The notes beneath the pieces are model-generated. The model saw only the letters and a list, made by a program, of their open reading frames with translations, was not told the DNA's origin and ran no database searches. The translations under genes and the position numbers were made by a program. This document shows positions 1-64,000 of a stretch of 64,000 nt of DNA, one piece after another; positions within the stretch are counted from its first letter, which is position 1, and each line of letters begins with the position of its first letter. Origin of the DNA: an uncultured Pelagibacteraceae bacterium (GTDB taxonomy: Bacteria > Pseudomonadota > Alphaproteobacteria > Pelagibacterales > AG-422-B15). The stretch covers positions 11,117-75,116 of the forward strand of contig CAJJAN010000029.1 in NCBI GenBank assembly GCA_905182145.1, in the 5' to 3' direction.

Positions 1-2
1 AC

Positions 3-239
3 CATGGAAAAGGAACTCATAATCATCCATTTCCTTTTATTACAATTATAATTAGTGGTGGTTATTGGGAAACACTTAATGAAGTGAAAGAAAAAAAATG
101 GAGGGGTCCAGGCTATATTGGCTTTAGATCTGCAGACCAACTACATAGAGTTGATTTACAGCCCGGTATTAAAGCGCTAACAATATTTATTGCGGGACCT
201 TATGGCTTTAGAAAGAGCGGACGCAGTGGCTATGGTTGA
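3..239 (+). CDS. C-terminal fragment of a CDS cut by the window edge; product unknown
   Basis: Frame 3 is open from the window edge to TGA at 237..239. My translation: ...HGKGTHNHPFPFITIIISGGYWETLNEVKEKKWRGPGYIGFRSADQLHRVDLQPGIKALTIFIAGPYGFRKSGRSGYG*. It has no start in the window, so it is absent from the ORF track. No family recognised. Confidence 0.35.
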   Translation, partial: HGKGTHNHPFPFITIIISGGYWETLNEVKEKKWRGPGYIGFRSADQLHRVDLQPGIKALTIFIAGPYGFRKSGRSGYG

Positions 240-493
240 GCATTAAGATACTCATCTTTTATATAGCTTCTAAACTTTCTATCATTTTTTAGTTCATACT
301 CTCTCTTTAAGGCCTCAGATTTAGAATTGCATTCTTCATAATATATTAATTCCCATTGACGACCCCTTGTACTCTTAGCCCCTTTGCTCGAGTTATGCTT
401 ATTTAATCTTTCGTCAATATTATTAGTCCAACCAACATAAGTTGTAAGCTTATTCGCTTTGAAACTTCCAATAATATAAACAAAACAAGTCAT
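230..493 (-). CDS. GIY-YIG nuclease superfamily small protein (UPF0213/YhbQ-like)
   Basis: 87 aa. Motifs VYIIGS...TTYVGWTNN (GIY...YIG-type), R...KHN and a conserved E (EALKREYELK). Confidence 0.7.
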   Translation of the reverse strand: MTCFVYIIGSFKANKLTTYVGWTNNIDERLNKHNSSKGAKSTRGRQWELIYYEECNSKSEALKREYELKNDRKFRSYIKDEYLNAQP

Positions 494-529
494 TGAGTGT
501 TATTTTTAAATGTTTATAGTTTACTTATA

Positions 530-610
530 ATGAAAACTATATTCTCAATACTACTAGTATGCCTGTTAACATCAAGTTGTGTTAATATCCCTTTAATTCC
601 TGGGATTTAA
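530..610 (+). CDS. 26-aa putative lipoprotein mini-ORF
   Basis: Hand translation MKTIFSILLVCLLTSSCVNIPLIPGI*. It has a hydrophobic signal followed by Cys (lipobox-like LTSSC). The C-terminus IPGI is shared with the next mini-ORF. Below the ORF-track size cut-off. Confidence 0.4.
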   Translation: MKTIFSILLVCLLTSSCVNIPLIPGI

Positions 611-681
611 AATAATAAATTAATTGTATTAGTGATTAAATTACCTATAGTTAAATTATTAATTTTATTTGGAGATCAAAA

Positions 682-798
682 ATGAGAGTTACACTTACTG
701 TTTTAGCCATTAGTTTTATGATTACAGCTTGTACAACGTTACAAGGTATCAATGAAACTGTTAAAGGCGACGGCGTTCCATATATACCTGGAATATAG
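682..798 (+). CDS. 38-aa entericidin-like small lipoprotein
   Basis: Hand translation MRVTLTVLAISFMITACTTLQGINETVKGDGVPYIPGI*. GGAGA lies 7 nt upstream of the ATG and the lipobox is ITAC. The CTTLQGINETVKGDG segment resembles the entericidin CNT.RG.GEDI..GG pattern (from memory). Followed by a strong terminator. Confidence 0.55.
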   Translation: MRVTLTVLAISFMITACTTLQGINETVKGDGVPYIPGI

Positions 799-801
799 TC
801 T

Positions 802-843
802 AAAAAAACTGACTTTATAGTTTAATATAAAGTCAGTTTTTTT
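802..843 (+). terminator. Rho-independent terminator after the small lipoprotein genes
   Basis: 12-bp perfect stem ACTGACTTTATA (808..819) / TATAAAGTCAGT (826..837) with loop GTTTAA, followed by TTTTTT (838..843). An A-run upstream makes it symmetric. Confidence 0.65.
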
Positions 844-892
844 AATTTTTCGATATTTTTATAAAATTTCACACAGAGTATAGTCAAAGATA

Positions 893-2020
893 ATGACAAG
901 AATTCAAATTTCAGGCACGGGACTATTTACACCTAAAGAAATTCTGACTAATGATGAGCTAGTTAATTCATATAATAAATTTGTAGATGAATTTAATATA
1001 GAAAATGAAGACAAAATTAAGACTGGTGAAATTGAAGAGTTACAAAAATCAAGTTCTGAGTTTATTGAAAAAGCATCAGGGGTAAAAGCTAGATATGTAC
1101 AAAATAAATCAGGTATACTAGATACAAAATTTATGCGTCCACTACTTCGAGAACGCAAAGAAGATGAATTATCAAATTTAGCAGAAATGGGCGTCATCGC
1201 AGCTAAACAAGCGATTGAAAATGCAAATATAGATATTGAAAAAATTGATGCTGTTATTGTTGCCTGCTCTAATCTTGAGCGTCCCTATCCAGCTATTGCT
1301 ATAGAAATACAAAATGCATTAAATATTGAAGGTTTTGCCTTTGATATGAATGTTGCATGCTCTTCAGCAACTTTTGGTATCCAGACTATTTATGATATGA
1401 TTAAAAGCGGCTCGATTAGATCGGCACTGATGGTTAATCCTGAAATTTGTAGTGGACATTTAAACTTTAAAGATCGTGATTGCCATTTTATTTTTGGTGA
1501 TGTTGCTACGGCAGTAGTTATTGAAGAGTTAAAAGAGGTCCCAAGCAATTCAAATTCATATGAAATTCTTAGTACAAAACTTTATACGCAGTTTTCAAAT
1601 AATATAAGAAATAATTATGGATTCCTTAATTCGTCATCTCCCGATGGTGTTGGCAAAGCGGATAAGTTATTCCACCAAAATGGTAGGCAGGTTTTTAAAG
1701 AGGTAGTTCCTAAAGTAGCTTCTTTAATAAAAGAACACTTAGAAAAAAATAGTATTGAAGTTACTAATATAAAAGCAATGTACTTACATCAAGCTAATGA
1801 AAATATGAATCGACTTATAAGTAAATATATTCTTGGACACGAAGCATCGAGAGATTTTGCTCCAATTGTTTTGGATGAGTATGCAAATACAAGTTCAGCA
1901 GGTTCAATAATTGCTTTTCATAAGCATAATAATAGTCTCAAGAAGGATGATCTAGCTATTATCTGTTCGTTTGGAGCAGGATATTCTATTGGCAATGTAA
2001 TTGTTAGAAAACTTGGTTAA
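893..2020 (+). CDS. FabH-like beta-ketoacyl-ACP synthase III family condensing enzyme (long 375-aa form)
   Basis: Active-site Cys context MNVACSSATFG, His/Asn motifs LHQANENMN and ANTSSAGS, and a C-terminal FGAGYS thiolase-fold signature. Confidence 0.8.
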   Translation: MTRIQISGTGLFTPKEILTNDELVNSYNKFVDEFNIENEDKIKTGEIEELQKSSSEFIEKASGVKARYVQNKSGILDTKFMRPLLRERKEDELSNLAEMGVIAAKQAIENANIDIEKIDAVIVACSNLERPYPAIAIEIQNALNIEGFAFDMNVACSSATFGIQTIYDMIKSGSIRSALMVNPEICSGHLNFKDRDCHFIFGDVATAVVIEELKEVPSNSNSYEILSTKLYTQFSNNIRNNYGFLNSSSPDGVGKADKLFHQNGRQVFKEVVPKVASLIKEHLEKNSIEVTNIKAMYLHQANENMNRLISKYILGHEASRDFAPIVLDEYANTSSAGSIIAFHKHNNSLKKDDLAIICSFGAGYSIGNVIVRKLG

Positions 2021-2571
2021 AAATCGTGAATGGGTTTTGCAAAAACTCTTTTAACCATAGGCTCAAAATGCTCTAAGGGGTAACTCTCATAGGTTGGATC
2101 AAAAGATGCTTGATCCCAATTTTCACAAAAATTAATTGTATCCTGATAATAAGGTGAATCTTTATACTGATCACGAGCATTTCTATCTTTGCCTACATGA
2201 TGCGCATAGTAATAATTTTGGAATAATCCATGATGTTTGACAATCCAATAGACTTTTTCAGAAACATATGGCCTTAAAATAGATGCTGCAAACTGACTAT
2301 GATTAAATACAGCCAAGCCATCCCCAATGTCATGTAGTAAGGCTGCTACTACCATTTCTTCGTCAGCTCCATCTTTTTCTGCTCTAGTTGCTGTTTGAAG
2401 ACTATGTTCTAATCTAGTTATTTGATAACCATCTAATGAACCATCTAAATTTTTAAGAAATTTTAATACTCTATCTGGCAAGCCCTCAACAAAGCCTTCT
2501 TCATACCTGCTAAGAAGATCATAATCTTCTTTAGTGCCATCTTTCATTGCTGTAAATTTAACTTTATCCAT
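2017..2571 (-). CDS. HD-domain protein of the MIOX/PhnZ/TmpB-like diiron oxygenase type
   Basis: 184 aa. Candidate ligand series H56 (LEHSLQTA), H80-D81 (LLHDIGD), H91 (FNHSQ), H113/H114 (VKHHG) and D153 (NWDQASFDP). Its start overlaps the upstream BBOX-like gene by 8 nt. Confidence 0.6.
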   Translation of the reverse strand: MDKVKFTAMKDGTKEDYDLLSRYEEGFVEGLPDRVLKFLKNLDGSLDGYQITRLEHSLQTATRAEKDGADEEMVVAALLHDIGDGLAVFNHSQFAASILRPYVSEKVYWIVKHHGLFQNYYYAHHVGKDRNARDQYKDSPYYQDTINFCENWDQASFDPTYESYPLEHFEPMVKRVFAKPIHDF

Positions 2572-3661
2572 TTTTATTTTTTTTCAAAATTTTATATTTA
2601 CTTTCTATTGAGTCGTGATCAATGTATAGCCCCTGAAGAAACCTACTGCCTTCAGAAGTATTAAAGCTTGTTCGGCCATGTAGCAATCTATAATTGTCCA
2701 TAATTAATAAACCACCAGCAGGCAATCTAAAATTAATCAAATACTTGTCAGAATTAATCATTCCATGAAAAATTCTTTTTGCTTCATAGTATTTTGCCAA
2801 TTTATCGGGCGCCTGATAAGGCACTAAGTCTAGTCGATTACTAAAACGTATCTGAACAAAGTTTCCTTCATCATCTAACTCTATTGTTGTTCCAGTATTT
2901 TCTAGGACTGTATCTTGATCTGTGAATCTAAAAAAAATATTGGTTTCAGATAAAATTTTAAAGGCATCAGGATATTGAGCTTTCAAATCTTTAGCTACTT
3001 GAAAGCCATCGACTAAAGTGGAATTTCCTCCTACACAGCTGTTTTCAACACAAAATAAGAACTGTATTGATGGAACTGGTCTTCGGTAAGGGTTGTCAGT
3101 GTGTGGGCCAAGTTCAATAGAAGTGTAAGCTAAATCATTAGGCTGTTGTTTTGATCTCACATCAAAAGTTTTACCAAAATTCGTTTCGCGGATAAAACCA
3201 ATTCTTTCTGCAAAATTTATGATTTCTCCTTCTTGTGCATGCAGTTCTTTAACAACAACAAATCCATATTTATGAAAATACTCAAGTATCTCCAACATCT
3301 GCTGTTCGGATTCTAAACTATAATCAAAATTAAACTCTTTGAATTCTAAGTTGCTAGTACTCCAATAGACTTTTTGTGGCAAATTATCTTTTTTTTCAAC
3401 TTCAAGTAGTAAATCTTTTAATGAGTATTTGGCCTCGTGTTGATCAGAGAATTTTATAAGAATTTCATCATGATCTAATTGTTTTGCATCTGAAAAAGTT
3501 AAATTATCTGCAAGAGTTTCCGGATCGTAAAGTCTTTGAAAAGATCTTTGGTCTACCGCAGTTTCCTCTTTAGATCTTTCACGCATCCAAAGTGGATGCA
3601 ATCGTATAGACTCTTTGTCAGTTAGTAGTCTTAGCTCAGTTGAATCAAACTCAATATTCAT
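2564..3661 (-). CDS. Fe(II)/2-oxoglutarate dioxygenase, gamma-butyrobetaine hydroxylase-like (TmpA-like candidate)
   Basis: 365 aa. HxD...H triad LGPHTDNPY ... NYRLLHGRTSF, a DUF971-like N-terminal domain, and paralogy to 23201..24343. Confidence 0.7.
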   Translation of the reverse strand: MNIEFDSTELRLLTDKESIRLHPLWMRERSKEETAVDQRSFQRLYDPETLADNLTFSDAKQLDHDEILIKFSDQHEAKYSLKDLLLEVEKKDNLPQKVYWSTSNLEFKEFNFDYSLESEQQMLEILEYFHKYGFVVVKELHAQEGEIINFAERIGFIRETNFGKTFDVRSKQQPNDLAYTSIELGPHTDNPYRRPVPSIQFLFCVENSCVGGNSTLVDGFQVAKDLKAQYPDAFKILSETNIFFRFTDQDTVLENTGTTIELDDEGNFVQIRFSNRLDLVPYQAPDKLAKYYEAKRIFHGMINSDKYLINFRLPAGGLLIMDNYRLLHGRTSFNTSEGSRFLQGLYIDHDSIESKYKILKKNKNG

Positions 3662-3678
3662 AACAAATAAATATTATA

Positions 3679-5625
3679 TTATTTTTTTATTTCAGCAATA
3701 TCTTGATATTGACTTAGACACTCGGGATTTGCCAATGCCTCAATATTCTTTATTGGCTCACCATTAATAGTGTCACGTACAGTTAACTCAGCAATTTTAC
3801 CACTTCTAGTCTTTGGTATGTCTGATACTTGAATAATGTGACTAGGAACATGCCTTCTTGAGAGCTTTTCTTTGATATTGTTAGATATTTCTATTTCAAG
3901 ATCTTTGGACATTTGATACTGAGTGCGCAATTTAATAAAGAGGATTATCCTTGTATCATTTTCCCAATATTGCCCTACTGCAATAGATTCTTCAATAGCA
4001 TTGATTTCTTCTACTACTCGATATATTTCAGCAGTTCCAATTCTAATTCCACCTGGGTTTAATGTAGCATCTGATCTTCCATAAATAATTATGCCATTAT
4101 TTTTTGTAAACTGAGCATAATCACCCTGTGACCAAATATTACTGTACTGACTAAAATAAGATTTTTTATATTTAAGATTATTATCATCATTCCAAAATCC
4201 AATCGGCATACTTGGCATACTTGATTTACAAACCAGTTCACCTTTTTCATTTGTACTTGCTTCTTTACTGTCAAAAATATCCACATTTATTCCTAAACAT
4301 TTACATTGAATTTCTCCTGCATACACTGGCAACATAGAATTTCCTGCTACAAAACAAGAAACAATATCAGTTCCCCCGCTAATCGAAGCTAAGTGAACAT
4401 CTTTTTTTATACTATTATATACGTATTCAAATCCATCACTGGATAATGGTGAGCCAGTAGATAAAATACATTTTAAGTTTTGCAGTTTAAACCTATTAGT
4501 TATTTGGATATTTTCATTTCTTAATGCATCGATATATTTTGCACTAATTCCAAATATATCTAACGCTTCTGTATCAGCAATTTTAATTAGGGAATCTTTT
4601 TCTGGGAAAAAAGGTGAACCATCATATAATATTATTGTTGCTTGAGATGCTACGCTTGAAATTAGCCAATTCCACATCATCCAACCACAAGTAGTAAAAT
4701 AAAAAATTTTATTATCTTTTTTTAGGTCACAATGAAGTTGTTGTTCTTTCATGTGTTGTATCAAAGGACCTCCAGTATTGTGCACTATACATTTAGGCTT
4801 TCCAGTAGTCCCACTTGAGTACAAAATATACATAGGATCGTTAAACTTACATATTTCATATTTAATTTCTTTAGTTTTAATCTCGCCATCATAAATTGAG
4901 TTAAGGTCTTTAATTTCTGATGAATCTTCCTGGCTACTATCAGGATAATTAATGCGTATTAAAAGTTTAGCTGATTTAATTTTACCAAATACTGCTTTAA
5001 TTTTTTCTTTGATATTAATTTTTTTACCACCATAAAGATATATTTCTGAATACAGCAGTATTTTTGGATGAATTTGATTGAATCTATCTAGTATTGCATT
5101 TTCTCCAAAATCTGGTGAACAAGAAGACCATATTGCACCAAGACAATTTGTAGCTAGAAAAGAAATAATAGTATCAGGTGTATTAGCAGCTACTGCTGCA
5201 ACTCTATCGCCTTTTTTAATACCTATAGATCTAAGGTAAGAACAAAGCTTATTAACTTTCTCATAAATCTCATCTTTGCCAATTTCAATCCTAAAACCAG
5301 TTTCATTCCTAAATACTATTGGAACATCATTGAGTTTGTTAAGAATATTTTGGGCATAATTTATGTCAATATTAGGAAAATATTTTTGATCATAAATATC
5401 AGTTTCATTTGTAACTGTGGGCAGAATATTTCCAGAATATTCTATATTTAAATATTCAAGGAGAGAGGGCCAAAACTTACTATTTTCTTTAACACTCCAG
5501 TTCCACAATGAGCCATAATCATTTTGAAATGATGCATCATACTTATTTTCAATAAATTGATAAAATTTTATGAGATTGGAAGATGCACTTCTAATGTCTG
5601 TCGGAGTCCACAATGGATCACTCAT
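3679..5625 (-). CDS. Acetoacetyl-CoA synthetase (acetoacetate-CoA ligase)
   Basis: 648 aa. N-terminal PLWTPT..., AMP-binding motif YSSGTTGKPKCIVH, and C-terminal TRSGKIAE, as is typical of the AACS/Acs family. Confidence 0.8.
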   Translation of the reverse strand: MSDPLWTPTDIRSASSNLIKFYQFIENKYDASFQNDYGSLWNWSVKENSKFWPSLLEYLNIEYSGNILPTVTNETDIYDQKYFPNIDINYAQNILNKLNDVPIVFRNETGFRIEIGKDEIYEKVNKLCSYLRSIGIKKGDRVAAVAANTPDTIISFLATNCLGAIWSSCSPDFGENAILDRFNQIHPKILLYSEIYLYGGKKINIKEKIKAVFGKIKSAKLLIRINYPDSSQEDSSEIKDLNSIYDGEIKTKEIKYEICKFNDPMYILYSSGTTGKPKCIVHNTGGPLIQHMKEQQLHCDLKKDNKIFYFTTCGWMMWNWLISSVASQATIILYDGSPFFPEKDSLIKIADTEALDIFGISAKYIDALRNENIQITNRFKLQNLKCILSTGSPLSSDGFEYVYNSIKKDVHLASISGGTDIVSCFVAGNSMLPVYAGEIQCKCLGINVDIFDSKEASTNEKGELVCKSSMPSMPIGFWNDDNNLKYKKSYFSQYSNIWSQGDYAQFTKNNGIIIYGRSDATLNPGGIRIGTAEIYRVVEEINAIEESIAVGQYWENDTRIILFIKLRTQYQMSKDLEIEISNNIKEKLSRRHVPSHIIQVSDIPKTRSGKIAELTVRDTINGEPIKNIEALANPECLSQYQDIAEIKK

Positions 5626-5647
5626 ATTATATATTTTAGATTATAAA

Positions 5648-5677
5648 AAAGGGCTTTGCCATAAGACAAAGCCCTTT
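5648..5677 (-). terminator. Rho-independent terminator after the substrate-binding protein gene
   Basis: On the minus strand: AAAGGGCTTTG - loop - CAAAGCCCTTT followed by a T-run (TTTTTTAT). GC-rich stem in an AT-rich spacer. Confidence 0.6.
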
Positions 5678-5703
5678 AATTACTTAATTATAGAAATAAT
5701 TGA

Positions 5704-6711
5704 CTATGGAAGCCAGTTAATCCACTGATCTTTATTGTTGTCTTTCCACTCTTGAACAACTTCAACAATGTCTCTACCATTTTTATCAATTTCATTGATC
5801 ATAATAGCTTGGTCATCATTGCTTAGTTTCATTTTTGAGAAAAAAGCTTTAGCAGCAGCATTTTCTGGTTTAGCAAAAACTGCAGGATTCATATAATTCA
5901 TAGTATAATCCTTAGCCCAGCCAGTTGCAGGCCATGCATCTGTGCCACAATCTTTCCAATTTTCTGCCTCTGTATAAGTTGGGCAATCAACATTTGCTGG
6001 AAGATTAACGCCAACCATCTCAAATGCTCCTTGGAACCAATGTGGTGTCCAGAAATATAAAAGGAAAGGTTCTTTTCTTGCGTAAGCTGCTTGTGCTTCA
6101 GCAAGAGCGGCAACTTCAGTACCAAGCTCAACTGCTTCAAAATCAATTCCAAGCAAGTCTAATCTTTTTTGATCATGACAGTTCCAACCAGCAACCGCAC
6201 ATCCGATTAATCTTCCTTTGCTTCCTGTTTCAGGAGTTGCAAATTGATCTTTATATTTGTTTAGGTCAGTCCAGTCTTTAAAGTCTGGATTTGCATCGAC
6301 AAAATACTTAGGTACAAAATAATCAGAAGATCCTATAATGCCTGTAGTATAAGCTTCAATAGAACCATCACCTGAGTACTCTTTTACAACTTTACCATCG
6401 TATTTAAGTGGCATGTTGATCATTACATCATCAGCCTCTGCATAACTTGGCCAACTTTCACAACCAAATTGTATATCACTACCATCAGCTATTGCTTCCC
6501 AAAGTCCAGTTCCTGACGGAAAAACTATTGAGTCAATTTTATATCCAAGTTCTTGTTCTAGAATTTGTTCAGCTACTTCACATGTTACCATTCCACCGGT
6601 CCAATCCGCTACTGCTCTAGTCATTCTTTCAGCACTTGCTGAACTAAAGCTAGAAATCATAAGGAAAGACGAGAATATGAAAGCTGCAAATGTTTTTGCA
6701 TTAAATTTCAT
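5704..6711 (-). CDS. Betaine/choline-type ABC transporter periplasmic substrate-binding protein (OpuAC/ProX family)
   Basis: Signal peptide MKFNAKTFAAFIFSSFLMISSFSSASA. Paralogous to 26315..27331 (shared GWNC, (Y/W)(F/W)(V/I)P.Y(F/I).DANPD and Y.W.P segments). Adjacent to the ProW-like permease. Confidence 0.75.
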   Translation of the reverse strand: MKFNAKTFAAFIFSSFLMISSFSSASAERMTRAVADWTGGMVTCEVAEQILEQELGYKIDSIVFPSGTGLWEAIADGSDIQFGCESWPSYAEADDVMINMPLKYDGKVVKEYSGDGSIEAYTTGIIGSSDYFVPKYFVDANPDFKDWTDLNKYKDQFATPETGSKGRLIGCAVAGWNCHDQKRLDLLGIDFEAVELGTEVAALAEAQAAYARKEPFLLYFWTPHWFQGAFEMVGVNLPANVDCPTYTEAENWKDCGTDAWPATGWAKDYTMNYMNPAVFAKPENAAAKAFFSKMKLSNDDQAIMINEIDKNGRDIVEVVQEWKDNNKDQWINWLP

Positions 6712-6835
6712 TTAATTAGTACTCCATTTATTATTTATAAAAAAAATATTTTAGACTGAAAAGTCTTATTATGTAAACTCAATAATCATTTTAATAATCA
6801 GTAAATTAATAATTTATAATAATAAAAATTTATCA

Positions 6836-8956
6836 CTATAAACCAAGGGCATCACGTTGTTTTTTAGTGTATGCAAGGCTTATTCTGTCTATAATTATAG
6901 CTAATAAACAGATCCCTATTCCTGCCGCCAAAGCTCTTCCAGTGTCAGATCTTGCTAAACCGGCAAAAACCTCTTTTCCAAGACCTTTTCCACCGATTAA
7001 TGGTGTTACAATCTGCATTGCAAAGGCCATCATTACTGTTTGATTAAAGCCCATAACGAGACTAGGTACAGCAAGTGGAAATTTAATTTTACCCAACGTT
7101 TGTAATGTTGTTCCTCCAAAAGACTTTGAAACTTCTGAATAGGTTACGGAAACTTGAGATAGGCCTAAAACTGTAAGTCTTATTATTGGAGGTATAGAAT
7201 AAATTATTGTTGCAATAAGAGCTGAAACAACTCCACCTCCAAAAAACATTAGCACAGGAATTAAATAGCAAAAATATGGAAGGGTTTGCATAGCATCTAG
7301 AATGACTTCATTAATACTTTGAAATCTTTTACTATAAGATGCCAAAATACCAATTGGTACTCCAATAATAAAACAGAAAAAAACTGCAATCATGACTGAT
7401 GACAGGGTTATCATTGCTTGAGTCCAAATATTACAAGCGGCAATAAAAAGTAAAAGAAGAGCAGTTACTGCTGCAAATCTTACGCCGACGGAAATCCATG
7501 ATATTATTACAAATGCTGACATAACATACCACCAGGGCATAAAAGTTAAATACGTATCCAACGGTCGCATTAAATAAATAGTCACATAATATCGAATGCC
7601 TTTTGTAAATGCTATGAAGGTCGGATTTATCGTAAGCCATTGCACACTAGACTGAATTGGTTCTCTAATTGATAATGCCCAAGATTCTGGGAATTGGCCA
7701 ATACCAGGCCCTATAGAATCATAGAGGCTAATAGAGTATAAAATTAAGATGCCAGAGAAAAAATAAAAATGATTGTTAAGAAATCTACTAATAGTTTCTC
7801 CATAATCAGCATTTATTATACTAACTATCTTATTAGACAAATAAGCAACAAGACCAACGACAATTTTAAAAGTCATTTCAATAATTGAGTGAATGATATC
7901 TAGTGGTTTTTCAAAAATTTTTGCCATAGGATAGATATCCCAATCCTGAGGAAGTAAATGAAATTTTTGACTCTCAGATGGTAGTGTTTTTGTCTCTGCG
8001 CTTAACGCTTTGCTAAATCTATCAAGCATGATAGCCATAAATAAAACACATAAACCACCCTCCATAGCAAAACCAACATCAAGCTTTCTAATCGCAATCC
8101 ATATTTCTGCTCCTAGACCTTGGGCTCCAATAAATGTAGCCAAAACAATAAGTGCCAATGCCATCATAATTGTTTGATTGACGCCCATCATAATACTTGG
8201 AAGCGCAAGAGGAATTTGAATCTTAAATAATGTTTGAGTCTTGGATGAGCCAAATGATACGGCTGTTTCGATTGTTTCATTCGGTACCTGCCGAATACCC
8301 AAATTAGTTAAGCGAATAATTGGAGGCATTGAATAAATCATAGTTGCTAATATTGCTGGAGCTGCACCTATACCAAAGAAAAACATTGCTGGGATAAGAT
8401 AAACAAATGCCGGCATAACTTGCATCGTATCTAAAAATGGTTTTAAAAATGACTCAAACCTATCGCTCTGTGAAGAAAGTACTCCAAAAAAAACTCCAAC
8501 AATTACTGAAAGTAAGACTGACAAACTCATTAAAGCCATAGACTCCATAGCAGGTTCCCACATATCTACGGCACCCCAAAAATAAATTCCAAATGTAAAT
8601 AATATAGCTAGCTTTAATCCTCCAACCATAAATGCAGGTATAATCATAAGAGCTGCTACAAATAACCAAGAAGAGTCTAAAAGGAAGTCTTCAAATCCGT
8701 AATAACCAAGCTTTACATAGCTTGCAACTAATCTTGTAATCCATTTGTAGTGATCTTTTAAATAGTCTTCTCCAGCATTTATCCAGGCTGTAAAAGTGAA
8801 TGCATCAGTTGCCAATTCTGGAAAAACTGATTTTTCTTCACTTTGAATAGATAAATAAATTGAGAGTGCAAATGCAACAAAAATTAGAATAGGAAGTAGA
8901 AACCTATAGTAACTCGAATTTGATACCTTATTTATTGTGTTATTTAAAAACGTCAT
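6836..8956 (-). CDS. Fused tandem ProW-like ABC permease (two transmembrane domains in one 706-aa polypeptide)
   Basis: The motifs are duplicated: LDTMQVMPAFVYLIP + MIYSMPPIIRLTNLGIRQV in half 1, and LDAMQTLPYFCYLIP + IIYSIPPIIRLTVLGLSQV in half 2. Confidence 0.8.
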   Translation of the reverse strand: MTFLNNTINKVSNSSYYRFLLPILIFVAFALSIYLSIQSEEKSVFPELATDAFTFTAWINAGEDYLKDHYKWITRLVASYVKLGYYGFEDFLLDSSWLFVAALMIIPAFMVGGLKLAILFTFGIYFWGAVDMWEPAMESMALMSLSVLLSVIVGVFFGVLSSQSDRFESFLKPFLDTMQVMPAFVYLIPAMFFFGIGAAPAILATMIYSMPPIIRLTNLGIRQVPNETIETAVSFGSSKTQTLFKIQIPLALPSIMMGVNQTIMMALALIVLATFIGAQGLGAEIWIAIRKLDVGFAMEGGLCVLFMAIMLDRFSKALSAETKTLPSESQKFHLLPQDWDIYPMAKIFEKPLDIIHSIIEMTFKIVVGLVAYLSNKIVSIINADYGETISRFLNNHFYFFSGILILYSISLYDSIGPGIGQFPESWALSIREPIQSSVQWLTINPTFIAFTKGIRYYVTIYLMRPLDTYLTFMPWWYVMSAFVIISWISVGVRFAAVTALLLLFIAACNIWTQAMITLSSVMIAVFFCFIIGVPIGILASYSKRFQSINEVILDAMQTLPYFCYLIPVLMFFGGGVVSALIATIIYSIPPIIRLTVLGLSQVSVTYSEVSKSFGGTTLQTLGKIKFPLAVPSLVMGFNQTVMMAFAMQIVTPLIGGKGLGKEVFAGLARSDTGRALAAGIGICLLAIIIDRISLAYTKKQRDALGL

Positions 8957-9052
8957 TATGGGTAAAATTATTGATATTTTATTTTATTATCAATTATAAA
9001 TTTATTAAATGCAACCTTGCATCTTATCATTAATACAATAGTATTTTGTCTC

Positions 9053-10096
9053 ATGCAAAATAACGAAAAAATTATTTGTAACAATATTTGGAAATTATTT
9101 GGTCCAAATGAAAAATCTATTTTATCTAATTTAGATAAGAGTTTGTCTCGTAATGAAGTTCAAGAAAAAACTGGTCACGTTATAGCTGTAAAAGATGTAA
9201 GTTTTTCAATAAAAAAAGGAGAGACCTTTGTTGTAATGGGCTTGTCTGGTAGTGGAAAATCAACTTTAGCAAGATGTATTTCAAGACTTATAGAGCCTAC
9301 ACATGGAGAAGTAAAAATTGATGATATTGATGTCATCAAAATGAATAAGAATGAACTCACTGACTTAAGAAGAAATAGAATGAGTATGGTTTTTCAACAT
9401 TTTGGTTTGTTTCCGCATAAAAAAGTGATTGATAATATATCCTATGGATTAGAAATTAGAGGAGCTAAGCTCAAAGAGAGATTAGAACGAGCTATGGAAG
9501 TTTGCAAAATGGTTGGCTTAGAAGGTTGGGACAATCACTATCCAAGAGAACTATCTGGAGGAATGCAACAAAGAGTTGGATTGGCAAGAGCTCTTGCAGT
9601 TGATCCAGAAATATTAATTTTTGATGAACCATTTTCTGCTTTAGATCCTTTAATCAGAAGAGAGATGCAAGATGAACTTCTTAAGCTTCAAGAAAAGCTA
9701 CAAAAAACAATGGTGTTTATTACTCATGATTTTGCAGAAGCAATTAAAATGGGTGATACAATTGCAATCATGAAGGATGGAGAGATTGTACAATTAGGAA
9801 CCCCAGAAGAAATTGTTGCCAATCCTATTGATGAATATGTTAGAGAATTTACCGAAGATGTACCAAAATATAAGGTACTTAGTGCAGGTAAAATATGTCG
9901 AAAAGAAGTGTGTGAAGATACAAAAAAAACCTTCAAAGAAGGCAATGATTGTATTGTCAATACTTCTAAAATAGACGGATTAATGGATATGTGTTGTGAA
10001 AATGATAAAACATTTCCTGTTGTTGATAGTGTAACTGGTGAATTAATTGGTGAAATTGACCGTACTATTATTATGCAATCAATGACTTCAAAATAA
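9053..10096 (+). CDS. Betaine-type ABC transporter ATPase (ProV/OpuAA-like) with C-terminal CBS-like region
   Basis: Walker A GLSGSGKST, signature LSGGMQQRVGLARAL, Walker B ILIFDEPFSALD. The ORF track starts at TTG 9017. The ATG at 9053 gives the usual short N-terminus (MQNNEKIICNNIWKLFG). Confidence 0.8.
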   Translation: MQNNEKIICNNIWKLFGPNEKSILSNLDKSLSRNEVQEKTGHVIAVKDVSFSIKKGETFVVMGLSGSGKSTLARCISRLIEPTHGEVKIDDIDVIKMNKNELTDLRRNRMSMVFQHFGLFPHKKVIDNISYGLEIRGAKLKERLERAMEVCKMVGLEGWDNHYPRELSGGMQQRVGLARALAVDPEILIFDEPFSALDPLIRREMQDELLKLQEKLQKTMVFITHDFAEAIKMGDTIAIMKDGEIVQLGTPEEIVANPIDEYVREFTEDVPKYKVLSAGKICRKEVCEDTKKTFKEGNDCIVNTSKIDGLMDMCCENDKTFPVVDSVTGELIGEIDRTIIMQSMTSK

Positions 10097-10101
10097 CAAT
10101 A

Positions 10102-11025
10102 TCAATAAAATTTCTTATTATCTCTTTGATGGTTTTCTCGAAGTGCATCACGCCAAATAATAATCATTCCTGCCAATACTATAGCTAGAACGCCTGGAAA
10201 TAATTGGTCTATAGGAGCTTCTTTAAAAAAAATCCAACCTAAAATAAATGAAGATGGAATCCCCAAATATTCAAATGGTGCCAGCTTGCTTGGTAGCATT
10301 AGGCGATAAGCATAAATAAATAAAATCCCCGCTGTTCCACCAAGTATTCCTGTCATTATCATTAAAAACAAATGGCTCATATTTTCTATTGGCTGGTGAT
10401 CAGATGAAATGAAATACAATACAAAGGCGCCAACAATTGAAAAAAACAATGAGTAAAATTGTATTTTTGCAGTTGAGATGTTTTCTGGAATAAATTTTAA
10501 AACTATCATTGATAATGACCAGCAAAATGCAACTAAAATAGGGAAAATTGAATAGATAACAAATACATCGCTTGTAGGCTTCATAATCATAATTACACCC
10601 AAAAATCCTATAACGATTGCGGACCATCTATATATTCCCACCTTATCTTTTAAAATAATAATTGATAGAAGCGCTATAAAAAAAGGTGATGCAAAAGTTA
10701 GTGTCATTGCTATCGCATACTGCATATTAATTACAGAAATAAAGAAAAAAACATTTACTCCAGTAAAACAAAGGCCTCTTATTAGACAGACGGTAATAAA
10801 TTTTTTATTTAAATCTTTGAATATTTTTAAATCATCTTGTGAAAATAAGATCAAAATTACAAGTGGAATAATTGCAAATACATTTCTAAATACTAAGAGT
10901 TGAGTAGTTGAATAAGTATCGCCAAGACTTTTAATAATTATACCATAGGAATCAATTAATATTATCCCCAAAAGCATTGCCCCTACTGCTAAGTAAGTAT
11001 TTAAATTAAATGTATATTTCTGCAT
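10102..11025 (-). CDS. DMT superfamily (EamA-like) transporter
   Basis: 307 aa, about 10 predicted hydrophobic helices and a two-repeat EamA-like organisation. Confidence 0.65.
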   Translation of the reverse strand: MQKYTFNLNTYLAVGAMLLGIILIDSYGIIIKSLGDTYSTTQLLVFRNVFAIIPLVILILFSQDDLKIFKDLNKKFITVCLIRGLCFTGVNVFFFISVINMQYAIAMTLTFASPFFIALLSIIILKDKVGIYRWSAIVIGFLGVIMIMKPTSDVFVIYSIFPILVAFCWSLSMIVLKFIPENISTAKIQFYSLFFSIVGAFVLYFISSDHQPIENMSHLFLMIMTGILGGTAGILFIYAYRLMLPSKLAPFEYLGIPSSFILGWIFFKEAPIDQLFPGVLAIVLAGMIIIWRDALRENHQRDNKKFY

Positions 11026-11132
11026 AAAGATTAATAATAAATATTGTTAACTCTTGAAAGCTATCATTTATTATCTTTAAATAAATAAATAAAAGAATTA
11101 TAGTTTTTTTTAATTTGTGAAGAACCTAAACT

Positions 11133-12323
11133 ATGAAACAGTTTAATTTAAATATAGATGAAATTTTACAACCCCAAGATTGGGGATTTCCTGTACCAAT
11201 TGCATATGGACCAGGAAGAGTTAAAGAGATTTCTTCTTTTTGTAAAAATTTAAATATTCATAATCCATTGATAGTAACCGACAGTGGAAGCAAAGACTTG
11301 CCCTTTATTGAAAATTTAATAAAAGTTTTGACAGATTCAAATATTAAGTCAGGTCTTTTTTATGGTATTTCCCCTAACCCACGAAGTGATGAAATAGCAA
11401 ATGGCTGTTCTGAGTTTAAATCTGGAAATCACGATGCTATAATTGCAATTGGTGGTGGAAGTGCAATGGATGGAGGTAAATCTATTTGTTTAACTGCTAA
11501 TAATGATTATCCACTATTTGATTTTGATTGGGAAAAACCAGCACCTAAAATTGGAAAAGAAAATCAATTTCCAAAGCTGATAACAATTCCAACTACCGCA
11601 GGAACTGGTGCCGAAACTGAGAGTACTGCAATGGTTACCGATATTGAACAAATGATGAAGTTTTGTATTTGTCATCCAGAACTTAAACCTGCTGTTGCAA
11701 TACTAGATCCGGAGTTAACATTAAAATTACCAGCAAACCTTACGGCATGGACAGGTGTTGATGCTATGGTTCACGCAATTGAAGGTTATATCGTGCCTGG
11801 ATTTCATCCTTTATGTGATGGTGCTGCTCTTGAAAGTCTATCTTTGATTTCTAAATCCCTTCATTTAGCAGTCGAAGAACCTGATAATCTTGCTGCACGT
11901 GGGGCTATGCTAGTTGCTTCTATGCTTGGCGGTATTGCTTTTATTAAAGGTTTAGGTTTAGTCCATGCAATTGCACACATGGTTGGTGCAGAGTATAATA
12001 CTCATCATGGCTTAACAAATGCGATAATACTTCCAACTGTATTAAGATATAATTTACCTACGTTAGAAGAAAAAGTAAAACGCATGTCTGAAGCGCTGCA
12101 ATATGAAGATGCTACTGTAGCCACATTTATTGCTAATCAAGAAAAACTTTTAGATAGATTCAATATACCCAAGGGGCTTAATGAAATTGGTGTGCCAGAA
12201 GATTGTGTAGACAGAATTGCAAAAAAATCTATGGTTGATACAGCATTTGGTACCAATCCAGTAGAAGCAAAGATTGATGATATGAAAAAGCTGGTTCTGG
12301 CCAGCATAATTAAAGCGCGATAA
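11133..12323 (+). CDS. Iron-containing (type III) alcohol dehydrogenase
   Basis: GGGSAMDGGK nucleotide motif and metal His motifs DAMVHAIEG and HAIAHMVGAEYNTHHG. Confidence 0.8.
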   Translation: MKQFNLNIDEILQPQDWGFPVPIAYGPGRVKEISSFCKNLNIHNPLIVTDSGSKDLPFIENLIKVLTDSNIKSGLFYGISPNPRSDEIANGCSEFKSGNHDAIIAIGGGSAMDGGKSICLTANNDYPLFDFDWEKPAPKIGKENQFPKLITIPTTAGTGAETESTAMVTDIEQMMKFCICHPELKPAVAILDPELTLKLPANLTAWTGVDAMVHAIEGYIVPGFHPLCDGAALESLSLISKSLHLAVEEPDNLAARGAMLVASMLGGIAFIKGLGLVHAIAHMVGAEYNTHHGLTNAIILPTVLRYNLPTLEEKVKRMSEALQYEDATVATFIANQEKLLDRFNIPKGLNEIGVPEDCVDRIAKKSMVDTAFGTNPVEAKIDDMKKLVLASIIKAR

Positions 12324-12335
12324 AAGGAATAAATA

Positions 12336-13760
12336 ATGGAAAATCTTCAAAAATTTTATATTAACGGCGAGTGGGTTACTCCACAGTCCAAAAATACAAT
12401 GCCTGTAATGAATCCGGCTACAGAAGAACAAATTGGAATTGTGGCCATGGGAAATACTGATGATGTAAATCTTGCTGTCAGTGCTGCAAATGCTGCATTT
12501 GAAACTTTCTCTCAAACATCAAAGGAAGAGCGTTTAAAATTACTTTTAAAAATTCAAGAAGTTACAAAAAATAGATTTGAAGATCTTGTCCAAGCTATGA
12601 GTTTAGAAATGGGAGCACCAATGACGATGGCTAGAGACGCTCAAGCTGATGCTGCTATAGGACATCTAGATGGATTTATTGAAGCATTAAAAAAACTAGA
12701 AGATTATGTAACACTTCCAAATGGTGATGTTCTTTGCAAAGAACCTATTGGTGTGTGTGGACTAATAACACCATGGAATTGGCCAATTAATCAAATTACT
12801 CTAAAAGTATTGCCTGCTATTGCTACTGGTTGTACGAGTATCCTAAAACCTTCAGAACATACTCCACTTTCTGCCGTAGTATATACAGAGATCTTACATG
12901 AAGCCGGTGTACCTCCAGGTGTTTTCAATCTTGTACAAGGTGACGGTGAAAATGTAGGAGTACCAATGTCAAGACACCCTGATATTCAAATGATGTCTTT
13001 TACTGGTTCAACCCGCGGTGGAATTTCAGTGACCAAAGAATCTGCTTCCACTGTTAAAAAAGTTACCTTGGAACTTGGAGGCAAATCTCCAAATTTAGTA
13101 TTTGCCGATTGTGATTTAAATGAAAAAGTTGCTGCTTCTGTAAATGAGTGCATGTTTAACACCGGCCAATCGTGTGATGCACCCACTAGACTATTAGTAG
13201 AAAAAAGCTGTTATGCAGAAGCGTTAAAGATTGCAAAAGAAGCTGCTGAAAATATTTCACTTGGTGACCCAAAAGAAGAAGGTGATCATCTAGGACCACT
13301 ATTTGATAAGATTCAATACGATCGAGTGCAAACGATGATTAAAGTTGGTATTGATGAAGGTGTAACATTATTAACTGGAGGACTTGGTAAGCCTGAAGGT
13401 TTTGAAACTGGCTGGTATACTAAACCGACAATTTTTGCTGATGTCACAAATGATAAACGGGTTGCTCAAGAAGAAATATTTGGTCCAGTGTTGGTAATAA
13501 TTCCGTTTGAGGATGAGGCTGAAGCTATTAAAATTGCTAATGATACTCCATATGGATTAGCAGCATATATGCAAACTGGTAGTAAAGAACGCGCTGATAG
13601 AGTTGCAAGACAGCTTCGTGCTGGTGCGGTTCATGTAAATGGTGCCGGTTATAATTATGGCTCACCTTTTGGTGGCTATAAACAATCTGGTAATGGACGT
13701 GAAGGTGGTGATATGGGTATTGAAGATTACCTCGAAACCAAGACTCTACATGGGGTCTAA
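12336..13760 (+). CDS. NAD(P)-dependent aldehyde dehydrogenase
   Basis: 474 aa. Catalytic Glu in LELGGKSP, catalytic Cys in FNTGQSCDAPTR, and FTGST and EEIFGPV motifs. Confidence 0.85.
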   Translation: MENLQKFYINGEWVTPQSKNTMPVMNPATEEQIGIVAMGNTDDVNLAVSAANAAFETFSQTSKEERLKLLLKIQEVTKNRFEDLVQAMSLEMGAPMTMARDAQADAAIGHLDGFIEALKKLEDYVTLPNGDVLCKEPIGVCGLITPWNWPINQITLKVLPAIATGCTSILKPSEHTPLSAVVYTEILHEAGVPPGVFNLVQGDGENVGVPMSRHPDIQMMSFTGSTRGGISVTKESASTVKKVTLELGGKSPNLVFADCDLNEKVAASVNECMFNTGQSCDAPTRLLVEKSCYAEALKIAKEAAENISLGDPKEEGDHLGPLFDKIQYDRVQTMIKVGIDEGVTLLTGGLGKPEGFETGWYTKPTIFADVTNDKRVAQEEIFGPVLVIIPFEDEAEAIKIANDTPYGLAAYMQTGSKERADRVARQLRAGAVHVNGAGYNYGSPFGGYKQSGNGREGGDMGIEDYLETKTLHGV

Positions 13761-13788
13761 ACTAGGGTAGTTGATAAGGACTAAGATT

Positions 13789-14925
13789 ATGGCCTTTAAT
13801 GCCCTTGAAACCGCACCCCAAATTACTCGTATTCGAGTCTACACTGTAGTGCAAAAGCCACCTGAGTTTTCCTGGTCGCCCATCATGCCCAAGGTACTTA
13901 ACACAGATACTATCGTACGTTTGACAGACGATAGTGGACAGGATGGCATCAGTAGCGTGTGCACTTTTACTGAACATGGCGTTGATAATTCGGTGCTGGA
14001 ATCGATGCGGCCACTGCTAATTGGCCTACTCGAACAGAAGCCACAGTCTCTAAAGGATCAATGGGCTTGGATGCAGCAACGTCGACCTGGCGTGTCTAAC
14101 ACTGCAATTGCGGGCTTAGACATTGCCATGTGGGATCTTGTTGCAAAACGACAAGCCTTGCCACTGTATAAACTGCTTGGCGGTGAGCGGCATAGTATCC
14201 GTGCCTACGCTAGTATCCCAGTGATGGAACAAGCGTCCCAGTATATAGAGCTTATCAACACGTTACGTCAAACTGGTTTTTCGATTTTTAAGTTCCACTA
14301 TAAATCTATAGCCGAAGCTGATATTTCACTGATGCGTGATGTTTACCATGTTTTCAAAGATCAGGGTTGTCAGTTTATGTTTGACGCTGAAGGTCATTAT
14401 GAAGCCCAAGGAGCGGCTAAGGTAGCGGCAGTAATGGAAGAACAAGGATTCATTTGGCTAGAGGCGCCATTTGATGACCATGATTGGGCGAGTTATCGTG
14501 CCTTAAAGCGCAGCACTTCTGTGCCTATCATCCCAGCAGGTAATAGTGTGGTAGATTTAGCCCATGTACAACAGGCCATTGCCGCCGATTGCTGGAGCGC
14601 CCTACGCATTGACGCTGCCACGGCAGGTGGCATCAGTCCCGCTATGGCTATTTTTACCATGGCTGCAAAGTCTGAACTCAATGTTGAACTTCAGTCTTGG
14701 GGTAGCTCACTGTCTACCGCTGCCAATCTTCACCTGGCCCTAGCCAATGCCAATAGCCATTATTTTGAAGTACCCGTTCCCATCGATGATTTTCTCATTC
14801 AAGGTGTTGATCACTTCCAATTAGATTCTAATGGTCACGTTTCTGCACCCAAAAAGGCGGGTCTAGGACTTGATGTTGATTGGTCAATTATTGAGGCCAC
14901 ATCTAGCAGATGTGTAGAATTATAA
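13789..14925 (+). CDS. Enolase-superfamily (mandelate racemase/muconate lactonizing enzyme-like) protein, compositionally foreign
   Basis: DIAMWDLVAKRQALPLYKLLGG capping motif and candidate barrel ligands FMFDAEG, WLEAPF and IPAGNS. The ATG at 13789 is preferred over the track's TTG at 13771. About 48-50% G+C against about 30% in the flanks. Confidence 0.75.
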   Translation: MAFNALETAPQITRIRVYTVVQKPPEFSWSPIMPKVLNTDTIVRLTDDSGQDGISSVCTFTEHGVDNSVLESMRPLLIGLLEQKPQSLKDQWAWMQQRRPGVSNTAIAGLDIAMWDLVAKRQALPLYKLLGGERHSIRAYASIPVMEQASQYIELINTLRQTGFSIFKFHYKSIAEADISLMRDVYHVFKDQGCQFMFDAEGHYEAQGAAKVAAVMEEQGFIWLEAPFDDHDWASYRALKRSTSVPIIPAGNSVVDLAHVQQAIAADCWSALRIDAATAGGISPAMAIFTMAAKSELNVELQSWGSSLSTAANLHLALANANSHYFEVPVPIDDFLIQGVDHFQLDSNGHVSAPKKAGLGLDVDWSIIEATSSRCVEL

Positions 14926-16356
14926 ATGCTTGAAAATTTACCTGCTGATAAGATTGTTTCAAATATTATAGAAAAAAAAATAAGCGCTGAAGAAGTTACT
15001 GATTATTATCTCCAACGTATAAAAAAGTATAATCCAGTTATCAATGCTATTGTTTCACTTAAAGATGAAGAAGAAATAATAGCAGAGGCTAAAAAAAAAG
15101 ACTTCATTAAAAACCCTGATAGTAAACTCAAACTACTTTATGGTCTGCCATTAGCTGTAAAAGATCTATTTGATGTCAAAGGTATTCCTACTACATATGG
15201 AATAAAAGAATTCAAAAATAATATTCCTACAAAAAACTCGTTGATCGTAGATAGATTAATTAATCACGGTGCAATTATTATAGGTAAGACTAATGTTCCA
15301 GAATTTGCAGTAGGTGCTCATACTAATAATAAATTGTTTGGTCCTACAGCAAATGTATACGATACAAACAGTTCGGCAGGTGGATCAAGTGGAGGCTCAG
15401 CTGCTGCCATAGCAGCAGAATTAGTACCAATGTCAGATGGATCTGATATGATGGGATCATGCAGAATTCCTGCTGCTTTTTCTAATATATATGGAATTAG
15501 GCCAACCCCTGGATTAATCCCAGTCGAGAGAAATGCTAGTCAAAAGATAGATTTGCCTCATTTAAGTACCGCTGGATGCCTTGCTCGAACTCCAAGTGAT
15601 ATGTCCCTAATGCTAGATGCAATATCGGGAAAGCATCCATTAGATCCATTCTCTTTTGATCTTCATTCAACATTTACCAATAGTAATTTTAGTGAATTGC
15701 AGTTTTCTAAAATAAAGATTGGTTGGCTTGGAGACATACAAGGTCAATATTTGTTTGAAGAAGGTATACTTGAATTGTGTGAAAAGGCTCTTCAGGTTTT
15801 GGAGCAACATAAATTACAGGTCGATTTAATAAAAATAGATATGAAGACTAATATAGTGTGGGATAGCTGGACTACCTTACGTGCCTCAATTTTGTACCAA
15901 GACATAATTGATATGAAATTAGAAAATATTGGTGAGATGCATCCAGGTATAGTTTGGGAGCACCATAAAGGTCAAAATATTACAGATGATGATATATCAA
16001 ATGCCTTAAATCAAAGAAATGTATGCATGCATGAAATTGATAATTTATTTAATAAATTTGATTTTCTTGCTTTACCAGCAGCTCAAATTTTTCCATTTGA
16101 TAAAGAAACTGACTATCCAAAAAAAATAGGTAATACTGAGCTCGATACGTACCATCGTTGGATGGAGGTTGCCGCTCTTGCAAGCTTATTAGGATTGCCT
16201 ACAATATCAGTTCCTGTCGGATTCAATAAAGAAGGGCTACCAATGGGAATGCAGATTATTGCAAAAAAAGGGAAAGACTTAGAATTAGTTGCGTTTGCAA
16301 AAAAATATGAAGAAATTTTTTTATTTTCTAAATATAGACCTAAAAATTTTAATTAA
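14926..16356 (+). CDS. Amidase-signature family amidase
   Basis: GGSSGGSAAAIA signature, a catalytic Lys context LAVKDLFDVKG, and a length of 476 aa. Confidence 0.85.
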   Translation: MLENLPADKIVSNIIEKKISAEEVTDYYLQRIKKYNPVINAIVSLKDEEEIIAEAKKKDFIKNPDSKLKLLYGLPLAVKDLFDVKGIPTTYGIKEFKNNIPTKNSLIVDRLINHGAIIIGKTNVPEFAVGAHTNNKLFGPTANVYDTNSSAGGSSGGSAAAIAAELVPMSDGSDMMGSCRIPAAFSNIYGIRPTPGLIPVERNASQKIDLPHLSTAGCLARTPSDMSLMLDAISGKHPLDPFSFDLHSTFTNSNFSELQFSKIKIGWLGDIQGQYLFEEGILELCEKALQVLEQHKLQVDLIKIDMKTNIVWDSWTTLRASILYQDIIDMKLENIGEMHPGIVWEHHKGQNITDDDISNALNQRNVCMHEIDNLFNKFDFLALPAAQIFPFDKETDYPKKIGNTELDTYHRWMEVAALASLLGLPTISVPVGFNKEGLPMGMQIIAKKGKDLELVAFAKKYEEIFLFSKYRPKNFN

Positions 16357-16362
16357 GTAATT

Positions 16363-17526
16363 ATGAATAAAGAAAAATTAAATAGTGAGCCAAACCCTAC
16401 GCTAGTTAATCTTAGGGATAATAAGGCAAAATGGAATTTGCCAGAATATAGGAGAGAAGGATATAGAAATTTACATAGAATAAATAGATACGGTTTATTT
16501 TTAAGATCAGATCAAGTTTTGCAACTTAATAAAAATATTAACCATGAGATTGAGAAAATTCCTCTGGTTCAAAAGATGACTAATCATAAGTCTTTTTGTT
16601 CTTTAGTGGTAGGCAGAGATCAAGATATCTTGCTAGAAAAGTACGCTAATGATTTCTCTGAATTACAACCTCAAACTATTATGTCTATTTCAAAAATGTA
16701 TTTAAATTTATTTGTTGGAGAATTAGTAGAGAAAAAAAAATTAGACTTATCTAAAAAAATTTCATTTTATTTGCCAAATATTGGCTCTGGCTATGCCAAT
16801 GCGACTGTTCAAAATATTCTGAATATGAATGTAGATAATCTTTACACTGAAGATTATACCGATGCATTTTCTTCATCGTTTGCACATGAATCTGTTGGGG
16901 GCTGGAGATTACCTGAAGTACTGAATGATAACGAAAATCAAGAAGAGTTTTTAAATAAAATAAAAGCTACGAATGAAATTGATCCTACAAATCAATCTGA
17001 ATTTGCAAAATATAAATCAGCAAATTCTGATGTTATTGGAATTTTAGTTGAAAAAGTAAGTGGTATTCCACTAAGAGATTGGGCTTTATCAGCTGTAGAA
17101 GCTGCAGGTTTTGAAGATGCACTTTATATGGCGACTGATAGAGCTGGAATGCCATGGATGTCAGGTGGTGGATGTCTAATACCCAGAGATTTTCTAAGAA
17201 TGGGCTTATTATTCTCTAGAAAAGGGTTAGGCGTATCAGACAGATCTATTGGGTCAGCAAATTTTATTGATGAGACACTTAAGTTTTTGGGGCCTAAATA
17301 TATGACTTTAACAAATAATAGCAGTGTCTATTATGCTAATCAAACCATGAAGTCTAAAGATTGGATTGGACACTCTGGTTATGGAGGGCAGTTTTTGATG
17401 ATAAATTTAAAGACTAAAATAGCTGCTGGTTTCTTTTCAGTAATAGAAACGGAATCAGCAACAGATGAAACATACAAGATAGATATGATACAAATGCTTG
17501 AAGATATTGTATCTGGAAATTATTAA
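16363..17526 (+). CDS. Beta-lactamase-fold serine hydrolase (class C / family VIII esterase / D-aminopeptidase-like)
   Basis: SxxK motif SISK, YxN-like YAN, and GHSGYGG in place of the KTG box. Confidence 0.65.
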   Translation: MNKEKLNSEPNPTLVNLRDNKAKWNLPEYRREGYRNLHRINRYGLFLRSDQVLQLNKNINHEIEKIPLVQKMTNHKSFCSLVVGRDQDILLEKYANDFSELQPQTIMSISKMYLNLFVGELVEKKKLDLSKKISFYLPNIGSGYANATVQNILNMNVDNLYTEDYTDAFSSSFAHESVGGWRLPEVLNDNENQEEFLNKIKATNEIDPTNQSEFAKYKSANSDVIGILVEKVSGIPLRDWALSAVEAAGFEDALYMATDRAGMPWMSGGGCLIPRDFLRMGLLFSRKGLGVSDRSIGSANFIDETLKFLGPKYMTLTNNSSVYYANQTMKSKDWIGHSGYGGQFLMINLKTKIAAGFFSVIETESATDETYKIDMIQMLEDIVSGNY

Positions 17527-17547
17527 ACTAATGGAAAGGTAAAAATT

Positions 17548-17934
17548 ATGAGAGGTTATGTAATGGTTGGAACAAATGATCTAGATAAATCAGAAAAGTT
17601 TTATAATAAACTACTAGATACTGTTGGACTTAAAAAAATATATAGTGACGAGGGTTGTGTTGGTTATGGACAAAAAACTGGTCCTGAAGTAGTAGAATTT
17701 TATATTACAATGCCTGCTAATGGTGAGCCTGCCACTTATGGTAATGGTACACAAATTTCATTTTTATCAAATACTAGAGCAGAAGTTGATAAATTTCATG
17801 CTACTGGAATTGAGAATGGTGGAGTGTGTGAAGGTTTACCAGGACTTAGACCAGAAGGAGCATCGACCTACTACTCTTATGTTAGAGATCTTAATGGCAA
17901 TAAAGTCTGCGCTTACACAGACTCTAAAGATTAA
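17548..17934 (+). CDS. VOC/glyoxalase-bleomycin resistance family protein
   Basis: 128 aa. N-terminal VMVGTNDLDKSEKFY and C-terminal YVRDLNGNKV are typical beta-alpha-beta-beta-beta module ends. GAAAGG lies upstream of the ATG. Confidence 0.6.
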   Translation: MRGYVMVGTNDLDKSEKFYNKLLDTVGLKKIYSDEGCVGYGQKTGPEVVEFYITMPANGEPATYGNGTQISFLSNTRAEVDKFHATGIENGGVCEGLPGLRPEGASTYYSYVRDLNGNKVCAYTDSKD

Positions 17935-19451
17935 TCATTAAATAATTTTTGGTATTTTTTGCGTAATTCTGCTTTTTGAACTTTTCCCATAGCATTACGG
18001 GGAAGACTATCTAAAAAGATAATTTTTTTTGGTTGTTTAAATTTTGCCAATTTATCTGATAAGTAATTTATGATTTCTGTTTCTATAATTGCCTCATTTT
18101 TTCTTACCACAGCTGCAACAACTGCTTCACCAAAATCTTTATGTGGAGATGCAAAAACTGCTGACTCTTCTATGGATTCTATTTCATCTATTATTGTTTC
18201 AACTTCTTTAGGATATATATTGAGTCCGCCAGAAATAATCAAATCTTTATCGCGACCAACTATGGTTACGTATCCATTCTTATCAACTTTAGCCATATCA
18301 CCAGTAATAAAGAAGCCATCTTCACGAAATGACTCGCTTGTTTTACCTGGCATTTGCCAGTAGCCCTTAAATACATTCTCACCTTTTAATTCAATAATAC
18401 CAATTTGACCTTGCTCAACTTCATTACCTTTATCATCTGCTATTCGCAATTGAATTCCTGGTAAAGGCAGACCAACTGTCCCGGCGATACGTTCGTTATC
18501 ATATGGATTTGATGTACTCATATTGGTTTCGGTCATTCCATATCTTTCGAGAATTTTTTTACTTGTGCGATCTTCAAATTCTTTATGAGTTTCAGCTAGT
18601 AATGGTGCTGAACCAGAAATAAAGAGGCGCATATGTTTTGTTAAACTATGGTTAAAACGGCTGTCACTTAATAATCTAGTATAAAATGTTGGAACACCCA
18701 TCATCGTTGTAGATTTATTCATCCATTTTAAGGCCTGCTCAATATCAAATTTAGGTAAAAAAATCATTGATCCACCTACATAAGCTAGTAGATTCGACGC
18801 TACAAAAAGTCCATGCGTATGATAGATAGGAAGCATATGTAAAAGGACATCTTCTTTAGTAAACTTCCAATATTCTTTAAGAACTTTAGTGTTCGAAAGT
18901 AGATTTTGATGGCTAAGTATAGCTCCTTTTGATTTTCCCGTTGTGCCAGATGTGTATAAAATTGCCGCTAAATCATCTGGGCCTCTTTCAACAGTATCAA
19001 AAAAAGTTTCTTGTTCTTCGGCTAAAGCAGTAAGTGAGCCAGTTTCATCTGAACTTAAGGTTAATAAGACTGTGTTTGCCTCAAGGTTCTTAGCTATTAT
19101 ATTTTCAACATCTTTATCTACTATAATAATCTTTGCAGATGAATCCTTGATAAAATAATCAAGTTCACTTGAGGTGTAACCAGTATTTAGAGGTAAATAC
19201 ACTCCACCCGCTTTTATTGTTGCAGCATATAAAGCAATTTGAGTATTTGATTTTTCTGCTTGAACAGCCACTCTGTCACCTACCCTCATGCCTTTTTTAA
19301 TTAAAACATTTGCCAGTTGATTAATCATAATATGGAAATCTATATAGCTAATTTCTTTATTGTCATTAATCAGAAAAGTACTTGAGCTATTTCTAGTTGG
19401 CTCAAATATTGAATCAAATAAACAATTGGTTTTAGAGATACTTGTTTGCAT
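17931..19451 (-). CDS. AMP-dependent acyl-CoA synthetase/ligase (MatB/CaiC-like)
   Basis: ILYTSGTTGKSKGA, YGMTET, GDMA...DKNGY, and a C-terminal NAMGKVQK motif. 506 aa. Confidence 0.8.
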   Translation of the reverse strand: MQTSISKTNCLFDSIFEPTRNSSSTFLINDNKEISYIDFHIMINQLANVLIKKGMRVGDRVAVQAEKSNTQIALYAATIKAGGVYLPLNTGYTSSELDYFIKDSSAKIIIVDKDVENIIAKNLEANTVLLTLSSDETGSLTALAEEQETFFDTVERGPDDLAAILYTSGTTGKSKGAILSHQNLLSNTKVLKEYWKFTKEDVLLHMLPIYHTHGLFVASNLLAYVGGSMIFLPKFDIEQALKWMNKSTTMMGVPTFYTRLLSDSRFNHSLTKHMRLFISGSAPLLAETHKEFEDRTSKKILERYGMTETNMSTSNPYDNERIAGTVGLPLPGIQLRIADDKGNEVEQGQIGIIELKGENVFKGYWQMPGKTSESFREDGFFITGDMAKVDKNGYVTIVGRDKDLIISGGLNIYPKEVETIIDEIESIEESAVFASPHKDFGEAVVAAVVRKNEAIIETEIINYLSDKLAKFKQPKKIIFLDSLPRNAMGKVQKAELRKKYQKLFND

Positions 19452-19456
19452 TAAAT

Positions 19457-20581
19457 TTAATTTAATTTTCTATCTTTATAATCAGAACTCATAGCCATTA
19501 GTGAAGATATATTTATCACAACTCCTAAACCAGGTCTATCTTTTGGCTTGGCATATCCATCTTTTATCTTAAAACCAAGATCACAAAACTTTAATGCATG
19601 TGAAATGTATTCAGGATAAATTTCAGCCATTTCTGTATTTGAATTACTTATACAGAAATGAATCATAGCAGCGGCGGCTACAGACATTGAATTCCAACAA
19701 TGTGGTGAGATGGTAACACTTTTTTTTGCAGATAGGTTTGTAATTTCTGTCATATCAATTATTCCACCAACAGCCGCAATATCTGGGTTAAGTATATCTG
19801 CGGCGCTAGCGGCAAGAACCTCTTTAAAATGTGGAATTTCAAATTGTTTTTCACCAGTAACTATTTTTAATCCTGTTTGAATTCGAATTGAGGCCAGTGA
19901 TCTGATTTTTTGACCATCTACAGGCTCTTCATACCAATAAGGTCTATATTCCTTGATCAAAGGTGCTAAGCTTAAAGCTAAATTATCGTCATCTGGGCTA
20001 GCTAAATCAAGCATCAAAGGTGTTTCAAAACCTATTAAATTTCGAATATGAGCAACACATTCTTTAGCCTGTGACAAAGATCTATTTTGCAAGGGGTATA
20101 TTTTGATCCCCTGATAGCCATCACTCATTAATGAAACTGCCCTTTGGCCTAAAGTTATATTGTTAGGACACTTTTCACTCCATGTATTAGCATAAACAGA
20201 AACTTTTGCTTTTGGCTTTGATGACAGCAAATAAGATAATGGTTTTTTTTCTTCTTTGCTAAAAATATCCCATAGGCTCATCTCTATTGCACTTGTTGCA
20301 GCAGAAAAATCAATTCCTCTATGCTTATCAGCAATTTCTTTAGCCTTTATATTAAAAGTCTCAGGAGTGAGATTTTCAATTGAAGCCATAGCATCAACTA
20401 AACTATGAATTATTTCTGAAACTCCTTTTTCTCGAAACGGAAGAGTAAATGCCTCACCCCAACCTTCAATACCACTATCAGTTGTTAGCTTTAATAGTAA
20501 AAAAGGTTTAATTTCCGACCACCCATCATCACTTAAAGTTGATTTAGTGACCCAAGTTTCAATTCTTGAAAGATATTTCAT
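19457..20581 (-). CDS. Enolase-superfamily protein (MR-subgroup-like, Asp/His dyad present)
   Basis: AIEMSLWDI capping motif, candidate ligands MLDLAS, WYEEP and VTGEKQ, plus NPDIAAVGGI and SPHCW. Native AT-rich composition. Confidence 0.7.
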   Translation of the reverse strand: MKYLSRIETWVTKSTLSDDGWSEIKPFLLLKLTTDSGIEGWGEAFTLPFREKGVSEIIHSLVDAMASIENLTPETFNIKAKEIADKHRGIDFSAATSAIEMSLWDIFSKEEKKPLSYLLSSKPKAKVSVYANTWSEKCPNNITLGQRAVSLMSDGYQGIKIYPLQNRSLSQAKECVAHIRNLIGFETPLMLDLASPDDDNLALSLAPLIKEYRPYWYEEPVDGQKIRSLASIRIQTGLKIVTGEKQFEIPHFKEVLAASAADILNPDIAAVGGIIDMTEITNLSAKKSVTISPHCWNSMSVAAAAMIHFCISNSNTEMAEIYPEYISHALKFCDLGFKIKDGYAKPKDRPGLGVVINISSLMAMSSDYKDRKLN

Positions 20582-20583
20582 AA

Positions 20584-21180
20584 TTATTTATTTTTAATAT
20601 AGCTATCTTCTGATATGTCGCCACTCCATCGCCAACTCCAAATCATATGATGCTCTTCAGTTCTATTTGAATGATTTATCATAGATGGATTGTGCACATA
20701 ATCACCAACTTCTCCATAAATTTCAGGATTACTATCCTTATTAAAGTATCCTTTACCAGAGATTATAAAAAAAGTTTCTTCTGCTGGATGTCTGCGTACA
20801 GGATAATCTATATTTGCCATTTGCATGAAAATACCAACCTCATAATCATTAGAGTTAATAATTCCTGATGGTCCTAAGAGTACAAATTGAATAAACTGTT
20901 TTTTAAGATCACCTTCTATTCTACCCCCCATATCTGAATGGTGCCATGGTAAAAAATTTGATATTTCTTTTAACTGAAGTGCAAGCAAATGATCGTCATT
21001 AGATATAAATGAATTAAAAAGTTTTGAAAGCTCATCATCTTCATTTTCTTTAAGATTAAATGTTTGGTTGCCCGCTAAAGATAAGGCTTCAGCAGTAAGA
21101 GAACCATTTTTAGAGCCTTCATTTTGATAAACATCTGATAACATCATCAAGATATCTTTAAATATTTTTTCAGTGTTCAT
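20584..21180 (-). CDS. Cupin-fold protein resembling the DMSP lyase DddQ family
   Basis: YPVRRHPAEETFFIISGKG and GDYVHNPSMINHSNRT resemble the DddQ cupin motifs as I remember them (YP.H.HPAEE.Y....G and HPS...H..RT). The first His is replaced by Arg and the Tyr by Phe. Confidence 0.5.
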   Translation of the reverse strand: MNTEKIFKDILMMLSDVYQNEGSKNGSLTAEALSLAGNQTFNLKENEDDELSKLFNSFISNDDHLLALQLKEISNFLPWHHSDMGGRIEGDLKKQFIQFVLLGPSGIINSNDYEVGIFMQMANIDYPVRRHPAEETFFIISGKGYFNKDSNPEIYGEVGDYVHNPSMINHSNRTEEHHMIWSWRWSGDISEDSYIKNK

Positions 21181-21343
21181 AGTTAGTATACTTACATATT
21201 GATTAATTTGTAGCCAGTAAAAATACCTAATTTCTACATTGATTCATATGTTTACTTCAAAGATTGGGTCAGTATTAATTGTCTTTATTTTATCTAATTA
21301 ACAAATATAATTTTTTATGAATTAAATATTAAGGAGAAGATTT

Positions 21344-22231
21344 ATGAATAGAGATGTCATCATTTCATGTGCAGTAACTGGGTCTGGAGATTCAGTGGGG
21401 AAACATCCAGCTATACCTGTAACTCCTGAGCAAATTGCAAACGCTGCTATTGAAGCAGCTTCTGCTGGAGCAGCAATAGCACACATGCATGTAAGAAATC
21501 CTGAAACAGGTAAAGCAACTAGAGATGATGAGCTTTATAAAGAAGTTGTTAGTAGAATTAAAGATAGTGGAACCGATGTAATTATTAACCTTACTAGTGG
21601 TATGGGAGGTGATATAGAAATCGGCCCTGAAGATGATTTGTTAAAGTTTGGACCTAATACAGATTTCATTAGTGCTCTAGAAAGACTAAGTCATGTTGAA
21701 AAAATATTACCTGATATTTGCTCACTAGATTGTGGAACACTAAACTTTGGAGATGGACGTATGATTTACGTTAGTACACCTGAACAACTAAGAATAGGCG
21801 CAAAGCGAATTCAAGAATTAGGCGTTAAGCCTGAATTAGAAATTTTTGACACAGGACATATGTGGTTTGCCAATGAAATGCACAAAGAAGGATTGTTAGA
21901 TGCTCCAGCACTTTATCAAATTTGCTTAGGCATACCTTACGGAGCTCCTGCTAATACAAGTTCTATGAAAAATATGGTAGACATGCTTCCTGAGGGAAGT
22001 AATTGGGCAGCATTTGGAATTGGTGCTATGCAAATGCCAATGGTGGCACAAGCAGTTCTTTTAGGTGGAAACGTCAGAGTAGGACTAGAAGACAATCTTT
22101 ACTTAGAAAAAGGTGTATTTGCATCAAATGGATCATTAGTAGAAAAAGCAACTACTATAATTACCAATATGGGTGCAAACGTAATGAATGTAAAAGATGC
22201 ACGTAATAAATTAGGTTTAAGTAATGGCTAA
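21344..22231 (+). CDS. BKACE family (DUF849) beta-keto acid cleavage enzyme, dehydrocarnitine-cleaving candidate
   Basis: N-terminal [13 protein letters not shown]...[12 protein letters not shown]...[11 protein letters not shown] is typical of 3-keto-5-aminohexanoate cleavage enzyme-like proteins. Overlaps the next gene by 8 nt. Confidence 0.75.
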
Positions 22232-23198
22232 AAAAAAAATTGTCTCAATAATTGGTACTGGTGTAATTGGGGCTGGATGGACAGCTCGTTTTATTGCAAA
22301 TGGGTATCATGTACAAGCTTTTGACCCAAGCCTACGATCTCTTAAGAAACTAAAGACTGATGTTAAAAAGGCTTTAATTAGTCTTAGCAAGATAGGCTTG
22401 CATAAAAATGCATCTATAAAGAATTTAAGTTGCCATAATAATCTTCAGGATGCTCTAAAAGATACATCTTTTGTTCAAGAGAATGCTCCTGAGAAAGAAA
22501 AATTAAAAACTTCGTTATTGAAAGAAATTGATCAGCTTTTAGATAAAAAGATACTTATTGCTTCGAGTTCTTCTGGATTACTTCCAACAATAATACAGTC
22601 AAAATGTAAATTTCCAAACCGTGTTCTAATTGGGCATCCCTTTAATCCTGTTTACTTACTCCCTTTAGTTGAAATAGTTAAGGGTAAAAAAACTTCTCAG
22701 CAATCAGCTTTAAAATTAAAAAAAATATATGAAGATATTGGAATGAAACCTTTAATGGTTAGAAAAGAAATTGAAGGATATATATCAGATAGATTGCAAG
22801 AAGCTTTATGGAGAGAATCACTGCATCTAATTAAAGATGGAATAGCCTCAACTGAGGAAATTGACGATGCTATAGTGTATGGTCCAGGATTAAGATGGGC
22901 ATTTATGGGAGTATGTCTTACTTTTCACCTTGCAGGTGGAGAAGAGGGAATGAAACATATGTTAGAACAATTTGGACCTGCATTAAAGCTACCGTGGACT
23001 AAATTAAAGGCCCCTAAATTAAACAAAAAACTTAAAGATCGAATGATTGCCGGTACAAAAAAACAAGCAGGCAAATTAAGTATTGATGATCTTGAGAAAC
23101 AAAGAGACCTTTTTCTTATTGAAATTATGAAAACTTTGAATAATAATCATAAAAACAACTTTCCAAATTGGGGTAAAAAATTCAATAGTTTTAAATAA
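22224..23198 (+). CDS. L-carnitine dehydrogenase-like 3-hydroxyacyl-CoA dehydrogenase family protein
   Basis: Rossmann motif [20 protein letters not shown] and [14 protein letters not shown]. Flanked by BKACE and BBOX genes. Confidence 0.7.
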
Positions 23199-23200
23199 TA

Positions 23201-24343
23201 ATGACAAATAAATTATCGATACTAGAAGCTAAAAAAGATAATCGCGATTTTATTGTAGAGTGGAATGATGGTCATATTAGTCAATTTAATTACTTATGGC
23301 TTAGAGATAATTGTCCTTCTGAAATTCACCCGACCGCAAGAGAAAGAACTTTTAATCTTTTGACTGTGTCTGAAAATATTCAACCTGAAAATTTTAGTGT
23401 TGATGGAGATAGTAACCTTAAAGTAAAATGGAATGAAGGTGACCATACTAGTGAGTTCTCTGCAGAATGGCTTCGGGAGAATTGTTATACATTAAAAAAT
23501 TCTACTCCTTATAAGTCACCATATACCTTATGGAATAGTACTCTAACTAAATCTTTAGATAAAATAAGAATCAGCTGTGAGGAAATAATGGATAGTGATG
23601 AAGGTGTATTAAAATATTTACAGCAACTTCACTACTATGGTTTTTCATTAGTAGAAAATGCACCTGTTGAAAAAAATTCTGGTGCTGCAGTAATAGAACG
23701 TATTAGTCATTTTAGAGAAACATTTTTTGAAACCCCATTTGAGGTAATTAATATTCCAAACCCTAACAATTCTGCTTATACATCTTTGGGTCTTAGAAAT
23801 CACCTTGATTTGCCATACTATGAAATTCCACCTGGCTACCAATTCTTACACTGTTTAGTAAATGATGCTACAGGTGGAGACTCTACAGCAATTGATGGAT
23901 TTAAAGTTGCAGAGCATATGAAAAAAGAATTCCCTGAGTTTTTTGATGTTCTAACTGGAGTTCCTGTTAAATTTGTTAACCGAGATTATACTCAGAACAC
24001 AACTAGAATTCTTCATGCTCCATTAATACTTTTAGATAAAGATAATGACTTCAACTTAATACGATTCAGTATTGCTTATATGAGTATTATGGACTGTGCT
24101 CCAAATAAAATGGATTTATTTTATAGAGCGTATAGAAAATTTGCAGAATTGCTTCACGATGACTACTTTACTGTTAAATTTAGATTAAAAGCAGGAGATA
24201 TTTTCTCATTTAATAATTTAAGACTTCTTCATGGGAGAACAGAATTTGATCCAAACTCTGGCCACCGTCACCTTCAAGGATATTATATGGATCGTGATGA
24301 AATTAAAGGTAGATTGAATTATCTTGAGCAAAAGCAAGTTTAG
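23201..24343 (+). CDS. Gamma-butyrobetaine dioxygenase (BBOX)-type Fe(II)/2OG oxygenase
   Basis: DUF971-like N-domain (YLWLRDNCPSEIHP), HxD in LRNHLDLPYY, and a distal His in LRLLHGRTEF. 380 aa. Confidence 0.75.
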   Translation: MTNKLSILEAKKDNRDFIVEWNDGHISQFNYLWLRDNCPSEIHPTARERTFNLLTVSENIQPENFSVDGDSNLKVKWNEGDHTSEFSAEWLRENCYTLKNSTPYKSPYTLWNSTLTKSLDKIRISCEEIMDSDEGVLKYLQQLHYYGFSLVENAPVEKNSGAAVIERISHFRETFFETPFEVINIPNPNNSAYTSLGLRNHLDLPYYEIPPGYQFLHCLVNDATGGDSTAIDGFKVAEHMKKEFPEFFDVLTGVPVKFVNRDYTQNTTRILHAPLILLDKDNDFNLIRFSIAYMSIMDCAPNKMDLFYRAYRKFAELLHDDYFTVKFRLKAGDIFSFNNLRLLHGRTEFDPNSGHRHLQGYYMDRDEIKGRLNYLEQKQV

Positions 24344-24344
24344 T

Positions 24345-25361
24345 TTAATTACTTCTAAGAATACTTGCTACTTCCTTATCAGATATTGAGCCAATAATAT
24401 TATTGTCATCATCGACAACACTTAAAGTAGCTCTAGTCTCTAAAATAGTTGGCAAACAAGACTCAATACTATCATTCATATTTATTTTAGGAGCATCATT
24501 GGGTTGATTTTTTTTATTCATAATTGATTTAACTTTTAATACTTTTGCCCTATTAACATCTTGTACAAACTTTTCTACATAATCATCAGCAGGATTAAGA
24601 AGGATGTCTTCAGGTTTACCATTTTGAACAAGTTTACCACCGTTCAATATTGCAATGCTATCTCCTAATTTAAGTGCCTCATCTAAATCATGAGTAATAA
24701 ACACAATTGTTTTTTTTAAATTCTTTTGAAGATCAAGAAGCTGGTCTTGCATATCTGATCGTATCAATGGATCTAGCGCACTAAAAGCTTCATCCATTAA
24801 TAAAATATCTGGATCGGTTGCAAGCGCCCTAGCTAACCCTACTCTTTGTTGCATGCCACCTGAAAGTTGATTTGGAAATTTAAATTCAAATCCATTTAGT
24901 CCTACTTTATCAATCCAATACATTGCTGTCTCATTAGATTCAGATTTATCTACTCCCTTTATACTCAAGCCCAGTTTTACATTTTCAATAATATTTTGAT
25001 GTGGAAATAATCCAAAGCGTTGAAATACCATGCCAGTTCTAGTTCTTCTAAAATCAAGTAATTCATTTTTATCAAACCGAGTAACGTCTTGATCATCTAC
25101 TAAAACTACACCCTCAGTTGGTTCTATAAGTCTATTGATATGTCTAATTAAAGTAGATTTGCCTGAACCAGAAAGACCCATGACAACTTGAATAGACTGA
25201 TCGTATATGTCTAAATTAATATTATCTAATCCTAGAACATGATTATACTTGGCTAAAAGCTCATCTTTATCAGTTCCATCTCTAACTACTTGAATATAAT
25301 TTTCAGCTTTAGGACCAAAAATTTTGTATAAATTTTCTATCTTAATTTTAACTTTATTCAC
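24345..25361 (-). CDS. proV: Betaine-type ABC transporter ATPase (ProV-like) with CBS-like C-terminus
   Basis: Walker A GLSGSGKST, LSGGMQQRVGLARAL, and ILLMDEAFSALD. The start is uncertain. GTG at 25361 (VNKVKIKIENLYKIFG, 8-nt overlap with proW) is preferred over the track's TTG at 25418. Confidence 0.8.
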   Translation of the reverse strand: MNKVKIKIENLYKIFGPKAENYIQVVRDGTDKDELLAKYNHVLGLDNINLDIYDQSIQVVMGLSGSGKSTLIRHINRLIEPTEGVVLVDDQDVTRFDKNELLDFRRTRTGMVFQRFGLFPHQNIIENVKLGLSIKGVDKSESNETAMYWIDKVGLNGFEFKFPNQLSGGMQQRVGLARALATDPDILLMDEAFSALDPLIRSDMQDQLLDLQKNLKKTIVFITHDLDEALKLGDSIAILNGGKLVQNGKPEDILLNPADDYVEKFVQDVNRAKVLKVKSIMNKKNQPNDAPKINMNDSIESCLPTILETRATLSVVDDDNNIIGSISDKEVASILRSN

Positions 25362-26250
25362 GTGAGCCCGCTCTATGCTGCTGGAGTCTCTTGCCAAAAG
25401 ACTGTGAAACTCTATCAAATATTACAGCAAGGACTACAATAGCGAAGCCATTAAGAAGACCCATTGTTAAATATTGATTTGATATTGCTTTTAATACAGG
25501 TTGTCCTAATCCTCTGACACCAATCATTGAAGCTATAACAACCATAGCTAATGCCATCATTATAGTTTGATTGATACCTGCAAAAATAGTTGGTAGCGCT
25601 AAAGGTAATTGTACACGAAATAGTTTTTGCATTCGATTTGCACCAAATGCATCTGCAGCCTCTAAAACTTCTTTATCAACTTCTCTAATACCTAAATCAG
25701 TTAATCTTATCATAGGTGGAATTGCATAAACAATAATTGCTAAAAGACCAGGAATTTTACCTATACCCAAGAGCATTACAACAGGGATTAGATAAACGAA
25801 ACTAGGCATAGTTTGCATTATGTCTAAAATTGGAACAACTGCAGATCTTACTCTATCTGATCCCGACATAAGTATCCCTATAGGAATTCCTAACCCGATA
25901 GCAAGGAGTGTACAAACACCTATAATACTTACTGTAGACATTGTGTCTTGCCACATACCAAAATAGGCTATGAAAAGAAAGGCTGCCAAAGATCCTATTG
26001 TTAAATATATGCTTCTACTTCCATAATAAATTAATAAGAGAAATACCATTATGACTATTGGCCACGGAGTGTTTTGAAGTAATTTTTCCAAGTTGACCAA
26101 GAAAAATAATACTGGATCAAAAAAAGATTCTATGGAATCACCATATGCTCGTGAAAATTGCCTAAAAGCTCCATCAACAGTTTTTTTGAAAGCTAAATAG
26201 TCTACTTTTCCCATTTTTGGAAATACTGTTAGAAACTCAGGTATATTCAT
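25354..26250 (-). CDS. proW: Betaine-type ABC transporter permease (ProW-like)
   Basis: LDIMQTMPSFVYLIP and IVYAIPPMIRLTDLGIREV motifs. 298 aa. Confidence 0.8.
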   Translation of the reverse strand: MNIPEFLTVFPKMGKVDYLAFKKTVDGAFRQFSRAYGDSIESFFDPVLFFLVNLEKLLQNTPWPIVIMVFLLLIYYGSRSIYLTIGSLAAFLFIAYFGMWQDTMSTVSIIGVCTLLAIGLGIPIGILMSGSDRVRSAVVPILDIMQTMPSFVYLIPVVMLLGIGKIPGLLAIIVYAIPPMIRLTDLGIREVDKEVLEAADAFGANRMQKLFRVQLPLALPTIFAGINQTIMMALAMVVIASMIGVRGLGQPVLKAISNQYLTMGLLNGFAIVVLAVIFDRVSQSFGKRLQQHRAGSRE

Positions 26251-26274
26251 TTTGAAATTAATTTAATTGGAATG

Positions 26275-26301
26275 ATAGCGGGCCAATTTGTAGCCCGCTA
26301 T
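26275..26301 (-). promoter_or_regulatory. Intercistronic GC-rich stem-loop between the binding-protein and permease genes
   Basis: 9-bp perfect stem ATAGCGGGC / GCCCGCTAT with a 9-nt loop. There is no clear T-run on the minus strand, so it is more likely an mRNA-stability or attenuating element than a full terminator. Confidence 0.45.
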
Positions 26302-26314
26302 ATATCTTTAGTTA

Positions 26315-27331
26315 TTATAGTGCTGATTCTATCTTAGCTTTAGCTGAGCCATCTACCCAGTCATGCCATTCACTATAATTAGACAAGAAATGCATTGCCG
26401 CATCTGCACCAGTTGCCTGGTTGTCTTCTTTCCATGCTAATAGTGCATTTATCGTACTATTAGGCAGCGCTCTTTTGACAATGTAATCCATGCCAACTCC
26501 AGCTTCTTGTTTAAAACGATCAGTCACAACAGTATAAACTGAAGAAACTACCCATGAATTTTTCTGAGGGTCTGCACAATCTTCTTGAGATGTACAAGTG
26601 TTCCACTCATCATTATCATGTGGCACATCAAAGCTTAGTTTTTTCATTGGATACTTACCAAGTATTGCTGTTGGCGCCCAGTAGTAACCCATCCATCCTT
26701 CGCCTTGATCATATGCTTTAGAAATAGCACCTGATAATCCTGCTCCAGAGCCTGGATCAACAAGTCTGAAACCTTTTGCTTCAGCACCAAACGCTTTAAA
26801 TAGGTTATTAGTACTTAATTGACAGTTCCAACCTGATGGACATGTGTAAAGTGCAGCACCATCACCTTCTGGATGTGGAAACAAGTCAGGTCGATTTAAT
26901 GCATCTTCTACAGTTTGAATGTCAGGATTGGCGTCAGCAATATACTGAGGTATCCACCAACCTTCTTCACCTGTGTCAGAGAAAACCTCTGCAGCATAAT
27001 GAAGTCTACCTTCTGCAGTTGCAGCATCAAGCGCGATTCTCACTGCATTGATCCATAATTCTGGTGCAACATCTGGCTCACCTTTTTCCATCATAGAAGT
27101 AGCTGTTGGCATAGTTGATCCTGGAACTAATTCCACTTCACAGCCATAACCATTTTCTAGTACTACTTTATCGATGTGAGCAAGCATTTCTGCAGATGCC
27201 CAGTTCATTTCAGCTACAGTAATAGCACCACATTCTGTTTGTGCTACTTTCTGCTCTGAACACCCAGCAAATCCGAGTGCAATACCTAGGAATAGAATTC
27301 CAGATATCATTAGTTTTTTACTTATATTCAT
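26315..27331 (-). CDS. proX: Betaine-type ABC transporter substrate-binding lipoprotein (ProX/OpuAC family)
   Basis: Signal peptide with lipobox LGFAGC. Trp-rich ligand-binding-type segments (EGWWIPQY, GWMGYYWAP). First gene of a proX-proW-proV arrangement. Confidence 0.8.
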   Translation of the reverse strand: MNISKKLMISGILFLGIALGFAGCSEQKVAQTECGAITVAEMNWASAEMLAHIDKVVLENGYGCEVELVPGSTMPTATSMMEKGEPDVAPELWINAVRIALDAATAEGRLHYAAEVFSDTGEEGWWIPQYIADANPDIQTVEDALNRPDLFPHPEGDGAALYTCPSGWNCQLSTNNLFKAFGAEAKGFRLVDPGSGAGLSGAISKAYDQGEGWMGYYWAPTAILGKYPMKKLSFDVPHDNDEWNTCTSQEDCADPQKNSWVVSSVYTVVTDRFKQEAGVGMDYIVKRALPNSTINALLAWKEDNQATGADAAMHFLSNYSEWHDWVDGSAKAKIESAL

Positions 27332-27468
27332 TTTTTAACCCCTAAATTAATTAGATAATAAAATATTTAAACATAGATGGGGAATGGGTTCTATAGAAAA
27401 AACTTATAAAATCCCAAATAACTGTGAATTATATACTTCCTAGAGTATAAAATACTCAAGCTATTGTT

Positions 27469-28353
27469 TTAATTAGCTTTTCCTGAATAGTGCAGCTCCA
27501 CAAGTGGTGCACTTAATATGAATACTGCCCCTATTGCTTCTCTAAAAGAAATCAATTCATTAGCTAAAAGATATGCAGAAATAAATCCTATAAGAACTTC
27601 TGTCATCATTAATACACCAGCTCTACCTGGATCGACTTGATCTGAACCCATTACATTTAACCAATACGCGGGTATTATCCAGATTAAAGCCATAGCTATT
27701 ATAAGTATTAAATTTTCTGATATCATAGATATCTGGAATCCACCTAAAGTTTGTCCATCTGGTAGAAGTGTTGCAAGCAATATAAAAATAGCCCCAAATA
27801 AAATACATAGGGCAGTTGTAACATTAACATCTAATTCATCATTAACTCTTAACATAGTTGCGCCTAAGGACCATATTATACCAGCGGCTATTCCATAGAA
27901 ATCTGCAGCTGAATTTGGTAGAAAATTTCCTTGATCAATACCATTCATTATAAACAAACCAGTAAATCCAGCAGTGATAGAAAAACCTCTATAATAAGTT
28001 AAAGGTTTTTTTAAAAAATAGACTTCAATAAGTGTGCTCCAAACAGAGGTAAGGTAAAAAAAGAGAATAGTTCTGCCAACGTTGCCACGAAGCAAGCCTT
28101 CATTATATAAACACATAGCAGCTCCACCTGAGACTGCAGCTATCAATGTTAAATAGATATTTTTTTTAGAGAATAAGTGAATCTTTTTGTATGAAATTAT
28201 GAAAAGTATAGTTGTAGCTATTAAAAAACTAGTAACAATTGGCATAGCATTGTTATCACCATATTCATTTAGAAGTCGAAGTGGGTACCACCATGTTCCC
28301 CAGAGAATAGTGGAATACATGATAGCATAATTAGGATTAATATTTTTAAACAT
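27469..28353 (-). CDS. DMT superfamily (EamA-like) transporter
   Basis: 294 aa, about 10 hydrophobic helices. Second DMT carrier in the island. Confidence 0.6.
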   Translation of the reverse strand: MFKNINPNYAIMYSTILWGTWWYPLRLLNEYGDNNAMPIVTSFLIATTILFIISYKKIHLFSKKNIYLTLIAAVSGGAAMCLYNEGLLRGNVGRTILFFYLTSVWSTLIEVYFLKKPLTYYRGFSITAGFTGLFIMNGIDQGNFLPNSAADFYGIAAGIIWSLGATMLRVNDELDVNVTTALCILFGAIFILLATLLPDGQTLGGFQISMISENLILIIAMALIWIIPAYWLNVMGSDQVDPGRAGVLMMTEVLIGFISAYLLANELISFREAIGAVFILSAPLVELHYSGKAN

Positions 28354-28404
28354 TACGTATTTATATACTATAGTTATAATATTTGGTAAATTTGAATAAT
28401 TAAA

Positions 28405-30027
28405 ATGAACAATTATAATTATATAATCATTGGTGCTGGTTCAGCTGGCTGTGTGTTGGCAAACCGACTATCTAAAAATCCTGATCATAAAGTCTTGCTT
28501 ATTGAGTCTGGCCCATCTGATAAGACATGGAAAACTGCGATGCCAGCAGCACTTTTATATACTATGCATGACCCAAAATATAATTACCTCTATAATACTG
28601 AACCTGAGACTTACATGAATAATAGAAAAATGTTTTGTCCACGAGCGAAAATGCTCGGTGGTTGCTCATCTCATAATGGTATGGTTCATGTTAGGGGCAA
28701 TGCTATGGATTTTGAAAATTGGGCTCAACTCGGTTTATCTGAATGGAATTATGCAAATGTTCTGCCCTATTTTCAGAAATCAGAAAATATAGAAGGTCTA
28801 TCAAAAGAGTTTAGAAATGATCAAGGTCCTCTAAGATTATCCAGATCTGAAAATGGAAATGTTCTAACAAAAGTTTATTTGGAAGCAGCAGCTCAAGCTG
28901 GACATGAAATAAATAATGATATGAATGGATACAAACAAGAAGGTTTTGGATTAATGGATACAACTATTTTCAAAGGAAAGCGACAAAGCACAAGTCATAC
29001 TTACTTACATCCAGTCTCAGATCGAAAAAACCTAACTATAAAGACCAATCTTAACGTAAAAAAAATAATTATAGAGAATGGTAAAGCAAAAGGTGTTGAG
29101 TGTGTTAGTAATAACAATTTAATAAACTATTATGCAGATGAGGAGGTCTTGTTGTGTGCTGGATCAATAAACTCACCACAAATATTAATGCTATCAGGTA
29201 TTGGTCCTCAAGATCACTTGGCAGAAATGGATGTTGAAGTAAAACAAAGTCTCGAAGGAGTTGGACAAAATTTACAAGACCATCTTGAAACATATGTGCA
29301 ATATGAGTGTAAAAAACCTGTAACGCTCTTTAATGAATATAATCCAATAAAAATGGCTCTTACTGGAATTGAGTGGTTCTTATTTAAAACTGGGACCGCT
29401 GCTTATTCCAACTTAGAAACAGGTGGCTTTATCAGAAGTAATGAATTGGTTGATTATCCAAATATTCAATATCATTTTTTTCCTTCATTAGTTCTAGATC
29501 ATGGCAGAACTAACCCTGATCGTCATGCTTTTCAAGCCCACGTTGGTCCAATGCGTCCAACTAGCAGAGGAGAAATAAAATTAAAATCAACTGATCCGAG
29601 TGCTGCTCCATCAATTAGATTTAATTATATGCAAACTGAGCATGATCTAATGGAAATGAGAGAGGGAATAAGATTAGCTCGTGAAATATTTCAACAACAA
29701 GCATTTAATGAGTACCGAGGTAAAGAAATAAACCCTGGAAAACTTGATACTGATAGTGAGCTCGATGAATTTATAAGAAATAGAGGTGATACCGCCTACC
29801 ATCCTTGTGGTACTTGCAAGATGGGTAAAGACACTACTTCTGTAGTAGATGAACAGTTGCAAGTATACGGTGTAGAAAAATTGCGAGTAGTAGATGCCTC
29901 TATTATGCCAAAAATTATTACTGGAAACTTAAATGCTTCGACTGTAATGATTGCTGAAAAAGCTGCTGATTATATATTGGGTAAATCAATTGCAGCTAAT
30001 AATGTTGGATTTTATAGAGCTGGCTAA
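28405..30027 (+). CDS. betA: GMC-family flavoprotein oxidoreductase, choline dehydrogenase-like
   Basis: FAD motif YIIIGAGSAGCVLANRLS, GGCSSHNGM, and a C-terminal TAYHPCGTCKMG...VVDASIMP. 540 aa. Confidence 0.75.
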   Translation: MNNYNYIIIGAGSAGCVLANRLSKNPDHKVLLIESGPSDKTWKTAMPAALLYTMHDPKYNYLYNTEPETYMNNRKMFCPRAKMLGGCSSHNGMVHVRGNAMDFENWAQLGLSEWNYANVLPYFQKSENIEGLSKEFRNDQGPLRLSRSENGNVLTKVYLEAAAQAGHEINNDMNGYKQEGFGLMDTTIFKGKRQSTSHTYLHPVSDRKNLTIKTNLNVKKIIIENGKAKGVECVSNNNLINYYADEEVLLCAGSINSPQILMLSGIGPQDHLAEMDVEVKQSLEGVGQNLQDHLETYVQYECKKPVTLFNEYNPIKMALTGIEWFLFKTGTAAYSNLETGGFIRSNELVDYPNIQYHFFPSLVLDHGRTNPDRHAFQAHVGPMRPTSRGEIKLKSTDPSAAPSIRFNYMQTEHDLMEMREGIRLAREIFQQQAFNEYRGKEINPGKLDTDSELDEFIRNRGDTAYHPCGTCKMGKDTTSVVDEQLQVYGVEKLRVVDASIMPKIITGNLNASTVMIAEKAADYILGKSIAANNVGFYRAG

Positions 30028-30030
30028 AAA

Positions 30031-30342
30031 TTAATTAATACTAAATTTTTTTATATTTTCACCATTTTTAATTGAAAATATACCAATAAAATTTTTACCT
30101 TTGATTGTGTAGTGAATAGTCAAGGTTTCACTATTGCTATTAATGTTACTAATATCTGCATTATCAGGCAATTTAATATTTGTTGGAGTGCTTATATCTG
30201 AGTTATCGCTTGTGAATAATGTTTCATCATTTATTCTGTATATTATTGTAGAAATAATTACTAAAACACCAGCAATAATTAGAACGCCCATGAATATGAC
30301 AAGATATTTTAAACCTCGAAGATTATTTTGATTATCAGACAT
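30031..30342 (-). CDS. Small membrane-anchored protein of unknown function
   Basis: 103 aa with a single N-terminal TM helix (YLVIFMGVLIIAGVLVIISTIIY). Divergent from rluD with overlapping start codons. Confidence 0.5.
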   Translation of the reverse strand: MSDNQNNLRGLKYLVIFMGVLIIAGVLVIISTIIYRINDETLFTSDNSDISTPTNIKLPDNADISNINSNSETLTIHYTIKGKNFIGIFSIKNGENIKKFSIN

Positions 30343-31321
30343 GAACAGTAAAATGCATCATCTTGAAGTAAATGTAAATAAATACATTGGTTATAGATTA
30401 GATAAATTTGTAGCAGAAAATCTGCCTAATATAAGTCGATCTAAAATCAAATCTTTAATAGAAAAAGGTCTTATTACTGTAAATGAAATGACAAAAGATC
30501 CTGATTACAAGCTGGGATTAAATGACAAGATTTCTATCAATGAAAAAAATGAGGAAAATTCAAAATTATTAGGAGAGAATATTAAGCTCAATATTGTTTA
30601 TGAAGATGGGGATCTTTTGGTGATTGATAAACCCGCTGGACTAGTAGTTCATCCTGGAGCAGGTAATAAAAATGGTACTTTGGTTAATGCATTAATTTAT
30701 CATTGTGGAAATAGTCTTTCTTCAGTTGGAGATGGGAAGAGGCCAGGTATTGTTCATCGAATTGATAAAGACACTAGTGGCTTACTTGTTGTTGCTAAAA
30801 ATGACTCAGCACATTTAAATCTAGCTAAACAATTTGAAGATCATTCTGTTAGTAGAAAATATTTAGCTCTTTGCTGGGGAAAATTAAAACCTAGTTCTGG
30901 AAAATTAGTTTCATTAATATCTCGAAGCAATAAAAATAGAATTAAGATGATGTCTTCCAAAATAAAGGGCAAAGAAGCAATTACAAATTATAAAACTTTA
31001 GAAACTTATGTTGATAAAAAAGGGGACTCTTTTGCATCTTTGGTTGAATGCAAATTAGAAACCGGAAGAACGCACCAGATTAGAGTTCACTTAACTGAGA
31101 AAGGTAACCCAATCATTGGTGATAAAGTTTATGGTAGAACTCCTATGCTTAAATATAGAAATTTAAGTCCATCAATTCAGGATCTAATTAAAGATTTGCC
31201 AGGACAAGCTTTACATGCATATTTATTAGGATTTAATCATCCTACTAAAAATAAAATTATTGAATTTCAGTCACTTAAACCTGAATACTTGAGTAATTTG
31301 ATTAATTCTATTAAGAATTAG
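30341..31321 (+). CDS. rluD: 23S rRNA pseudouridine synthase, RluA/RluD family
   Basis: S4-like N-terminus (RLDKFVAENLPNISRSKIKSLIEKG), catalytic HRIDKDTSGLLVVAK, and GRTHQIRVH. Confidence 0.85.
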   Translation: MNSKMHHLEVNVNKYIGYRLDKFVAENLPNISRSKIKSLIEKGLITVNEMTKDPDYKLGLNDKISINEKNEENSKLLGENIKLNIVYEDGDLLVIDKPAGLVVHPGAGNKNGTLVNALIYHCGNSLSSVGDGKRPGIVHRIDKDTSGLLVVAKNDSAHLNLAKQFEDHSVSRKYLALCWGKLKPSSGKLVSLISRSNKNRIKMMSSKIKGKEAITNYKTLETYVDKKGDSFASLVECKLETGRTHQIRVHLTEKGNPIIGDKVYGRTPMLKYRNLSPSIQDLIKDLPGQALHAYLLGFNHPTKNKIIEFQSLKPEYLSNLINSIKN

Positions 31322-31361
31322 GCCTATTGAAATTAGTGAAATAAACCCAATATATTAAGTA

Positions 31362-33535
<2,174 letters not shown>

Positions 33536-33545
33536 TTAAAACCTT

Positions 33546-34886
33546 TTATAATTTTGTAAAAAAAGAATCAACTTCTGAGACAACCTTATCAAGAATTGAA
33601 GAATCTTTACACTCTATCATTACCCTTAATAAAGATTCTGTTCCAGACATTCTAACAAAAATCCTACCTTCACTTCCAAGCATATCTTTACAGTTATTAA
33701 TCATTTTGATTGTGTGATCTGCCCTCAAAACTTCGCCATCGTTTATATTAAAGTTTATCAATTTTTGAGGTATAGGATCAAAAACATTGAGTGTTTTGCT
33801 AGATGATTGATTTTTCTCAATTACAATTCGTAACACTTGAAGTGCTGCAATCATTCCATCACCAGTTTCAATAAAATCTCTGAGAATAATATGACCTGAT
33901 TGTTCTCCTCCAATATTAGCATCTATATCTAACATCATTTCTTTTACATATCTGTCTCCTACATTTGCTCTATGTAGCGTTATATTATTATCTCTTAAGA
34001 TATTCTCTAAACCAAGATTTGACATTTCTGTTGCAACAATTGCGTTCGTTGAAAGCTGATTATATTTTTTCCAATGCAAAGCTAAAAGTGCAAGGATTTG
34101 ATCACCATCAATTATTTTACCCTTTTCATCACAAATAATTACTCTATCGCCATCGCCATCTAGGCAAATTCCAATATCTGCTTTTTCCTCAACTACTTTC
34201 TTTGCCATATTTTCAGGTTGGGTAGATCCACATTCATGATTAATATTAGTACCGTTTGGATCAACACCAATAGCTATAACTTCAGCTCCAAGTTCCCATA
34301 ATATAATTGGTGCAGATTTATATGCTGCGCCATTCGCACAATCTAATACGATTTTTATTCCTTCTAAGTTAATTTTTTTTGGAAATGTATTTTTTTGAAA
34401 CTCTATATATCTAGCATTGGCATCTTCTAGTCGCTTAGCCCTTCCCATTTTTTCTGGGCTAACTAAGTGCTCTTCAATGTTTGAATCCATTAACTTTTCA
34501 ATCTCATATTCAGTTTCATCAGATAGTTTATTGCCATGTTTATCAAAAATTTTAATCCCATTGTCTTTATAAGAATTATGAGAAGCTGATATCATAACTC
34601 CTAGATCAGCACGCATAGATTTTGCAAGCATTGCGACTCCTGGAGTTGGTATAGGTCCAAGTAATAGAACATCTAATCCCATTGACAATAAACCTGAGGT
34701 TAATGATTGTTCAATAGTGTAACCTGATAATCTCGTATCTTTACCTATTACTACTCTGTGTTTATGTTCGCCCTTAGTAAATAATTTACCTAAAGACATA
34801 CCCAAACGCATCATTGTTAAACCATTAAGCTTATAGCTATTAGATGCTGCACGAATTCCATCTGTACCAAAATATTTTTTTTGCAT
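33546..34886 (-). CDS. glmM: Phosphoglucosamine mutase
   Basis: YFGTDGIRA N-terminus, active-site ISASHNSYKDNGIK, and metal loop LDGDGDR. Confidence 0.9.
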   Translation of the reverse strand: MQKKYFGTDGIRAASNSYKLNGLTMMRLGMSLGKLFTKGEHKHRVVIGKDTRLSGYTIEQSLTSGLLSMGLDVLLLGPIPTPGVAMLAKSMRADLGVMISASHNSYKDNGIKIFDKHGNKLSDETEYEIEKLMDSNIEEHLVSPEKMGRAKRLEDANARYIEFQKNTFPKKINLEGIKIVLDCANGAAYKSAPIILWELGAEVIAIGVDPNGTNINHECGSTQPENMAKKVVEEKADIGICLDGDGDRVIICDEKGKIIDGDQILALLALHWKKYNQLSTNAIVATEMSNLGLENILRDNNITLHRANVGDRYVKEMMLDIDANIGGEQSGHIILRDFIETGDGMIAALQVLRIVIEKNQSSSKTLNVFDPIPQKLINFNINDGEVLRADHTIKMINNCKDMLGSEGRIFVRMSGTESLLRVMIECKDSSILDKVVSEVDSFFTKL

Positions 34887-34897
34887 TTTTGTAATGA

Positions 34898-35935
34898 TTA
34901 TAATTTATTAAAAACCTTTATCGCCTGAGAGGTCTCAAACACATCATGCACTCTAAAAACTTGAACACCTTGAGATAGTGCATAGATAACTGTTGATAAA
35001 GAACCGCCCAATCTTTTTTCTTCTAAAGCATTTTTATCAAGTTTACCAATAAAAGTTTTTCTTGATGAACCTAATAACACAGGACAACCCAAAGAATGAA
35101 GTAATGCAATGTTAGATATTAGACTCAAATTTTGTTTCACAGTTTTACCAAAGCCAATTCCTGGATCTAATATTATAGATTGTCTAGTAATTTTCTTACG
35201 CTCACATATAGCAATCTTCTTTTTAAAAAAATCGTATACGTCTAGTAATACGTTTTCATAATTAATATTTGATTGCATTGTTTTGGGATTTTTTATCGAA
35301 TGCATCAGTACAAATGGTATTTTATTTTTTTTTATTAAATCAATTGATTTGCTACTATATCTCAATCCTGACACATCATTAATTAGATCAATATTATTTT
35401 TTATTCCTGCTCTCATAACGTCAGGCTTTCGTGTATCAAGTGAGATAATAGTTTTTTTATTTTTACTTTTTAGTTTTTTTATTGCTGGAATGACCCTGGC
35501 GATTTCAACTTTACTTACAATTGTTGTTGCGCCAGGCCTTGTAGATTCCCCACCAATATCAATAATATCCGCACCATCTTTTATCATTTGTAATGCATGG
35601 GCTGTACTTTTATCTAAGTTATTAAATTTCCCACCATCTGAAAAACTATCAGGTGTTACATTCAATATGCCCATAATTTTCGGCCGATTAAAGTCTATTG
35701 AAGCTATCTTTTTTCTAGGGGCAGTAATGTTTTTAATCTGATCTAAGACAGACTTTAACTCTTCTTTTTTTAATGAGCTTAAATCTTCTAACTTTAAAAA
35801 TTTTTTATCTATCTTATCTTTTTTTCTAGTAATTATTTCAATAGTATCAAAAAATAAGTTTGAAGAACCTAATTTTTTATAATCATTAGAAGTTTTATTT
35901 TTCTTAGAAAAAATTGGGCGCACGTAGTAATTCAT
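34898..35935 (-). CDS. folP: Dihydropteroate synthase (with about 70-aa Lys-rich N-terminal extension, or a later start)
   Basis: IMGILNVTPDSFSDGG, DIGGESTRPG, and DPGIGFGK motifs. The core begins near residue 88 of the ORF. Confidence 0.85.
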   Translation of the reverse strand: MNYYVRPIFSKKNKTSNDYKKLGSSNLFFDTIEIITRKKDKIDKKFLKLEDLSSLKKEELKSVLDQIKNITAPRKKIASIDFNRPKIMGILNVTPDSFSDGGKFNNLDKSTAHALQMIKDGADIIDIGGESTRPGATTIVSKVEIARVIPAIKKLKSKNKKTIISLDTRKPDVMRAGIKNNIDLINDVSGLRYSSKSIDLIKKNKIPFVLMHSIKNPKTMQSNINYENVLLDVYDFFKKKIAICERKKITRQSIILDPGIGFGKTVKQNLSLISNIALLHSLGCPVLLGSSRKTFIGKLDKNALEEKRLGGSLSTVIYALSQGVQVFRVHDVFETSQAIKVFNKL

Positions 35936-35960
35936 TTCGCCCTAATATCCTACAACAGAT

Positions 35961-37874
35961 TTAAGATGTCTGTGGTTTTGGCTTTAAGTCTGGATTAACA
36001 GTCGGTTTGGACTTGCCACTTTTTGGAACTGAAGGCCCAGCATTTTTGATTTCATCTTCTGGGTTTGCTCTATTAATAGTTCCAGTTTTTAGTAGCTCTT
36101 TAATTTCTGCTAGCTCTAAAGTTTCATATTCAATTAAACCTTTTGCTAGAGTGTGAAGATCATCAATTTTAGTATTTAAAATTTGTTTTGTTTTTTCATA
36201 TGATTCATCAACAAGTTTTTTAATTTCTGAATCAATAGTTTTAGCAGTTTCTTCAGAGACATTCTTATGTTTTTGTACTGATCTTCCTAAGAAAACCTCT
36301 TCATCATTTTCAGCATATAATATTGGGCCAAGAGTTTCACTCATACCAAATTGCGTAACCATTTCTCTTGCTGTTTTGGTGACCTGTTGTATATCGCTTG
36401 ACGCACCTGATGTAACCTTATCGCGACCAAAAATTATTTCTTCCGCAACTCTTCCACCAAGCGCACTTACCATTCTGGCCTCATATTCTTCTCTAGTAAC
36501 TGAAATGATATCTTTTTCCGGTAAGTACATTACCATTCCTAGTGCTCTACCCCTTGGTATAATTGTTGCTTTATGAATTGGCATAGAAGCTGGTAGGTTT
36601 AAAGAACATAATGCATGACCCGCTTCATGATAGGCGGTCAGTTTAATTTCATCTTCTGTCATTACTGCAGATCTTCTTTCGGTACCAAAAGCAACTTTGT
36701 CCCTAGACTCCTCAAAGTCAATCATTGTAACAATTTTTTTATTCTTTCTCGCGGCAAGTAAAGCAGATTCATTTACTAAATTTGCTAGATCTGCACCAGA
36801 AAATCCTGGTGTACCTCTGGCAACAGTTCTAATATTTACATCCGGAGCGAATGTAATCTTTTTCATGTGAACTTTTAATATAGCTTCTCTACCAACTAAA
36901 TCAGGGCTAGGCACTACAATCTGTCTATCAAATCTTCCGGGTCTAAGTAATGCAGGATCAAGAACATCAGGTCTATTTGTTGCTGCAACTATAATAACAC
37001 CTTCTTGAGCATCAAACCCATCCATTTCAACTAATATTTGATTTAATGTTTGCTCTCTTTCATCATTGCCACCGCCTAAACCAGCTCCTCGACTTCTTCC
37101 TACAGCATCAATTTCATCAATAAATATGATACATGGTGCGTGTTTTCTTCCTTGTTCAAACATGTCTCTTACACGAGATGCGCCCACTCCAACAAACATT
37201 TCAACAAAATCAGAACCTGAAATACTAAAGAATGGAACATTAGCTTCACCGGCAACAGCTCGAGCTAATAAGGTTTTACCAGTCCCTGGTGATCCTACTA
37301 ATAGTGCTCCTTTTGGAATTCTACCTCCGAGTTTTTGAAATTTTCTTGGATCTTTTAAAAATTCAACAATTTCAACTAACTCTTCTTTTGATTCATCTAC
37401 ACCGGCAACGTCATTAAATGTAATCTTGTTTTTATTTTCATTTAAAAGCTTAGCTTTTGATTTTCCAAAACCCATAGCACCACCTTTGCCACCCTGCATT
37501 TGTCGCATAAAGAATACCCATACTCCAATAAGTAAGAGCATAGGAAACCAAGAGATTAAAATTCCTAGTATAGAAAACCCATCATCAAGAGGTGCTGCGG
37601 AAATATTAACACCCATATTAGTTAATTTTTCTACTAGAGTTGGATCATTGACTGCGTAAGTTTTAAATTTTCTTCCATCTGAGAAATTTCCAGAAACATT
37701 ATTACCACGAATAGTAACATCGTTTACAGATCCATTCTTAACATTTTCTAAAAATTGAGAATAAGTTAAATCTAGAGTATTGGCAGTGTTACTAGCATTA
37801 GGATTGAACAGATTAAATAATCCAATTATAATTAAGCCAATAAAGAGCCAGAGAGCTATGTTTTTTAAATTCAT
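35961..37874 (-). CDS. ftsH: ATP-dependent zinc metalloprotease FtsH
   Basis: Walker [14 protein letters not shown], Walker [13 protein letters not shown] region [19 protein letters not shown], and zinc motif HEAGHAL. Confidence 0.95.
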
Positions 37875-37976
37875 GATTTCAAAATAATATTAATATATAT
37901 GTAATAACTAATTCAATACTTACAAGAAATATAGTAAACCAAATAAATTATATAAATCAATAGCTTATTGATGCAA

Positions 37977-39314
37977 TTATTCTTTTAACTGTGAATGAAT
38001 ATCAATTAACTCATATTTTTTAATAGACTTAATATTTTTGTCTGAATAATTAATGTCTGGAACGGCAATTAATTTTTTACCTTTCCATATACTTAAATGT
38101 GAAGGCGGGTAAATGTCTTTGATTAATTTATTGCTATATCTTTTGGGCACTGATTTTATTCCATTTTCTCCGAGGTACTGAATAGATAGTCCTTTAGCAT
38201 AATCATTTTTCATAGTTACCTTGTATTGTTCATTCCAAATAAAATTACTTGATGCAATTTTAGTAACACAAAGTTTTCTAGTAACTTCAGGTAAAAATAG
38301 TATTTCTTTTTTTTCTTTCTTAACTAAACACCCAGCTATTGTTAGACTTTTAAAATTATTTTTAAAAATAAGATCTAATAGATTCAAAATATTTTTAGAT
38401 CTTGGAGTATTCTTTCCTTTTCCAATAAATATAAGAAGTTTTGATATAGATCTAAATTTTACTTCTTCAGGCAATGGCTTAAATTGATCTATTAATATAG
38501 ATATTACCCCTCTACTGTTAATTTTTATAAAACTTTTCAGTGATGAGTTAATCAAATAGTTAATTGAATTATTTGCTTCTTTTAGATTTTTGATGGTATT
38601 TAAAAGCCTTTTATTATTTAATCCTTCATTGATTAAATGACTAGAAACCTTACGTACTCTTGATCGATCAAAATTATTATCAGTATTGGTTGGATCCAAT
38701 ATATATTTTTGTTTTTCGTTTGCTAAATAAGAAATTAAAGATTTTTTTGGATATTTTAATAAAGGTCGTAAAATATTTACCTTACTCTTTTTAAAATTAA
38801 ATTTTTCTTGAAGGGACCCTAACCCTTTAATCCCACTCCCCCGAATAATACGTAACAAGACATTTTCAACTTGGTCGTCCAAATGGTGGCCTGTGAATAG
38901 ATATCTAATATTTATTCTTTCACATTCTTTGATTAGAAGCTCATATCTTTTATCTCTTGCATTGGAAAGAATGTTTGAGTTTGGCTTAATATTTTTCCAT
39001 TTTATTATTTTATGCTTTATTTTTCTTTTTTTAAATTCAGATGCTAGCCATTGCAATTCATCTTTAGATGATTTTCTTAAACCATGATCAATACTAATAG
39101 CTTTTAAAGCAATGTTATTTTCTAAAGAAAATTTTTGTAGCAATATAGTTAAAGCTAAGCTATCTGGACCTCCAGATACAGCGACAGCAATTTTTTTACC
39201 GAGCTTAAATTTTAAGAGACTTTTAAAAAAATCTTGTTCTAATATTGGATCAAAAGATTTTGATTTTTTTGGTTTAATTAACTTTACAGCCATTTCTCTG
39301 AATCTCAATATCAC
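37977..39314 (-). CDS. tilS: tRNA(Ile)-lysidine synthetase
   Basis: PP-loop VAVSGGPDSLAL and the conserved position between cpoB and ftsH. The start is either GTG 39314 or ATG 39293, and both overlap the end of cpoB. Confidence 0.8.
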   Translation of the reverse strand: MILRFREMAVKLIKPKKSKSFDPILEQDFFKSLLKFKLGKKIAVAVSGGPDSLALTILLQKFSLENNIALKAISIDHGLRKSSKDELQWLASEFKKRKIKHKIIKWKNIKPNSNILSNARDKRYELLIKECERINIRYLFTGHHLDDQVENVLLRIIRGSGIKGLGSLQEKFNFKKSKVNILRPLLKYPKKSLISYLANEKQKYILDPTNTDNNFDRSRVRKVSSHLINEGLNNKRLLNTIKNLKEANNSINYLINSSLKSFIKINSRGVISILIDQFKPLPEEVKFRSISKLLIFIGKGKNTPRSKNILNLLDLIFKNNFKSLTIAGCLVKKEKKEILFLPEVTRKLCVTKIASSNFIWNEQYKVTMKNDYAKGLSIQYLGENGIKSVPKRYSNKLIKDIYPPSHLSIWKGKKLIAVPDINYSDKNIKSIKKYELIDIHSQLKE

Positions 39315-40248
39315 CTCTGTCTAGAATAGATTGCGCTGTTTCTGGATAGCTAATTCTTAACTTAGCTAGAGAAGCACATCCTTGTTCTAATTGGCCCATT
39401 TTAACCAACGAAATTCCCAATTTTAATAGTCCACTTGGTGCCTTGGGACTATCTGAATGATTTTGATATAATGATAAATAATTTTTTGCAGCATCTTTAA
39501 AGTTTTCTCTTACATAGTAAGTTTCTGCAAGCCAAAAATATGAGTTTGATAAAAGCTTCTCATCTTTAGATATTTTAATAAATTCTTTTAAGGCACCTTC
39601 TGCACCTTCATAATCACCTGAAGTTAGCAAGTTTATACTAAAGTTATATTGTTCAATTTCTGAGCCTTCTGGTAGAATTAATAATTCTGGCTTCTTGTCT
39701 TCAACCAAAATCAAGCTTTCTTGATCAATAGTAGCTGTAATTTCTTGCTCACCAGCAACAGTATTATTTTCTTCTAATGGCACTGCAAGAGTGCCAAGAT
39801 TTTTTGGAGCTAGGTCATAATCTACAACTTCGTTCTCAGTTGATACTACTGCTTGATTGTTGTTAGTGGAAGTAGCAACATTTACATCTGAAAATCTCAT
39901 CTCTGTATCAGCTTTAAAATTATTAAAATTATTGATTAATGTTTGAAGGCTAAATAAAACTTCTTCTATACTACCAGTTAACTCTTGTATCTGGTTTTGA
40001 AGTTCAGAGATTTGAATTGATTGTCTTGTTATAATTGACTCATAATCTCCAGCACTAAAGTTATTTTGGCTAGAATTTGTTTTATTAAATGTAGCTTTTT
40101 CTAAAACTTTTATTCTATTTTCTATTGAATTAATTTTTGCAATAATATCATCAGTTGAATTTGAACTAGCTGTTGAGCCTAACCCAATTATAAAAATAAA
40201 ACTTAAGATAATTGTTTTAGTATTTGAACTAGACATAAAATGACTCAT
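39274..40248 (-). CDS. cpoB: Tol-Pal system protein CpoB/YbgF (coiled coil + TPR)
   Basis: Signal peptide, a coiled-coil N-half, a C-terminal TPR-like region (YFWLAETYYVRENFKDAAKNY...), and a position directly after pal. Confidence 0.75.
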   Translation of the reverse strand: MSHFMSSSNTKTIILSFIFIIGLGSTASSNSTDDIIAKINSIENRIKVLEKATFNKTNSSQNNFSAGDYESIITRQSIQISELQNQIQELTGSIEEVLFSLQTLINNFNNFKADTEMRFSDVNVATSTNNNQAVVSTENEVVDYDLAPKNLGTLAVPLEENNTVAGEQEITATIDQESLILVEDKKPELLILPEGSEIEQYNFSINLLTSGDYEGAEGALKEFIKISKDEKLLSNSYFWLAETYYVRENFKDAAKNYLSLYQNHSDSPKAPSGLLKLGISLVKMGQLEQGCASLAKLRISYPETAQSILDRGDIEIQRNGCKVN

Positions 40249-40269
40249 ATTTTATTTATAAGTCAAACA

Positions 40270-40301
40270 CAGCTATTTGTCTAAATAAAGGCAAATAGCT
40301 G
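40270..40301 (-). promoter_or_regulatory. Intercistronic stem-loop between pal and cpoB
   Basis: 10-bp perfect inverted repeat CAGCTATTTG (40270..40279) / CAAATAGCTG (40292..40301) with a 12-nt loop. No strong T-run. Confidence 0.4.
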
Positions 40302-40325
40302 AAGTTAAATTTGAGTTTTGTAATC

Positions 40326-40823
40326 TTAATTTGTTCTGACTGAAACCGAGCGTCTGTTTTGAGCCCATGATGTATCATTCGAACCACTTTGTACTGGTCG
40401 TTCCTTACCATAACTAATGGTGCTTATTCTATTTGAGCTAATTCCTTGACTCATTAAATAATCTTTTACTGATGAAGCTCTTCTATCGCCTAGTGCTAAG
40501 TTATATTCTCTAGTGCCTCTTTCATCTGCATGTCCTTCTATAGCAATTGCAATAGATGGGTTTGCTTTAAGCCATTTTGCTTGCTTACTCAGAGTTGCTT
40601 GAGCAGAAGCTGCTAATGAATAACTGTCGTATGCAAAGAAAACTCTATCTGGAACATTTACTGCTAACATTTCAATAGTTTCTGTTCCAACGTAAACTCC
40701 TCCAACAACTTGACTTTGACTAGTTGATGAAGTTTCTGTAGGTGCGGTTGCACAAGCTGCAAGAAACGAGGTTAATAGGAAAATAGCAAAGAAATTGCTA
40801 AATTTTTTAATGCTTTGATTCAT
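40326..40823 (-). CDS. pal: Peptidoglycan-associated lipoprotein Pal (OmpA-like domain)
   Basis: Lipobox FLAAC and OmpA-like motifs IEGHADERGTREYNLALGDRRA. Confidence 0.9.
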   Translation of the reverse strand: MNQSIKKFSNFFAIFLLTSFLAACATAPTETSSTSQSQVVGGVYVGTETIEMLAVNVPDRVFFAYDSYSLAASAQATLSKQAKWLKANPSIAIAIEGHADERGTREYNLALGDRRASSVKDYLMSQGISSNRISTISYGKERPVQSGSNDTSWAQNRRSVSVRTN

Positions 40824-40920
40824 TTGTATGTTTTCTCCAAAAATTTAATATTGCCCCTTTTAGTACTCTATTTACTTAATAGTTCCAAGTCTAGATAAAA
40901 TTAAGTGTATTTTTTAGGTT

Positions 40921-42249
40921 TTACTGTAGCAAATTAGACCATGATGGATCAGATCCATCTTGAGGTGTATCAATTTTTCTTTCATTAAAACCTGTTAGGT
41001 CGATGGACCATAAAGTTGAAGAATGACCTTGGCCAGTGTCATTTGCTGGAGTTTCCCGATAAAAAGTAAGTACTCTTCCATTTGGCGACCAAGAAGGTGC
41101 TTCCTGATACCAACTTTCAGTAAGCAATCTTTCTCCCTCTCCATTAGTTCTCATTACTCCAATAGCATAACTACCCTTAAAGTTTTTTGTAAAAGCAATT
41201 AAATCTCCCCTTGGTGACCATACTGGCGTTGCATAATTTCCACCTTTATTGGATATTCTTTTTTGATTTCTACCATCGTTGTCCATTACATATAATTGCT
41301 GACTTCCACCTCTATCTGAATTAAAGGTTATTTTTCTTCCATCTGGTGAATAACTTGGCGAAGTATCAATTGCTGCATTAGTTGTTAATCTAGTAACAAC
41401 TCTACTTTTTAAATCCATTACATAGATATCTGAATTTCCATCTTTTGCTAAACTCATTATAATTTTACTTCCATCTGGAGAAAATCTTGGGGCAAATGTC
41501 ATACCAGGAAAGTCTCCAACAACTTCTTGGTTTCCAGTTTCAATATTCAACAAATATACCCTTGGCAAATTCTTAAAATATGAAAGATAAGTAATTTCTT
41601 GTTTAACTGGGTTAAATCTAGGAGTTAATACTAATTCCTTACCACTAGTTAAATGACGATGATTTGCACCATCTTGATCCATAATTGCTAATTTTTTAAT
41701 TCTTTTATTTTTAGGTCCACTTTCTGAGACATACAATATTCTAGTATCAAAATAACCCTTTTCACCAGTTAGTCTTTCATAAACTTTATCAGAAATCATA
41801 TGGCTAATTCGCCTCCAGTTATCTAATGTAGTTATTAGAACTAAAGCCTCAATTTCTTTTTCTGCAAGTGTATCCCACAATCTAAATTCAACTCTCAATT
41901 TGTCTTCATCAACAATTTTTAGTTTTCCAGTGACTAGGGCTTGAGATTTAATTAATCTCCAATCTTCAAACCTTGGTCTTAAATGCATTGCAGAATTTTT
42001 CTGAATGAAAGCATCTTCATTAATAGGAGCAAATAAACCACATCGCTCCAAGTCTGCCTTAACAACATCAGAGAGATTATTGGAAATTTCATTTAATTTT
42101 AATGAGTCTACTTCATCGTAGAAAAAATCTGAAATGGCGATGGGTAATGGTTCTCTATTGCCCTCCGTTATATCAATTTCTATTAGTGCTATTGCATTGG
42201 TAGTTAAGCAAAAGCTAATAATTGCAAAAAATTTTATAAGTCTTATCAT
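40921..42249 (-). CDS. tolB: Tol-Pal system beta-propeller protein TolB
   Basis: Signal peptide, repeated P.(F/W)SPDG propeller blades (PRFSPDGSKI, PSYSPDGRKI, PVWSPRGDLI, PSWSPNGRVL), and synteny. Confidence 0.9.
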   Translation of the reverse strand: MIRLIKFFAIISFCLTTNAIALIEIDITEGNREPLPIAISDFFYDEVDSLKLNEISNNLSDVVKADLERCGLFAPINEDAFIQKNSAMHLRPRFEDWRLIKSQALVTGKLKIVDEDKLRVEFRLWDTLAEKEIEALVLITTLDNWRRISHMISDKVYERLTGEKGYFDTRILYVSESGPKNKRIKKLAIMDQDGANHRHLTSGKELVLTPRFNPVKQEITYLSYFKNLPRVYLLNIETGNQEVVGDFPGMTFAPRFSPDGSKIIMSLAKDGNSDIYVMDLKSRVVTRLTTNAAIDTSPSYSPDGRKITFNSDRGGSQQLYVMDNDGRNQKRISNKGGNYATPVWSPRGDLIAFTKNFKGSYAIGVMRTNGEGERLLTESWYQEAPSWSPNGRVLTFYRETPANDTGQGHSSTLWSIDLTGFNERKIDTPQDGSDPSWSNLLQ

Positions 42250-42254
42250 GATAG

Positions 42255-43061
42255 TTACCTTAGTATTTCTCTTGGATCAAAATTAAGTTGAAGAGTTTTC
42301 CAATCTTCATATCTATCTATTGAAGGAGTTTTAATTGGATCACACCTTCTTACTGCTCTTAAAGCACTTTCTGCCAATACTTTAAAATATTTTTGACTTG
42401 GTTTGTTCATTCTCTGATGATCAGTTACTTCAGGTGGTTTCATTAATGAGCCATCTTGCCTTAATGATATCTTAACTTTCACCACCAAGCTATCATCTTC
42501 GGGCATTCCTATGGGTATACTCCAACAGCGTAAAAATTGTGATCTTATGGCGTCTTCTTCGCTTAATGTCAGTTTGTCGACCAGAGTATCGGTTGAGTCT
42601 AGAGACTCGTATTCTTCATCCTTAGCGTCTTCAATCGGCTTAGTGTCTTGTGCCATATCAATAAGTTCTGCAATTTTTAATGGGTCAAAATTATCTTTCT
42701 TTTTTATTACTGGCTTCCTAATGGGCATATTCACAACTGATTTTTTTTCTACTACTTCAGGTTTAATAATTTCTTCCTCTGGGGCTGGATCTTTAATTTT
42801 TTCATCTGATTTTTCTATCTTTGGTTTAAGAATTGGCTGATTGATCTTTAGATTATCTTTTTTTTTATTATCCTCTTCTTTTTCAACAACTTCTCTTTTG
42901 CTAACTTCTGGAACATTAGTTTGTTCAGTAATTTCTAATATTTCAACTTGTACAACAGGAGGAATATCAATTACTGGTGAATTAAAGATAGGTAGCCCTA
43001 AAATTGTTAAAACAATGAATCCAATATGTAGAAGTGATGAGGTAATAATTGAAATCTGCAT
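42255..43061 (-). CDS. tolA: TolA-like protein (TM anchor, Lys/Glu/Pro-rich linker, TolA/TonB-like C-domain)
   Basis: N-terminal TM helix, a charged low-complexity linker (EKEEDNKKKDNLK...PAPEEEIIKPEVVEKK), and a position between tolR and tolB. Confidence 0.7.
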   Translation of the reverse strand: MQISIITSSLLHIGFIVLTILGLPIFNSPVIDIPPVVQVEILEITEQTNVPEVSKREVVEKEEDNKKKDNLKINQPILKPKIEKSDEKIKDPAPEEEIIKPEVVEKKSVVNMPIRKPVIKKKDNFDPLKIAELIDMAQDTKPIEDAKDEEYESLDSTDTLVDKLTLSEEDAIRSQFLRCWSIPIGMPEDDSLVVKVKISLRQDGSLMKPPEVTDHQRMNKPSQKYFKVLAESALRAVRRCDPIKTPSIDRYEDWKTLQLNFDPREILR

Positions 43062-43079
43062 ATTTGTGGCATTACATAA

Positions 43080-43484
43080 TTAATTAGTTATAGGTTTAGT
43101 TATTAAAGCTACTTTAGAAAAACCTGATCCAGACAACTCGCCCAATACTCGCATAACTTTTCCATAGTTAATCACTTCATCTCCTCTAACATAAATTTTT
43201 GTATCCAATCTATTTTCTGTAATAGCAACTAGTTTAGGAATTAGCTCTTTAATATTAACCTCAGTTTCTTGAATATAAATATTACCATCTTTAGATATTG
43301 TTAATTCTAAAGGCTCGTTATCAGACTGAAGAGAGTCAGCATTACTTTCCGGTAAATCAACTTGTACTCCTACTGTTAATAATGGTGCAGTTACCATAAA
43401 AATAATTAGCAAAACCAACATTACATCAACGAACGGAGTTACGTTTATTTCACTGAAGGGTTTAGATTTAATATTTCTAGGCAT
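43080..43484 (-). CDS. tolR: Biopolymer transport protein TolR (ExbD family)
   Basis: EINVTPFVDVMLVLLIIFMV motif, 134 aa, and synteny. Confidence 0.85.
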   Translation of the reverse strand: MPRNIKSKPFSEINVTPFVDVMLVLLIIFMVTAPLLTVGVQVDLPESNADSLQSDNEPLELTISKDGNIYIQETEVNIKELIPKLVAITENRLDTKIYVRGDEVINYGKVMRVLGELSGSGFSKVALITKPITN

Positions 43485-43487
43485 AAA

Positions 43488-44195
43488 TTAAATCACCTTC
43501 TTTGTATCTAAGCCTCTTAAAAAAATATTGTTAAATTGATCTTTGAACCTATACATGCGAGCTGACTCTTTATTTACCTGACCAGTAAACAAATTATATG
43601 CAATCACGGCTGGAATTGCGGCCAATAATCCAAGTGCGGTTGCAAATAAGGCTTCGGCTATACCAGGAGCTACAACAGCTAGGCTTGTGTTCTTTGAAAT
43701 AGCAATAGATTGAAATGAATTCATTATACCCCAAACTGTTCCAAATAACCCTATGAATGGAGAGGTAGAGCCTATCGTAGCTAAATAGTTAAACATACTT
43801 GATAACTTTTCAGTCTCCAAATCTATCGAAGACTCTATTACAGCATCAAGACGAGTTGGAAGAGATGAAACGCTTTTTTCACTTTCAGATTTTTTTATTT
43901 CTTTTACAGCGTCATCAAAAACATTTTTCACAGGAAAATCTTCAGTATCTTTAAATTCTAACTGTATTGCTTTGATTGATTTACCAGACCAAAAAACAGA
44001 GTCAAAGTTATCACTCAGTTCTTTGATTTTTTTAAAAAGCTTGATCTTTTGAATTATAATTGCCCATGAAAAAACAGAAGCTGCAAAAAGCATCAAGATG
44101 ACTAACTTAACAACTAAGTCAGCTCTAAAAAAAAGCGATATTAACGTGAACTCATCATTAACCTGAGCACTTATTTCTAATACGTCTGTTTCCAT
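43488..44195 (-). CDS. tolQ: Tol-Pal system protein TolQ (MotA/TolQ/ExbB family)
   Basis: [21 protein letters not shown] and [15 protein letters not shown] motifs. Confidence 0.9.
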
Positions 44196-44246
44196 AATAT
44201 CTTGATGGTTTAAAAAAATGTCATAATTAGGGCAATACTTCTAAAT

Positions 44247-44624
44247 TTAGATTTTCTTATCTTTAAGTAGCAATTTATATAATTCTAAAAAATCATCTAA
44301 TTTTATTATACATAGTGATTCACCAGTTTCTTGCCTATTTCTTCTAGTAATTACAACTGGCATTGATTCAGATTTTGAAATTTCAATATTTTCTCTGACT
44401 TGAGCCACAGATTGATGTATTTGGAATTTTTCAGTTCTTTTTGCTTCTACATATATGTGGGGTGTATTTTTTAAATCACTTCCACCAGAAGATTTTACCG
44501 CACCACCACCTGACAGAGGTGCTCTTTGCACAAGATCTTCATTATCAAATACAATCTTATTGAAATATTTTGCTAGCTCTCTTTCGTAACCATCGCCTTT
44601 TCTTTTGGGTGCTTTTCCTGACAT
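44247..44624 (-). CDS. PD-(D/E)XK nuclease resembling the archaeal Holliday-junction resolvase Hjc
   Basis: 125 aa. KGDGYERELAKYF (E14), GGSDLK (D50), and YVEAKRT (E60-x-K62) match the Hjc E...D...ExK layout. Sits between yebC and tolQ. Confidence 0.55.
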   Translation of the reverse strand: MSGKAPKRKGDGYERELAKYFNKIVFDNEDLVQRAPLSGGGAVKSSGGSDLKNTPHIYVEAKRTEKFQIHQSVAQVRENIEISKSESMPVVITRRNRQETGESLCIIKLDDFLELYKLLLKDKKI

Positions 44625-44696
44625 ATAGTAATTCGAATCAAATTATTTATAATTTAGAGGTTAATTTAATTAATAATAAATAACAGTTAATAATAA

Positions 44697-45440
44697 CTAA
44701 GCTAGACTTGAAATGTCTTCTTCGGATACATCATAATTTGAAAATACTGCCTGAACATCTTCATTGTCATCTAATTCATCTAATAAATTAAATAATATTT
44801 TAACTTTTTCTCCAGTTACATCTATCAAATTAGATGGCTTCCATAGAAATCCTGAAGATTCTGGTTCTTTAAAAATATTCTCTAGAGAGCTATAGAAGGC
44901 CGCTAAATTATCAGGTGAACATAAGGCTTCAAAACCATCATCTTCAAATAAACAGTCTTCCGCTCCAGATTCTATAGCTGAAGAAAAAAATTCATCTTGG
45001 TTACAAATAGATGTTGGGTATTTTAAAAAACCATAACGTGTAAATTGATGAGATACCGATCCACTTTCAGCAAAATTACCACCATTTTTTTGAAATATTG
45101 CTCTAATATCTGCAGCTGACCTATTTCGATTATCTGTTAAGGCTTCTACAATAATAGAAGTGCCAGCTGGACCAAAGCCTTCATATCTTATTTCATCAAA
45201 CATACCCATTGACTTGTCAGAAGATTTCTTAATTGCTCTTTCAATATTCTCTCTTGGAAAGCTTGCTGCTTTTGCAACTTGTATCGCAGATCTAAGTCGA
45301 GCATTCTGATCTGGATCTGGCATACCTGATTTTGCCGCAACAGTTATTTCTTTTGAAAGTTTTGAAAATAAGACTGCTCTTTTTTTATCTTGAGCACCTT
45401 TTCGAAATTGAATATTTTTAAATTTAGAATGGCCTGCCAT
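44697..45440 (-). CDS. yebC: YebC/PmpR family DNA-binding regulatory protein
   Basis: MAGHSKFKNIQFRKGAQDKKR N-terminus. 247 aa. Confidence 0.9.
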   Translation of the reverse strand: MAGHSKFKNIQFRKGAQDKKRAVLFSKLSKEITVAAKSGMPDPDQNARLRSAIQVAKAASFPRENIERAIKKSSDKSMGMFDEIRYEGFGPAGTSIIVEALTDNRNRSAADIRAIFQKNGGNFAESGSVSHQFTRYGFLKYPTSICNQDEFFSSAIESGAEDCLFEDDGFEALCSPDNLAAFYSSLENIFKEPESSGFLWKPSNLIDVTGEKVKILFNLLDELDDNEDVQAVFSNYDVSEEDISSLA

Positions 45441-45442
45441 TT

Positions 45443-46243
45443 TTATTTTCCTAGAACGCCACCAATTTTAATTGGTTCTATTGTTTTAGCAAGACCAGTC
45501 TCTAAATCTGACTCAATAACTACCCCGCACAGGGTGGCCTCACCTAATGCAGGGGAAAATTTAGACTTACTTTTCATGCCAAGGAATCTCTCTAAGATTG
45601 GCTCTTTATTCATCCCAATAATTGAGTTGTAGTCTCCACACATACCTGCATCAGTTTGGTACGCTGTTCCTCCTGGAAGTATATGGCCATCTGCAGTTGG
45701 AATATGTTGATGAGTTCCCACCACAGCACTTACCCTGCCATCCAAATGGTGCCCCATGGCAACTTTTTCACTTGTAGCTTCAGCATGAAAATCAACAAAA
45801 ATAAATTTTAGATCGCTACCTAGTCGGTGCTTTCTCATAATTTCTTCAACTTTTAGAAAAGGGTTATCATCAGGCTTCATAAAAACATTGCCAATAAGAT
45901 TTATGACCATAATACTCTCGTCTTTTGCTGTTTTATATATATTGAACCCAAGGCCTGGTGTGCCTTCTGGAAAGTTGTAAGGCTTTAATAAATTGCCATC
46001 TTTAGCGATATAATCAACTATTTCTTTTTGATCCCATAAATGATTGCCAGTTGTAATTACGTCACCGCCATATGAATAAATATCTCTACATATGTCTTCG
46101 GTAATACCAAATCCACCTGCAGAATTTTCACCATTTATAATGGTAAAATCAATTTGATATTTTTGCTTAATTTCTTTTAAATTGTTTTGCAGGGCTTTTC
46201 TGCCAGCTCTACCAATAATATCTCCAAGGAATAATACTCTCAT
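45443..46243 (-). CDS. YmdB-like calcineurin-fold metallophosphoesterase (TIGR00282 type)
   Basis: MRVLFLGDIIGRAGR, INGENSAGGFGIT, TGNHLWD, and DFHAEATSEK motifs. Confidence 0.8.
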   Translation of the reverse strand: MRVLFLGDIIGRAGRKALQNNLKEIKQKYQIDFTIINGENSAGGFGITEDICRDIYSYGGDVITTGNHLWDQKEIVDYIAKDGNLLKPYNFPEGTPGLGFNIYKTAKDESIMVINLIGNVFMKPDDNPFLKVEEIMRKHRLGSDLKFIFVDFHAEATSEKVAMGHHLDGRVSAVVGTHQHIPTADGHILPGGTAYQTDAGMCGDYNSIIGMNKEPILERFLGMKSKSKFSPALGEATLCGVVIESDLETGLAKTIEPIKIGGVLGK

Positions 46244-46822
46244 TTAAACCTTATATAAATACTTTTCAGTTAAAATCCAATTAAGTTTTTTATCCATACT
46301 ATTATTTGGTACCTCATTAATTTTTTGGAATGAATAACCAACACCTATCTTTATGGACATGTTTTCATTATTTTCTAATTCTTCAATATATTTATCATAA
46401 TAACCGCCACCATAACCTAAGCGATTTCCATTATCATCAAATGCGAGAAGTGGAATAAATAACACAGATGGAATAATAACTTTATTTTTATCACTTGGTT
46501 CTAATATGCCATATTTACCTTTTACTAATTCTTCACCCTCTTTCAGTTCTCTAAATATCATTTGATTAGAATCTTCATCTATACAAGGCAGGGATATAGA
46601 AATTTTTTTTGAAAATAATAAGGTGATTAAATTATTTGTATCTATTTCATTATTATATGGCTGAAATATAGATACGTGTTGAGTGATAAATGAATCAATT
46701 AATGGCTTGATATGAACATGCAAATTATTAGTGATGTCATTTATACTGGCATATGAAGATCTTCTATTGAGCAAAAATTTACGTAAAGCTGATTTCTCAG
46801 ACTTGTTGTTAAAATCAGACAT
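46244..46822 (-). CDS. 5-formyltetrahydrofolate cyclo-ligase
   Basis: LGYGGGYYDKY motif, 192 aa, and the conserved neighbourhood with zapA. Confidence 0.8.
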   Translation of the reverse strand: MSDFNNKSEKSALRKFLLNRRSSYASINDITNNLHVHIKPLIDSFITQHVSIFQPYNNEIDTNNLITLLFSKKISISLPCIDEDSNQMIFRELKEGEELVKGKYGILEPSDKNKVIIPSVLFIPLLAFDDNGNRLGYGGGYYDKYIEELENNENMSIKIGVGYSFQKINEVPNNSMDKKLNWILTEKYLYKV

Positions 46823-46842
46823 AATAATAAATTTTAAAGATA

Positions 46843-47205
46843 TTAATTTATTGACGCTATCTTGCTTAAAAGATCATTAATTTTTTCATTGGTTAGCTCA
46901 ATATAATCAGTGCTTTTATCTTGATTATTTGTAGTGCGCTTTTCATTTTCATCCAATGAAGCTTCGAGAGACTTTATTTTGACTATATTATCTTTATTTT
47001 GCTTAGAAAGCTCTTGTGCTTGATCAGCCATTAATAATGAAGCCATAACCATAAGACGAGTTTCACCAATTTTCCCAAATCTCTTGGTTAATTCTCTTAC
47101 TTTGAAATCTATCTGTGAGGCAAGTGATTTTAAATGCTGTTCTTCACCAGGATCACAGACAACTGTATAATCTTGGTCATTTATATTTATGTTAATCTCA
47201 GGCAT
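46843..47205 (-). CDS. zapA: Cell division protein ZapA
   Basis: I.INDQDYTVVCDPGEEQHL...LMVMASLLMADQ pattern. 120 aa. Confidence 0.75.
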   Translation of the reverse strand: MPEINININDQDYTVVCDPGEEQHLKSLASQIDFKVRELTKRFGKIGETRLMVMASLLMADQAQELSKQNKDNIVKIKSLEASLDENEKRTTNNQDKSTDYIELTNEKINDLLSKIASIN

Positions 47206-47208
47206 ATC

Positions 47209-47496
47209 TTATGAGTCTAGTATATCCTTAATACTGTAAATACTTTCATCCAGCTGATCTGATATACTACCGGCGAAATTTTTTAATTCGATAAAATCAG
47301 ATTTAAGAATTTTAATTTCATTATCCAAGTTATGATTTTTTTGAGCTAGTTCGTTATTATTATTTTCTAAGATTGGAATTTCTTTTATTTTCACTGAAAG
47401 CCTATCAACTTCATGTGAAAGTTTGGCTATTGTTTCGTGCAACATTTTTTCAGCAGAATCTAATTTTGACACCTGTAATCTCCAAATAATTATCAT
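47209..47496 (-). CDS. Coiled-coil protein upstream of zapA (DUF4164/ZapB-like)
   Basis: All-helical heptad-like sequence. The likely true start is GTG at 47472, which is preceded by GGAG (VSKLDSAEKML...). Confidence 0.55.
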   Translation of the reverse strand: MIIIWRLQVSKLDSAEKMLHETIAKLSHEVDRLSVKIKEIPILENNNNELAQKNHNLDNEIKILKSDFIELKNFAGSISDQLDESIYSIKDILDS

Positions 47497-47645
47497 GATT
47501 TAACTGTCTTTTCTATCCACCGTCAATAAGAAAAATTTAAAAATATTCTGTGATATTTTGCTTTCTTTATTTGATATAATCATTTAAGAGTCAGAGGTAG
47601 TTACCAATTCAATTAACAAACCATTTGTAAGCCTTTTTTTTCTAA

Positions 47646-49637
47646 ATGCCCAAAGAATCGAATAAAAATAAAACGCACAACGCTCTTGCAAATGCTATAA
47701 GATTCTTATCAATTGATGCAGTACAACAAGCTAACAGTGGACACCCTGGCCTTCCAATGGGTATGGCAGATGTTGCTACAGTTTTATTTACAAAATTTTT
47801 AAAATTTGATCCAGCAAATCCAAAATGGTTTAACCGAGACAGGTTTATTCTTTCTGCTGGGCACGGCTCAATGCTTCTTTATTCTTTGCTTTATCTTACT
47901 GGATATAAAGACATTTCAATTCAAGATATAAAGAATTTTAGGCAGCTAAATAGTAAATGTGCTGGGCATCCTGAATATGGTCATATTAGCGGTATTGAAA
48001 CAACAACTGGGCCACTTGGGCAAGGTTTTGGAAATGCTGTAGGAATGGCGTTAAGTGAAAGAATCTTAGCAACTTCCTTTGGAAAAATTTCAGACCACTT
48101 TACTTATGTTATTGCAAGTGACGGTGATCTAATGGAAGGAATTAGTCATGAAGCTGCATCTTTAGCTGGTCACCTAAAGCTTAATAAATTAATAGTTTTC
48201 TTTGACGACAATGGCATATCTATTGATGGACCAGTAAATTTAGCAAACTCTGAAAATACTACTAATCGATTTAAGTCTTACCAATGGAATACAATTTCTA
48301 TTGATGGACATAATCCAGATTCAATTGCAAAAGCAATTAAAGTTGCTCAAAAATCAAAAAAACCTACATTAATTAGCTGTAAAACTAAGATTGGATTTGG
48401 CTCACCCAATAAAGAAGGTAAATCTTCTGCGCACGGCTCACCTTTAGGAAATGATGAAATTCAATTAACTCGAAAAGTATTAAACTGGTCCAACGAACCA
48501 TTTCAAATACCTCTAAAGGTATTAAACCAGTGGCGAACATGTTCAACATTTGGCAAGGCTGAGTTTAAGAAATGGAATAATAGTTTTTCAAAAATTTCCT
48601 CTAAACAAAAAACAGAATTTAATAGAAGAATAAAAGGTAAAATACCTACCACAGTTACAAAAGCTCTCACTACTTTTAAAAAGAAATTGATTAAAGATCC
48701 CATGTCGCTTGCAACAAGACAATCCTCTGAAATGGTTATTAATAAAATAAGTGGATTAATGCCTGAATTTATTGGTGGATCTGCCGATCTTACCGGCTCA
48801 AATAATACTAAAGCAAAAGAAGCACAGATTATTGCAGCTCCAAAATATAATGGACAATACATATATTATGGAATTAGAGAGCATGCGATGGCAGCGATAA
48901 TGAATGGAATGTCACTACATCAAGGAATTATTCCATTTGGTGGAACTTTTTTAATCTTTGCGGATTATTGCAAGCCTTCAATTAGATTATCAGGTTTAAT
49001 GGAGCAAAGAGTAATCTATGTTCTTACTCATGACTCTATTGGATTAGGTGAAGATGGACCAACTCATCAGCCAATTGAACAGTTGGCAAGTTTAAGGGCT
49101 ACTCCAAATGTAAATGTTTACAGGCCTGCCGATACCTATGAAACTATTGAATGTTGGGAGCAAGCATTAAATACTTCAAAAAATCCAAGTGTAATGGCTT
49201 TAACAAGACAAAAACTATCCCCTATAAGACATGTATATAGTAAAGAAAATCTATGTTCATATGGTGCCTACGAATTAAACAGCTCTTCAAAAAAACCTAC
49301 CGTGACACTATATGCATCTGGCTCTGAGGTGAATTTAGCAATTTCCACTATGAAGCTGCTAAATAAAAATAAAATATCTTGCAGAGTAGTTTCAGTTCCG
49401 TGCTTTGAGTTATTTAAAAATCAAACACCTGCATATCAAAATAAAATAAAAGGAAGCTCAAAAGTAAATGTTTCTATTGAAGCCGGTGTGAAAATGGGTT
49501 GGAATGACATATGTCCATCAGGTACTTTAAATATAAGTATTGAAAGCTTTGGAGCTAGCGCTCCCTATGAAGAACTTTATAAATATTTTGGATTATCATC
49601 TGAAAAGATTTATAAACAAATAATTAAAAAAATATAA
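47646..49637 (+). CDS. tkt: Transketolase
   Basis: NSGHPGLPMGMAD, SAGHGSMLLYSLLYLTGY, SDGDLMEGISHEA, and GEDGPTHQPIEQLA motifs. Confidence 0.95.
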   Translation: MPKESNKNKTHNALANAIRFLSIDAVQQANSGHPGLPMGMADVATVLFTKFLKFDPANPKWFNRDRFILSAGHGSMLLYSLLYLTGYKDISIQDIKNFRQLNSKCAGHPEYGHISGIETTTGPLGQGFGNAVGMALSERILATSFGKISDHFTYVIASDGDLMEGISHEAASLAGHLKLNKLIVFFDDNGISIDGPVNLANSENTTNRFKSYQWNTISIDGHNPDSIAKAIKVAQKSKKPTLISCKTKIGFGSPNKEGKSSAHGSPLGNDEIQLTRKVLNWSNEPFQIPLKVLNQWRTCSTFGKAEFKKWNNSFSKISSKQKTEFNRRIKGKIPTTVTKALTTFKKKLIKDPMSLATRQSSEMVINKISGLMPEFIGGSADLTGSNNTKAKEAQIIAAPKYNGQYIYYGIREHAMAAIMNGMSLHQGIIPFGGTFLIFADYCKPSIRLSGLMEQRVIYVLTHDSIGLGEDGPTHQPIEQLASLRATPNVNVYRPADTYETIECWEQALNTSKNPSVMALTRQKLSPIRHVYSKENLCSYGAYELNSSSKKPTVTLYASGSEVNLAISTMKLLNKNKISCRVVSVPCFELFKNQTPAYQNKIKGSSKVNVSIEAGVKMGWNDICPSGTLNISIESFGASAPYEELYKYFGLSSEKIYKQIIKKI

Positions 49638-49647
49638 GGAGTTAAGT

Positions 49648-50658
49648 ATGGCAATAAATGTTGCAATTAGTGGTTTTGGAAGAATTGGTAGATTGGTTCT
49701 AAGATCTATCATCGAAAACAAAAGAAAAGATATAAATATCGTTGCTATAAATGATTTAGCTCCAGTAGAAACAAATGCTTTTTTACTTTCATACGACTCA
49801 ATTCATGGACCATTAAAAGAAAAGGTAAACATCAAAAATGGGCAAATAGTTATTGGTAAAAAGAAAATTGCGGTATTAAAAGAACGTGATCCAAAGCAGC
49901 TTCCTTGGAAAAAATTAAAAATTGACATTGTTTTTGAATGCACAGGTTTATTTACCTCAAAAGATACTGCATCAATGCACTTAAAAGCTGGTGCAAAAAA
50001 AGTATTAGTATCTGCACCTTGTAGTGATGCAGATAAAACTATTGTTTATGGAGTTAACCATGAAACTCTAACTAAAAAAGATAAAGTAGTTTCTAATGCC
50101 TCTTGTACAACTAATTGTCTTGCCCCTGTTACTAAAGTATTAAACGATAATTTTGGAATTGTTCATGGCTATATGACTACTATTCATGCTTATACTGGAG
50201 ACCAAAAAGTATTAGATACATTTCATTCTGATCCTAGAAGAGCTCGAGCAGCAGCACTTTCTATGATACCTACTTCCACTGGTGCAGCTAAGGCTGTTGG
50301 ACTAGTTATGCCTGAATTAGCAGGAAAATTAGATGGAACAGCAATCAGAGTACCTACTCCAAATGTATCTTTAATTGATTTTAAATTTGTTACAAAAAAG
50401 AATGTTACTGCTGACGATATAAATAAAGCAATGACTAAGGCTTCAAAATCAAAAAACTTAAAAGGTATTTTAACTGTAAATTCAGAACCTCTTGTTTCAA
50501 GTGATTTTAATCACAACCCAGCATCATCAAATTTTGATTTAACTCAAACTCAAGTAATTGATGGAACTTTTGGACGTGTGCTTAGTTGGTATGACAATGA
50601 ATGGGGTTTCTCAAATAGAATGTGTGACACTGCTATTGTAATGAGCAAATCAAAATAA
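49648..50658 (+). CDS. gap: Glyceraldehyde-3-phosphate dehydrogenase
   Basis: GFGRIGR, active site SNASCTTNCLAP, and WYDNEWGFSNR. Confidence 0.95.
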   Translation: MAINVAISGFGRIGRLVLRSIIENKRKDINIVAINDLAPVETNAFLLSYDSIHGPLKEKVNIKNGQIVIGKKKIAVLKERDPKQLPWKKLKIDIVFECTGLFTSKDTASMHLKAGAKKVLVSAPCSDADKTIVYGVNHETLTKKDKVVSNASCTTNCLAPVTKVLNDNFGIVHGYMTTIHAYTGDQKVLDTFHSDPRRARAAALSMIPTSTGAAKAVGLVMPELAGKLDGTAIRVPTPNVSLIDFKFVTKKNVTADDINKAMTKASKSKNLKGILTVNSEPLVSSDFNHNPASSNFDLTQTQVIDGTFGRVLSWYDNEWGFSNRMCDTAIVMSKSK

Positions 50659-50659
50659 A

Positions 50660-51856
50660 ATGATAGATCTGAATAAGGTCAAAAGATTTAACAAAAAAGA
50701 TAGAACTGTTTTAATTAGATTTGATCTTAATGTACCTCTTGACTCTGAAGAATTACATAAAAGTGAAAGAATTATTAGAATAAAGAAATCAATTTTAAAA
50801 CTTACATCTCTTAATTCTAAGATTATAATTTTATCTCATGTAGGTCGCCCTAAAGGTACGAGTAGTAATGATTTATCGTTAAAACAATTAATTGAACCAT
50901 TAAAAAAAGCTCTTAATAAAGATATTGAGTTTATTTCAGACTGTATTGGCGTAGATGTAAAAAATAAAATTTCTGAAACAGATTCTAGTAAAATAATCTT
51001 ATTGGAGAACTGTAGATTTTATAGTGAAGAAGAAGCAAATGACGATGGTTTTGCAGAGTCTTTATCTCAATTAGCTGATGTTTATATTAATGATGCGTTT
51101 GCGTGTTCACATCGCGCACATGCCTCAATATCTGCTATCACTAAATACTTGCCATCTTATTGCGGTGAACTTCTTTATGATGAGTTGTTAAATTTAAATA
51201 AGATTATTACAGATCCAGACAAGCCTGCTATTACAATAATGGGTGGCTCTAAGATTTCTACTAAAATTTCAATAGTAAAGAATCTTGCAAAAAAAATGTC
51301 AGCTATCGCTATTTGTGGAGGTATGGCAAATAGTTTTTTAGAGTATCAAGGTTTCAACATTGGAAAATCACTAGCTGAAAAAAATGTTCAAAATATTATT
51401 CAAGATATATTTAATTTTTCAGCAGAGAATAGTTGTAAAATTATATTGCCTCAAGATGCAAACGTTGCACTAAAAATAGAAAATAATGTTAGCTCTAATA
51501 TAAAAAAAATAAATCAAATTGATATGGATGAAATGATTCTTGATATTGGACCAGTTTCTATAAAAGAGCTAAAAGAACAAATAAAATCATCTAAAACTGT
51601 CTTTTGGAATGGTCCTCCAGGAGTATTTGAAGTTTCTCCTTTCAATAAGGCCTCGATTGAAATAGCTGAATATATTGCAGAATTAACACAAGCTGGAAAA
51701 ATTCAATCATTTGCGGGTGGTGGTGATACTGTTGCAGCAATAGAAATGGCTGGTGTTAAAGATAAATTTACTTATATTTCTACTGGCGGAGGTGCTTTAC
51801 TTGAGTTATTAGAAGGAAAGCAGTTGCCTGGTTTGGCTTCGCAAAATATTTTATAA
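50660..51856 (+). CDS. pgk: Phosphoglycerate kinase
   Basis: RFDLNVPL, SHVGRPKG, NDAFACSHRAHAS, and STGGGALLELLEG motifs. Confidence 0.95.
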   Translation: MIDLNKVKRFNKKDRTVLIRFDLNVPLDSEELHKSERIIRIKKSILKLTSLNSKIIILSHVGRPKGTSSNDLSLKQLIEPLKKALNKDIEFISDCIGVDVKNKISETDSSKIILLENCRFYSEEEANDDGFAESLSQLADVYINDAFACSHRAHASISAITKYLPSYCGELLYDELLNLNKIITDPDKPAITIMGGSKISTKISIVKNLAKKMSAIAICGGMANSFLEYQGFNIGKSLAEKNVQNIIQDIFNFSAENSCKIILPQDANVALKIENNVSSNIKKINQIDMDEMILDIGPVSIKELKEQIKSSKTVFWNGPPGVFEVSPFNKASIEIAEYIAELTQAGKIQSFAGGGDTVAAIEMAGVKDKFTYISTGGGALLELLEGKQLPGLASQNIL

Positions 51857-51890
51857 TTGCATAAAACCTAAAGATTAAGGATTAATAAAT

Positions 51891-52904
51891 ATGACATTAA
51901 CTAATTTAAATGAAATTGCAGAATATATTGTTTCGAATGGTAAGGGAATACTTGCAGCAGATGAAAGCACTGGTACCATAAAAAAAAGATTTGATTCAAT
52001 AAATACTGAATCAACTGAGCAAAGCAGAAAAACTTATCGTGAAATGCTCTTCCAGGCAGATGGAATGAAAGGCAATATTGGTGGGGTTATTTTATTTGAA
52101 GAAACCTTAAAGCAAATTTCTGAAGATGGAACATCTCTTGTAAAAGTAATTTCAAATCAAGGTGCACTTCCAGGTATCAAAGTAGATAAGGGTTTGTCAC
52201 CTATTAATGATAACTCTGAAGAAACAGTTACTAACGGTCTCGATGATTTAGATCAAAGATGTAAAGAATATTTTGAACTTGGAGCTAAGTTTACTAAATG
52301 GCGTGCCGTTATAAATATAGGTAATGATGTTCCAACTGATAATTGTATAAATGAAAATATGCATAGACTTGCAAATTATGCAAAAATTGTTCAGACAAAT
52401 AAAATGGTTCCAATTGTTGAGCCTGAGGTAATTATGGATGGTTCACATTCAATAGATGAATGCTATGAAGTTACCTCAAGAGTTTTAAAATCTCTATTTA
52501 AGCACCTTAAAGATAAAAATGTAGATATCACTGGAACAATTTTAAAGCCAAACATGGTTATATCAGGAAACAGTTGCCCTATACAAGCTGGAGTAAAAGA
52601 AGTAGCAGAAAAAACTGTGAAATGTTTATTGGAAAATGTTCCAGAAGAATTACCAGGAATTACCTTTCTATCAGGTGGTCAGTCTGATATTGATGCAACT
52701 GCACATTTAGATGCCATGAATAAGATTGGTGGATTTAGTTGGAAGTTAAGTTTTTCTTATGGACGTGCCCTACAACAAGCTGCTTTAAAAGCATGGATGG
52801 GCAAAGAAGAGAATATGACTAATGCAAAATCTGCATTTTCACATAGAGCTTTAATGAATAAAAAAGCAGCCCTTGGAAATTGGAATAAAGATTTAGAAAA
52901 TTAA
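51891..52904 (+). CDS. fba: Fructose-bisphosphate aldolase, class I
   Basis: GILAADESTGTIKKRF, a Schiff-base Lys context TILKPNMV, and LSFSYGRALQ. Confidence 0.9.
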   Translation: MTLTNLNEIAEYIVSNGKGILAADESTGTIKKRFDSINTESTEQSRKTYREMLFQADGMKGNIGGVILFEETLKQISEDGTSLVKVISNQGALPGIKVDKGLSPINDNSEETVTNGLDDLDQRCKEYFELGAKFTKWRAVINIGNDVPTDNCINENMHRLANYAKIVQTNKMVPIVEPEVIMDGSHSIDECYEVTSRVLKSLFKHLKDKNVDITGTILKPNMVISGNSCPIQAGVKEVAEKTVKCLLENVPEELPGITFLSGGQSDIDATAHLDAMNKIGGFSWKLSFSYGRALQQAALKAWMGKEENMTNAKSAFSHRALMNKKAALGNWNKDLEN

Positions 52905-52909
52905 ATTTT

Positions 52910-53476
52910 ATGAAAATTAATGGTAATGCCGTCAAACCCGGCATGATTATAGAGCATCAGAATGCATTGTGGGTTGTTACTAAGGCTCAACACGTAAAAC
53001 CTGGAAAAGGTGGAGCATTTAATCAAGTTGAGATGAAAAACCTAAAAAGTAACTCTAAACTTAATGAGCGTTTTAGAGCATCGGAACAAGTCGAACGTGC
53101 GAGAGTTGAGGAAGAACAATTTCAGTATTTATATAAGCAAGAAAGTAAGCTAGTTTTTATGAACCTAACTTCATATGAACAAATTGAACTTGATGAGGAA
53201 TTTGTTGCAGATAAAGCTAAAATGTTAAGAGAAAACGAAGAGGTAACACTGGAGCTTTATGATGAAGTCCCAATTGGTCTTCAACTTCCAAAGACAATGG
53301 TTTTTACTGTAAAAGAAACGGAAGCGGTAGTCAAAGGTCAAACAGCTGCCTCTTCAAATAAACCGGCGATTGTTGATAATGATATCAGGGTAATGGTCCC
53401 TCCTTTCATAGACCAAGGTGAAGAAATAGTCATTAATACCGAAGATATGACTTATCTTAAGCGTAATGATAAATGA
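52910..53476 (+). CDS. efp: Elongation factor P
   Basis: HVKPGKGGAFNQVEMKNL loop. 188 aa. Confidence 0.9.
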   Translation: MKINGNAVKPGMIIEHQNALWVVTKAQHVKPGKGGAFNQVEMKNLKSNSKLNERFRASEQVERARVEEEQFQYLYKQESKLVFMNLTSYEQIELDEEFVADKAKMLRENEEVTLELYDEVPIGLQLPKTMVFTVKETEAVVKGQTAASSNKPAIVDNDIRVMVPPFIDQGEEIVINTEDMTYLKRNDK

Positions 53477-54267
53477 GCTATAGCAGTCCACATATTAATA
53501 CGATGTTTGCAGCAGCTAGACAGGCAGGTAAAAAGCTTGTTAGAGATTTTGGTGAAGTGGAAAATTTGCAAGTATCCATTAAAGGGGTGTCAGATTTTGT
53601 TTCAGCTGCTGATATTCAATCTGAAAAAATCTTGATAAACGAACTTTCTCGAGCTTATCCAGATTATGATATTCTTGCTGAAGAAGCGGGTTTTATAAAA
53701 AATAGTAAAACTAACTCAGGAATGAAATGGGTAATTGACCCATTAGATGGTACAACAAATTTCTTATTCGGCATACCTCACTTTGCAATTAGCATAGCAC
53801 TCCAGAAAGATGGTGAAACATTATCTGGTATTGTTTACAACCCAATTACAGATGACTTGTTCTGGGCTGTAAGAGGTAAAGGGGCATACTGCAATAATAA
53901 GAGACTAAGAGTTTCAGTTCGAGATAAATTTGATAGCTGCACTATTGGCACTGGAATACCTCATAAGGGATTAGCAGATCATGCTGACTATCTTATTGGG
54001 CTGACTAAAGTAATGGAGAATGCTGCTGCAATTAGAAGATTTGGAACAGCTTCACTTGATCTAGTTTATGTTGCCGCTGGAAAATTTGATGGCTTCTGGG
54101 AAAAAAATTTAAAAATATGGGATATCGCTGCTGGGGCTTTAATTGTAACCGAAGCAGGTGGCAATGTAACTGATCACAAAGGAATGAATGGATTTTTAGA
54201 AAGTGGAAATATTGTTAGCTCTAACTTCAAAATTCACGATCAACTACTTAAGTTAATTAAGGTTTAA
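53473..54267 (+). CDS. suhB: Inositol monophosphatase family protein (SuhB-like)
   Basis: AEEAG, WVIDPLDGTTNF, and WDIAAGALIVTEAGG motifs. Confidence 0.85.
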   Translation: MSYSSPHINTMFAAARQAGKKLVRDFGEVENLQVSIKGVSDFVSAADIQSEKILINELSRAYPDYDILAEEAGFIKNSKTNSGMKWVIDPLDGTTNFLFGIPHFAISIALQKDGETLSGIVYNPITDDLFWAVRGKGAYCNNKRLRVSVRDKFDSCTIGTGIPHKGLADHADYLIGLTKVMENAAAIRRFGTASLDLVYVAAGKFDGFWEKNLKIWDIAAGALIVTEAGGNVTDHKGMNGFLESGNIVSSNFKIHDQLLKLIKV

Positions 54268-54555
54268 TCCAAATCTATTTAACATTTTTTTTTCAACTCT
54301 AAGAAAATAGCTAAATTGACCAAATGGGATAGCTACAATTATTAGCAATATTTGATAAAATACAAATACAGATAATATTCTGATGGGCCAAAAAATTAAT
54401 GGCGATAAGTTACTTAGATCTATATTTATTACCTCTATTACTAGCTGTGATACATATAAAGACATAGACCCAGTAATAGCAAATACGAGCATAACACATA
54501 TGAACTGCAGGTCTGAAGTTATTAAAAGCCTCTTATATATAGATTTTTTAGTCAT
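54253..54555 (-). CDS. Small integral membrane protein of unknown function
   Basis: 100 aa with about three hydrophobic helices. Its 3' end overlaps the suhB 3' end by 15 nt. Confidence 0.45.
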   Translation of the reverse strand: MTKKSIYKRLLITSDLQFICVMLVFAITGSMSLYVSQLVIEVINIDLSNLSPLIFWPIRILSVFVFYQILLIIVAIPFGQFSYFLRVEKKMLNRFGLNLN

Positions 54556-54644
54556 TTTTTTGGTATATTTTAAATTTAATTTATAAAAATAGAGATTGAT
54601 TTATTAGATCTTATAAGTTATTTAAACTGAAATAAACATACATT

Positions 54645-54866
54645 ATGAAAAAAGACACGCACCCAGATTACCATACAATTAATATTGTAATGACAGACGG
54701 TACCAAGTTTGAAACTAAATCAACTTGGGGCAAAGAGGGTGATACTATGACTCTTGATATTGATCCTGCTTCACATCCAGCTTGGACCGGTGGAACTCAA
54801 AAAGTACAAGACAAAGGCCAAGTTAGTAAGTTTAATAAAAGATTTAGCAACCTTAAAACTTCATAA
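54645..54866 (+). CDS. rpmE: 50S ribosomal protein L31 (Cys-less, non-zinc form)
   Basis: MKKDTHPDY..., HPAWTG, and KFNKRF motifs. The CxxC pairs are absent. Confidence 0.9.
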
Positions 54867-54914
54867 AATTATTTTACTTGAGAATTTCTCCTCACTCATA
54901 AATAATCATTATTT

Positions 54915-55886
54915 ATGAAAGCAATTTTATTTGATAAATATGGTGGTCCTTCAGTCATGTATAGTGGTGAAGCTCCAAAACCAATTATTAATGATAATGA
55001 AGTTTTGATTAAAGTTGCTGCCGCAGGCATTAATCGTCCAGATATATTGCAAAGACAAGGGAGCTATCCACCACCTAAAGGTGCATCAGAAATCTTAGGT
55101 CTTGAGGTGTCAGGTAAGATTGTTGAAATTGGAAAAAATATAGATCATGATTTTAAAAATAAAGAAGTTTGCGCATTAGTAACTGGCGGAGGTTATGCTG
55201 AGTATGCCAAATCAACATTAGCAACTGTGTTACCTATACCTGCAGGTGTAAGTCTAATTGAAGCAGCTGCTATACCTGAAACTTTTTTTACAGTATGGAC
55301 TAATTTATTTGATTCAGGATCATTAAAAAAAAATGAAACATTACTCATACATGGCGGTGCTAGTGGCATAGGTATAACAGCCGCACTAATTGCTAAAGCT
55401 ATGGGAATAAAATATTTAACAACTGTAGGCTCAAGTAAGAAAAAAGATTTTATGGATCGCCTTGGCTCTCTTTTAACAATTAATTATCTCGAAGAAGATT
55501 TTGAAGAGATAATTAAAGAAAAATTAAAGGGTGTTGACGTCATACTTGATATTGTTGGTGGTGAATATTTTCAAAAAAATATTAATATTTTAAATAAATT
55601 TGGAAGACTAATAAATATTGCGTACCTTCAAAGTCCAGTGGTAACAGCTAATTTATTACCTATTATGCTAAAAAGATTAATAGTTACAGGCTCAACTTTG
55701 CGAATAAGATCGGACGAAGAAAAACAAAAAATTAGAGACTCACTTAAGGAACATATTTGGCCTTTATTCGAGAATAACTCAGTAAATATGATAATCGATA
55801 AAGAATTTAGCTTTAATGAAGTTGAAAAAGCCCATATATATATGGAAAATAACGAAAATATAGGAAAACTCCTATTAAAATTCTAG
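54915..55886 (+). CDS. qor: NAD(P)H:quinone oxidoreductase (zinc-independent MDR family)
   Basis: GINRPDILQRQGSYPPP, a nucleotide motif IHGGASGIG, and a C-terminal GKLLLK. Confidence 0.8.
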   Translation: MKAILFDKYGGPSVMYSGEAPKPIINDNEVLIKVAAAGINRPDILQRQGSYPPPKGASEILGLEVSGKIVEIGKNIDHDFKNKEVCALVTGGGYAEYAKSTLATVLPIPAGVSLIEAAAIPETFFTVWTNLFDSGSLKKNETLLIHGGASGIGITAALIAKAMGIKYLTTVGSSKKKDFMDRLGSLLTINYLEEDFEEIIKEKLKGVDVILDIVGGEYFQKNINILNKFGRLINIAYLQSPVVTANLLPIMLKRLIVTGSTLRIRSDEEKQKIRDSLKEHIWPLFENNSVNMIIDKEFSFNEVEKAHIYMENNENIGKLLLKF

Positions 55887-55954
55887 TATCTCCTTTTAAA
55901 AGTAAATAAATTCAAATATAAGGTTTTTTTATATTTAATTTTAGGACTAATTTT

Positions 55955-56590
55955 ATGACATTACCATTAATGCCCAAAGCAACTGCTATTTGGCTTGTTG
56001 AAAATACAGCGCTAACTTTTAGGCAAATTGCTGATTTTTGTGGAATGCATGAACTAGAAATCAAAGGTATTGCCGATGGAGAAGTTGGCATGGGAATAAA
56101 GGGATTAAATCCCATGAGTACTAATCAACTTACTAAAGAAGAAATTGAAATAGCAACTAAAGATCCTGAGCATTTATTAGAACTTATACAAAATGAAATT
56201 ACTCTCCAGACTGAAAGAGATCCCAAGCAAAAAAAATATACTCCATTGTCAAAAAGACAGGAAAGACCTGATGCTATATCTTGGCTATTAAGAAATCACC
56301 CAGAATTAAAAGATTCACAAATAGCAAAGTTAGTTGGTAGTACAAAAAATATGGTTGTTTCAATAAAAACTAAAGCTAATTGGAATATGTCTAATATTAG
56401 ACCACAAGATCCTGTGGGTTTAGGCTTATGCAAACAAATTGATCTTGATGATGCTTTGGAAAAAGCCGATAGATCTCAAAAAAGAGCTGCTAAGAAAAAG
56501 GTTAAAGAAGAAATGATTTTACAGCAACAAAAACAAGAAGAGTTGCAGTCAAAAATTGAGTCTGATGTAGCTTCTAGCTCTGAGGAATAA
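55955..56590 (+). CDS. DUF1013 family protein (alphaproteobacterial TrcR-like cell-cycle regulator family)
   Basis: [41 protein letters not shown] is the conserved DUF1013 N-terminus as I remember it. Confidence 0.65.
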
Positions 56591-56604
56591 TTTCTCTTTA
56601 TCTA

Positions 56605-57087
56605 ATGAAAAAAAAGCCTTTAATCAGCATTATCATGGGCAGCAAATCTGATTGGCCAACAATGGAGCACGCTGCTTTAATTCTTAAAGAGTTTAAGGTT
56701 CCTCACGAAATAAAAGTCATCTCAGCGCATAGAACACCAAAAAGAATGAATGATTTTTCAAATAAGGCTGAAAAAAGAGGCATTAAGATTATCATTGCTG
56801 GTGCTGGAGGCGCTGCACACTTGCCTGGTATGACTGCATCACAAACAAAAATACCTGTACTAGGTGTGCCAATTAAATCTAAACAACTTGATGGCATAGA
56901 TAGTCTTCTATCTATTGCACAAATGCCAAAAGGTATTCCAGTTGGTACTCTAGCTATAGGTGAAGCTGGTGCTGCTAATGCAGCTCTACTTGCAATATCT
57001 ATTCTAGGATTGAATGATAAAACTATTAGCTCAAAATATGAAAAGTGGCGTATAAAACAAACGCAAAGTATTTTACTTAAACCGTAA
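56605..57087 (+). CDS. purE: N5-carboxyaminoimidazole ribonucleotide mutase
   Basis: [14 protein letters not shown], and [10 protein letters not shown] motifs. Confidence 0.95.
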
Positions 57088-57090
57088 TTA

Positions 57091-58158
57091 ATGAAAAAAA
57101 AAATTAAAGTTGGTATTATTGGTGGCGGTCAATTAGGAATGATGCTTGCACAAGCGTCCTCAAAGCTAAATATAACACCTTTAATATATTCAAATACCAA
57201 GGACTCACCCGCAGCTAAAGTAGCTAAAGTATACTACGGTGATTTTGATGATGTAGAGAGAATAAAAAAATTCATTAAACAAGTGGATTTAGTTACCTAT
57301 GAATTTGAAAATATTCCAGCTAAGTCACTAAAATTAATCGAGCAATTAGTTCCAATTTCGCCCCCTGTTAACTCACTTAAAATTACTCAAGATAGAGTAA
57401 AGGAAAAGAAATTTTTTAATGATAATAAGATTCCATGCGCTAAAACATTAATCTTAAAGAATGATATTGACCTCAAAGTTATAAAAAAAAAAGTATCATA
57501 CCCTGCTATTATTAAAACTTCTCGTTTAGGATACGATGGCAAAGGACAATTTACGATTAACAATCACTCAGATCTATTAAAAAGTTGGAGTATATTAAAT
57601 AAAACAAATTGTGTTATAGAAGAAAAAATTAACATAAAGAAAGAAATATCTATTTTAGGTGCCAGGTCTCCTGATGGTGAAATAAAAATATTTCCGTCAT
57701 TTAGAAATATACATAAAAATCATATTCTTGATATAACCAGGCTTCCTTCTCGTACCGCTAAACAAACTGAAGAGCTGGCAGTGGAATACACAATAAAGAT
57801 TTTAAAAAAACTAAAGTATATTGGCATTATCTGTATTGAGTTTTTTATTGATGCTTCAGGTAATTTAATGGCTAATGAAATGGCACCAAGAGTTCATAAT
57901 TCAGGTCACATTACAATCGAGGCATGTAAAACAAGTCAATTTGAACAACACCTTAGAGCCATTACAAATCAACCATTAGGAAAAGTTGATATAATAAAAC
58001 CAGCTGTGATGAAAAATCTTATTGGGGACGATATTACTAATATTAATTTTATAAAATCTAAAAAAGAATTTAGTAATTTTAAAAAAGCAAATCTACATAG
58101 ATATTATAAAAAAGAAACAAAGCCTGGTAGGAAAATGGGCCATATTACTTTTACATAA
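57091..58158 (+). CDS. purK: N5-carboxyaminoimidazole ribonucleotide synthase (ATP-grasp)
   Basis: GIIGGGQLGMM, YDGKGQ, NEMAPRVHNSGH, and C-terminal RKMGHITF motifs. Confidence 0.9.
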   Translation: MKKKIKVGIIGGGQLGMMLAQASSKLNITPLIYSNTKDSPAAKVAKVYYGDFDDVERIKKFIKQVDLVTYEFENIPAKSLKLIEQLVPISPPVNSLKITQDRVKEKKFFNDNKIPCAKTLILKNDIDLKVIKKKVSYPAIIKTSRLGYDGKGQFTINNHSDLLKSWSILNKTNCVIEEKINIKKEISILGARSPDGEIKIFPSFRNIHKNHILDITRLPSRTAKQTEELAVEYTIKILKKLKYIGIICIEFFIDASGNLMANEMAPRVHNSGHITIEACKTSQFEQHLRAITNQPLGKVDIIKPAVMKNLIGDDITNINFIKSKKEFSNFKKANLHRYYKKETKPGRKMGHITFT

Positions 58159-58173
58159 CCATCGATTAAAGTA

Positions 58174-58770
58174 TTATAAAAATCTTGAAAAGGTTTCTTT
58201 GATTTTATTTTTAATTTTTCCAATTTTCATTGATCGCTTAAAACACTTCTTCATGTAATCAATAGTGTTTAAACTATCCTTAGACTCATCGTTTATCCAG
58301 AATAATGTAGTTGGTACAATTACGCTCATTAAGATAAATCGCTTTGTATAAAAATTAAAATCAATCGAAGTATCCTCAATTAGTTGCCAAAATTTATCAG
58401 AAATTAAATAAACTGACGCTGGTGTGGCAAATAGTGATTCTGGACTTTTAAAATATTCAATCAATCTCTCAATAATTAACTTACTATCCTTAAATTGATT
58501 GAGGTAAGATATCAGTATTATCTCCAATCTTTCTTGTGTCTTCATCTCAATAAATTGATCTCTAATCGGTAGTTCAATATTTTCTAGAGATCTACTGATA
58601 AAAAAAGCTGTAAGATCTCTTAATTTTAATGGAAAGCTACTGTCCCACACTGCTTCACTTGAAATGCTTTTTGAAACTACACTCAAATAGTTTGAATTAG
58701 TCCATTTGTTTGTATTTAGTGACACCAAAAACTCTTTCAAAAGTTCATTTTTATCAATATTTTTAGTCAT
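58174..58770 (-). CDS. COQ9-like protein (the 'rpsU-divergently transcribed' family)
   Basis: 198 aa helical protein placed divergently from rpsU, as is conserved in alphaproteobacteria. The family call rests mainly on this context. Confidence 0.55.
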   Translation of the reverse strand: MTKNIDKNELLKEFLVSLNTNKWTNSNYLSVVSKSISSEAVWDSSFPLKLRDLTAFFISRSLENIELPIRDQFIEMKTQERLEIILISYLNQFKDSKLIIERLIEYFKSPESLFATPASVYLISDKFWQLIEDTSIDFNFYTKRFILMSVIVPTTLFWINDESKDSLNTIDYMKKCFKRSMKIGKIKNKIKETFSRFL

Positions 58771-58859
58771 TTTTTTATATTTATTAAGTAGACATAATTA
58801 TATGTCAGTGCTACAAGACCTTCAATTAATTAATAGTTGTTCCTTAGGAGGACAGTACC

Positions 58860-59057
58860 ATAGTTGAAGTAAGTGTAAAAGATAACAATGTTGAAGGTGC
58901 CCTTCGCATTCTTAAGAAAAAAATGCAGCGTGAAGGTATCTTTAAAGAGATGAAAATGCGCTCTCACTTTGAAAAACCAAGCCAAAGAAAGCTTCGTGAA
59001 AAAGCTGAAAATATTCGTCGTTCTAGAAAAAATGCTAGAAGAAAAATATTTGGCTAA
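58860..59057 (+). CDS. rpsU: 30S ribosomal protein S21, apparently initiating at AUA
   Basis: Hand translation (I/M)[70 protein letters not shown] lies at 58846..58851. There is no ATG/GTG/TTG in frame between the upstream stop (58845..58847) and the conserved N-terminus. Confidence 0.8.
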
Positions 59058-59059
59058 AA

Positions 59060-60481
59060 CTATAAAGACTTAACTATTCCTTCTACCATTTTCTTAGCAT
59101 CTGAGAATAACATCATCGTATTATCTCTATAGAATAATTCATTATCAACACCAGCGTATCCAAGCCCTCTTCCACGTTTTACAAAAAGAACTGTGTTAGC
59201 TTTTTCAACATCTAGGATTGGCATTCCAAAAATTGGACTCGTAGGATCAGTCTTTGCAATAGGATTAGTTACATCATTTGCACCAATTACAAATGCAACA
59301 TCGGCTGAAGCAAACTCTGAGTTAATATCTTCTAATTCAAATACATCGTCATAGCCAACATTTGCTTCTGCTAATAATACATTCATGTGTCCTGGCATTC
59401 TTCCTGCAACAGGATGGATAGCAAAACTTACTTTAACTCCATGTTTTTTTAATGCATCTGTCATCTCTTTAACAGTGTGTTGAGCTTGAGCTACCGCCAT
59501 ACCATATCCAGGAACAATAATAACTGAACTTGCATTCTTCATAATGAAAGCTGCATCGTCTGCACTACCTTCTTTGACTGGTCTCTGTTCTTTTGAAGAG
59601 GCATCATTATCTGAGCTGGCCTCCGCACCAAAGCCGCCAAGTATTACACTTATGAAAGATCTATTCATAGCTGCACACATTATGTATGAAAGAATGGCTC
59701 CTGATGATCCAACCAGTGCTCCAGTAATGATTAATGCTGAGTTTTGAAGAGTAAATCCTATGCCAGCAGCTGCCCAACCTGAATAAGAATTAAGCATAGA
59801 GACTACTACAGGCATGTCAGCTCCACCAATTGGTATTATAATTAGAAATCCTATTAAGAAAGATAGAGCAATAATAGCCCAAAATAAATTTTGATCTTGA
59901 TGTAAGCAAAGGTAAACAACTCCTGAAACTATAATAATTCCTATAAGTAGATTTAATAAGTGCTGTCCTTTAAAAACTATTGGTGAACCAGACATTATTC
60001 CTTGCAGCTTAGCAAAAGCAATTACAGAGCCTGAAAATGTAATTGCTCCAACAACAGCTCCAATAGAAAGCTCTACAATGCTTAAGGTATGAATGTGGTT
60101 AGTCTTATTGTCAAATATACCAAATGCTTCTGGATCATAAAACGCTGCAACCGCAACGAATACCGCTGCTAGTCCAACTAGGCTATGAAATGCTGCTACT
60201 AACTGAGGCATGTCAGTCATAGCTATACGCTTAGCAATAACAGCTCCTATTATACCTCCAATTATAATTGCCACTAAAACTAAAATGGCATCCATGTAAC
60301 GAGATGAAATATTTTGAATAATCTCTGTTGCAAATAACGTTGCAATAACAGCAATTGCCATGCCAGCCATGCCAAGCATATTACCTGTTCTTGAGGTTTC
60401 TGGAGATGACAGGCCTCTCAATGCAGTTATAAATAAGACACCTGATATTACATATGCAATAGCTACCAAATTAACTAACAT
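59060..60481 (-). CDS. pntB: NAD(P) transhydrogenase subunit beta
   Basis: Multi-TM N-half and the dIII domain motifs PGYGMAVAQAQ and HPVAGRMPGHMNVLLAEA. Confidence 0.95.
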   Translation of the reverse strand: MLVNLVAIAYVISGVLFITALRGLSSPETSRTGNMLGMAGMAIAVIATLFATEIIQNISSRYMDAILVLVAIIIGGIIGAVIAKRIAMTDMPQLVAAFHSLVGLAAVFVAVAAFYDPEAFGIFDNKTNHIHTLSIVELSIGAVVGAITFSGSVIAFAKLQGIMSGSPIVFKGQHLLNLLIGIIIVSGVVYLCLHQDQNLFWAIIALSFLIGFLIIIPIGGADMPVVVSMLNSYSGWAAAGIGFTLQNSALIITGALVGSSGAILSYIMCAAMNRSFISVILGGFGAEASSDNDASSKEQRPVKEGSADDAAFIMKNASSVIIVPGYGMAVAQAQHTVKEMTDALKKHGVKVSFAIHPVAGRMPGHMNVLLAEANVGYDDVFELEDINSEFASADVAFVIGANDVTNPIAKTDPTSPIFGMPILDVEKANTVLFVKRGRGLGYAGVDNELFYRDNTMMLFSDAKKMVEGIVKSL

Positions 60482-60802
60482 TTATTGATCCTCTTTCTTT
60501 GGTAGAGGTTTCTTTTTAAACATCGCCAACATTCTTTGAGTAACTAAAAAGCCACCAAAGATATTTACTGACGCTAAAACAACTGCAAAAAAACCAAAAC
60601 TTTTAGCAAATAATGAGTCTCCAGAACTAGCTATGAGGGCATAAAGTCCACCAACAATAATTACAGAAGAGATTGCATTTGTTACTGCCATTAATGGGGT
60701 ATGTAATGCAGGAGTAACGCTCCAAACTACGTAATAACCAACAAATATTGATAAGATAAATATTGTTAGTCTAAAAATATTAGGATCAATTGCTGCTTCC
60801 AT
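60482..60802 (-). CDS. pntAB: NAD(P) transhydrogenase alpha subunit, membrane part 2
   Basis: 106 aa with three TM helices, lying between pntAA and pntB. Confidence 0.85.
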   Translation of the reverse strand: MEAAIDPNIFRLTIFILSIFVGYYVVWSVTPALHTPLMAVTNAISSVIIVGGLYALIASSGDSLFAKSFGFFAVVLASVNIFGGFLVTQRMLAMFKKKPLPKKEDQ

Positions 60803-61914
60803 TAGATAAATTCCTTATGTATAAAAGCGCCTTCTTTAGTAAGGGCTGTGTTGATAATAATCTCATCTTCCCAGTCAATATTTAACTCGCCAGATTCAGC
60901 GTCAAATAATATTGTCATAAAATTAAGTAAGTTTTTTGAATAGAGTGCAGACGCATCTTGAGGAATATCTGAAGCAAAATCAGTAGCACCAATAATACTT
61001 ACTCCATTGACTTCCACTGTTTCACCAGGTTTTGATAATTCACAATTACCACCACTTTGTGCAGCTAAATCAATAATTACAGATCCAGGCTTCATCGACA
61101 TAACATTTTTTTCAGTAATTAAAGTTGGTGCTTTTTTACCTGGAATTAAAGCAGTACAAATTGCAATGTCCTGATTGGCTAAGGTATTAGAAATTAATTC
61201 TGCTTGTTGCCTTTTAAAGTCTTCACTCATTTCTTTAGCATAGCCACCTGCGGTTTCAGCGTCTTTTAATTCATCACTTTCAATGATTACAAATTTTCCA
61301 CCCAAACTTTCAACCTGCTCTTTCGCAGCTAGTCTTACATCTGTTGCTGACACAACTGCACCTAGCCGTTTAGCTGTTGCAATTGCTTGTAATCCAGCCA
61401 CTCCTGCTCCAAATACCATTACCTTTGCAGGAGCTATTGTCCCCGCTGCAGTCATCATCATTGGCATTGCCTTATTAAAACTATTAGATGCTTGGATAAC
61501 AGCTTTGTAGCCTGCTAAATTTGATTGAGAAGATAAAACATCCATAGACTGAGCTCTTGTAATCCTAGGCATCCATTCCATTGCAAATGCTGTAATATTT
61601 TTTTTACGTATTTGGTCTACTAACTCACGATTATTAAATGGATCAAGCATAGCTATTAAAATTGAGCTATCCTTATAGGTAGATATTTCGTCGGGGTTTG
61701 GTTTACCTACTTTTAATATAATGTCTGCTGATGCAGCTTCATTGGCTATAGTAGCTCCTGCTTCTGAATAATTGCTATCTCCAAAATTAGACTGATTGCC
61801 TGCTCCAGATTCAATTACAACTGAATGTCCTAAACCTACAAATTTTTTAACAGTATCAGGAGATGCAGCTACTCTTTTTTCTCTGTTTATTTCTTTTGGT
61901 ACAAAAATTTTCAT
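60802..61914 (-). CDS. pntAA: NAD(P) transhydrogenase alpha subunit, part 1 (dI, alanine dehydrogenase-like)
   Basis: E.RVA..P, MVFGAGVAGLQAIATAKRLGA Rossmann motif, and ALIPGKKAP. Confidence 0.9.
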   Translation of the reverse strand: MKIFVPKEINREKRVAASPDTVKKFVGLGHSVVIESGAGNQSNFGDSNYSEAGATIANEAASADIILKVGKPNPDEISTYKDSSILIAMLDPFNNRELVDQIRKKNITAFAMEWMPRITRAQSMDVLSSQSNLAGYKAVIQASNSFNKAMPMMMTAAGTIAPAKVMVFGAGVAGLQAIATAKRLGAVVSATDVRLAAKEQVESLGGKFVIIESDELKDAETAGGYAKEMSEDFKRQQAELISNTLANQDIAICTALIPGKKAPTLITEKNVMSMKPGSVIIDLAAQSGGNCELSKPGETVEVNGVSIIGATDFASDIPQDASALYSKNLLNFMTILFDAESGELNIDWEDEIIINTALTKEGAFIHKEFI

Positions 61915-61925
61915 TTTATAATTAC

Positions 61926-62036
61926 TTATACTAGGAATATGGCCATTAACACTAAGACAACGATAATAAATATACTTGATCTAAAAACCATTTTTTGAAA
62001 AAAATCGTAAGTTTTTTTATGCTCTTGAGTATCCAT
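61926..62036 (-). CDS. 36-aa single-TM peptide, aa3-type cytochrome oxidase subunit IV-like (PF07835-like)
   Basis: Hand translation MDTQEHKKTYDFFQKMVFRSSIFIIVVLVLMAIFLV*. AGGAG lies 6 nt upstream of the ATG. It resembles the MD.TQ.EKTF..F...V + TM pattern of the small proteobacterial CoxIV family (from memory). Confidence 0.55.
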   Translation of the reverse strand: MDTQEHKKTYDFFQKMVFRSSIFIIVVLVLMAIFLV

Positions 62037-62105
62037 AATTGTCTCCTAATGAAATAGCTATAATATTCAAAAAGTCCAGTTTTAATAGGGGTTTTTTTTG
62101 TTTTT

Positions 62106-63011
62106 TTACTCTGCTTTAGCAGGCTTAGAATGATCCCAGTCAGTAACTAGTACTCTTAAAGCACTAATTAAAGCCAATGGCTGATCTACCATTATATGAT
62201 GATGAGCTTCAGGAATTGCAATAATAGGAGTTTTCTTGTTTGTAAGTTCACGCATATACTTACTTGCGCTCTCGGAGAAAAGCATTGATTTTTCTCCTCT
62301 AAATACAGCAACTCTGCACTCAAGCCCTGCCAATTTATCGCTTAGAATGGCCTGTCTTGCTTTAAACCCATCGGTATTAAATATACTCATATATGTTGGA
62401 TCAAATTTCCAAGTCCAACCATCGTCAACTTTTCTTAAAGATTTTTCTGCAATAAAGTCCATTATGTAATCTAATGAATTTCCTTGTGATGGCACTAGTC
62501 TGAATCTTAATTTGGCATCTTCAATAGATTTGTATGTTTTATTTGCTTTTATTTTAAAATCAAATTTATCTGGTATTTCTGATGGAGGCATAATTGCAGT
62601 ATCTACAATCACTAGGCCGTATAATTCATCTTTGAATTGTGACGCTGCTACAACTGAGCACATTCCACCTAAACTATGACCCACAATAATTGGCTTAGTC
62701 AATTTTTCATATTTTGCTATTTCAACAATTTCTTTACCCCATAATTCTGAAGCATAATTCTCCCTCCAATCACTATCACCCATACCACTTAAGTTCATGG
62801 CTATTACTCTATGTGTCTTAGCAAAAAAAGGTGCTATAAAACTCCACCAATGAGCATGAGCCATTCCACCATGGACAAATAATATTCCTGGGTTTTCTTT
62901 TTTACCCCAAGTTAGATAGCTTATATTTGCCCCATCAACTTCTATAGAATGACTTTCAGGTTTTTGCTCTAAAGCATCTTGAAACCATTTGGGTGATTCT
63001 AAATTAGTCAT
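62106..63011 (-). CDS. Alpha/beta-fold hydrolase
   Basis: Oxyanion HGGMAH, nucleophile elbow GHSLGG, and a distal His (EAHHHIMVDQP). Confidence 0.75.
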   Translation of the reverse strand: MTNLESPKWFQDALEQKPESHSIEVDGANISYLTWGKKENPGILFVHGGMAHAHWWSFIAPFFAKTHRVIAMNLSGMGDSDWRENYASELWGKEIVEIAKYEKLTKPIIVGHSLGGMCSVVAASQFKDELYGLVIVDTAIMPPSEIPDKFDFKIKANKTYKSIEDAKLRFRLVPSQGNSLDYIMDFIAEKSLRKVDDGWTWKFDPTYMSIFNTDGFKARQAILSDKLAGLECRVAVFRGEKSMLFSESASKYMRELTNKKTPIIAIPEAHHHIMVDQPLALISALRVLVTDWDHSKPAKAE

Positions 63012-63025
63012 ATATAATAACCTTA

Positions 63026-63955
63026 TTACTTATCTTTTAATAATTTTTCAATTTCTATCTTTATTAAACTTGGTTTCAATTCTGGAATACTGTGAGCCAC
63101 GCCAGATACCTTAATTAGTTTTGAATGTGAAATTTCATTGTGAAGCTTGTAAGAATGTATCTTGTTTGGTGTAACATTATCTTCATCACCAGACATAATT
63201 GTAACAGGCAGGGTTAATTTAGCATAAGAATCTTGTTGTAATGCTAGTGCTTCTCTCAAATTTAAAGCATCGGTTGCATAAGATTCTAGGGTTTTGGGTC
63301 TTAGAATTAATGCCGCACTAGTATCATCTATATAATTAGATGGTGTCTGACCATTTGGAAAATTAGAATTTGCACTTGAAGAAATTGTAGTTTGTCCATA
63401 CAGCATAGCAAATGTATTTGTAAATAATTTACCATACAGAGGATTGGAAATAATTCTAAATGGAAGCCAGGGTTTTCCTTTTTTCCATGCATGGGAGGCT
63501 GTATTAACAACTATTAATCCACTTATTTCTTCTTCAAATTGAACTACATAAGATAATGCTAAAGCACCACCATAAGAATGTCCGACCACAATAGGCTTTT
63601 CATTTGTTATCTCTCTCACTAAACCTCTTACTAACCTAGCTTGTTGCATTAGCCTTTTTGGAGACTGTTCTTTTATAGATTCGCTATAGCCCATTCCTGG
63701 CCTATCAATACTGATTACTGTATAATTATTTTTTAACACATCTTTCAACTTATTAAATTGCTCCTGGTTTGAAGGTTGAGCATGAAGAAGAATTACTATG
63801 GGTCCACTACCTGAGATTTGATAGTGCATCTTAATATTATCTATTATTTTAAATTGTCCAGCAGGAGGATGAATTTTTTCAATTTTAGCTATTGAATATT
63901 GTGTGTAACCATAAGGCACCCCTATCAATAAAGATAGAATCAGTAAAATATTCAT
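63026..63955 (-). CDS. Alpha/beta-fold hydrolase with N-terminal signal/anchor
   Basis: N-terminal hydrophobic segment, LLHAQPS, nucleophile elbow GHSYGG, and a distal His (GVAHSIPE). Confidence 0.7.
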   Translation of the reverse strand: MNILLILSLLIGVPYGYTQYSIAKIEKIHPPAGQFKIIDNIKMHYQISGSGPIVILLHAQPSNQEQFNKLKDVLKNNYTVISIDRPGMGYSESIKEQSPKRLMQQARLVRGLVREITNEKPIVVGHSYGGALALSYVVQFEEEISGLIVVNTASHAWKKGKPWLPFRIISNPLYGKLFTNTFAMLYGQTTISSSANSNFPNGQTPSNYIDDTSAALILRPKTLESYATDALNLREALALQQDSYAKLTLPVTIMSGDEDNVTPNKIHSYKLHNEISHSKLIKVSGVAHSIPELKPSLIKIEIEKLLKDK

Positions 63956-64000
63956 AAGTAATATAATGTATTAGCCTTGACGGGCTTTCATTCTTGGATT

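Follow-up and report, generated by a model that had tools for sequence, protein, structure and literature searches.

A GC-rich enolase-superfamily gene in a SAR11 operon: probable insertion of gammaproteobacterial DNA between aldehyde dehydrogenase and amidase genes

The locus and its compositional outlier

The window, meaning the whole 64,000-nt stretch of Pelagibacteraceae (SAR11) DNA that was analysed, encodes an enolase-superfamily protein between an aldehyde dehydrogenase (ALDH) and an amidase, downstream of an Fe-dependent alcohol dehydrogenase (FeADH). The features of the locus are given below, with the probable origin of each segment as judged from the comparisons that follow.

11133..12323, + strand: FeADH, native (Pfam Fe-ADH and ADH_Fe_C; GC3 0.189)
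12336..13760, + strand: ALDH, native, 474 aa (Pfam Aldedh; GC3 0.194), with the last ~10 codons and the stop probably donor-derived
13720..13729, no strand assigned: putative left crossover patch TTGAAGATTA, 10 nt, identical in the donor-type, recipient-type and window sequences
13730..14921, + strand: putative foreign tract, 1,192 nt, comprising the donor ALDH 3' end and donor spacer, followed by the enolase-superfamily gene as far as its last codon
13776..13780, + strand: AAGGA ribosome-binding site, 8 nt upstream of the ATG, read from the sequence and probably brought in with the donor spacer
13789..14925, + strand: enolase-superfamily gene, 378 aa, 4JHM-like subgroup (Pfam MR_MLE_N and MR_MLE_C)
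14922..14925, no strand assigned: ATAA, probably recipient-derived, giving the third base of the last codon (TTT Phe to TTA Leu) and the TAA stop
14926..16356, + strand: amidase, native (Pfam Amidase; GC3 0.208), abutting the stop of the inserted gene (TAAATG)

The FeADH gene is the first gene of a FeADH–ALDH–(enolase) unit, and its product shared 71–74 % identity with that of the syntenic gene of other Pelagibacteraceae. The setting of the enolase-superfamily gene includes betaine-type transporters, demethylase-like genes and DMSP-lyase-type cupins. A second enolase-family gene is located in the window at 19457–20581.

A sequence-only reading of this stretch had proposed that a single GC-rich gene interrupts an AT-rich operon, and its counts of G+C per 60 nt were reproduced exactly, at 29, 29, 29 and 30 across 13801–14040, 41 at 14581–14640 and 17 at 14941–15000. 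The same applied to its coordinates, with the ALDH stop TAA at 13758–13760, a 28-nt spacer, the ATG at 13789 and the TAA at 14923–14925 adjoining the amidase ATG at 14926. Over its full length the gene had a GC of 0.468–0.471 and a GC3 of 0.409–0.410, compared to a GC3 of 0.196 ± 0.021 (maximum 0.238) for the 42 other genes of the window, placing it far beyond the spread of the genome (z ≈ 10). The proposed switch in codon choice was likewise borne out, as the codon-preference distance to the window genes was 1.46 for this gene and 0.71 ± 0.16 (maximum 1.11) for the others. Its distance to the genes of L110, a locus of the putative donor lineage described below, was only 0.86.

Junctions, empty site and donor-type loci

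The sister Pelagibacterales loci L096–L105 (n=10) carry an empty site, with the order FeADH–ALDH (475 aa)–CACTATAA–amidase and a gap of 8 nt between ALDH and amidase. Their flanks are collinear with the window at 92.8–94.1 % identity and the tract 13730..14921 is absent from all ten, so that ALDH and amidase are adjacent without the gene in related genomes. In more distant Pelagibacteraceae the amidase directly follows FeADH. A scan of the genome collection with the amidase returned no same-species genome.

The closest relatives of the gene were found outside SAR11, in the donor-type loci L110, L111 and L112 (GC 0.43–0.45), where an ALDH gene (72 % aa identity) is followed by a 29-nt spacer and then the enolase-superfamily gene. 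Identity between the window and these loci was 93.7 % aa and 92.9 % nt for the enolase-superfamily gene, whereas the adjacent ALDH of L110 was only ~70 % identical in nucleotides. All genes of L110 had a GC3 of 0.38–0.44, and its MutS shared 98 % identity with proteins from MAGs labelled Oceanospirillaceae or Pseudomonadales bacterium. Weighing against an origin in this lineage, even the nearest donor relatives for which sampling is secure differ by 7 % in nucleotides. These homologues, in a gammaproteobacterial lineage of 43–45 % GC that matches the gene in composition, lend weight to the single-gene acquisition originally proposed. An atypical composition and codon usage, an empty site in sister genomes and a closer match to an unrelated lineage than the flanking genes show were all found at this locus, a combination indicative of horizontal transfer.

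The boundaries of the foreign tract differed slightly from those first suggested. The compositional shift had been said to begin in the spacer and to stop exactly at the TAA, but the tract starts ~30 nt inside the ALDH gene, at 13730, and ends at 14921, with the last 4 nt including the stop being of recipient type. On the left, the last recipient-type informative site was 13719 and the first donor-type site 13730; at informative sites up to 13719 the window matched the recipient 381 times and the donor 13 times, and, counting against the proposed event, a single recipient-type base (13745) was found within the donor tract. The donor and recipient ALDH 3' ends share ~82 % identity over their last 100 nt, including the 10-nt exact patch. 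The insertion recoded the ALDH C-terminus from HFSS* to HGV*, a tail present in the window type only, as ~115 Pelagibacterales orthologues (78–97 % identity) end in HF(P/S)S. The spacer bearing AAGGA is also present in L110 and in a short contig, L113.

On the right, the join falls between 14921 and 14922, where the donor reads ...GAATTTTAACCC, the empty site ...CACTATAAATG and the window ...GAATTATAAATG. This join is illegitimate, with a single shared T located 4 nt before the amidase ATG, and ~15 nt of recipient DNA (TTTTCTTCATAGCAC) were lost. The inserted gene lacks its own last base and stop, and uses the recipient TAA. The absence of an integrase, a transposase, a tRNA or direct repeats around the gene, as reported in the sequence-only reading, was confirmed. 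No tRNA and no Rfam match was detected in the 64 kb, flanking repeats were at chance level only, and the neighbours, all of them metabolic genes, included no integrase or transposase. Likewise, no relative was detected among the 2.9 M viral contigs scanned for a phage vector.

Several other candidate donors were discarded. A first protein search had returned no homologue between 60 and 99 %, but this gap was an artefact of 90 % clustering, because donor-type alleles (93–94 %) fall in the same 90 % cluster as the window protein; the 60 % matches L011, L013 and L014 were rejected as donors since the 93–94 % alleles exist. L113 was the sole contig with a window-identical gene beside a donor-type ALDH, the gene being ~99.5 % identical (5 differences in ~1,060 nt). 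It was also set aside, as it is a 1.7-kb mosaic of an L110-type ALDH and a window-type gene, in which the change from one to the other falls within 22 identical nt, and may have arisen as an assembly chimera.

The L110 and window alleles of the enolase-superfamily gene differ synonymously at 49 codons and non-synonymously at 24. The changes fall about equally on both lineages (9 versus 6 polarised amino-acid changes) and leave the signature residues intact, and the gene appears to be constrained. The signal of amelioration was weak, with 41 differences being AT in the window and GC in the donor versus 28 in the opposite direction. The composition shows no clear shift toward SAR11 values, and the insertion probably occurred later than the split from the ~93–94 % identical sisters. 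Divergence of the EamA–glyoxalase block in L005 and L008 was low, but both loci had been selected for carrying exactly the same enolase-superfamily protein, so this value does not serve as an unbiased signal of a sweep.

Alternative explanations and the proposed transfer route

Taken together, we consider it very probable that the GC-rich gene arrived as ~1.19 kb of foreign DNA from a mid-GC marine gammaproteobacterium of the Oceanospirillaceae/Pseudomonadales type, inserted between the SAR11 ALDH and amidase genes. An assembly or binning chimera, in which a SAR11 genome was joined to a mid-GC organism at read or contig level, had been left as an option in the sequence-only reading. It would account for the abrupt switch in composition, the mosaic appearance of short metagenome contigs around the gene (L113, L114 and L119) and the adapter sequence on two contigs, L114 and L117. 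However, the identical protein with the same gene order and neighbours, and both junctions, recur in at least 10 independent assemblies from different projects (contigs of 35–146 kb) as well as in an NCBI MAG. In the collection, 129 blocks contain the exact protein, on contigs of up to 0.2–1 Mb, and the assemblies do not share one erroneous reference. The joins are moreover in frame and leave three genes intact, making a chimera practically negligible as an explanation. The original proposal had also allowed for either acquisition or replacement; the first is supported, whereas replacement of an AT-rich orthologue does not fit an insertion with only ~15 nt deleted. Overwriting of an older AT-rich family member at this site, with the L114 hybrid as a remnant allele, is accordingly improbable in our view. 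In L114 an AT-rich family member does run in frame into the final 245 nt of the window gene, with a window-type amidase next in line, but L114 is a single 2-kb contig with a Nextera adapter at both ends, its upstream gene encodes a TauD-family dioxygenase rather than ALDH, and 10 of 10 sister loci examined show the clean ALDH–8 nt–amidase site.

Two further scenarios retain the gene as genuine and differ in its history. Were it ancestral, always following ALDH in this SAR11 clade, precisely deleted in the sisters and kept at high GC by selection, the recurrence of FeADH–ALDH–enolase on another contig and the known propensity of SAR11 for gene loss would fit. This is very improbable given that a GC3 of 0.41 fits the gammaproteobacterial lineage and not SAR11, that the spacer and the final 30 nt of ALDH are of donor type while the ~115 orthologues carry the other tail, and that nucleotide identity to the gammaproteobacterial counterpart is 93 % for the gene compared to ~70 % for the adjacent ALDHs. 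In addition, more distant Pelagibacteraceae are without the gene, and no AT-rich syntenic orthologue was found among the loci examined. Transfer in the reverse direction, from SAR11 into the gammaproteobacterium, appears extremely improbable. In its favour, the gene is accessory in the gammaproteobacterial lineage too, where in most strains different genes precede mutS, and the ALDH–enolase block occurs there in two different contexts. Against this, its composition equals that of the gammaproteobacterial genome and lies 10 SD from that of SAR11, it is accompanied in that lineage by an ALDH of the same composition (GC3 0.41) and a GcvT-like fragment, and its distribution within SAR11 is limited to a single shallow lineage.

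For the preferred direction, from gammaproteobacterium to SAR11, a donor fragment would have been taken into the SAR11 chromosome at the corresponding site, with the resident ALDH gene on one side and the amidase gene on the other. At the left end, a crossover may have occurred in the 10-nt identical patch within the conserved ALDH 3' ends, and at the right end the fragment would have been joined illegitimately at the one shared T, with the loss of ~15 nt of recipient DNA. The route suggested by these junctions is homology-facilitated illegitimate recombination (HFIR) of a linear DNA fragment, as defined for naturally transformable bacteria and Escherichia coli conjugation (PMC3240628). As in that system, one end would recombine in a region similar to the recipient and the other illegitimately, yielding a foreign insertion with a small recipient deletion in which mobile-element machinery is not involved. 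Where that system uses a long near-identical anchor, the one at this locus would be the end of a homeologous gene, with ~82 % identity across 100 nt and an exact match of 10 nt, and the event is reconstructed from natural sequences instead of observed. Because this anchor is short, ~82 % identical and far weaker than laboratory HFIR anchors, a double illegitimate (microhomology) event is equally compatible. Loss of mutS/mutL and promiscuous recombination have been described for SAR11 (PMC12374537), and the lack of MutS/MutL may have eased recombination at such low identity.

Gene neighbourhoods of the family are variable, with ALDH present in only 3 of about 9. The order FeADH–ALDH–enolase nevertheless recurs on L133, an unrelated 57 %-GC contig whose FeADH, ahead of ALDH–enolase, is 62 % identical to that of the window. 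Because this unrelated contig shares the order, the insertion would appear to have recreated a canonical arrangement.

The encoded enzyme and its possible role

The assignment to the enolase superfamily made from the sequence was upheld by Pfam, with matches to MR_MLE_N (E=1.5e-12) and MR_MLE_C (E=1.1e-36). The AF2 model (pLDDT 94.5) gave TM scores of 0.75–0.94 to enolase-superfamily structures among the top 50 Foldseek matches listed. The predicted fold consists of an N-terminal capping domain and a C-terminal modified (β/α)7β barrel.

The signature residues, checked in 116 homologues, were K168-x-H170, D199, E225, N252, D275 and Q302. K168-x-H170, E225 and D275 were conserved in 116/116 and D199 was D in 115/116, with D199 and E225 at metal-ligand positions. 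The two unusual residues pointed out in the sequence-only reading, an Asn at the third-ligand position (N252) and the lack of a His (Q302 at the expected site), were both present. Across the homologues the third-ligand position was N in 75, Y in 33 and L or I in 7, and Gln replaced the strand-7 His in 112/116; the other enolase gene of the window has the canonical H there. Asn and the missing His therefore appear to be conserved traits of the whole subfamily and not signs of decay in the window copy. Asn can bind Mg, as in glucarate dehydratase, but Tyr, Leu and Ile cannot. Because relatives carry these residues, the third metal ligand may not be used in the subgroup.

In mandelate racemase (MR), the catalytic residues are the K-x-K after strand 2 (K164/K166), D270 and H297, with a His–Asp dyad after strands 7 and 6. 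The signature of the mandelate racemase subgroup was not found in the window protein, which has K-x-H in place of K-x-K and Gln in place of His. Compared to MR-subgroup acid-sugar dehydratases (L-talarate/galactarate dehydratase 2PP0 and the window gene 19457–20581), it shares the two-domain fold (TM 0.82–0.87), the Asp and Glu ligands after strands 3 and 4 and the Asp after strand 6. It differs from them in having His for the second Lys of K-x-K, Asn for the third carboxylate ligand (Tyr, Leu or Ile in relatives) and Gln for the strand-7 His. All 13 of 13 matches to named NCBIfam enolase families were far below their cut-offs, with scores 5–8 times lower than every family cut-off and a best score of 99 bits versus 500; the families covered were talarate/galactarate, galactonate, mannonate and rhamnonate dehydratases, c3LHyp dehydratase, OSBS, dipeptide epimerase and muconate cycloisomerase. 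The sole model aligning end to end (residues 11–367) was HProlDhtase, at 88 bits versus a cut-off of 500.

The closest structural counterpart discussed here is PDB 4JHM, a structural-genomics entry without assigned function described as a 'putative mandelate racemase/muconate lactonizing enzyme from Pseudovibrio sp.'. Similarity was high in sequence (E=4e-69, residues 11–372) and between 4JHM and the AF2 model (Foldseek TM 0.94, rmsd 1.5 Å), despite just 33 % identity in the Foldseek structural alignment. Both proteins have K-x-H after barrel strand 2, an Asn third ligand (…HGNC in 4JHM and …AGNS in the window protein) and Gln for His (…EIQSMG and …ELQSWG). These shared residues suggest that the window protein belongs to an uncharacterised 4JHM-like subgroup. 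Literature searches on 4JHM, on SAR11 mandelate racemase and on the enolase superfamily with carnitine or betaine returned nothing on this subgroup.

Enolase-superfamily enzymes encoded beside DddQ use the Lys/Lys acid-base pairs of the muconate-lactonizing subgroup, in contrast to the family of the window protein, where Asp follows strand 6 and K-x-H follows strand 2. These neighbours of DddQ (bioRxiv 10.1101/161257) provide a parallel, in that the superfamily is the same and the gene setting, with its transporters, demethylase-like genes and cupins, is similar. More tentatively, the window product is a putative active enzyme that would act on the carboxylate delivered by FeADH and ALDH, both encoded upstream, as part of an island for quaternary-amine or osmolyte catabolism. 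Selection appears to keep the 4JHM-like subgroup beside a particular FeADH/ALDH pair in marine osmolyte-catabolism loci.

A more far-reaching combination, which we regard as unlikely but worth stating, is that the enzyme has a new activity on a β-substituted FeADH/ALDH carboxylate and that the highly conserved ALDH 3' end acts as a recombination landing pad for hopping of the gene between classes. Examples of the activity would be carnitine dehydration, or a β-elimination that releases trimethylamine or dimethylsulfide from β-alanine betaine or DMSP-type compounds. If the landing pad were real, the gene could enter any genome holding an ALDH orthologue, and the process would have left traces in the conserved gene order of L133, in the hybrid L119 and in the two settings that the ALDH–enolase block has in the donor lineage.

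SAR11 are among the most abundant organisms on Earth and their genomes serve as a model of streamlining, with gene gain in streamlined cells mostly inferred from statistics. The transfer most probably seen here is a known kind of event, but one that is unusually well resolved. A single gene gain between classes can be read base by base, from the donor-type locus and the empty site to the 10-nt crossover and the illegitimate second join, and three tightly packed genes stay intact despite that join. The event is in line with the view that SAR11, having lost mismatch repair, can recombine with very dissimilar DNA. For the orphan 4JHM subgroup, the association with FeADH and ALDH offers enzymologists a concrete set of substrates.

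Composition of the inserted gene and integrity of the locus

The gene order at the site is as follows.
11133–12323, Fe-dependent alcohol dehydrogenase (FeADH)
12336–13760, aldehyde dehydrogenase (ALDH)
13789–14925, forward strand, the inserted gene, encoding a 378-aa enolase-superfamily protein
14926–16356, amidase

A recount of G+C per 60 nt (29, 29, 29 and 30 at 13801–14040, 41 at 14581–14640 and 17 at 14941–15000) was identical to that of the sequence-only reading, and the gene boundaries it had placed were reproduced, with the ALDH stop codon at 13758–13760, a 28-nt spacer, an ATG at 13789 and a TAA at 14923–14925 touching the amidase ATG at 14926. A greedy ORF set over the whole window was used as the gene background, with z computed against 42 well-defined genes. 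The window genes had a GC of 0.33 ± 0.04 and a GC3 of about 0.20, against 0.47 and 0.41 for the inserted gene, the latter corresponding to z = 10 (42 genes, 0.196 ± 0.021, maximum 0.238). Likewise, synonymous-codon preference distance to the window genes was 1.46 for the inserted gene and 0.71 ± 0.16 (maximum 1.11) for the others. The compositional break first noticed by eye therefore lies beyond the spread of the window genes in both GC3 and codon usage. The flanking FeADH and ALDH have slightly raised overall GC (0.36–0.39) and an ordinary GC3 (0.19), and are therefore considered compositionally native.

Both a horizontal acquisition and an assembly chimera had been proposed to explain this pattern. 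The identical protein was indexed in 129 blocks of a public assembly collection, and the same neighbours were found around the gene in 10 independently assembled contigs (35–146 kb) and in the NCBI MAG GCA_028338155.1, the carrier loci being 96.9–99.9 % identical to the window and their proteins named Pelagibacterales by NCBI. The shared order was OpuAC/permease/ATPase, EamA, FeADH, ALDH, inserted gene, amidase, β-lactamase-fold protein, glyoxalase-fold protein, acyl-CoA synthetase, second MR-type enolase, DMSP-lyase-type cupin, BKACE and 3HCDH. The recurrence of the exact protein and gene order across these assemblies refutes a chimera, and composition, the empty site and the donor-type loci described below support horizontal acquisition.

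Divergence between one compared locus (L005) and window 6836–21180 was mosaic: 0.1–0.9 % in the EamA-to-glyoxalase block, 3.6 % in the transporter genes, 2.9 % in the acyl-CoA synthetase and about 11 % in the second enolase and DMSP-lyase-type cupin. The divergence falls into recombination blocks, and an allele appears to have been replaced at 19457–21180.

Empty site, donor lineage and proposed route of insertion

The adjacency of ALDH and amidase in related genomes, which the sequence-only reading had suggested looking for, was found in loci L096–L105. These have the window's order (FeADH–ALDH–amidase–β-lactamase-fold) minus the inserted gene, with only 8 nt between the ALDH stop codon and amidase ATG (CACTATAA or CAATATAA), and encode 475-aa ALDHs (P0137, P0138) in the same 90 % cluster as that of the window. 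Their flanks are uniformly 92.8–94.1 % identical to the window, indicating a sister population or species. Searching with the ALDH gave about 115 Pelagibacterales orthologues (78–97 % identity) ending in …LHF(P/S)S, against …LHGV in the window type only. In more distant Pelagibacteraceae single-cell genomes the amidase directly follows FeADH.

The window amidase was only 46–54 % identical to same-position amidases of other Pelagibacteraceae (L017–L024), compared with 65–77 % for the adjacent FeADH, β-lactamase-fold and ABC genes. On two contigs of ~37–39 % GC, assigned by binning to 'Woeseia' and 'gamma proteobacterium', the amidase also lies next to FeADH and is 57–58 % identical to the window's.

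Donor-type alleles were masked in the first protein search because they share the query's 90 % cluster; scanning metagenome contigs from JGI and ENA recovered them. On three such contigs (L110, L111 and L112; GC 0.43–0.45) the order is ALDH (72 % identity to that of the window), the same spacer, then an enolase-family gene that matches the inserted one at 93.7 % (aa) and 92.9 % (nt). All L110 genes fall at a GC3 of 0.38–0.44, the enolase gene at 0.44, and the MutS encoded there shares 98 % identity with proteins from MAGs that carry the label Oceanospirillaceae bacterium or Pseudomonadales bacterium. Composition, synteny and similarity of these loci together point to a gammaproteobacterial source.

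Among donors, too, the gene is accessory. L110 (4343–7183) and L111/L112 (L111 4343–7183) share a 2,841-bp block at 99.6 % identity, comprising 200 nt from the truncated 3′ end of a GcvT-like gene, the ALDH and enolase genes and a further 46 nt. Its two settings are unrelated, one beside mutS and the other after homoprotocatechuate-type pathway genes (FAA hydrolase, HpcH aldolase, LigB); most donor-lineage strains have other genes upstream of mutS. The block has moved within the gammaproteobacterial lineage too. In donor-lineage contigs L115, L116 and L118 the enolase gene has lost about 220 internal codons (residues ~56–275); it is decaying in some strains.

At sites in the ALDH up to 13719 that distinguish donor from recipient, the window matches the recipient at 381 and the donor at 13, and from 13730 onward it is donor-type. 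The crossover therefore lies within TTGAAGATTA (13720–13729), common to all three; over their final 100 nt the donor- and recipient-type ALDH genes share about 82 % identity. The right ends read …GAATTTTAACCC in the donor, …CACTATAAATG in the empty site and …GAATTATAAATG in the window, placing the join at one shared T; the inserted gene now finishes on a Leu codon in place of Phe and borrows the recipient's stop codon. In net terms the recipient gained about 1,192 foreign nt and lost about 15 of its own. Its ALDH now ends in HGV* instead of HFSS*, the tail being shortened by a GG indel at about 13753 relative to L110. As noted from the sequence, an integrase, transposase, tRNA and real flanking repeat are all absent, and a search for relatives on viral contigs found none. 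One end in similarity and the other illegitimate is the pattern of homology-facilitated illegitimate recombination (PMC3240628), although the anchor here is far weaker than in laboratory cases. SAR11 lack mutS/mutL and recombine promiscuously (PMC12374537); this absence would lower the barrier to such recombination.

The inserted gene differs by ≤0.4 % among carriers, and the insertion appears to be later than the split from sisters about 6–7 % divergent in nucleotides. Codon differences from L110 (49 synonymous, 24 non-synonymous) reflect purifying selection. AT drift relative to L110 is only weak (41 against 28 differences), and of the amino-acid changes 9 belong to one lineage and 6 to the other.

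Three short contigs showed mosaic structures. L113 pairs an L110-type ALDH with a version of the inserted gene that matches the window's at about 99.5 % (5 differences in ~1,060 nt); if real, it would represent the donor population, but the 1.7-kb mosaic switches within a 22-nt identical stretch and so may be a chimera. L114 (OJBN01006275.1, 817–2007; window 14680–15003) is a 2-kb contig with a Nextera adapter at both ends, on which a gene for a TauD/γ-butyrobetaine-hydroxylase-like protein precedes an AT-rich ORF of the enolase family. Over the final 245 nt of this ORF and the initial 78 nt of the amidase, L114 shows 99.7 % identity with the window, and the in-frame junction falls at a homologous position. 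The contig is either a genuine recombinant allele of this site or a chimera produced by PCR or assembly. L119 (OOFS01001902.1, 616–2139; window ~13330–13889) has an agmatinase-like gene followed by an ALDH of hybrid make-up: its 5′ two-thirds resemble the window ALDH at about 58 %, and the 3′ 430 nt, spacer and enolase gene start are 100 % window-type. It is either a second capture via ALDH homology or a chimera.

Protein family and active site

The product belongs to the enolase superfamily (Pfam MR_MLE_N and MR_MLE_C). Its best PDB relative was 4JHM, an unassigned Pseudovibrio protein (E = 4e-69), to which the AF2 model (pLDDT 94.5) aligned with a Foldseek TM of 0.94, compared with 0.8–0.87 for talarate/galactarate dehydratases and mandelate racemase. 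It scored far under every NCBIfam cut-off and lacks the K-x-K/His–Asp combination defining the mandelate-racemase subgroup. The barrel strand-end residues are K168-x-H170, D199, E225, N252, D275 and Q302. Among 116 homologues K, H, E225 and D275 were invariant, and D199 (115/116) and Q (112/116) nearly so, as opposed to position 252, normally the third metal ligand (N in 75, Y in 33, L/I in 7). The Asn and missing His remarked on earlier correspond to N252 and Q302, and are a subfamily signature rather than decay. In this subgroup the metal may be bound by two protein ligands only.

A second enolase-superfamily gene directly adjoins a DMSP-lyase-type (DddK-like) cupin at 19457–21180 (reverse strand). 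It shares 22 % identity with the inserted gene and has canonical metal ligands (D/E/E) and D/H catalytic residues but no K-x-K; the pair echoes a published DddQ/mandelate-racemase-like neighbourhood (bioRxiv 10.1101/161257).

Genomic setting and predicted role

Between 5.7 and 27.3 kb the window carries an island for using quaternary amines and osmolytes. Gene contexts of the family were as follows.
Island, 5.7–27.3 kb: two OpuA-type transporters, FeADH, ALDH, BKACE, 3HCDH-type dehydrogenase, γ-butyrobetaine-hydroxylase-like gene, DMSP-lyase-type cupin
Donor context: S/N-oxide reductase (BisC/TorA family), GcvT-like demethylase, ALDH, enolase gene
L133, an unrelated contig of 57 % GC, 3–5907: FeADH (62 % to the window's), ALDH (72 %), enolase homologue (48 %), then TauD and GcvT-like genes on the opposite strand
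Other family members: PhyH- or TauD-type dioxygenases, BCCT transporter or DMSP-lyase-type cupin

The window's three-gene order thus recurs in an unrelated organism, and the insertion recreates a canonical FeADH–ALDH–enolase order. Since carboxylates are the substrates of enolase-superfamily enzymes, the predicted enzyme would most simply take the acid made by FeADH and ALDH. The event is of a known kind, horizontal transfer of an enolase-superfamily gene by partly illegitimate recombination, resolved here unusually completely and in an organism where such events matter.

Follow-up and report, generated by a model that had tools for sequence, protein, structure and literature searches.

SAR11 bacteria are the most abundant bacteria of the ocean, and nearly all free-living bacteria have RuvABC. 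The locus described here raises the question of which enzyme occupies, in SAR11, the site at which related alphaproteobacteria carry ruvC-ruvA-ruvB-ybgC, and of how Holliday junctions would then be processed. In the window, by which is meant the whole 64-kb stretch of SAR11 (Pelagibacteraceae) DNA that was analysed (33% GC), yebC and tolQ enclose a single gene, ORF X (44247..44624, minus strand, 378 nt), which has an ATG start and encodes a 125-aa Hjc-like PD-(D/E)XK nuclease (PF24608 / PHROG 244), a putative Holliday-junction resolvase. The most likely explanation of the arrangement is that this phage-type, Hjc-like putative resolvase, probably working with RecG, displaced the RuvABC resolvasome in situ long ago.

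A first-pass annotation of this DNA had pointed to a 125-aa ORF with the motifs KGDGYERELAKYF (Glu14), GGSDLK (Asp50) and YVEAKR (Glu60, Lys62), and these are present exactly as claimed, giving the predicted catalytic residues E14, S49-D50 and E60-A61-K62. Three basic residues (R15, R34 and R94) and a flexible Gly-rich loop (residues 37-49) are also found. The flanking genes that had been named have been confirmed with NCBIfam: yebC, of the YebC/PmpR family (44697..45440, minus strand), lies upstream (NF001030, 293.7 bits, cutoff 243), and tolQ, gene 1 of the tol-pal cluster (43488..44195, minus strand), lies downstream (TIGR02796, 247.7 bits, cutoff 221). The conserved downstream context used for synteny (40326..43484) continues on the minus strand with tolR (43080..43484), an ORF in the TolA position (42255..43061), tolB (40921..42249) and pal (40326..40823), where tolR, tolB and pal score above their NCBIfam cutoffs. 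The TolA-position ORF (268 aa) is assigned by position; it is divergent, rich in lysine and glutamate, and has no NCBIfam match at E <= 1e-5. The conserved upstream context consists of a ymdB-type metallophosphoesterase (45443..46243, minus strand) and a 5-formyl-THF cyclo-ligase (46244..46822, minus strand), whose counterparts in the SAR11 type strain HTCC1062 are SAR11_0591 and SAR11_0590, respectively. On the minus strand, ORF X is separated from yebC by 72 nt (44625..44696), in which there is no ruvC remnant, and from tolQ by 51 nt (44196..44246), in which there is no ruvB or ybgC remnant, both spacers being too short to hold one.

Family, residues and predicted fold of ORF X

The ORF X protein belongs to Pfam PF24608 (PDDEXK_15), which it matches over residues 7-119 with 29.4 bits against a gathering cutoff of 27, and which Pfam describes as a phage putative PDDEXK endonuclease. 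It also matches PHROG 244 (HMM, E 2.5e-19), and the members of the family are for the most part phage proteins. The same two assignments extend to its relatives, with PHROG 244 being matched by 55 of 55 and PF24608 by 52 of 55, while PF01870 (Hjc) is matched by three of the 55, at best with 2e-5. ORF X alone has no match to PF01870 even at E <= 10. No NCBIfam model is matched, and neither Pfam nor NCBIfam gives a match to RuvC (TIGR00228 / PF02075), although the same NCBIfam library scores the real RuvC of a related metagenomic contig (L175) at 117 bits. The Pfam models for RusA (PF05866), RecU (PF03838) and VRR-NUC are likewise not matched. In structure searches the Foldseek probability of RecU against X is only 0.14, and one VRR-NUC protein appears only at rank 37 among the matches in BFVD, a set of predicted viral structures. 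Zero families of the PADLOC defence models match at E <= 1. T7 endonuclease I, whose E-D-E-K spacing is similar, was considered and rejected, having no Pfam match and being absent from the top 50 Foldseek PDB matches.

The relationship to Hjc becomes visible at the level of profiles. A single-sequence search of the PDB with ORF X returned only designed helical repeats. An exhaustive profile search gathered 1657 clusters (50% identity) at E <= 1e-3, and two profiles were used, a shallower one of 41 homologues (A1) and one of 55 representatives of 50%-identity clusters (A3). When A3 was compared with all PDB sequences (hmmsearch), the top seven matches consisted entirely of Hjc, Hje and Hjc_15-6 proteins, with Sulfolobus solfataricus Hjc (4TKD, E 1.2e-4) in first place and the others including 1HH1, 7BGS (Hjc_15-6), ST1444, Pyrococcus furiosus Hjc and Hje. 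Aligned with a small Hjc alignment (hhalign), A3 reached 94.7% probability (E 6e-8) with the catalytic residues in register, and A1 reached 69.5%. The Pyrococcus Hjc sequence given in the first-pass annotation is correct (1GEF), and its reading of the ORF as a Hjc-like nuclease is supported by the PDB matches of the profile and by the profile alignment, the best Foldseek matches of the predicted structure in the PDB also being Hjc and Hje. Its proposed check of PF01870 against other PD-(D/E)XK families has a divided outcome, in that homology to Hjc holds at profile level and membership of PF01870 does not. On sequence evidence ORF X is Hjc-like by homology, its strict membership being in PF24608 and not in PF01870.

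Residue conservation agrees with this placement. None of the 41 homologues in A1 departs from E14, D50, E60 and K62, and across the 55 cluster representatives these residues are invariant or at least 90% conserved, so the catalytic motifs are not a product of chance, and after alignment they are retained in register with E9, D33, E46 and K48 of Hjc. In P. furiosus Hjc, seven residues have been reported to be essential, namely E9, R10, R25, D33, E46, K48 and K81 (reviewed in PMC10956419). Their equivalents in X are E14, R15, R34, D50, E60, K62 and R94, all of them invariant or at least 90% conserved; R15 and R34 are aligned by hhalign directly with R10 and R25, while the pairing of R94 with K81 is an ungapped extension, three residues past the printed alignment. 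An AF2 model of ORF X has a pLDDT of 85.9, with residues 1-4 and part of the Gly-rich loop (40-45) less confident. Its best PDB matches in Foldseek are Archaeoglobus fulgidus Hjc, Hje and ST1444, with probabilities of 0.84-0.98 but modest E values of about 0.03 and TM scores of 0.47-0.49. In BFVD, 31 structures matched at E <= 1e-3, the TM scores reaching 0.82, and several of these structures are named Holliday junction resolvase.

Among known systems, the archaeal enzymes Hjc and Hje (PF01870; P. furiosus 1GEF, S. solfataricus 1HH1/4TKD, A. fulgidus 2WCW) are the best fold and profile matches of X. Like X, they are small PD-(D/E)XK alpha/beta nucleases of about 125-145 aa, and they share with it the N-terminal 'KG..ERE' helix, the R..(A/P).SG element, a flexible loop, (S/P)D and E.K. 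They differ in that the spacing from Asp to Glu is 13 residues in Hjc and 10 in X, that the loop of X is Gly-rich (LSGGG...GG), unlike that of Hjc, and that X is bacterial and phage-borne. Hjc_15-6 of the Thermus phage Tth15-6 (PDB 7BGS/7BNX) is a phage-encoded resolvase of the archaeal type that cuts X-shaped DNA, and its motif E10-S39D40-E53V54K55 corresponds to E14-S49D50-E60A61K62 of X (PMC8805305). It is matched by the A3 profile at E 0.008, in an alignment that covers the N-terminal part only, and it differs from X in being thermophilic, 163 aa long and encoded by a phage, not by the core genome of a cell. Within the family of X itself, gp22 of the Roseobacter phage CRP-810 (PF24608, PHROG 244) is 46% identical and sits in a replication/recombination module that also encodes an annealing protein, a primase-polymerase and a PD-(D/E)XK nuclease. 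Phage copies of the family frequently carry acidic C-terminal extensions, and a function can be attributed to them by inference only. No PF24608 protein with a biochemically assayed activity is known to us.

The names given to X proteins in databases are at odds with one another: "Holliday junction resolvase" in IMG, "ruvC" in HTCC1062, "hypothetical protein" at NCBI and 'RusA-like' for PHROG 244. Since X matches no RuvC model while the model library recognises a real RuvC, the HTCC1062 label is a misnomer, and since RusA is of an unrelated fold and family whose model (PF05866) does not match X, the PHROG label is misleading. Both hide the true family, and the assignment given here corrects them. 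The function of X is already implied by public annotation, and neither its protein family nor its type of enzyme is new.

Hjc-fold nucleases are able to act on other branched DNA. An alternative reading takes X for a phage nuclease that was domesticated for another job, such as the trimming of flaps or of stalled forks, a part in restriction or defence, or a task linked to YebC or Tol-Pal, its position in the ruv slot then being coincidental. The similarity of X alone to Hjc is only remote, the description of PF24608 goes no further than 'putative' endonuclease and the family names are homology-based labels, all of which lend this reading some room. Against it stand the lack of any PADLOC match, the absence of a partner methylase or immunity gene beside what is a lone gene amid housekeeping genes at 51 of 51 loci, and the conservation in X of Hjc junction-binding residues beyond the catalytic ones. 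Furthermore, without X, HTCC1062 would be left with only the YqgF-type 'putative resolvase' SAR11_1079, despite the high recombination rates of SAR11 (cited in PMC3448164). This alternative is consequently regarded as unlikely, and a role in resolving Holliday junctions is preferred for X.

The slot in related alphaproteobacteria and the ancestry of ORF X

The ruvC-ruvA-ruvB-ybgC block that the first-pass annotation had placed between yebC and tolQ is indeed seen there in relatives of SAR11. Scanning metagenomes for RuvB genes of the AT-rich kind revealed sister-lineage loci of marine alphaproteobacteria with about 30% GC, whose genes are 42-67% identical to those of the window and stand in the same order. 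Two AT-rich marine alphaproteobacterial lineages carry the full yebC-ruvC-ruvA-ruvB-ybgC-tolQ arrangement at the spot of X. Contigs L086 and L075 read 5-formyl-THF ligase - ymdB - yebC - ruvC - ruvA - ruvB - ybgC - tolQ - tolR - tolA, and L175 reads suhB - efp - ... - gap - zapA - ligase - ymdB - yebC upstream, followed by ruvC - ruvA - ruvB - ybgC - tolQ - tolR - tolA - tolB - pal - TPR - tilS - ftsH, its RuvC and YbgC-family thioesterase having been confirmed with NCBIfam. A further contig (L101) starts within ruvB and continues ruvB-ybgC-tolQ-tolR. The window presents the same gene chain, with X (378 nt) where the relatives carry ruvC-ruvA-ruvB-ybgC (~2.5 kb).

The L175 contig (416,834 bp) stems from an abundant, highly microdiverse lineage of about 30% GC that has a SAR11-like order in this region and has kept ruvCAB-ybgC; it carries thiE in place of the fba-pgk of the window and lacks the tkt between gap and zapA, and the lineage may be the HIMB59/AEGEAN-169 group. 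The long-read contigs L002, L003, L174 and L176 contain split genes, among them tolB and yebC, and also fused ones, such as ymdB joined to yebC (446-515 aa). These look like indel errors rather than pseudogenes because sibling contigs are intact.

Within SAR11 the arrangement is uniform. The X protein is encoded by 47 species-level genomes of Pelagibacteraceae/Pelagibacterales with 73-96% identity, and the order yebC-X-tolQ is found in 51 of 51 SAR11 loci, with near-constant spacers and X intact. At the more distant SAR11 loci X is 75-83% identical, compared with mostly 62-69% for YebC and TolQ. Median dN/dS is 0.06 for X, 0.07 for yebC and 0.04 for tolQ, and X is a core SAR11 gene under purifying selection. 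Its GC and GC3 match those of its neighbours and are host-like, and the exact protein occurs on 463 contigs.

Beyond SAR11 the identity falls abruptly, to 56% or less. Relatives are found on 334 IMG/VR contigs (identity <=56%, GC 41-67%), and the non-SAR11 relatives lie in phage or prophage-like contexts, which include runs of small unknown ORFs. In the window there are no phage genes near X. The phage contexts could be taken to mean that X is a decaying prophage remnant, or even a spurious ORF, without a cellular function; a dN/dS similar to that of yebC and tolQ, an intact frame at every one of the 51 loci, conservation above that of its neighbours, host-matching GC and GC3, the lack of nearby phage genes and the recurrence of the exact protein on hundreds of contigs leave next to no probability for this. 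Because of the abrupt drop in identity outside SAR11, the phage setting of the relatives and the host-like GC and GC3, the sequences point to an old phage capture followed by full amelioration, and not to a resident prophage. Where an archaeal/phage-type resolvase had been suggested at first, the nearest relatives of X are phage genes and not archaeal ones.

One protein of 150 aa (P0053, on a 15.9-kb contig) has an EF-P N-terminus (MKINGNAVKPGMIVEHKG...VKPGKG) joined to an X-type nuclease at a common 'KG' motif, and probably arose from chimeric assembly or faulty gene calling.

Junction processing in SAR11

The gene content of SAR11 outside this locus was assessed from the HTCC1062 gene table (sheet "All Gene Locations" of Smith et al., 2010, PLoS One, PMC2864753), which lists ~1351 genes, is near-complete with 96-100 entries per hundred locus tags, and speaks at the level of annotation for a strain other than that of the window. 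It holds zero entries for "ruvA", "ruvB", "branch migration" or "Holliday junction DNA helicase"; the word "Holliday" occurs once, for SAR11_1079, the YqgF-type putative resolvase, and the five "helicase" entries are uvrD, rlhE, suv3, dnaB and recG (PMC2864753). Its sole "ruvC" is SAR11_0593, named "crossover junction endodeoxyribonuclease" (PMC2864753). This gene stands in the order cyclo-ligase, hypotheticals 0591 and 0592, 0593, tolQ (0594), tolR and tolA, followed later by mesJ (0600), ftsH (0601) and folP (0602). Because this order equals that of the window gene for gene, SAR11_0593 is X by position, an identification made on gene order only. The strain also has recG (SAR11_0993), recA (SAR11_0641) and priA (SAR11_0234), as well as a ybgC-named thioesterase elsewhere in the genome (SAR11_0872) (PMC2864753). 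The first-pass annotation's suggestion that RuvC was replaced thus gains from this table, in which no canonical ruvABC appears elsewhere and the only 'ruvC' lies at the position of X. Its remark that ybgC is missing holds for the tol locus but not for the genome of HTCC1062.

It could be supposed that X replaced RuvC only, and that RuvA and RuvB persist elsewhere in SAR11 and bring junctions to X in the manner of RuvAB-RecU in Firmicutes, an established precedent for such a replacement. Searches for SAR11 RuvB leave this supposition some latitude: protein searches were saturated by matches from the query's own, non-SAR11 lineages, and an AT-rich Walker-B pattern run against metagenomes found no SAR11-like RuvB, a weak negative because the pattern is codon-dependent and also missed an abundant sister lineage on codon choice. 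The HTCC1062 table, on the other hand, contains neither ruvA nor ruvB and all five of its helicases are otherwise named; RuvB is too conserved to stay 'hypothetical', which makes a miss by the annotation pipeline unlikely. Within the 64-kb window (searched by regex only) and in ~14 kb of added flanks, none of the four genes of the block was found. As ruvC-ruvA-ruvB-ybgC are contiguous in the relatives, a single deletion removes all four. The persistence of RuvA and RuvB is therefore held to be distinctly improbable.

With displacement of the whole resolvasome preferred, we consider it probable that X is a phage-derived Hjc-like endonuclease that replaced ruvC-ruvA-ruvB-ybgC in place, with RecG as its likely partner. 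An ancestor of the Pelagibacteraceae would have captured the nuclease gene from a phage, and the captured gene would have taken the place of the four genes between yebC and tolQ. By analogy with Hjc and Hjc_15-6, a homodimer of X may bind four-way junctions through R15, R34, R94 and the flexible Gly-rich loop, and its predicted metal site (E14, D50 and E60-x-K62) would make paired nicks by which the junction is resolved; in Hjc and Hje the active sites lie about 22-29 Å apart. RecG (SAR11_0993 in HTCC1062) would move junctions by branch migration, a task that most likely falls to it because RuvA and RuvB appear absent.

It has been reported that archaeal Hjc restores repair in E. coli lacking RuvC (reviewed in PMC10956419). 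In Firmicutes and Mollicutes, RecU is, as proposed for X, a PD-(D/E)XK resolvase that stands in RuvC's stead across a bacterial lineage; it works with a retained RuvAB and is of a different family from X. RusA, from the E. coli cryptic prophage DLP12, offers a functional model for X and RecG as a phage-derived resolvase, although its fold and family (PF05866) are unrelated to those of X. When expressed, RusA makes RuvABC dispensable, and RecG is required for this.

A broader proposal is that all Pelagibacteraceae process Holliday junctions without RuvA, RuvB and RuvC, through one ancient swap of a four-gene block for a phage-derived Hjc-like core enzyme together with RecG, and that such a stripped-down, sequence-unspecific resolution may partly explain the unusually high recombination-to-mutation ratio of SAR11; this is favoured only slightly. 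If X and RecG do replace the three-protein resolvasome, the locus would be a clear example from nature of non-orthologous displacement in situ, saving ~2 kb in a streamlined genome, and a natural parallel to the suppression of ruv mutants that RusA brings about in laboratory E. coli. It would also provide a concrete, testable handle on recombination in SAR11. The evolutionary twist is one that specialists in DNA repair and in marine microbiology may find notable. In the searchable literature no statement was found that the SAR11 "ruvC" is phage-type and Hjc-like, that ruvC-ruvA-ruvB-ybgC gave way to it at this site, or that SAR11 lacks RuvAB, and the SAR11 genome papers, as far as their full text is accessible, make no mention of ruv genes.

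Sequence elements around ORF X

A free-standing GIY-YIG nuclease-domain protein of 87 aa is encoded on contig L178 (9338-9601), ~0.4 kb past the left end of the window. Terminator prediction on the coding strand gave nothing between yebC, X and tolQ, and inspection by eye of the region upstream of X showed no evident LexA box (GTTC-N7-GTTC). A TGCC-N3-A-TTA-GACA block in the spacer upstream of tolQ (44196-44246) is kept in all aligned SAR11 loci and overlaps a promoter-like ATGACA-17-GATATT site. The position of this promoter-like conserved block after X suggests, from its sequence, that tolQ may have its own promoter directly behind ORF X. In the other spacer, the hexamer GATTCG (44634-44639, minus strand) lies 9 nt before the ATG of X and is invariant in 16 of 16 aligned SAR11 loci, while the remaining spacer is variable. 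It includes a GANTC site, which is the CcrM methylation motif of alphaproteobacteria, and it may act in regulation or in ribosome binding.
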